Shown here: positions 1 to 37,163 of the stretch, in pieces
How the letters are laid out: the number at the start of each line of letters is the position of its first letter
Position numbering within the stretch: the stretch's first letter is position 1
NCBI GenBank assembly: GCA_964200185.2
Contig: CAXNAD020000041.1
Span: 1-37,163, forward strand
Length of the DNA: 37,163 bases
DNA from: Choristocarpus tenellus KU-1152
Taxonomy: Eukaryota > Protista > Phaeophyceae
Direction: 5' to 3'
The notes under the pieces: generated by a model
What the model was told of the DNA's origin: nothing
What the model saw: the letters and a program-made list of their open reading frames with translations, nothing else
Databases searched by the model: none
Program-made: the position numbers and the translations under genes

Positions 1-1560
1 AAATGGACAGCCGCCACCCCCTCCCAGATACTTTGAGCCAATATTGATGTCAAAGATTTTTAGACTGCGGTACATTGAAGGGTTGAATTTATATCGAAGA
101 ATGCACCACCATAGCACCTGAACTATGACACGAAAATGGTCAGGTAGTTGGTTCCTTGTTCGAGAAAAAACGGGATCATTTGATACAAAAGCATTAGACC
201 ATTTCGGCAGCCCACCATCATTGTGAGCTAGATAGCCTCTACTGCGACTATCTACCTAGCCAGAGCACAAATACTTGCAAGTTGAACCACTGGGCAACCA
301 ATATTTCGTCCTATAGCAGGATCAAGACTCCACGCGAAGCGTATGCCCACAGCCAGGGTTCAAACAGGATCCCTAATGTAGGAGAGATTTGCAGGAGAGA
401 AAGAACACCTTACAATGAAGTCCAAAGTTCTCGGGCTTAGAAGGGAGGCTGTGACTTCTCAATGATGGTGGAGGAAGGTTTTGATGATCCGCATTAGTGG
501 TCGTCAAAATATGATCGCTACGTATCTAGCTCCGGCTCCTGTGACGAGCATCTATCTGAGCTGCTTCCAGAATAATGGTCACTTACGCATGTAATTCGAT
601 CTCTGACTGCAGTACTTGGTTTGACCATTTTCCAACCATTTGAACTAGTCGGTCTTATGACATGCATGTAAGAAGTAACGATTTGAAATGAAACGCCATA
701 AAAACTTAAATCTCCAATCCCTCTTTATCATATCATGCATCCAACCCAAAAAGATATCTGTAAGCAATCACTTCACGGCAAAGTATCACATCACATACAG
801 GGGAGACATTTATCGTTCTCAACCTCACATATTTTCCCGGTCGGGATCATTTTCTAGTCATGTTTAAAATGTAGCGCAGGACTTCAACATGATGAGAACG
901 ATTCCGAAGTCCACCATGGGGATGACAAAGGGCAGCAAGGTTGATCTTTCCGGCAACGAGAATGCGAAGGAATCTTTATCACCTTCGCACACTCGAGATC
1001 TAGCTGTCCTCCCCCTTGGCACTGGGGGTATCACATTCTCCCACCTGGCCGATGCGGGGAGCCCTGGTGCCAAAGAAGAACAAGAGGTTGTTAAATGCGT
1101 TCTTCTCCGAGAGAGCTATTTGGAGAGAATTAAATCTGTGATGAAGGGAAATGGAAGAATGTTGACCAAGAGAAAGCGGCTGCATGATCAACTAGAGGGG
1201 CTATTGGACATGCTACGCGTTGCAACAGTTGAGACCGTGGAAGCAATTCAAGCTTGGCGTCATGCCCAGGAACACTCAGCTCCTTTTTTCTGGAAAGCAA
1301 CCAACTACCTACTCAAGATACCCTCTGATCTCGATTTGATTGATTGTTCTGAGGTAAGAAGCCAGCGGGTAGAGGTCCAATGTTGTACTACAAATTGGTT
1401 CACATGAAGGGCATACTGTAGACGGAAGAGGACACCAGAATCAAGAAGGGGGTGTACGTTATGAATGACGCACCAAAACGTGAACGAAAAGCACTGCATC
1501 ATCGGCTATGTTGAAGACTCGAAAAGGAATTAGTTGATGAACTGTGAGCGATGAGACTTA
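1..1560. promoter_or_regulatory. CpG-rich (island-like) 5' region of gene 1
   Basis: Manual count of ~25 CpG in 481-1080 versus ~1 in 4021-4620; overlaps first exon; boundaries approximate. Confidence 0.5.
889..1353 (+). CDS. Gene 1 exon 1
   Basis: ATG 889; EEQEVVKCVLLRESYL...FFWKATNYLLKIPSDLD; donor GAG|GTAAGA at 1354. Confidence 0.85.
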
Positions 1561-4500
1561 GAAGAGGCACGAAAGGGCACTATACAGGAATGTGTTATTC
1601 AAAGTCGTAATTAGACTCTAGGCTCCTATATTAGATGCTTGATTTGCAGTCACTCAACCTGCTCTTATGCGATACCCATAGAACGTTGTAAAAACTATTT
1701 GAAGAAAATGTTTCTGATAGTCTCCAGAAGTACCCCAAATACTAACATTTTGTTCTTGAGCCAAACCGATTCAGAGGTAGGCAGTTTTGGACTGTTTTGT
1801 ATTTCAAGTCATATTTCTTACCCTGTTCAATGCACTCTATTTCATTGCTTTATGTGCACAATAGTGTACGCAAAATTGATATTCCCCTTTCCACACATAA
1901 AGTGAGAACACAATTCAGCAAAGGCTCTTCTGTAATGGTAAAATTGGATCTTTCTTCCCTTTCTTGGGCATCCTTAGAATGTAACCCTGCCTACCTCTTA
2001 GTTGGTTTGGCACTATTGAAAAGTCAGGAATAACCAAAATAAGACCACTTTTGGCAGAGAGTCACCACGAAACCTATGTGCATGTATTCTCATGTGGCTA
2101 AGAGCTCTGTGGGGACCATATATGTGTGGGAACGACCATCCTGGTAGACACACATGCTGGTGCTGACAAGTGGTTGTACATGGTTGTTGGATGAGGCACA
2201 AATTGCGTTAGTAATACCCGCTCACACATCAACAGCATTCAGCACTACTTTCAGCAGCCAAGGTGGGACAGAATTCAGCCTTTGTGCAGCTGCGATGTAG
2301 AAAATGTGACACATGGCACCTGGGTGGATCAGTGATACATGTCATGGACATAAGTATGTTTATCAATCTGTCTACAAAAGAGGTACTCTAAGCAAGAACG
2401 AAAAATTGAGGGTTAACCGCAAGAACAGTCATTGTACAAGAAGATTCGAATTCTGCCATTGTGGCTTTGGGCCTCATTTGACTCTAAGCTCTAAGACTAG
2501 TCTCAAAGTTTGTTGTACTTTATATATGTGTATAGCCTTGAGTTTCTGTGGCATGTCCAAGGAATGAAAAAATAAGAATTCCACTGTATAGGAAGCCCAA
2601 TAATACAGTTCAGTCTACAGAAAATGGAGAAAGAACAAAAAATCATACCTAAAAGTAGTGAAATCCACTTTAAAAATTATTAGTGCCATAATGATCAGCA
2701 CACAAGTACATGCATGCAATACTGTTGCCTGCTGCCCATGGGTTGCAAACAACCTTCAGTATCAATCTTTTCCTGAAATATTTGGTGATTGTGCAAGAAG
2801 CTGCCATGAAATGACTGCAAATACTTCATTTCCAAATTTAGGTGGACTTCCTTCCTGCTGTTTGTTCCAAAACATCGTATACAAACACGTTTTTGAAGAG
2901 AGGGTTACTATGACTGTAGCTGTACACATCTTTCATACATCCCATTAAGTACAAACACATTCTCAGTAATAATTTTACACCAACAGCTATGTAAACTTGT
3001 TGGAATCCATACCTTTCTATCCTCAATTTAATAATGTTAACGACATACTTTGGCCCTCAGATCTCCAGGGACAGGTGTTAGATTCGGCAAGATTTGTATC
3101 GAGGAATCTTGTATGCACTGAATTCATGTACTAGCGGTGTGAAGTGATCAGTGAAGAAAGACTATCAAGTGAATATTGTTGCTAGTTATAAGTTGTCAGT
3201 ATCTCTTCTACTGGACAATTTTGTACAAGTTGGTACAGGTCGACAGACTCAATATGGTATGGTCTTCCCAGGCAGTTGGTACACATATTGCTATAACAGC
3301 AATAACCAAATGATTTTGCTTGTCCACAGTTTGCAAGAGCTCCTACCGGACTTACGGATTGGACAGATTCATCCACAGCATGCAATTTTTGCACTATGAC
3401 AGAAACAGGCATTTGACACCTAACTACAACCAAGAATTGTCTTCGTTTAATTGTGATTTTACTACCTACCCCGATCATGTGCATATCATGGACACCACTC
3501 CCTCATCCACCCAGCCTTTTCTTGCATTGGCATTTGAGATGGGGGTGGAGTTGTCAATTACCCCACCTGTTTAATCTTTGATCATGACTAAAGCAGCTCA
3601 TGATGTTCTCAATATCCAAATTTCTTTCCTTCGAAAGTCTTTGGGCGTGTACCAATTTTTTTTCAAGATATGTTCTATGCAACATCTATTGCATTCTCTT
3701 GCCTTGGCTCACTGCACATGTGTGTTCTCCACTTGGTATAGGTCTGCCTGCACTCAGCATGTACCCTTTCCTCAATTATATTTGTTTCAAAAATGTGCAA
3801 AATGAAATCATCCTGTATAAGAATAGAACTACTTAACATTTTTTCAATGGCTGCATAACTGGGTCGTAATGTCATTTTTTTGGACTGCATTCTTGGATAT
3901 TGAGTGAGAGATATGAGAAAGATAAAGTGAAATAGTGAATATCAAGCTGGCTATTACTCTGCGATCATTTTCCACAACACTTTGTTGAGGAGGATTTCAA
4001 AGTGTCCTGAGTGTCCAAAGTGAAATCCTAAGTTTGAATCCCTCCAGAAGCAAATTAGAAATCTGTGGAAGACTGGGTGTGGGTCAACACCTTTCAGAGT
4101 GGGGCACCACTTTGCTACTACTTATATTATATGTGATGGGAGAAAAGAGCCCCTAAATTGCTTTGTAAATTCAGGAGTGGCTCCTCTGAGGTACACAACA
4201 CAGTGCTGTGATGTGCAGCCTGGAGGTTTTATACTCATCCATCAAAGAGTTCCCTTGGTACTTTTTAGAGCCATGGAGGAGATTATAGATGGTGTATGTA
4301 GTCCAAAACCATACAGGTATTCCTCACAATGAATGGTAGGGGAAGAATCTCAATTTTTTTCTAGTTGATAAACAAGCATACACTTCCTACCCCATATCAA
4401 TATTTTGTATGTGTGATGTCTCTCTCATGAAGAGTTGAACAGAGGGTTATGTAAGTAGAATTATCTAAACCAGTAAAAGTAATGATATCTATACCCCCAC

Positions 4501-7500
4501 CTTGGTGATCCTGCTAATGTGTCTACATCTATTGAATCTAGAATTTTGGAGTTGAAATATATTTTATGATTAACTTCGATCATCCATGGACAAGTAGAAT
4601 GCACTGTGCAACTACAAGAGAATGTTGATGAATATGATGGAGAACAGCATACTCTTGGGTCAAATTGGTGAGCCTCTTGACATTAAGATATTGAGCATAC
4701 CTTGAATCTATCTGAATTTTTTGGACAATAAAAATATATTAATCTCAACTTGTGGTGTCCTTGAACAATTCCTATGGGTTCTGTTCAGTTGTTGAAATGA
4801 TTCAAAGTAAACCAACCATTGTGCAATATACTCTTGTGGAGCTGAAAGTCATTTCAATGAGGACAATGTACATCAACATGATTCGAAGTATACTTTGTAT
4901 TTAATGGACCACGTAGCCATTAATTAAACCTTCTGGACTGTGTAATGTATATACTCAAACCCAATAAATCTGTATTCTGGAGCAATTTCCATGCATTATA
5001 CAACATAATTATATATTTGCCATAATCCTAATGTATTATGGTAAGAATAGCTCCACAACACTTAAGTAAAAGGTGCAATATATTAATGTATGGCACAAAT
5101 CATGTCCTCCACACATCTTTGCAGAGAGATCTCTCTCCACAATGATATGCTGGACAGATTGCTGGTAATGAAACATTGATTCTGATCCATTTTTCACAAG
5201 GAATCCAATAGTCGTTATCCCATATACATTGATTCCTACTGCAGAGTGAAGTATTTCCATCTTGTGGAAAAGTTATCCAAGATAACACCATACCCATACT
5301 CTATAAAAGAAACTTACCCATTGTTCCAAATAGCGTTAAAACTTTCTGTATAATAGTGTAAACACTTGTTTTTTTGTATCAATTTTCTCTTTCAACATAA
5401 TTTGATCATTATTTTCTGCTAAAGCTTCATGATACTTTTGCACATGATAAACTCAACGTTTTGATTCCCTCCAAGGGCTCTGAAAAAGTACACTATAGGA
5501 CATTAGAACAGTCATTTAGTTCACAATATTTGTCAAAGTTGAATTATGCCTTTCCCCTCTCATCTAGTGCATGCCGAACATCAACTTGACGTTATTGATT
5601 TGATCTCTATAATCACATCATTTTCTCTGCAGGATATTCGTTTATGGCTCGGTTTCAACCTGACAAGGAATCCATTCATTGTTCCAACTCCTTTGGTACA
5701 TCACCCTGTTGGGAACCCTATGATAGCTGGGTCTGTTTTGCCGATGGACATTGAAGGCTTCACTGTTGTTGGAGGAAGGAGGACTCAATTGACCCAGAAC
5801 AAGTCAGGAAACAGCTCAGCACGCCAAATACACCAAAACTTACTGGGTAACCCACTAGGAGGTGGGGGTGTCATTGGAGACATGGATATGTTGCGTGTGC
5901 GAGAGGCTGAGAAGGTTATCCTGCAGGAAGAAGAGATTCATGGCAGGTGAGAGTCATGGATAGGTCAAAATTGCAATGCACCTATCCATATCAAGGAGGC
6001 AGTTACAGCCCACCAGAGTTTAAATACTCTGGATTAATAGAGCTTTAGTCTTGTGCTGTTGTTTTTGGCAGATGGGAAGGACTACACGGTATGCACCTGG
6101 TTTCTTGAGTAATTCCACAGGTGTAGATCACTGACACACTTACAACACACAAGCATAATCTTGAGAAGAATGCTTGTGATGACTTCAACCAATTTTCCTA
6201 AAGATACATGTCTTGTTGCTACAGAACATCCTGCTCTCAATCACATCATCCAGATATGAGCAAGATAGCTCATCCAGGTTGATTCCAGCAGCAAGTGCAC
6301 TCTGCAGCTCTTTTTCAAAAGCACTTCTCCTTGATGATCACCGGGAACTACTGTCACCCGCACAAGTACCTGTGCCCTTAGCCCCTTTTGCTCACATAGC
6401 AGGGGTAGGTTGTATCACACAAAACCAACACATGGCACAAACTTTGCTTGTGCCACCCACGGTTAAGAGAGGTGTGGGAGTACGTCATGCCTCTGGAACA
6501 GCAAGCTCTCAGCGCTCTGGGGGAAGACTCTACCCTAGCAGTATGGTTAAAATGGAATCACGTAGAAGGCGCCCTCTTAAAAGGTGTGTCTTTGTTGTTG
6601 ACGTGATTTTTCATTCTGATACAGAATGATCCTTTTATTTCCAACAGTTGCCTCCTTACTTAGGACTTTTTTTTCCAAATTTCTAAGCCATTTGCCCTGG
6701 GAGAGTTTCCAGTGACCAATAAAACAGGTTGATTAAAAGCTGCCAAACATTCCTTATGTCCCCTGGTTGCAGATCATTAGGTGCTGCACTTGATGCTGAG
6801 ATGACAAGGCGGAGACAGAAGAATACACAGCTGCAACAAGAACTACATCAAATGCACTGTAGCCTTCAGAATGCTCGGAAATGCCTTGCACATGCAGAAA
6901 ATATGGTTCAGCAAGATGTTGCCCCTCTGAATGAGACCATTGAAGATGAGAATATGAACAACATTTTTACAGATGTCGATGATCTAACTCCTGCAATTGG
7001 GTGTTTGAGCAAGGAATTCTCCAACAAGAAGATGGAGCTAGGTAGAGATATAATAATGCTCCAACAAAAGGAAGAGGAACTTGAATATGACAGCAAAAGG
7101 CTCAAGGCCATGCAGGAGCAATTAGATGTTTTCAAGGAATTGGAGAGGAACAAGCAAGACAGGAGGCGAGGGCTTACCCTTGAACGTAAGAGGAGACTTC
7201 TTGAGCAGGATCTTGATATCCAAAAACGGGCATGCGATGTAAGCAAGTACACTATAGAGGATGTAGCTGCAACTCAACTGCAACGTATTGTCCGTGGTGT
7301 ACAGCGGCGTGCCTTTGTGAAGCTTTTACGTCCGATTTATGACAGGGCTGCTACAAGCATTCAGCGAATTGTGAGGGGGCACCTTGGGCGCTCCATGGCC
7401 AAGGTTAAACAATACAATCTAAATGCAGCGACAAAAATCCAAATGGTGATCCGGGGTCACATTGGTCGTGCTGTGTTTCGAAGAGAGCTCCACAAATCCA

Positions 7501-10500
7501 AGATGAATCGAGCAGCTCAAATCATCCAATGCGAGGCACGTAGGAGAACAAGTCAGCAACGAGCCGCAAATAAGCGCTGTCTCTTGGAGAGTGCCAGACA
7601 TGGAGCAGAAGTTGTTAGTGTCAGGCAGTTATTCCACCAGGACATAGTTGAATTGGCAAATGCAATTAAGGCACCATTGCTAGATGGTACCATCAACCCT
7701 CCCCCCAGCATTGTGTTAGGACTCATTAAGGTTGTAGAGCTCATGTTGATTGGAAGTGGAAGCGCCCATGACATTATTTCACATTACAATACCATTGGTG
7801 TCAAGTATGAGTTTGAGATGCGACCTGAAAATAGATTTGGGTGGCGAAACGCTCTTCGCCTTCTCCAGCGGACATCAAAGTTCTTTCGCCGCTTGCGACA
7901 ACTAGCAGAGGGACCTCAAAGTAGTCGCCCACGGATGCTACACCTTTCAAAGGAAGCTGTGCAGACCTACAATGCCCTTAAGCACAACCAAGGGTGGGGA
8001 GTAGCGGCCATGGGGCAAGTGGGAGCAGGAGCCAAGGCATGTCAACAGCTCACCTTGTGGGTGGACTCCTTGCAGGAAGTATTTGCCTACCAGCTGCAGT
8101 TTACAGAAGATCTCCAGGAGAATTACCCAGTCTGGTTGGAACGAGTACAGGCAAGCAGGCGTTGCATGCGTCATTTGGAAGTGCAACATGCAGTCTGGAA
8201 ACGCAGTTGTGAAATTGCAGATCAAATACTCCATGAAACAAAAAATGGAATCACAGACCACCCTGGAACTGTCACTTGTGAGAAAGTGGATGACTCAAGT
8301 GGAGTAAAGAACCACGGCAGGAAGGGTGATTTACGGGTTGTTGTTGCCGAGCGAGGTGTAACGTCACTAAGAATCCAGGAGGCAGCTATACAAGAAGCAA
8401 TCACTGAGCTGCGAAGAAGTGAGGAAAAAGCCCAGCAAGTAGACATGGGTAAAGAGCAATTCCATATGCACACGGTAATGGAGGAACTAAAACAGGCAGA
8501 AAAGAATGTTGCAGATGCCAAACACCACTTCACCACCACTCGAGTCAGAGCTCAAGATGGTGACAAATCTGAGCAAGGAAAGCTCCCTGTCCTGCTAGAG
8601 GTCATGACAAACTGTGAAATTATTCGAAGGGAGTGCTGGACAAAGGTTGAGCTTGCACGAATCCAGGGGGAGCGAAATATGAAGAGACGAGGTGTGGATT
8701 TGATTATTTCAGGCGACGTACGGTTGAAAGCACAGGCTTTGGGTGAGTTGGAGGCTGCACTAACTTTAGCTGAAGAAGATCTAAGATACTTTTATGACAT
8801 GAGAAAGATGGTGCCAGGGTCAACAGACCTAACGGAGATGTCAAGCTCTGATGTGGCTGTGATACAAGGACTTAAAGAAAAAGAAAAAGATACAAGAACT
8901 CAGGCAACCATGGCCAGAGCTGCGCTGGAAGCAATGGAAGCTGAAATTGAGATGACGTTCACCAGTGCGGAAAAAGCAGAGGTGACATGAAGACCATTTC
9001 CACTGTAACATTTAAACAAATGCAGCACTTAAGTACAGTCCAGAGCTTACACAGTCAACATGCAACCAATGCCCAGGTTCTAATTCCCATGCTCAGATGC
9101 AAAGCAAGACCAGGATACCTCAAGAGTGGGATAATCCTACTCTCGAAGAGTATGAGGAAGACGTTCGTGAGGATGAAAAGTGCGCTCAAGAGGAGTTGGA
9201 AATGAAGCAGCAATATGTTCCGCAAAGCATTCTTACTCGACCGTTTGGGCGACCACGACCTTTTGTAATTTGCATCAGTCGAGATGTCCCAGCCATTGCA
9301 AAGAAAAACATGGTAGAAAGACTGGTCAAAGATTTACCCGGACTCACCATGCATCTTGATGAGGAGACAAGCTTCGGCCTTCATCTTAACAACATCCAGA
9401 AGGCGTTATCGGCGAGGTGATACAATTAAGGGGTGCACATTATATCATGTGTAACACACCAGAGTAGGCTGCCGAACGGTTAATTTGCCCTTGAATGTTC
9501 TAGACAGAAATGTTTATATCTCTTCACACATGCCTGTACTCAGTCATCCCAGATTGTCTTATCTGGACTCCTAATGCCAGAGTCTGTTTACCACGAGTGA
9601 TAGTGTTGGCCTCAACGAAAGAGAGGATTAGTGGTCTTACTTTAGGAGTACAATGCAATGCATGCACCCTCTAAACTTCCTAGGCAAGATGTAGGCAGGA
9701 CAGCTTGAAGATCATTGAACTATACAAGTCACCACACCTTTGAAATGATAACAGCATTACAGTAATTGTAATACTCACCACTCAGGTATTGTGTGGTGTG
9801 CAATGTGGATGTTGGCATTGGACAAGGGTCCAGGAGATCATTTCTCCAACATGCCATTGTTACGAGGGAAGCCCTCATCCCTGTACCCAATTTGATTCTG
9901 GTCAAGGGGGAGAATACCAACCGCTTAGGTGAACCTCATGAATTGCACTTGGGGTGCGATGAGACTGACTTGAATGTTATGAGGGATGGACAGATGAAAC
10001 GATGCCTCCAAAGTGCAGCCCAAGCAGTAATGGATTTCCAGCAACCAGACCTAGTTGACATGATGGAGAAGCTGGGTCAATTGGAGAAGCCACCATCACC
10101 AGCCTGTCATATCATAATGGAGGCAACAATTATCCTGCTCACGTCTCACAAGACATTAAACATCACCCCTTTCTCTGCCTTGAGCGGAGTGTCGTGGATG
10201 GAAGCAAGGCAACTGCTCCAGCATACACAGCATTTCCAAGCTGCTATCTTGGCAGTGGATATCTATTCAATTCCTCCATTGAATCTATCATCTCTACAGG
10301 TGTGTGCCTGACTCACACTCCCTTGACAAAGGTAGGTTTACCCTTTTCCACACAATACCATAACGTACTTTGACAAGTGGGATAGTCAATTCATTACCTC
10401 TGTAATGTTGTACAGGCTTACATTACTCACAAGGAGTGGCCGCCAAGAGGGTGCATTGCTGCCAGCAGCAATAAAGTCTTAGCCCACTTGTGTGAATGGG

Positions 10501-13500
10501 TCTCAGCAGTGGTAACTTTTGCCACCCTGCTAAGGAAAGTTGGTGGAAACGCCCCAGCTGTGACACGTCGTTCTCCTGTTGAAGGCCTGTTTCACTCAGT
10601 GGTGCAGGTCCAAGATGGAAACTCCAGTGGCAATGAGCTAGATGCAGACTCCAAGAGAGGGTGTGTACTAATCGCACATTTAGCCATATATACGATAGCT
10701 TACCATGGACTAAACTTGTTCAAAAGCTAACAGATGAAACAACTTTGTGATCAGAGAGTCCTCCTGCTGCCACAAAGCTGAGCACGAATGTCTTGATATG
10801 ATAAGTGATTTGGAACGGAATTGCTGTAAGGAATTTGGACTCTGTTGTTGTGTTTGTTGTATTTCCCTGCCTTACACATTCTTTCTTGTCCCACTCATTG
10901 CAACATCTGCAAAATGTCAACGGGTACGAAATAATGCACAATGCATGATCATATTTTATAGATTTCCCAATAAGTGGGACACGTGAAGACTAATAACATT
11001 CTGTGGAGCATACTATTATTAAATTGGGGCAACGACATGCAGTGTGAATTAAATTTCTACCCAAGGATCTCAGAGTACCTAATGAAGTTATGTTAAGAAA
11101 CATTGAATGAGAAAGACAACTCCTTTGATAAAAGATTCTGCTAGAATGTCCAAGAACCCTCACATTTAGTCTGAAGGTGGAACGGCAAACACTATAACCT
11201 CGGATAGTTTCTTGCATGCATCTGTAACAATATTTCACTGTGCACTTCTGAATCTGAGGTGAAACCATGACGAGTTTATCAGCTGTGGGGCAATACGTCA
11301 AATGTACGTATGTGACATAGTGTTGTTTGAAAACATTTTCAGGTGGTTAGCCGCATATTACTCTCTATTGTCCTCAGTTCTGGAGGATGTACGAACTTTT
11401 CGGATTGCAAAGCACATCAAGGGGGCCAATGAAGCATCCAGCACTGTTCATATGGTTGAGGTGGGAAGAAAAAAACATGGGAAGCGTGTGCACTAATCAT
11501 GAAGTATGACTGCAAATTCACACCCTCTTTTATCATTTTCCTGATCACTTGACCTTCACAAATTTCGTAAGCAGGTTTATCAAGAATGCAAACGGCTATT
11601 TTTCAGTGTATATAACCCTGAAACATGTGTGAGGCACATTCTCTCCCTGGATGAAAGTAAGGTATTTGACGGCTTCATCCTTTGTTGTTAAGTTTGCATT
11701 TTCAATATGTGCAAGGTCCCTCCATGTATTTGGAAGGGATAGTTTGGACTGTTGCATACAGGTTACCTACACAGCATGCGCATCTAAAAACAAATGCAAA
11801 ATGTAAACACAACATTTCCTCCTCTAGGTCAGTCACCTCCTTGCACCAAGATTGAATGAATGCTCAGAGTTTGGCCCAAAGACAGTGCCAAAAGATCATG
11901 AGACCGTGATGGTCCGCCTCATTGAACTGCTCCACTTTCAAGAACTGCGGCAGCGTCAGGTAGGAATATCCCTGGGAAGCAATGAACTGACTTTGTCACA
12001 GATGAAATGCTGGTTGTTTGGCTAGATGGAATTCATATTACCTACTTTTCAAATATTTACACATTGAAGTATTTACACCTTGAAGTGTTGGTGAAGTGAG
12101 GATTTTGTGTGCTTTGAAGTACTCAGTGTGTTTCTTGCTACCATTTTAGTTCGTATCACCTACAACTAGTTATCACCTTTGTTGCAGGCATAATTACTGT
12201 TGTTGTGTTTGTTTTATTCTCTGGTTTACAATTGTGGCCTCTTGTCCCCCCTCCCCATGAAAACATCTGTGAAATATCAATCGACATGGAATATTTTGAT
12301 AGATCTACTTTTGATGTCTTTTGTCATGCAGGGTGGCGGGAAAAAACTGGTTTGCCAGCGCACATTACAACGCCTTCTTCGTGAAACAAGACACATATCA
12401 GGCCATCTGGCTGTTGTAACAGTCTACGAAGAGGCCAGGGGAGAGATCCGGTGTCATGTCTACCTAGCATCTTATTCAGCTAGGCTTGAGTATAATGTTG
12501 ATGCTGCAGCAATTAAATCTGTTCTTCCAGATAGCAGCATCTCTACAGGAGAGCGTGATGCTTTGGAAAGCGAAGATGCAAGCAAGCTCCTCACTCCAAT
12601 CACAGATCGCCTTGCGATATCGCCTGCCCTTTCAACAATTATTGACATGGGTGTACGACCTAAGGGTCTGATGGGGCGGGTAACAAAGAGCTGCAGTCAA
12701 GGTTTCCTTCTCAAAATTCGTCGAAAGGTGTGTAAAATAGGTTTGTGATGCATGTATAGTACTTTAAATGTGAAGATATAGAGTGGTGTAGATCCTCAAC
12801 AGGGGAGTTGTAGATGTCAAGGGGAAATTGTTCCAAGATGCATTGAGCCAGCTCTCTATAAAGGCTATGTGCAGTTTGTACAAATGTAGTTGTGTTGGTA
12901 GCTCAAGATCCAGAAAAGAACAGAACCTATGGGAAACAGTCTGACCGCTGGTGGATCTTTACACATACTGAAAGATAAGGTTGATACAAAATTTGGAAGT
13001 ATCAGCTTGATTTTTTTTTAATTTGGTTTTGTTTTTAAATTATTGTGGGTTGGACAATTGTTCATTTATCACCCTTTGCAGACTAAGGATTAGAAGTATT
13101 GATGGCATGTTCTGAATTAATCCCGCTTTCAAGATGGAAATGAATCAATATAATACTTCACTCTTCAATTGTAAAATACTATTTATTGCTGTTGGTAAAG
13201 GTAGTATTAGCAGTGTTGTGAATCTAAGACTTATTTAATACCATAAATGTTACATCCAGTTAGTCCATATTTTTTTGTAAAAGCAGAAACGTGATATTTT
13301 ATTCTTATCAGCTGCTAAGGAATTTGTCGTCAAAATGACATCTTTCTGAAGAAATATTATTCCATCAAGAAGAACACTAAATAAACAGAAAGTGAGTGAA
13401 ACTATGAAGTTGGCATTATGACATTGACTCTTAGAAAGAAAAATCTTTCCAAGAGAAATATCTGGTGGGCACAGCAGGAAAGAGGGAAGACCTGGAACTT

Positions 13501-16500
13501 GGAAAAACAAGAATTAATGTCAATCATACTCACAAAACTTTTCATCTTTCCCTTGCAAAATTCAGGGGGGAAATGGAATGAAGGGCATAACCTGAATAGA
13601 TACTGCAGCCATTAGGAATGGATCGAAAAAAATCAACTGAAAAACTTTCCATGTATTCAAGTATCGTCAGAATGTACACAAAATACATAGGGCAATAATG
13701 CCCCTCACCTGGTGAAAACCTACTGTTGGTGAATTTTTTTGAGGTGGTCTTTTTGTTCACTCCTTCATTTGCTTCACATTCTGCTACTCAGTGATAAGCT
13801 TAACCTGTGTCACATCAGACTCCTGGTCATTTTCATCCCACCCTTTCTCTCCTTGCTATCATCCTCCAAATGCAATAGAACAGATTATGTGGCGGATAGG
13901 TCAAGTTCATACTCATATGATCTAGGTACTCACCCCCACCATCCTCAGTTAAGAGTATCCAGTCACACTCATGAACAGCTCATGGAGTCATGGAAATGCT
14001 CGGGGAGCATGTTTGTGTGGTCCACACACTCCAAATTACAAAAAACATAGAGATTTTGATTTGGGTCGATTGCAGTTTTACCAAATGCATTATTATATTC
14101 CTACAGCCCATCGCACAAACCAGTGAACTTTTAATTACATACAGTGGATTTATTATCTGAAAATGTAATGTTTCCAACTTCCAAAAATGTGAAATATGCA
14201 GAGGTGTATCAAAGGAGTTGTTAAGATATGTTCATTCCTATCATAATGTCATTTTACTTGAAGCCTGCACCCTCCAAGTAGATTCACCATCAATGAACTA
14301 GGAACTAATGTCATCAGTTGACTCTTCTGCTATTATTAGCAGTCATGCAAGCATAGGGCAGATGCTGCAGGTGCTCCCACTGCCCTTGCCAACCTCGATT
14401 TCAAAGGTCATTTCATGCAGAGCTCCAATTCATAGTTCCCATCATAAATTCAAATATCTGTATTGTACTGATCGGCTCCACCAAGCAAGCATGCAATCAC
14501 CGAGCAACAGCTATGCATGATGGGACCTGACTGTCTTGAAGCTTTCATGGGTTCAGCTTCGTAAAAATACTCAGTATCACAATGAGCCAATGTATCTTAG
14601 AGGGTAGAGCCGTGTCCATTTGAGGACCAACATTCAATTTTGCGATTTTGATGTAATTTTGGCTGTTGTGTTTGTTAGGAAGTGTCAATATCTTTGTTTC
14701 GGACACATTTTTTCATAACATTTCCATCTTACCTACTCTGAAACATTTTGGAGTAGGGAAATGTCATATAAAAATCCCGAGGGATGCCAAGCCCCAAATG
14801 GACAAGCAGGGCAAAACTCGTACACTCTAAGATAACTTCACTCAATCCAGGAGCTAACTGGGTGGAGCACGTTTCTGATAACAAGTTTGTTGCCCTCCTT
14901 CAGTATTCTTTTTGCTCTGAAACTCTCTCTGCATAAAAGGTAGGACACCATTATTACCCTCATGAGCTGCACTTCCACACCTACTCCAGAAATGAAATTC
15001 CATGGAAAACATAAGCAGGAGGCATTTCTGAAATCAAGTTTGACTGAGAACTATTTTCAAAAGGGACCTAATGAATGTTTTGGCAGATGTCATTAGTTTA
15101 TTGCCACTGTATGGCAAGGTGAGGTGTTTTCCACCCAAAAAATTAGCACAACATAACTCTTGAAGAAAAGCAAAATTTTCACACAGATCTCATCTACTTC
15201 TTTCTTCTGATGAAAAATATGATTACCAACCTCAAACATCTAAGGAAGATCAAAAATTTTAATCTCCATGTCCTTACAATAGATTTTAGAGATGAAATAT
15301 CCACATTTTTGAACTATGAGGTCAAGATATTTATTTGGGAAGTAACTGAGGTCTGTATAGTCCTTTTTTTGTACTTACCATGATCCAACCAGTGTACATT
15401 CAAGATATACCTTTCAGTGTAAGATTACAATGTATAGTATATATTCTTTGAAGAACTTGATTGTATACACATTATGGAGCAATAAGCATTTCGTGTGAAT
15501 GGATCCTTTAACAACTTGAATTTATCCAGAACTATGTAATGTCAGATACAGATCGACTTGGGGTGTGTATGAAAGCCGATGGTGTCAGCAACATTTACGA
15601 ATTTCAATTCCTTTGCATTCTAGTACACCACTCATGCAAGTACTGTGCAGTTCTGAGTACAAAAGTGTAGACCATCTGTCCTTCCATCTCTCTACCCGTC
15701 TGTGTATTACCAGTACCATCTCTAATCCTCACACTACACCAGTGCTAAGTACTTCTGCTCATTTTTTTTGCTAAGTTCATAGTTTTAGGATAAGTTGCCC
15801 GTTATTCTTGTTATTGCAAACCAGACACCCATGGGTTGGGCCAGCCTTAACCAGCTCTAATGAATTGCTGCTATCAGCTCTTCTTGGTACCTACCACCTA
15901 TCTATCTGCTCATCATGGTATGTCTCGCAAGTTCATAATTTGGGCAATGTCTCTCTCACACTTCTCTAAATGCCGACCATGTAAAATTTTTGTCGATACG
16001 TGTACTCACCTCTATACTTGTACCTGATTGATTGATTGTCTCGTATATCTTCTCACAATTGTCTTACTCAACGCATCTTCTAATAATACTGGTCTACCAT
16101 ACATTGATAGAATAAGGGGCATGCATGTGTATATATATATATATTGATAGGAACTATCATCCACACTAGAAGTATTCAAACCTACAGCAAGTAGTATATA
16201 GTTCCTAGCAACCAACCTTCCAATAGCTCTCTCCCCCCCATCACCAAGATCACCTCAATCATGCCACATATACTTGATCCTCACACCTCTTGTGGGCACC
16301 CCATGAGTGGCTGAGGTCCCTCGCAGAGGGGTCCTTTAAAGACATGGCAAATAAAAGTATATTTATTTCTATCCAAAGTGTTGATAATAACTTACCATAG
16401 TGTTGATGATAACTTACCATAGTGTTGATGATAGCTTACCATAGTGTTGATGATAACTTACCATAGTGTTGATGATAGCTTACCATAGTGTTGATGATAA

Positions 16501-19500
16501 CTTACCAGCACAAGTCTACTTTCCGCACCTTTTTTTGAAAAAGGGTGGTCCCGGCAGGCTTCTCTTCAGAAAGGTGTATCAAATATCAGGGGCACTTCAT
16601 GTGGTGACTGTGTTAGAGCTTGGAAGAGGAGGCATGCTCCGTGTGCTTGTATACAACAATATCACAAGTATTGAGTGTGAGGTGTCCATCTCCTCCACTG
16701 AGCGTATCTGTTTGGGCTACGGGAATGATAGCTGGAAGTCATGGAACTCAGACATGATTCGACGATTGAGTCTGCGAAAACCAGTTTTAAGCAGCTATTT
16801 TGAAGGAAGAAAGAAAGCAGACACAGGAAAAGGACCTCTGAGGCATTCGGATAGGGCACTACTCTTCGACAGAACAATACTATTTACCACTTTGCGTGTC
16901 CCTAAAGGGCAATTAGCCTCAAAGGTTATGTTTGTTCGTGCATTGCTTGTAGATGCAGGAGAAGCCCTAGCCATTGAACTATACCAAGTGGAAGTATCTA
17001 GTCAATGCCGCATCCTCCTCTCTGCTGCACAATTGGTCAAGATCATTGGAAATTCAAATGTAACTCTGATACCACCAACTGATTGCTTGGAACCAAGTAC
17101 AGCAAATAGCATGGTCACCACAACACAGTGTGCAAAATCTGAAGATTCCCCCAAGTTAGGAAATACAACCATGGCACTCATACTGGCAGGAAAAAAGCAA
17201 AGGGAGCACATTCTGCAGTGTATAAAGAGCAATCTACATTACTCTTCAGAGGAAGAATGTGTATCTCTCACAGTTGGAGATTTTTCAGTCCGTGCCATAA
17301 TGGCTGTCCCTGTCAACTTGGATGAAAGGCGGCCTCAGAGAAGTGTATGTTCAACTTTCTCAGGAAACACTGACCCCTCCAATTCTCAAGCAAGAGAACC
17401 CATTGGCTTTAGGGAACAAGTTGTGAGCAAGAAGCGCCAGCCTGATATTACCAGGTACTCATATATGTATGGGGAGGATGAGTCAGGTATTGAGCACTAC
17501 CCCCGACCTCAAGACGCTGAGAAAGAAAGAGCAGCACAGCTTAGAAGGTTAGTCTATTTTCTTCTAGGCACTCCATGTGGAATTATATACATAAATACTC
17601 TGGAGAATATATATATATATATATATATGCTGTAAAGAGCTTCCTTCCCCTTTCCTTTCTACTCAAGTGATCACCACACTGACTATGATGTTCCTCGATT
17701 TTTTGTGAACTTAGGGAAGCTGCCAAGACAAAAAAAAAGCTGAAACATGAGAATAAAAAACTAAAAGGTAGTGGGGAAAAGAAGAAGAAAAATAACCTCT
17801 CGAGGCACAAGGAACGCAACATCACTGCAAAAAAAGATAACCCCAGCAAAATTGAGAATCAACTCAGTGTACAGGGAGATCTTGACCTGCTGGAAAGTCC
17901 CAATGCGGCGGTAAGCAGAAAGTGTTACAGCACCAAAATCCCCACATGACAGACACCATTGCTCATGCCTGGCTGAAGAAACAGACATTTTTTTTAATAT
18001 TCCTTCCTCAGAACTTTGTTTCTTATGGTAATCTTGCTTTCTTTGTCCACTTACATGTGTGATTGTGTCAATCCATCCCACTGATATGTATGATTTGCAT
18101 GAAACTGTGAGAATTTATATATATATATATATATTTGTGACAAGAAATCTTGTGTTCCTTATGTGTTACTCCCTTAACTCCTCTCCAGGATAACACGGAG
18201 GAAAAGGACCCCATTGCCTCCAAAAATATTGTTGAGTCCAGTCCGCTTGACACAGAAGCTGAAACATGTACTTTTAAGGAGGCTATCAAAGTCAGGGTTG
18301 GTGGGTGGGAACAGCACCAGCCCGCATGTGATGTTATTGTCACAGTTTTTGAGTCTTGGCTGTCTCAGGGAATCACACCTGCTTCTACTGATGGCATAGA
18401 GGGGGACAAACTCTTCCGTGTTGTTGTATACAACCCCAAACTGGCATCATGTGCAGAAACCTTCATTGAGGGCAAAAATGACTTGTGTGAGGTGAGCAAG
18501 TGATTTCATATAGATATTCCGGAATGCATCATATCATACTCTTCAATACTGACTCTTGATTGAATGGTTTAACTTCTTCTTCAACCAGGTGGCTGGGCCA
18601 CTCAAGCAAGAGTTGGTGACTGGCAACACTACTTTGGATCCACTTTTCCACTTTATTTTCCATGAACGCATGAAAATCATGGAGGGTACTTGGGACGAGG
18701 AACTTGACTGCTATGTTGCCCAAGATACAAAGTTTACAGTTGTGCTCAAACGCAGTCGGTTGTATCGGTCAATTAAGCAAACTCCAATTCACCTAGGAGG
18801 GGATAAGGATGCAGAGGCAAACAAAGCTCATATCATCAAGGACAAAGAGCAGAGGGGAAGAAAGGCATGTAATGAGTTATACATGCATACAGCAGATTTG
18901 GATTAAGCCATATATCAAGGGGTACAGAATTGCTAACACAGTGCATGTTAGAAATACTTCACTATCAGCAGGTAGTTGCATCGTCTGGGAAAACCATAAC
19001 ACAGACTAGACTGTTGCAGGAGTTAGAAAATTGTGTTTACCCACGTAGTACTGTACTCAATCAATACTGGCATTGGCGCACAGTGGAACTTGTTAATGTG
19101 TTACCCATCCTTGCAAGTCCTTAGCAGAAGCAAGGGACCACATTCCTCCTGCGAAAACTTAGCAAACGAATGTAGAATGCTATGCAGAGCTCTTATCCAC
19201 ACCAATTACGATTGGCATACATCAGGTGTTCCGTCGAGCTCTGAGAATCAATGGAGCACTATTCCAGGTCACTGCATATGATCTGGTTGGCAATAGGGAC
19301 ACAGATGGAGCAGTCCCAACAATGAAGTTCATTGCATATGAATCGAAGAAGCAGACACAGGTGTTTGTTGCCAACAGAATATGCTCACAATTTTTTTTCC
19401 CATTAGGTTTGTACCAGTTCATTTTTGGAACCATATTGTGGTTGGCACGACATGATGGTGAGAAAGTACACTCATGATTTGACTAAGTCCACTTTGTGAC

Positions 19501-22500
19501 CCATATAAATGAGTGTTGTACTGAAGAATGCACCCCAACAAGAGTTTATTTTGCAGCATTTGTCAAACTCTAGGTAGATGTGTGTTCTTTCTCATCACAC
19601 TTTGTCTCACTTCCATTGAGCAGCTTGTCACCTTGGTGAAGCCTGAAGCTGTGCTGGAAATTTGTGGTGGTGTACACTCACCATGGCTTGTCCAGGAAAA
19701 GCGCACAGAGCTAGCAGGAATCGTAGCAGAATCTCTTCGGATCAAGGTGCATATATGTGACCTTTATGGAGCTGAGAACAGATTCGATTATTGTGATGAT
19801 TGGAGTGATTACATGATGCAGAAGTACCCCTGCTATCTAGAAGACTTTAGGTTTATGTCCACTACATCAATAGTGGCTATGCTGTAGTATACTAAAGGAC
19901 ATAACTGTCTTAGGAGGATTCAATGGTAGACCCTGCAAAAGCACGTGGCTAAAATTTTGGGTCTCTCACAAATTTTATTAATACCTCTGTGCAACATGGG
20001 AATGGCGTGAGAACTTCATGTGTGATGAGAAATAATGCTCTTGAGTAAATGTATTATTCGAAATTGGAAATAATTCAATTGCAACTTACATGTTGCACTG
20101 TATCAAATGGCAACTGTGATACTCTATCAGTTTTCCCATGGGGGAGAACCAACTCTGGTGGTTTCCTGGTCTGGTGAAAAGCTAGGATATGCGGATGAAA
20201 CATATAGAGGAGAGCAGATTCGTCCTCCAGAGGAAAGGACACTGTCCCGTTCAAGAAGTGAAGACTTTGAAAGACTAGCAGCTTTCAGCACACGCATTAC
20301 AGATCTTGAGGTGAGTGATGAATCTTTCCATACAATTAAATGGGTACAGGTGCCTACAAAAATATTGAGTTGGTTGGCATCTCAGCTGTCTATGATATCC
20401 ATTGTGCTTGTCTACCTCAGGTGGTTGTGACAGTGATAGTTGAGGCTAGAGAAAAGGCCAATATGGAGGAGGCAATCGCCAAGGGTGATGATGATATCAA
20501 TTTCCCAACACTCATATTCAACATCTACTGTCCTAAGCTAGCAGCAAGCACCGATGTTGACTTGCCATACCCTATGCAGAGGAACATGACAGGTGATGCT
20601 ATTATCTACCACTATGGGTGTTCTGCAGGTATTCTGAACAATTGACAAGATGAGAGCAATTTAAGACATTCACAACCTCTCCATAGGGAGCAGTTGTTCA
20701 TGTGAACATTTTTTCTTTCAATGTCTTTTTTCACTCTGGAAATTCAGTTCTTTTGTGACGACAGTACTACTTCTAGTGTATACTACTGGTCCTTAGAGTC
20801 ACCACCATATTATCCCAGGCCAGAGCATATTGCAGTACTCTGACGGAGAGGCACGGTCTTCAGCGCTCCATCGTGTTGTTCGCTACCTCTGCCTCAGTGA
20901 CGATACAGAGATAGATCCAATGCTTGAAGGGCGTAGAAGGCTGAAGGCAAATGTAAGCTACAAGAAATAGATACATCATTGCCCTTAAGTACCTGCTCCT
21001 GACCACCTCGATGCTTAAAAAGATGCTTGATGGGGAACCAAATTATTTAGTTTTCATGCCGACCAACCCAACAGCCCTGCCTTCTTTCACATGTCAAACC
21101 TGTTTGGGAGTTACTTTGTCCCCCTCATCAAATAAGAACAATGAGAAGATGCCCCTTCATTGATGTCCTTCATTGTTGTACTGTCTTGTTCTCCAGAGTG
21201 TTATGGTTAGGAACAAAAGGACTCCTGTGGTGATTGCAGATTTGAAATATGAAGCAATACAGAAAGGATCAAAATTATGTCATACTCACATGTTCATACT
21301 TTTTTTACCAATTGTGCAAAAATGAGCAAGACCATACCTTTTCAATCCCAAGAACCATGTAACTCATTTTGGTCAATACATCATGACACCTGTTGAGGGA
21401 GGTCATGAGCAATTACAATAGCTTAGAAATTTAACCTTCTGCCTCGAACTGTCTCAATGTACAGCAGCAAGCAACTTATGATACAAATTCAAGGTGGGGC
21501 TGCTACAGGTGTGTATACTGAAACTATGCATGACGCACAAACAGAAGTAAGGTATGACAGCACCTAATACTATACTTTCTGAGTAGTTACCAATTATAAT
21601 TCAATTTTTTATGTCAAGAAGAGTAAGAAGTCACCAGTGTTGTTTGGCTACGTAGACCAGTTGCATCTTGTGTTGATATTATGGTCTAAGAGCCCTGCAA
21701 AATGTCTTAATCAAACAAAATATTCATGAAGGGCTAGTAGGTCAATAATCCGAAGTGTTCCTCAAGGGAAAGCCAAGTTGTTGGGAACTCAGGTTGTGTT
21801 TTAAGCTGCAAACAGTAAACAAACAGCACCACCGCCCTTTACTTAATAACCCTCAAAATCGATACAACCAAACAGAAGGTTACGAGAAGTTTATCTGGGT
21901 GGGGTATGTGCATGCGTCATACTTGGGTTGTGTCAGGTGCACTACAAGGAGCAGAAAACATGGTTGGCTGCCTACAACAACCTGGACACATCAGATGAGC
22001 CCTCTCTACAAAAAACCATAGGACAGCCCTTGGTTTTCATACCTAGCGATCTTGAAGGGGACCTGGTCCTTTGCAAGGTGAAGATGATTCTTTTTCAGGA
22101 GATGTTCAATGCAGCATATGGTATGCATTTCATTTACTGGAAAAGTGGAATACAGTACTCTTGGTCAAAGGCCTGGTCCCATTCCACTGGGTTTGTGAAA
22201 CATCCAGTTTGGACCCTGAACCGTTTAATTCCTGGAACAGTGTGAGTGTGTAATACACCAATCCAGTTGGTACAGCCAGTATGGACTCACAAGTCCAGTC
22301 ACCAGATGCTTGTTTGGATTGAGAGCAGGTATGTTTGAGTTCAGATGCACTGTCCTGGCTGCTTGCGTCAGTGGTTGATGCATCAGGTAGGCCATTCTCC
22401 ATAGCTGACTTTCTGAGCTGACCCCTCTCTCACCAACAGCTATTGGGCTGGACTAGGCTGTGACTACACAATTGATGTGTTACTACCATGACACATGACC

Positions 22501-24815
22501 CAGCACCATAAATCGAACCCAACTACTGGAGTATTACTGACTACTGTGCTAGATGGGTGGAAGTCTACCCATGCACCCATCATATCTGTCAAAATATTAC
22601 ATTGGAAGTTTTGGGGCAAGCTGTTAAATCCGAAAATTCCGTATTTCCCGCAAAGATGAAGTTAGAGGTCATCAGAGTGATGTGTTGTATTGATTTTCAC
22701 TTCAAACAGAAGTAGTTTGACATACAGTGTGAACAATTTCCTGCTTATTGATATTATACAACCAACTAAACCAAAACCCTACATAGTACAGTAGTGACAC
22801 CATGTTTTATTCCTGTTACTGATCAAATTAAGTGAGATATTTGCACCTACACCTTGACACAAAGCAATGGATACTTGCAACTTTTCATCAGACATTCCTA
22901 CCCAGCTAAGAAAAAAAGCATCAACCCACCAGAAGGCCCGCTTCAGCATATTGAAGTATTATCAGGCAGTCATCTTCAACAAAAGATAAATAAAATTATA
23001 TAGAAATTACCTGCAAAAAAAGACAACACTCACACCATGCACATAGCCTGTCGCCCAAGGACTTGAAAATCTAGGTGTTGCAATGTTTGTATGTGAAGGA
23101 AATGTGTGCAAAAACACGAGTAGCCCTCCTCTTCATCTCAAAATCCTATCTTTTTGTCTATATTTAAGTCTGATCCAATATAGTGAGTGCTGAGTCAAGT
23201 AGTGGTCGGGCTGAAAGTGAGTTAACTAGCCTGCTTTGGTGTTAAATGTTTCTGAAAAAAGTTCAGTCCAGACCACAGCTCAGTATAATCTTGTTTTGGA
23301 AGGTTCATTCATTCTCAGGCTGCTGAGGTTTGTGGTGTCAGGAAAATTTGGACAAGATACTGTCAACTTCCTCCATCTCTGCAGATAAGAAATGGTCCTG
23401 ATTATAGGTCATGACTCATTGGTAAGAGCTTTTTACTTTGTAGTCCTTGTAGTTGAGGTTGAGAGAGTAAGAGCTACTCTGGATATCTAAGGTCAGCATT
23501 GCTTACAGAGGTATTATCAATGCAGATAACTTGTGAATTGTAGACCACTGTCATTCTACCATCTTACTCTACCCTATAGTACAATACTAGCCGTATTTTT
23601 AATTTCAACTTCAGTTTACAGTGGAATCAAGCAGACATTGTTGGGGGCATCACATGTTTAAGGAACATTTGTTTTGGGGATTAGCATTGTTCCAAAAGCA
23701 TAATATGTGATTACCAACATCATGTCATGTCAGGTGATACATCAAGAGAATTTGGATTAGATTTCTTCGAAGAGCACATGCTTCATTATACCTAACACAC
23801 CATTGTAAAAACAAAGCTGATAATTGCACAAGATGTCTTACCACTCTATTCAATAATAGGGAAAGTGTGTTGGGGAGTTCAACAAAGTTTTCAAACAAAT
23901 TGCTAAATAATGGTATCATAAAAGGTTGGAAAGTGGGGAGACTCATTATCACCTAAATGGCGCCACAAGAGCAAAGAAAAAAAGATAATGGGACCCCAAT
24001 ATGTATATGGTCCTGGCATTCACAGCACAGTTGGGATGGGACATCAGTACGGAGAGTAATCCTGTACCCAGGCAGATGACCAAAATACATGCTGCAAGTC
24101 ATGTACATATCCTCTTCAGACGTCCAAAACAGATACTCTCTAGAACACACTACTAGACTACTTGATGAAAAAAATGCTCACAGAGGCACTGACCCCCGTG
24201 GCACTATGGAGTGCTTACTTTTTGTTAGTTGTAACTCATTGCTTGGTGCTCACACATAAAGCTAATACCTCACAACATGATAAGTTCTGACCATCAGTAT
24301 TCTTGTTAAAAGCTTAATTTCGTAAGGGGGGGAGGGGTAGCACTGTTTTGATGTTTTCTGCAGACCATACTAATCAGATTTCTGGACCACTCGTGCAATC
24401 AGGGAGTCACAATAAGTGGTCTAAAGATACTGCTCTCCATATACACAAAGAGTAAAGGCCTCGCGGGTAACAAGGGTCTGGTGTGGGAGGCATACAGTCA
24501 GGAGACATGCCTTACTTCCTTCCTACACACTGGTGCCAGTGAATTGCTGGAACAGGTGACGTGCCTCTAAAAGTGACAATGTATATAAAGACAAGAAAAA
24601 AAATGTATGTGCCATGACACATAGGATAATGCCTGCTGTCACCCCCTCTGCTCATGCCCTAGGTTGACCAAAAGGAGCACCTCCTCGAAGATAGTCATTT
24701 GGTGGGCACAATTCACATGCTGCTGGCACGTTTGGTGCTTGAGAAGGGCACCACAGGGACATGGCAACTGCGACTTGACCATAGGCTTAAGCCATGTATA
24801 TTTGGGGGGTTGTAG
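889..24815 (+). CDS. Giant (~2699 aa) IQ-motif / coiled-coil protein with two dynein-stalk MTBD-like segments and C-terminal beta-rich repeats; 23 exons
   Basis: Exons joined by hand: 889-1353, 5633-5946, 6254-6583, 6773-8981, 9097-9416, 9786-10299, 10416-10660, 11343-11460, 11575-11661, 11828-11959, 12332-12727, 16544-17547, 17715-17910, 18189-18491, 18589-18864, 19226-19360, 19624-19746, 20131-20310, 20421-20592, 20819-20952, 21937-22077, 24403-24555, 24663-24815. Sum is 8100 nt, every junction is phase-compatible, all GT-AG except one GC-AG; stop TAG 24813-24815. Start is uncertain because an in-frame CAG acceptor at 877-879 could attach an upstream exon. Confidence 0.85.
3130..3420 (-). 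mobile_element. Possible highly decayed MULE-like transposase remnant in intron 1
   Basis: Frameshifted KLHAVD...ELLQTVDKQNHLVIAVIAIC...FFTDHF weakly resembles the MULE D..D(x)NN...SD core. Confidence 0.25.
5633..5946 (+). CDS. Gene 1 exon 2
   Basis: ttttctctgcag|GAT; DIRLWLGFNLTRNPF continues exon 1 in phase 0; donor AG|GTGAGA. Confidence 0.88.
6254..6583 (+). CDS. Gene 1 exon 3
   Basis: atccag|A TAT GAG; donor AAG|GTGTGT; phase 2 on both sides. Confidence 0.82.
6773..8981 (+). CDS. Gene 1 exon 4 (coiled coil, IQ motifs, first MTBD-like segment, second coiled coil)
   Basis: 2.2 kb open frame; IQ motifs LQRIVRGVQRR, IQRIVRGHLGR, IQMVIRGHIGR, IQCEARRR; ttgcag acceptor and GAG|GTGACA donor. 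Confidence 0.93.
9097..9416 (+). CDS. Gene 1 exon 5
   Basis: gctcag|ATG CAA; donor GAG|GTGATA. Confidence 0.87.
9786..10299 (+). CDS. Gene 1 exon 6 (start of second MTBD-like segment)
   Basis: ctcag|G TAT TGT; EKPPSPACHIIMEATIILL...SWMEARQLL; donor CAG|GTGTGT. Confidence 0.88.
10416..10660 (+). CDS. Gene 1 exon 7
   Basis: tacag|GCT TAC; AYITHKEWPP...LAHLCEWVSAVV; donor GG|GTGTGT. Confidence 0.85.
11343..11460 (+). CDS. Gene 1 exon 8
   Basis: ttttcag|G TGG; WLAAYYSLLSSVLEDVRTFRIAKHIKG; donor GAG|GTGGGA. Confidence 0.85.
11575..11661 (+). CDS. Gene 1 exon 9
   Basis: gcag|GTT TAT; VYQECKRLFFSVYNPETCVRHILSLDESK; donor AAG|GTATTT. Confidence 0.85.
11828..11959 (+). CDS. Gene 1 exon 10
   Basis: cctctag|GTC; VSHLLAPRLNE...FQELRQRQ; donor CAG|GTAGGA. 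Confidence 0.85.
12332..12727 (+). CDS. Gene 1 exon 11
   Basis: atgcag|GGT; RLLRETRHISGHLAVVTVYEE; donor AAG|GTGTGT. Confidence 0.88.
16377..16507. repeat. 22-bp minisatellite, ~6 copies (GTGTTGATGATAACTTACCATA)
   Basis: Head-to-tail near-identical units, no spacers. Confidence 0.95.
16544..17547 (+). CDS. Gene 1 exon 12
   Basis: ttttgaaaaag|GGT; GGPGRLLFRKVYQISG...; donor AG|GTTAGT. Confidence 0.87.
17607..17628. repeat. (AT)n microsatellite (others at ~16130-16144 and ~18116-18134)
   Basis: Direct reading. Confidence 0.9.
17715..17910 (+). CDS. Gene 1 exon 13 (Lys-rich linker)
   Basis: acttag|G GAA; EAAKTKKKLKHENKKLKGSGEKKKK; donor GCG|GTAAGC. Confidence 0.8.
18189..18491 (+). CDS. Gene 1 exon 14
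   Basis: ctctccag|GAT; FRVVVYNPKLAS; donor GAG|GTGAGC. Confidence 0.87.
18589..18864 (+). CDS. Gene 1 exon 15 (GC donor)
   Basis: accag|GTG; ends EQRGRK at AAG|GCATGT. Confidence 0.8.
19226..19360 (+). CDS. Gene 1 exon 16
   Basis: atcag|GTG; VFRRALRINGALFQVTAYD; donor CAG|GTGTTT. Confidence 0.85.
19624..19746 (+). CDS. Gene 1 exon 17
   Basis: gagcag|CTT; LVTLVKPEAVLEICGGVHSPWL; donor AAG|GTGCAT. Confidence 0.85.
20131..20310 (+). CDS. Gene 1 exon 18
   Basis: ctatcag|TTT; FSHGGEPTLVVSWSG; donor GAG|GTGAGT. Confidence 0.85.
20421..20592 (+). CDS. Gene 1 exon 19
   Basis: cctcag|GTG; VVVTVIVE...LIFNIYCPKLAA; donor CAG|GTGATG, phase 1. Confidence 0.85.
20819..20952 (+). CDS. Gene 1 exon 20
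   Basis: tcccag|GC CAG; GQSILQYSDGEARSSALHRVVRYL; donor AAT|GTAAGC. Confidence 0.83.
21937..22077 (+). CDS. Gene 1 exon 21
   Basis: tgtcag|GTG; VHYKEQKTWL...GDLVLCK; donor AAG|GTGAAG. Confidence 0.83.
24403..24555 (+). CDS. Gene 1 exon 22 (not in ORF track)
   Basis: caatcag|GGA; GVTISGLKILLSIYTK...GLVWEAYSQETCLTSFLH completes the repeat begun by DLVLCK; donor CAG|GTGACG. Confidence 0.82.
24663..24815 (+). CDS. Gene 1 terminal exon 23 (not in ORF track)
   Basis: gccctag|GTT; VDQKEHLLEDSHL...WQLRLDHRLKPCIFGGL*. Confidence 0.78.
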   Translation, partial: VDQKEHLLEDSHLVGTIHMLLARLVLEKGTTGTWQLRLDHRLKPCIFGGL

Positions 24816-25052
24816 AGAAAGCACCTTTTCAGCAGGGTAGGTATTAATCGACACAACTAGCATTAAGCAAGATGTTAAACAAGGATAAAGTGCAAGTAGA
24901 AAGAATCATTTCACCTCTTGCAGTGGTTGTGTATCACAAACTCATTAAATTATTCTCAAATATTTTACTGTTCACAGGTCTTTCATTACACTAAAGTACA
25001 AAACACCATATTGGGCTGCATCTGAACTCCTCCATTCCACCCTATTATGCCA

Positions 25053-25224
25053 TTAGCGGTGTCGTCGCAATGCCCAGTTGATGGCAAATGCAGCAGGAAT
25101 AGCTAAGCTAATGCCCACACCAGCCCCAAGTCCAGTCCAGAAGGCCTTTTTCCTGCCCAAAATTATGGCCAATGAGGAATTGCATTCATGTTTACTCAAA
25201 AGGATGTCGGAATAATCCAAAGTT
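25053..25224 (-). CDS. PPIP5K: PPIP5K putative terminal exon with hydrophobic C-terminal helix
   Basis: ggcag|A ACT TTG (phase 2); ...[33 protein letters not shown] (TAA 25055-25053). Confidence 0.6.
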
Positions 25225-28200
25225 CTGCCTGTACACTGTGAGCTTCCTCATCATTCACAATCCAAAACATTCTCACTTCCCACTGAGGTTTCTAGATACT
25301 GATTTTAGATACTGATTTTCCTCATCTGCTACTTAAGACACATTGTCCTTGCATGTCAATATCATACCTGTGATTGTTGCCATGTGGTGGAAGGATATTT
25401 TTTTCATCCTGAACCTCTTTGCGGTTTGATGAGCCCGGTCCCTTAATTTGATCTCCCAAGTACCTCTTTAATAACTTGGCATCACTTCCAGCAGCCATCT
25501 CCCCAATGTGCTCCTTTGCTGCCAAGGCTGACCATACAATGCACTCGGGATTTAGTGTTACGATGAGATGTTATATCATAGACTCTCTAGTAAGAAAAAG
25601 AAAATAAGAATGTAGAGTGACACCTATTGATTTCTCTTCGCTTGGACATACCCCATGGTCAATATTGCTGCTAAATATCTCCACCTCACAGACTTCCATC
25701 GTGTTCAAAGAAAACTACTCATATGTCAGAATAGCTTACACAATTCCGCCACTACCATATCCCAGCACTGAGCACACTTAACATGAACCTCACAGCTCAA
25801 TGTAGAAAACACATTTTTGAGCTTGTGTTCCTCTTGCTATGAGTACACACAAGTGTTTCAAGGTATGTCATACACTTCTGCAACACCTTAAGACACTATG
25901 GTGCCTTACAACTATCAAAGTGCCACATTATCCTACCAATTGCAGCATCCAGGATGGCCTCAAGCTCTGCGCAAGTGAGATTTGTTTGCAAGGGAACAAG
26001 AGGTTCGGCATGCAAATGGTCACCAGCAAGCAGGGTGTGATTTGCCACTCCAGGGCTGAAAAGAATTTCTACCCAGAAACGTGCAGGATCTGAATCCTCC
26101 TGTAACATAAATGTAACATAAAGAGGGGTGGAGTCATTGTGGGTCTCATATCATATTTCTGTCTGTACAGTTAGGAAACTTGAAGGATAAACATAAACTG
26201 CATCACACCCGTGACAAAAGATTTCCCAAAGCACATCCAAGGTTGCTTCAATTAATGATGAGCTATGGATGTAGTAGTACTCAGGAGTATTAAGAACAGC
26301 AAAGAAATGTGTAGAGTGTATCATCATTTTAAAACATTAAACAGCACATGGCTGGCAAGACTGCAATAATGATGGAGGCTAGTCATACAGCCACAGCAAA
26401 GTCATTATCATGGGGCAAGATTTAGTCAAGGGGACAATAGACAGCAGAAAACTCAGCAAATTTTAATGCGGAGAGGCATCACTCATGCAGCACCTTTTCC
26501 ACATTCTCAAAGACTCTGATCACAAACGAGGTGAGATAGCACAGCTCCTTGGTTCGCCCCAGCATTCGCTGTGCCTCCTCTGTCACTGCAGGTGGGTGCC
26601 CTCCAATAGGAAACCTGAGTTGTCAGTGGAGACTTAGAATTGGGATGACAAAGTCACATGGTGCAATAGATTACTTGGTTCCAGTCTGCACATAGTGTGA
26701 TATATGATGGCAACCGAGAAGCATGCCAGTGCTCCTATCACCCGTTGCTTACAAACACCCATCATATGTGTTGACTGGAATACAATTAGTCCCCCTACAC
26801 ATGGTTTAAGGCTGTGCTCACCTGAGCACATTGAGAAGTGTATGGAGGTGTGACTCTGATGTAAAGTAAAGTCGAGTTCGGACACGGCGGCCCAAAGAGT
26901 TGATGGGGAGGTCCTCCATGTGCCGAACATCCAGCCTAAAGCGCATGTCGGCCTCATTGTTAGATCGAGCAACTATCCTGTGCGGGGTGTTCAGAGTTTG
27001 CCCAGATAAAAAAGGTCAACAAATAACCCAATACTTCACGAGGTACTCACAGGATATCTGTGGACATTGTAGCATGTTGTAATGCAAATTGAGGTGCACA
27101 TATCCAAGTCCACAAAATGTAAGGTTTTGGGGGTCCATATCTCTGTCCCTTTCCTGGACCATCTGATTGTGTCAGTCCGTCTGGACATCTGCAGGCCCTC
27201 CATCTCAATCCAGTCCTCAGGAAACCGCTTCTACCGGTATTACCCTCCAGGGAACCTGTAGCCATCAAAAGGCTCACTCCTCATGTTCTCGTATTGACTT
27301 CCTCTTCACCACTTAACCAATGCCAAAAAAGAGGCAAATGCTCTTGGAGGGATTAAGTCAACAGCACAGCGCTATTTCTGTAGACCCTTGAGCTGAACAT
27401 CACACCCAAGCAGCAGGTCCCCATTGAATTGAAGGTAACATTAAAATGAAAAAAATGGTATACAATTACTACTAGCCCTCATGGATGCTGTGTATGGGCC
27501 ACAGTTCAATAAGACACAGCATGATCTTGTGTATGTTTGGGGGTTAAAACCCCCACATGTACTCACAGGTCGACCTTGATTTTCTCCAGAAGGGCACTGC
27601 ACATTTTGGATCCAATTATAAGCTTGTCCCTGGAGTGCCATCACAGAGTTGTGATAGACATTTTAGGGCTTGCTCAGAACAAGATTGCTGTGCACATTGT
27701 CCAAACTGGTGCCTCTGAGATGACATGGCATTGCTTCTGAATTCTCTACCTTTGGTTCTTCAAATACCTCACTGTGATGCCATACTCCTGGGGAACAATG
27801 CAGTCTGCCAAATTTTTGGCCAGGTCATACAACTCTTCCAGGCCTTTGAGTCCCATGTGTGTGTTATGCAGGCAGTCATATCGAATATTATCATGCACGT
27901 CTGGGATCTGAAAAGAAGAGCAGGCAAGCAAGCCAAGAATCAGCAGATATCACCGTTGATACTATGTGATTGATGTGAGGGGATCTACATCTTAGGAGTG
28001 AAATGGGGTTGAGGCATTGAAGTTTCTAAAAGGCTTGAAGAGGGAGCATGCACGAACTACAGGGAGATATCTATAATTCTTGTGATGGGTCGCAGGACAG
28101 GAGGATAGAATGATGAAGGTGATGCCAAAGGAGATACATAGCCACCAACGAAAACATCAATGCACTCCATACCTTTGTGATGTCAAAGCCATGCCCTTCC

Positions 28201-29182
28201 TTCAATAACTCTATGTGGAGTTTGTGCCATCGTTCAAGCATTAAGAATAGTGTCTCTCCACCTGCTGGCATTTGTGTTTCGCTTCCCCTCCCTGCCATCA
28301 CCTCAGCAAGGGAACTCATACTCCCCATACTGTTGGTGCAGTCCTTGCAAGGCGCCATGACATCAACAGTGCACGGTCCAGCATGTACTTAGGAGCAATT
28401 GTTTTGTGTCAGTGACTGAAAACAACACCAACACCAACATCAACATTAACATCAACCAAAAAGAAAAAACACAATTTTTAAAGCATACTGTTATTAATAT
28501 CATAAGAATGTACCGGAGAAATCAACACACACTATTTGCACTTACTTTAGTTCCTGTAACTCCTTGATCTTCCCCTTTCTGGGCTGTCTCCCTGTTGTTG
28601 ACCTTAGCCAAAGGACAGTTGAGTGACATGATATATAGCTGCTCCACAATCTCTGAAATCAGGGTTCGCATGCGGTGTAGCTTTTTCACAGGATTGCCCA
28701 ACCACAGCATTGCTTCACGTACCGATTCCTGGCCTGCTGGAACAATGGTGTCAATATGGTCTCGCGACAGAGTGGTATCCAGCCCCATGATGCGGCTCAT
28801 AAACTCCTTGCTAAGATAGAGCAAGTGGATATAGTGAGAAATTTGCAAACAGAAGTGTTGCTACAGGAGTTTGGTTAATATGGGTGGGAGGTTTAGCTCA
28901 TTTGGCTATGACATATTACATGGCTCCATCAAAAACGTGGTGACAAGAGGTGACAAGAAAGTTAACCATCACCTGCGGTCCATGTCCTTTGTGACGTCCT
29001 TGTTTCCTGACCTATCCAGCATCGCAAAACTGCTTGTTGTACTGTTTACCTTGTGAACAAGGCTTACAAGAATAGGGGTGAGCTCGCCTTCCAACTCGAG
29101 GAAGCCCTTTGCAAAACTTGCTGCAGTCTTCATCACTCTGCCTTCATCACTTGTCCTGATCTTGAGATCATGCCTAAAAGTG
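25053..29182 (-). CDS. PPIP5K: Inositol hexakisphosphate / diphosphoinositol-pentakisphosphate kinase (PPIP5K/Vip1), C-terminal histidine-acid-phosphatase-like half; 5'-partial, 10 exons visible
   Basis: Spliced translation shows PPIP5K/Vip1 motifs [114 protein letters not shown]. Exons: 29182-28973, 28810-28546, ~28343-28173, 27907-27768, 27629-27567, 26977-26822, 26614-26494, 26099-25937, 25527-25368, 25224-25053. Confidence 0.92.
25368..25527 (-). CDS. PPIP5K: PPIP5K penultimate exon (low-conservation linker)
   Basis: ggtcag|CC TTG; open and phase-compatible; donor CAG|GTATGA. Confidence 0.6.
25937..26099 (-). CDS. PPIP5K: PPIP5K exon ([11 protein letters not shown])
   Basis: ttacag|GAG; donor TTG|GTAGGA, phase 1. 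Confidence 0.88.
26494..26614 (-). CDS. PPIP5K: PPIP5K exon ([18 protein letters not shown])
   Basis: actcag|G TTT; donor AAG|GTGCTG. Confidence 0.9.
26822..26977 (-). CDS. PPIP5K: PPIP5K exon ([20 protein letters not shown])
   Basis: gcacag|G ATA; donor CAG|GTGAGC. Confidence 0.92.
27567..27629 (-). CDS. PPIP5K: PPIP5K exon ([21 protein letters not shown])
   Basis: ctccag|G GAC; donor CT|GTGAGT. Confidence 0.88.
27768..27907 (-). CDS. PPIP5K: PPIP5K exon ([11 protein letters not shown]...VPQEYGIT)
   Basis: cttttcag|ATC; donor GAG|GTATTT. Confidence 0.9.
28173..28343 (-). CDS. PPIP5K: PPIP5K exon ([14 protein letters not shown]...FDITK); 5' boundary uncertain
   Basis: Conserved ERWxKL and FDITK; donor AAG|GTATGG is firm, acceptor is ambiguous. 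Confidence 0.7.
28546..28810 (-). CDS. PPIP5K: PPIP5K exon
   Basis: tcttag|C AAG GAG; [12 protein letters not shown]...[14 protein letters not shown]; donor AAA|GTAAGT (alternative donor after 28603). Confidence 0.8.
28973..29182 (-). CDS. PPIP5K: PPIP5K exon (RHDLK...DEGRV)
   Basis: ctcctcag|C ACT TTT AGG; donor CAG|GTGATG. Confidence 0.92.
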
Positions 29183-31556
29183 CTGAGGAGAGTGCAAACA
29201 GAGCAAGCAAAGCAGTCTGTTAAGAATTCATACATAGATTCCAATTGGGGTGGTTCCACAACACAACACAGCCTTGGGAGAAACCAGATATGAACTTGAA
29301 AACATGAAAGGAAGATTTGTCTTCCAGATGGCAAACACGGATTTTGTGCGAGCTCCTGTGAGAAAAGTAACAAGTGTAAACGAGTCAAACATCCTATGGA
29401 AATATGCATTCAGGAAAGTAGGTACAAGATTGTATCCATATTATTAATACATCAATACTGCCCACCCACGTGCACCCACACTTTCAAGATCTCAGAAGTC
29501 AAAGGTGAATAAATTGCTTGTAGAAGGAGTGAGTGTGCTATACATTTTATGCGGTCCACAACAAGAAGTAGGTGGATGAAAGAACACTTGCCTGCAAAAA
29601 ACAACAAATTTCTCCCATTATTTGGGAGATAAGAAACCCCAAACTTTGCTTCTGTAGATATGGAATCACATCCACAGAGCTAGCAACATAGCTTTCATAG
29701 ACTCAGAAGCTCGTCAACTGACCCATAAAACATAGAGCTATGCTGTATAACTCAAAAAATGCACTATAGAGTCTGCATGCAGTATGAATGTCTACCAGGA
29801 CTGAGCTAGCTAATATTTTTACAGTATATTCTAGTACCAGAAGGGAGATGTCAACAGTAAGCCAGTCCCCTCCCTCTTTCACTGACTCTATTGATTGCGG
29901 CACACTATGGTAAGTAAGGTGTAGGGTACCTCTCATAGAAACTTTTTGAAACCCTTTCCTCCTTTGACATATTTCTTCCTCACACATATGAACAGCATAC
30001 ATCCAATATGAAAGACAAAAGTACAACTCCCACCAATATTGTGATATGGATATGGTGGGTCAATGATATGAGTCATCTGGAATGTGTAGAACATGTACTG
30101 TACATGACACATGGTCCATCTGGACACAGACACATGTCTTAATATGACCTCAGGATCAAGACGTAAAGGACAAATCTTCAAGAAGCTCAGATTGAGCTTG
30201 AGGTGACAGTAGTTAGAACTTCAAATTTTCTATTTTTTCACATCCTTAGGGTTATGGTCATGGACATTCACAAATACTACTATGCCTATTATGCCTATTA
30301 TGACTATCCTCTGACATTGGAATATAGAATGAAATGTAAAATGGGTGGACCAGAAGACGTAGGTTCTTCCTGCATTTTGATTCATTTCTTTTGGATCACA
30401 AAATCAAACAAAGAATGCAAAACCCTCAATAGGGTGTTTGCACTAAATGGATTCTTTTTGGTATACCTGCAGAAAGCTTTTTGATGCACCTAGAGAAATC
30501 AGCCTGAAACAAATCACTTTGTGTTTCAAAACACCCAAATCTCATACTCATATCTGAGTTCAAATCATGAACTACAATTTTACATGGGCCTCAGTACTAA
30601 AACAAGTCATGTGAAAAAAAGTACAGGTTTATACTTTAAGCACAAACCAAACTACCATTCAGTGCAGTAATTGTTTCACTACTGATCTCAAGTCGTTTTC
30701 ATAAGTAGGGCTAAACCATTCCAAGTCTTGAACCAGACATGTGATCCTACACTATTTGCATTGTCAAGGGAAGGTCATATTGGTATTATCCCAATGAATT
30801 TTATCATGCCATGTCTTCAGATTGTGTACAGGCAAATGATTCCATACAAGGACTTGCCCAGTGATATATGCCTCAAATTCAAGCTCTGGATATAATGGTT
30901 TGGAAGGGATTACACTAGGTGTACCGATATAAGAGAGTTCGATATAAGAGAAGGGATATAAGAGGGTAAATTGCCCTGTCACAACTTTTCAGAATTTAAG
31001 AGAGGTTTTGGCATTTTCCTACAAGTTCTCTCTTGTATAGAGCAAACTTGCATTTTCTTTCACTACTCAACAGATAGGTTTCCCAAAAGGCCATGTCTAG
31101 AGTTGTATAAAATATAAGAAATAAGCCACAAAGCTGCTCAAGACCAGCAGTACAAAGCATAGCAGTCTTTTGTCTCTCAGTACTGTACAGTACAGTACAG
31201 TATATCACATCAAGTTTAGAAAACTGCATTCTACAGATATGTCAATGCCCTGTGCAGCTGCAACATACAGGGTAACACTCCTGGTCCACCACACCATACA
31301 TGCCGTAACTGTCACATCTGTTGTGACTATCTTCATGGCATTTGCAGCATTGTGGATCCTTTTGGTGCCAGCAAAATGACACGCGTGTGCAAATTTTGTC
31401 TGAGCCCCACCAAGCGCAAGGCTTTGAGTCCTCCAGCCAGTGACAACACGGCATCGAAGCGCCATGATGACAACAACAAGGGCTAGGGGAAGGTGCTGCC
31501 AAATATATCTATGGAGAAAGTGTGTACAAGCCTTGTGGTGCCGACAATTGTAAGAG

Positions 31557-33715
31557 ATGAGCTTTGCAGAGAAGGTGGAAATGTTGACACTCCCAAAGAC
31601 CATGATGGGAACTGGTGTTGCTGAAAAGTTTGGAATCGATCACAGCACCCTCTACAAGTTGAAGAAGGAGGCAACAAACATCAGGGAAAAATCGCAAACA
31701 CTGAAGGCTGACGCCAAGTCTACAAGGGGTACCAAACATGTTGAGGTGCATTGGCATGCGGATTGAAAGTCTGAAAGTAGGTTATTGTGATAGTGATTGA
31801 ATTGTCTTTCTGCACTGTCCACTGATGAGGATCATGATTGAATATTTTTTTAATTTTGCACCCATTTCTGTTGTACTGTAATGTATATACTGTGTACCAT
31901 AGTATCACGAGTGGTCATTTAGATCGTAGAGGTACAACCAAAGTCAGCAGTGAAGTATTCTAGCAGCTGCACCTGAAAACAATTCCAACCCTAAGCGAGG
32001 AACCTACATCAGCAACCAAGAGCTTCTAAACCTCTAAATGGAAGGCAGATTGTCCCTTATGTCATGGTGACCCGAGGGCCTAGTATACATCACGTTCCTA
32101 AGCTCAATGATCCACAACCCAAGCATGGAGCATTGTAATCCAGGCGGTTAAGATTTTCCCTCAGTTTTTCTGTATCTACTTGCCACTTAACGCACCCTGT
32201 ATTATGATAGATTATTAAACCTGGACCTCTTCAACAGGGACACGTTTCAATTTTTTGACTGATGCTGTGACCATGGACTGAGAGTGTTGTTTTTTGAAAA
32301 TAATAAAAACCAAGAACACGACTCGTAGGTAGACTGTTAATGTAAGCTGTTCTGGACAAATTGTATAGCTACCTCCGCACGCTGACCACTCATGAAGATA
32401 CCAAAGAATACACTGATGAACTGCTCATGGTAAGCATATGTTCTAAGTAGATGGACGCCGTTCAGTGCAGTGTGGTGCAAGTTATGTCAGAGGCAATAGT
32501 CCCACAGAGCAACAATCAGCCTGACCCTCACTAATTTCAAGTATCAAAATGTGGATACCACCGCCACTGGGCGCCATTATCTAGAAACAACTCTGGGTGC
32601 CGAGCAGATACTGACAAGACAGCAGATAGATGCTGGTACAATCTGATCAAGTCAGGGTCATATCACCACTGGTTTGGGGTCGTGTCATAGAGTGTAGCAC
32701 AAGATATGTTCAAAACAGTGCCTGACAGGCATGACACACACACATATATCACTCATTTTTTATTTGGGTCCCTCTGCCAAATTATTGTACATACTTGATT
32801 TGTGTCATAATCCAATATGATTTGTGTCATAATCAGATATGAAACCTGCAACACCTCGCTTTGCTTGGTGTCACCCACACAATTTTCATTTTCAGCGTGC
32901 AGTACTGTTACTCTATCTGCTTATTACTGTATCTGCATATTACTGTATCTGCTTATTACTGTATCTGCATATTACTGTATCTGCTTATTACTGTATCTGC
33001 ATGTTAATATATCTGCATGTTACTCTATTTGCATATTACTCTATCTGCATGTTACTCTATTTGCATATTACTCTATCTGCATATTACTCTATCTACAAAC
33101 GCGTTCTGCCAAGACTCAAAATTAATCAATTTTGTATCACCCATCCTCCTGCTAATGTCGTGCCCACCCACCGTCCCATAGGTGGATGACAGTCTTGGAA
33201 CTATTTCAAGAGGCAAGAGCTGCAAAACTACCTGTTTATCGAGCTACCCTTCAGACGTTTGGACGGAAGGCATGCTCTGCTTTCATGAGTGTAATGTAGT
33301 AGTGTAGTAAGAACAGACCAGGAATAAGCCAAGTACAGCCACTTAGTCGCGTTGGATGGCTAGTTGAATAATTTCCTCACATGCAATAAGCTAGTGAGCA
33401 AGGCTCTTCATGGAGAGGTAGGTAGACAGTGTCAACGATGCAGCCATTGCCGACAGTCTGAAAAAAGTCCGCAAAGTGTGTGCCAAGTGCAACCCAAAGT
33501 GCAACTTCAACGTGGATGAAAATTAGTTTTTTTACCGCCTCCTACCAAAGTGGTCTTTTCTCGTGTTTTACTCGCCTGGTCAGAACAACACCATGTGGGG
33601 GGTAAAGGCAACCTATACGAAGGATCTGGTGACAGCCTATATCACAACCAATGCTACTCGATCTCAGAAGATACTGGTATCGTTCATTGGCATCTCCAAG
33701 ATCCCTCGGTTTAAG
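31557..33715 (+). pseudogene. pogo-like transposase pseudogene (spliced, DDE domain truncated)
   Basis: Exon 31557-31745, GT-AG intron 31746-33181, exon 33182-~33715 with in-frame stops and frameshifts. Confidence 0.75.
32908..33094. repeat. 16-bp minisatellite, ~11.7 copies (TTACTGTATCTGCATA)
   Basis: Head-to-tail units inside the pogo intron. Confidence 0.95.
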
Positions 33716-34074
33716 AGAAAAGCGCTCTTATATGTAATAAGAGAGGGTTTTTCACTTGCACCTACCCTCTCTTATATCAATACACCCACTACATTGGTTT
33801 TAGTATTTTGTTCCGAAATAGATCTGAATCTGTTCCGAGAGGTAGAACTAAAATAATGGTCATTTTTCGATGCCATTTTCAGTGATCCACTGTGCTTGGG
33901 GGTGGGTACAATACCCCTCCATTGTCACACAATATCTCAGCACTTCACCAAGAGTCGTACAACTCTTGCTTAGCCTCTGGACTATCTGCGATATGAGCCC
34001 CATAGTCAATATGGCCAGTCTGTCTAGTCCGCTGTCCTTTGACGGAATTCCATTGACCTGGGGTAAAAATTGTG

Positions 34075-34558
34075 AGCTTAGAGAGGAAAATCGAACTGCA
34101 CTGGTCTTATGCTATGCTTTAGCACTACCTCCAGGAATGAAACGACTTCTAAAAGGGAGGGCCAGGGAGTAAAGGTTGGACTCCACCAAGGTACAGCACA
34201 AGAGTCATATTCCTAAGGTGGTACCAACCAGTAGCTTCACCCTCTGTGGCAATCTTGTTTATTTCGCCAGAACGCCACAAGAATTACACAAAAATGTATA
34301 TATGTATATATGTATATATGTATCAAATGAAGGATTTGACAAGAACTTTTCAAAGTTTGTATCCATGAACTTCCAGACTTCGGGGAACAGGAACTATGTC
34401 CCAATCAAATAATAACAAAAACGTGCAGGGATAACTCCGGTGCAATTTTAAAGGTCATGACTTCAAAACGGACAAAACTGAAGTGGTTGGCTGAACTCCC
34501 CACAAAAAACTGATGCGGGTCAGGTCGCTGCCCAAGTTTGGTCCATGTGGTAATACCG

Positions 34559-34590
<32 letters not shown>

Positions 34591-36434
34591 ACGGCGGACA
34601 ACATGTTAGCATCCCTGGAGACATCCCCCGCGCCCACACACACGCGACCCACACAGCAACATGGGCCTCGACAGTGAGAAAAGGAGAGTCACCGAGGCCA
34701 CTCTGCCCCCTGGGTCTATACTTGGCACCTTCTCTTCCAAGAGGCAACGGAAAGGCAAGTACCATGTGACACTCAGTGCGGTGTTAGGTGATGAGAAAGT
34801 GCAAGTAGTGTAGTGCAGCAGCATAATCAAATCACGCAATGAATCACGTGGTCATGACACTAACGCTGAGAGAAGATGCATTGAAAGCATTTCCACAAAA
34901 ATGTGGTTGGATCTTCAACCACATCGGAGCACTGCTCTCCAGTCTCTGCTGCCTCAGGAAAACAGGAAGAGAGCGGCAAGTCCATCACCAAGTGGTACAG
35001 TGACGAAGTCTGTGAGGAAGCCTGGTCACGGCAGATGAAGGGAGAACCAGAGTGGCCGGACAAAGGGAAGGTTGGGGAGGAGAGCAGTGCGACTGCGTGC
35101 CATTGCACTCAGGAAACGCTTAAGTGAAAACCCGGGTGTAGAATATCTTAGTAGTCCACAGTTGCAGCATGTCCTGGCTGTTTGGAAGGTATGCGAGCCG
35201 GAGTGGCTTAAGGAGCAAGAAAGAAGGTGTTAGGGTTAGGCTACAAGGGCTCTGAAGCACAAGAGAAGGTCGAAGGGGCTCACAAGGTGGAGGAGAAAAC
35301 GATTGTAACAAAGGCAGCTGTGGAGACTTTTCGATACCACCAAATCCTTCACTTAGAAGAGGTCGCAAAGCAGGTGGAGGTAGCCATCGATTAGGACGCC
35401 AGGGAAGAAGGAGGTGAGATTGAGAATATTTGCACATGCACACCAATGGTTTACTATTTGCAAGATGCCGTACATTTAGCTTTGTTCCTGGAATTGGGAT
35501 TGGACGTATAAAGTTGATTAAGGCTTTCTCCCAGCCTGCATTAATTCGAGAAATCAACAAAATTATTGATCAACTCAAGCCTGTCCTCCCTCACCCTTGC
35601 GCCTTGATGAAAAAATATATCACCCGTCCAGGAAACACGGACACCGCCTATTTCTGGCGCTCAACGAGGAAATGTGATAGTTAAGACTCTAACACTGTGA
35701 ATCCTGTACCTGTGTATGAAGGACGGGAAAGACCGTCAAACAGCACTCGAGATGGCAGTAGGATATGCAATGGTCAAGTCAGAAACTGTGAGTAAAGGGG
35801 AGAGAGACTTCCTAACTAAGGGCCACGTCAAGGTGTCGGAGCAAGGGCGCTATGAGAGGCGTTTCGTCCTGGGTGTCAACAGGGACATCCTTGCCGAGCT
35901 CAAAGAGTGGGTACGTGAACACAGAGGAAGAAAGGGTGGGGAGGCTTTCTGCCCTACTAAACCCTATACTTTTAATCAAGTAATAGAGCATCTGTTACCA
36001 CTCTTAGTGGCCTACAACCCAGGGTTCAAATTCCAATATGACCCGTCTTAGTTCCAAAAATAAAAATATGGTGAAAAAAAAACAAAGCCCGTGCTCTGGA
36101 CGTCATTGTGATTGGCACCACGAACATGTTTTTATTTTTTAATCCGATGTCTACATCAAAAGCTATGAAGGGACAACCCCAAATGGCAAAGCCACTGGTA
36201 CCACTACAAGGCGATATTCTTGTATGGTGCGATTTTTGAGAACAAGATTGGAATCTAGCGTGTTTGTGTCATCAAGCAAGCGCAGAGAAAATCAGCCCAC
36301 CGTGAGAGGGGGCAGCAGTACGACTTCAATGTGACCATCAACACCAAGTGGTGCTGAGAATGGTACATGGAGACGACCTTTCTCACCACATTGAAGGAAA
36401 AAATGCCGTGGTTGGAGGGTGTAGATTCTTGAGA
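34075..36434 (+). mobile_element. mariner-like transposase fragment (34075-34215 plus 36207-36434) interrupted by a nested element
   Basis: LREENRTA..YAL and VQHKSHIPK, resuming with IFENKIGI*RVCVIKQAQRKS and LKEKMPWL after the insertion; collinear with the uninterrupted inverted copy at 36834-37163. Confidence 0.7.
34216..36206 (+). mobile_element. Nested ~2.0 kb TIR element with decayed ORF, family unassigned
   Basis: Ends AGGTGGTACCA...TGGTACCACTA with ~30 bp imperfect inverted match, flanked by TA/CA; this segment is absent from the uninterrupted mariner copy; internal broken reading frames ~34660-36051. Confidence 0.6.
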
Positions 36435-36487
36435 GGGAGTGAGTGATACAGTATGATAGATGGCCTTGTGAAGGGGGTAAAGAGTAC

Positions 36488-36569
36488 AGAGTATGTACAG
36501 TAGAGTATGTACAGTAGAGTATGTACAGTAGAGTATGTACAGTAGAGTATGTACAGTAGAGTATGTACA
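36488..36569. repeat. 14-bp minisatellite, ~6 copies (AGAGTATGTACAGT)
   Basis: Perfect head-to-tail units. Confidence 0.95.
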
Positions 36570-36833
36570 ATGCAGTTACTTCGGTTAGGGTGTGTGTTAG
36601 GGTTTGGCAGGGCCTTTGTAAGTGGTATAATGAAGTTTTGAAGGCGTTAGGGGGTAACCATTTCAAAGTACTCACACCCTAAGAAAAGGGGGCATGGGGG
36701 AAGTCTGTCAAAACAGATAGGAATCGATAGAGGGGCTTTCAACTTGGTGATGGACGGATGGATTGATGGGTTAGGTTTAGGGTTAAATGCATCTATGAAT
36801 CCAACAGAAAAAAAGTTTTTTCATCAGAGGTTA

Positions 36834-37163
36834 TCTCAAGAAGCTACACCCTCCAACCATGGCCTTTTTTCCTTCAATGTGGTGAGAAAGGTCTCCACAT
36901 ACCACTCCCAGCACCACTTGGTGTTGATGGTCACATCAAAGTCATACTTCTGCCCCCTCTCACAGTGGGCTGATTTTCTCTGCGCCTGCTTGATGACACA
37001 AACACGCTAGATTCCAATCTTGTTCTCAAAAATCGCGTCACATATGAATATCACCGTAGGAATGTGACTCTTGTGCTGTACCTTGGTGGAGTCCAACCTT
37101 TACTCCCTGGCCCTCCCTTTTAGAAGTCGTTTCATTCCTGGAGGTAGTGCTAAAGCATAGCAT
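36834..37163 (-). mobile_element. mariner-like transposase fragment, inverted copy, runs off window end
   Basis: Reverse strand reads VQHKSHIPTVIFICDAIFENKIGI*RVCVIKQAQRKSAHCERGQKYDFDVTINTKWCWEWYVETFLTTLKEKRPWLEGV; inverted match to 34109-34215 and 36207-36434. Confidence 0.78.

What the first reader, a model, noticed from the sequence alone, without database searches (positions are those of the whole stretch)
7266..10515. Motor-less protein carrying two dynein-stalk-like microtubule-binding modules next to IQ motifs
Seen: after 3-4 IQ motifs come two segments. Copy 1 (~7638-8072): DIVELANAIKAP...PPSIVLGLIKVVELML...WRNALRLL..SKFFRRL...AKACQQLTLWVDSL. Copy 2 (~10051-10515): MEKLGQLEKPPSPACHIIMEATIILL...SWMEARQLL...FQAAILAVDIYSIP...LQAYITHKEW...LAHLCEWVSAVV. 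Established: the dynein heavy-chain stalk MTBD has the pattern E(I/L)xxxxxPPxxVxxVMEAVxILL...WxxAKxLL...F...D...I...Y...S.A...LCxWVxA. Copy 1 is flanked by long coiled coils as in the dynein stalk, but no Walker A or AAA ring is visible in the protein. Inference: a calmodulin/centrin-regulated, non-motor microtubule cross-linker or brake, possibly flagellar or cytoskeletal. This is the best candidate for an undescribed system in the window.
Basis: partly seen in the sequence, partly recalled or inferred. Interest (0 to 1): 0.8.

Follow-up and report, generated by a model that had tools for sequence, protein, structure and literature searches.

The report
Motorless protein with two dynein feet
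A brown alga and many of its relatives (other algae, water moulds, a marine flagellate) make a large, unstudied protein that has two copies of the microtubule-gripping 'foot' of the dynein motor but no motor; one copy sits right behind calmodulin-binding motifs, so it may be a calcium-controlled microtubule anchor.

Summary
Confirmed in its core. The window carries one spliced, transcribed gene of about 24 exons. Its public model is a 2,623-aa Choristocarpus tenellus protein (P0048).

Both segments are dynein microtubule-binding-domain (MTBD) homologues. Profile E-values against PDB dyneins are 1e-9 (copy 2) and 3e-4 (copy 1). AlphaFold models (pLDDT 93-94) match dynein MTBDs at Z 12.7-14.5. 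No AAA ring or Walker A was found.

Corrections:
(1) Copy 1 has no long dynein-like stalk. IQ4 runs straight into its short base helix, and the long coiled coil behind it is absent in oomycete and MAST-3 orthologues.
(2) Copy 2 is inserted into a P-loop kinase fold that lacks the P-loop motif.
(3) Copy 1 keeps dynein's tubulin-facing motifs; copy 2 has mostly lost them.

The family spans stramenopiles: 111 clusters at E<1e-30, and 82 of 89 long homologues have both copies. I found no paper on it. A Toxoplasma microtubule-bound chain, probably ICMAP2, has the same fold. The scan noted other motor-less dynein-stalk genes elsewhere in this genome (not tested here).

Best reading: a calmodulin/centrin-gated static microtubule tether. 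Microtubule binding and flagellar location are untested.

The parts
889..24815 (+). Whole gene, about 24 exons; public model P0048 (2,623 aa, 5'-partial; ORF ATG at 889)
   Evidence: spliced joints in run X2
1078..5692 (+). Conserved unnamed N-terminal helical domain (aa 1-112; exons 1078-1353 and 5633-5692); no Pfam or PDB match
6786..7232 (+). Coiled-coil-like segment before the IQ motifs (aa 312-460)
   Evidence: sequence composition; not folded
7263..7577 (+). Four IQ motifs (aa 471-575; the fourth is degenerate here, canonical in Pylaiella and P. infestans); IQ4 lies on the same helix that enters copy 1
   Evidence: Pfam IQ; pattern counts; model helix 2-40
7578..8096 (+). Copy 1 (M1): dynein-MTBD fold with short base helices (aa 576-748); conserved H1 D-x-x-E-L, H3 W-x-x-A-x-K/R and H6 G-S/A-K-A-C; basic H4
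7770..7820 (+). Beta-hairpin between H2 and H3 of M1, at the position of the axonemal-dynein 'flap' (flap position from own knowledge); absent in oomycete copies
   Evidence: model strands 93-98 and 104-109; alignment
8130..9231 (+). About 310-aa helical/coiled-coil spacer (exons to 8981 and from 9097), present only in ochrophyte-type members
9253..9987 (+). First four strands of a P-loop nucleotide/polynucleotide-kinase-like fold without Walker A (loop S/A-R-D-V/L-P; no GK[ST] in 68 rows); exons 9097-9417 and 9787-10299
9988..10541 (+). Copy 2 (M2): dynein-MTBD fold (aa 1205-1350) inserted in the kinase-like fold; split by intron 10300-10415; core conserved, H1 and H6 surface not
10584..11394 (+). 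Last strand and helix of the kinase-like fold after M2 (aa 1365-1407)
   Evidence: model strand 295-299 and helix 317-332; kinase alignments span model 6-333
11380..24812 (+). C-terminal half: at least 6 copies of an unnamed ~90-aa repeat (first copy modelled as beta-meander plus helices)
   Evidence: iterated HMM; model; no Atlas hit

Best explanation
A stramenopile-wide, non-motor scaffold that acquired dynein microtubule-binding domains and uses them as a static microtubule tether, most likely in the flagellar apparatus (axoneme, basal body or roots).

Shown: two MTBD folds, no motor, IQ4 on the same helix that enters copy 1, and copy 2 inserted in a kinase fold that lacks the P-loop motif.

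Inferred, step 1: copy 1 is the main tubulin-binding site, docking through H1, H3 and H6 as dynein does, with its hairpin possibly touching the next protofilament. Step 2: calmodulin or centrin on the four IQ motifs stiffens the lever, and the one on IQ4, next to the base of the short stalk, shifts or blocks the base helix. Ca2+ would then set microtubule affinity, standing in for the ATP-driven helix sliding of dynein. Step 3: copy 2 plus the pseudokinase is a rigid structural or protein-binding unit with weak or no microtubule binding. Step 4: the C-terminal repeats and the N-terminal domain anchor partners.
For: Fold and profile matches for both copies. In 78-79 copy-1 rows: D597 72/78, E600 72/78, W664 79/79, K/R669 53/79, K/R728 74/79; these columns align with the H1, H3 and H6 motifs of dyneins. 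Copy-1 helices H3 and H4 are net basic (+1.9, +2.9); mean column conservation of H1 and H6 is 0.50 and 0.45 in copy 1 versus 0.29 and 0.29 in copy 2. A single helix runs from IQ4 into the MTBD base. The best profile hits are axonemal dyneins. The architecture is kept from brown algae to oomycetes and MAST-3. Chain 9ya2_L of a Toxoplasma intraconoidal-microtubule structure has the same fold (Z 10.8); its 162 modelled residues fit ICMAP2, described as microtubule-bound and needed to hold two microtubules together (PMC12819142).
Against: No binding, localisation or stage-specific expression data. PITG_09411 was not found in the held supplements of a P. infestans flagellar-gene catalogue or three RNA/genome papers; the catalogue was built by comparative genomics and the held files may be cut. 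The family occurs in Aureoumbra lagunensis, which from my own knowledge has no flagella. Several of the most conserved basic residues of copy 1 lie on H4, which is not a known tubulin-contact helix in dynein. Oomycete copy 1 is more diverged at H6. The same fold also matches a non-dynein-sized chain of the bovine sperm axoneme (9fqr_Xl) whose role I could not establish.
Confidence: 0.45

Rival explanations
1. Two-headed microtubule cross-linker or brake: both copies bind tubulin, and the spacer sets the distance between two microtubules, long in ochrophytes and short in oomycetes.
For: Both copies are kept in 82 of 89 long homologues, with two discrete spacer classes, 306-514 and 43-77 aa. Copy 2 is the closer match to dynein by profile and structure and keeps basic residues on H3. 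Probable ICMAP2 bridges two microtubules.
Against: Copy 2 H1 and H6 are not conserved (0.29; basic residue at H6 positions in only 14/68 and 4/68). Some paralogue-like relatives (P0173, P0179, P0198) keep copy 1 but have no detectable copy 2.
Confidence: 0.22
2. Both copies are pseudo-MTBDs used as protein-interaction modules in a calmodulin-binding axonemal or basal-body scaffold (radial-spoke-like or regulatory), with no direct tubulin contact.
For: Only 13-21% identity to dyneins. Conserved arginines on H4 of copy 1 and the H-x-x-W-P motif of copy 2 are family-specific surfaces. The fold also matches a non-dynein-sized sperm axoneme chain, 9fqr_Xl (Z 9.2-10.3), possibly the radial-spoke protein EFCAB5 (a guess from length).
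Against: Copy 1 keeps dynein-like motifs on all three tubulin-facing helices across deep divergence.
Confidence: 0.23
3. A microtubule tether for a non-flagellar structure (spindle pole, cortical array, cytokinesis), regulated by calmodulin as ASPM is.
For: Spliced RNA exists in a culture run of unknown stage. A member occurs in Aureoumbra. No link to flagellar gene lists was found.
Against: The closest dyneins are axonemal, flap-bearing ones. No aflagellate downy mildew or pennate diatom appeared among the named hits, but few hits were named.
Confidence: 0.09
4. A decayed dynein fragment, a fused gene model or an assembly artefact.
For: In run X2 one contig retains the two introns between copy 1 and copy 2.
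Against: One contig of run X1 (possibly the assembly's source) spans 6000-11900 with no difference. Exon structure is shared with other loci. Intronless orthologues encode the full chain. The family is conserved across stramenopiles.
Confidence: 0.01

Closest known systems
Dynein heavy-chain stalk/MTBD (Pfam PF12777 MT; DNAH1 8i3j, Chlamydomonas DHC2 in 8glv, dynein-c 2rr7, DNAH7 6rza, mouse dynein-1 3err)
   Same: Helical MTBD fold (Z 12.7-14.5, rmsd 2.3-2.8 A over ~126-131 aa for the best rows), PP..V motif, H3 tryptophan, return-helix W-V, H2-H3 insertion at the flap position; copy 1 keeps the H1 and H6 motifs.
   Different: No AAA ring, linker or tail; only short base helices instead of a long stalk; two copies per chain; one follows IQ motifs and the other is inserted in a kinase-like fold; 13-21% identity, below the Pfam cut-off.
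Toxoplasma ICMAP2 (TGME49_224700), probably chain L of PDB 9YA2
   Same: Large non-motor protein; the 162-residue chain matches both copies (Z 10.8 and 8.2); ICMAP2 binds the outer microtubule wall and holds two microtubules together (PMC12819142).
   Different: Chain identity inferred from size only. No sequence match (not among the hits). The papers report no recognisable domain for it and do not mention dynein in the text. Apicomplexan.
PDB 9FQR chain Xl (bovine sperm 96-nm repeat; residues 1342-1495)
   Same: MTBD-like fold near the end of a non-dynein-sized axonemal protein (Z 9.2-10.3).
   Different: Identity not established (EFCAB5 is a guess from remembered length); no sequence match.
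P-loop nucleotide/polynucleotide kinases (Trl1 kinase, PNKP, PFKFB, APS kinase, guanylate kinase; AAA_33-like)
   Same: Five-stranded alpha/beta core, Z 7-9; Atlas neighbours AAA_33 and RapZ.
   Different: No GxxxxGK[ST]; an MTBD is inserted before the last strand, about where such kinases carry the lid; middling Z, 8-15% identity.
DNAHX non-motile dynein heavy chains (PMC11785096, title and abstract only)
   Same: Dynein-derived protein described as non-motile.
   Different: Described as a dynein heavy-chain subfamily, whereas the protein here has only MTBDs; the paper was not read further.

Membership tests
Dynein heavy chain | Ring of six AAA+ modules with Walker A in AAA1 | tested here: not met
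   Pfam finds only IQ in full-length orthologues P0042 and P0037 and in the window exons scanned; no Walker A pattern in P0048
Dynein heavy chain | N-terminal tail and linker (DHC_N1/N2) | tested here: not met
   No Pfam hit. The Atlas feature match of copy 1 to DHC_N1 clusters had low recognition, and the fold search gave MTBD instead
Dynein heavy chain | Long antiparallel CC1/CC2 stalk | tested here: not met
   Copy 1: return helix ~29 aa then a break; stalk alignment ends at model 209-212. Copy 2: ~16-22-aa base helices
Dynein MTBD domain | Six-helix MTBD fold with CC1/CC2 base | tested here: met
   Z 12.7-14.5 on models with pLDDT 93-94
Dynein MTBD domain | Sequence-profile homology | tested here: met
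   E 1e-9 for copy 2, 2.8e-4 for copy 1. The window protein itself is below the Pfam gathering score (13.8 vs 24 bits)
Dynein MTBD domain | Conserved tubulin-facing motifs on H1, H3 and H6 | tested here: inconclusive
   Kept in copy 1; H1 and H6 not conserved in copy 2. Helix roles are from own knowledge of dynein-microtubule structures
Dynein MTBD domain | Binds microtubules | not testable with these tools
   needs co-sedimentation or cryo-EM
P-loop NMP/polynucleotide kinase | Alpha/beta P-loop kinase fold | tested here: met
   about 30 kinase rows at Z 5.5-8.9 spanning model 6-333; middling Z
P-loop NMP/polynucleotide kinase | Walker A GxxxxGK[ST] | tested here: not met
   0 of 68 rows; loop is S/A-R-D-V/L-P
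IQ-motif calmodulin-binding proteins | IQxxxRGxxxR motifs | tested here: met
   Pfam IQ 21.7 bits above the 20.3 cut-off; 2-5 pattern matches in each of 11 members checked
IQ-motif calmodulin-binding proteins | Binds calmodulin or centrin | not testable with these tools
   needs pull-down

The most novel reading that the evidence does not exclude
A class of non-motor microtubule-associated proteins built from the dynein foot, in which calmodulin/centrin bound to an IQ lever replaces the ATP-driven stalk as the affinity switch, giving stramenopiles a Ca2+-operated microtubule clutch in the flagellar apparatus; motor-less MTBDs of this kind also exist unrecognised in solved structures (probable Toxoplasma ICMAP2, a sperm axoneme protein).
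Probability: 0.25. Interest if true: 0.85.

Novelty: new variant of a known kind. Interest (0 to 1): 0.62.

Why it matters
The dynein MTBD is normally treated as part of the motor. Here it sits twice in a motor-less protein conserved across stramenopiles, once directly behind IQ motifs and once inside a kinase fold without its P-loop. If copy 1 binds microtubules under Ca2+/calmodulin control, it shows that the MTBD affinity switch can be run without ATP, and it offers a candidate for Ca2+-dependent control of the two unequal stramenopile flagella in gametes and zoospores. It can be tested in Ectocarpus or Phytophthora (PITG_09411). The fold match to a probable ICMAP2 chain suggests that motor-less MTBDs are a wider, unnoticed class of microtubule-associated domains.

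Tried and rejected
Single-sequence phmmer of either copy against PDB found no dynein. The copy-1 profile from mostly brown-algal rows also found nothing; only the diverse profile did. Pfam MT does not detect copy 1. The Atlas feature hit to the dynein tail DHC_N1 was rejected: recognition was low and the fold contradicts it. BLAST self-comparison does not see the internal repeat. The N-terminal domain and the first C-terminal repeats had no Pfam, PDB or Atlas match. TTLL11 'MTBD-like' refers to TTLL6/7, not dynein. Paper searches found no description of this family or of PITG_09411 (supplements 102, 106-110). The T. brucei paper for chain 9e5c_2e was not held. The tree is a quick, midpoint-rooted one and was not used for order of events. 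The origin of the two copies (one duplication or two captures) was not tested because no dynein sequences were available to scripts.
Full report
Gene and organism. The region belongs to one + strand gene from about 889/1078 to 24815 with about 24 GT-AG exons. A search with the Pylaiella orthologue returned P0048, a 2,623-aa NCBI protein of the brown alga Choristocarpus tenellus whose contig has this window's length; it matches the window exon by exon. I used P0048 by reference and built no joined sequence. Contigs of run X1 span 6000-11900 without a difference (X1 may be the assembly's source). Run X2, of unrecorded type, shows five GT-AG spliced joints, including the 116-nt intron inside copy 2, so the gene is transcribed. 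One X2 contig retains the two introns between the copies. The exon layout is shared by loci L001 and L002, and intronless orthologues encode both copies in one ORF, so the single-chain reading holds.

Observation. Single-sequence searches see only IQ. With homologues the signal is clear. The copy-2 profile hits PDB dynein MTBDs at E 2.4e-5 with 9 rows and 1e-9 with 68 rows; the best hits are axonemal chains (Chlamydomonas DHC2, DNAH1). A 19-row diverse copy-1 profile hits dyneins at E 2.8e-4. The two copies match each other (hhalign 94.5%, E 7.7e-8; shuffle control 49/79 versus 0/474). AlphaFold models have pLDDT 92.9 and 93.8. Foldseek ranks dynein stalk/MTBD entries first for both. VIA-align gives copy 1 Z 12.7 (6l4p_B, rmsd 2.4 A, 126 aa) to 13.3, and copy 2 Z 14.2-14.5 (rmsd 2.3-2.8 A). 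For copy 1, Z near 13 is modest for a helical model; the profile evidence and the fact that the top five rows are all dynein MTBDs carry the claim. No AAA domain or Walker A was found.

Corrections to the anatomy. First, copy 1 has no long stalk. One helix runs from IQ4 into the base of the MTBD (model 2-40). The return helix (180-208) ends at a conserved P-x-W. The next two helices match two-helix hairpins on their own. The spacer between copy 1 and the next domain is 306-514 aa in ochrophyte-type members but only 43-77 aa in oomycete and MAST-3-type members. Second, copy 2 is inserted before the last strand of a five-stranded P-loop kinase-like fold (kinase rows at Z up to 8.9 span model 6-333). 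Its P-loop position reads S/A-R-D-V/L-P and has no GK[ST] in any of 68 rows. Third, the copies differ on the face that binds tubulin in dynein (H1, H3, H6; own knowledge). Copy 1 keeps D-x-x-E-L on H1 (72/78), W and a basic residue on H3, and G-x-K before the return helix (74/79), all aligned to dynein's motifs. It also has a basic H4 and, in ochrophytes, a beta-hairpin at the position of the axonemal flap. Copy 2 keeps its hydrophobic core and H3 but not H1 or H6 (conservation 0.29 versus 0.50 and 0.45). The rest of the chain is an unnamed N-terminal domain and at least six ~90-aa C-terminal repeats without known relatives.

Family. The profile of aa 585-1410 finds 342 representative proteins at E<0.001 and 111 at E<1e-30. 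Named members are brown algae, Chrysoparadoxa, Ochromonas danica, Aureoumbra, oomycetes (Lagenidium, Globisporangium, Pythium, Phytophthora including PITG_09411) and MAST-3. All are unnamed, hypothetical or 'IQ/calmodulin' proteins. Every member named to a eukaryote species is a stramenopile; one is labelled 'archaeon' but groups with Ochromonas. The large search was used because Pfam and the word search left the range open.

Mechanism. Best reading (0.45): a static microtubule tether, probably in the flagellar apparatus, with copy 1 as the main binding site. In dynein, sliding of the base helix sets affinity (established knowledge). Here that helix carries IQ4, so calmodulin or centrin is placed where it could set affinity in response to Ca2+. 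Copy 2 in its pseudokinase would be structural or a partner site. The folds, the helix continuity in the model and the conservation pattern are shown; binding, gating and location are inferred. Rivals: two-headed cross-linker (0.22), non-tubulin scaffold (0.23), non-flagellar tether (0.09), artefact (0.01).

Comparison with what is known. It is not a dynein: ring, tail and long stalk fail. It does contain MTBD-fold domains. The wide fold search also returned chains that do not look like dyneins: 9ya2_L (Z 10.8), 9fqr_Xl (Z 9.2-10.3) and 9e5c_2e (Z 7.7). 9ya2_L has 162 modelled residues numbered 1207-1457. This fits ICMAP2 (1,678 aa), whose resolved globular domain is about 10% of its length, binds between protofilaments and keeps two microtubules together (PMC12819142). 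Neither that paper's text nor PMC10774369 links it to dynein. The chain identity is my inference. It gives a precedent for how this protein may work and lowers the claim of a first-ever motor-less MTBD. Ten paper searches found no description of the family. Earlier scan notes report other motor-less dynein-stalk genes on other pieces of this genome; these are unchecked leads.

Verdict. A real, conserved, undescribed family with an unusual reuse of the dynein foot, easy to test but with no functional data. New variant of a known kind; interest 0.62.

Noticed in passing
window 8052-10294 (run X2, record 7): A depth-63 contig starts at about 8052, retains introns 8982-9096 and 9418-9786 but splices 10300-10415. 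Loose ends at 8051/8052: one matches window ~2287-2316 in intron 1 (shared short word, possibly template switching), the other is not in the window. This could be intron retention or a shorter transcript lacking most of copy 1.
   Followed up: partly
window 8271-8309: The public model removes a 39-nt in-frame 'intron' that run X2 does not skip; the frame is open either way.
   Followed up: partly
window 11380-24812: At least six copies of an unnamed ~90-aa repeat; about 5-8 are detected in full-length homologues.
   Followed up: partly
window ~25050-29410, minus strand: Exons that read like a PPIP5K/Vip1 kinase-phosphatase gene, tail to tail with this gene (recognised by eye).
   Followed up: no
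PDB 9ya2_L, 9fqr_Xl, 9e5c_2e: Chains of non-dynein size in Toxoplasma, bovine sperm and T. brucei microtubule structures match the dynein-MTBD fold; I found no remark on it in the papers read.
   Followed up: partly
P0173, P0179, P0198 (L006), P0143 (L007): Divergent paralogue-like relatives keep M1 and a weak kinase-like domain but have no detectable M2 (P0143 may simply be partial); P0198 (3,786 aa) adds a C2 domain.
   Followed up: partly
P0051: Labelled 'archaeon' (EON65) in NCBI but groups with Ochromonas danica in the tree: likely a mislabelled chrysophyte bin.
   Followed up: partly
window 16385-16505; ~32840-33130; ~36300-36650: Short tandem repeats (a ~24-nt unit before exon 16544; low-complexity arrays near 33 kb and 36.4 kb).
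   Followed up: no
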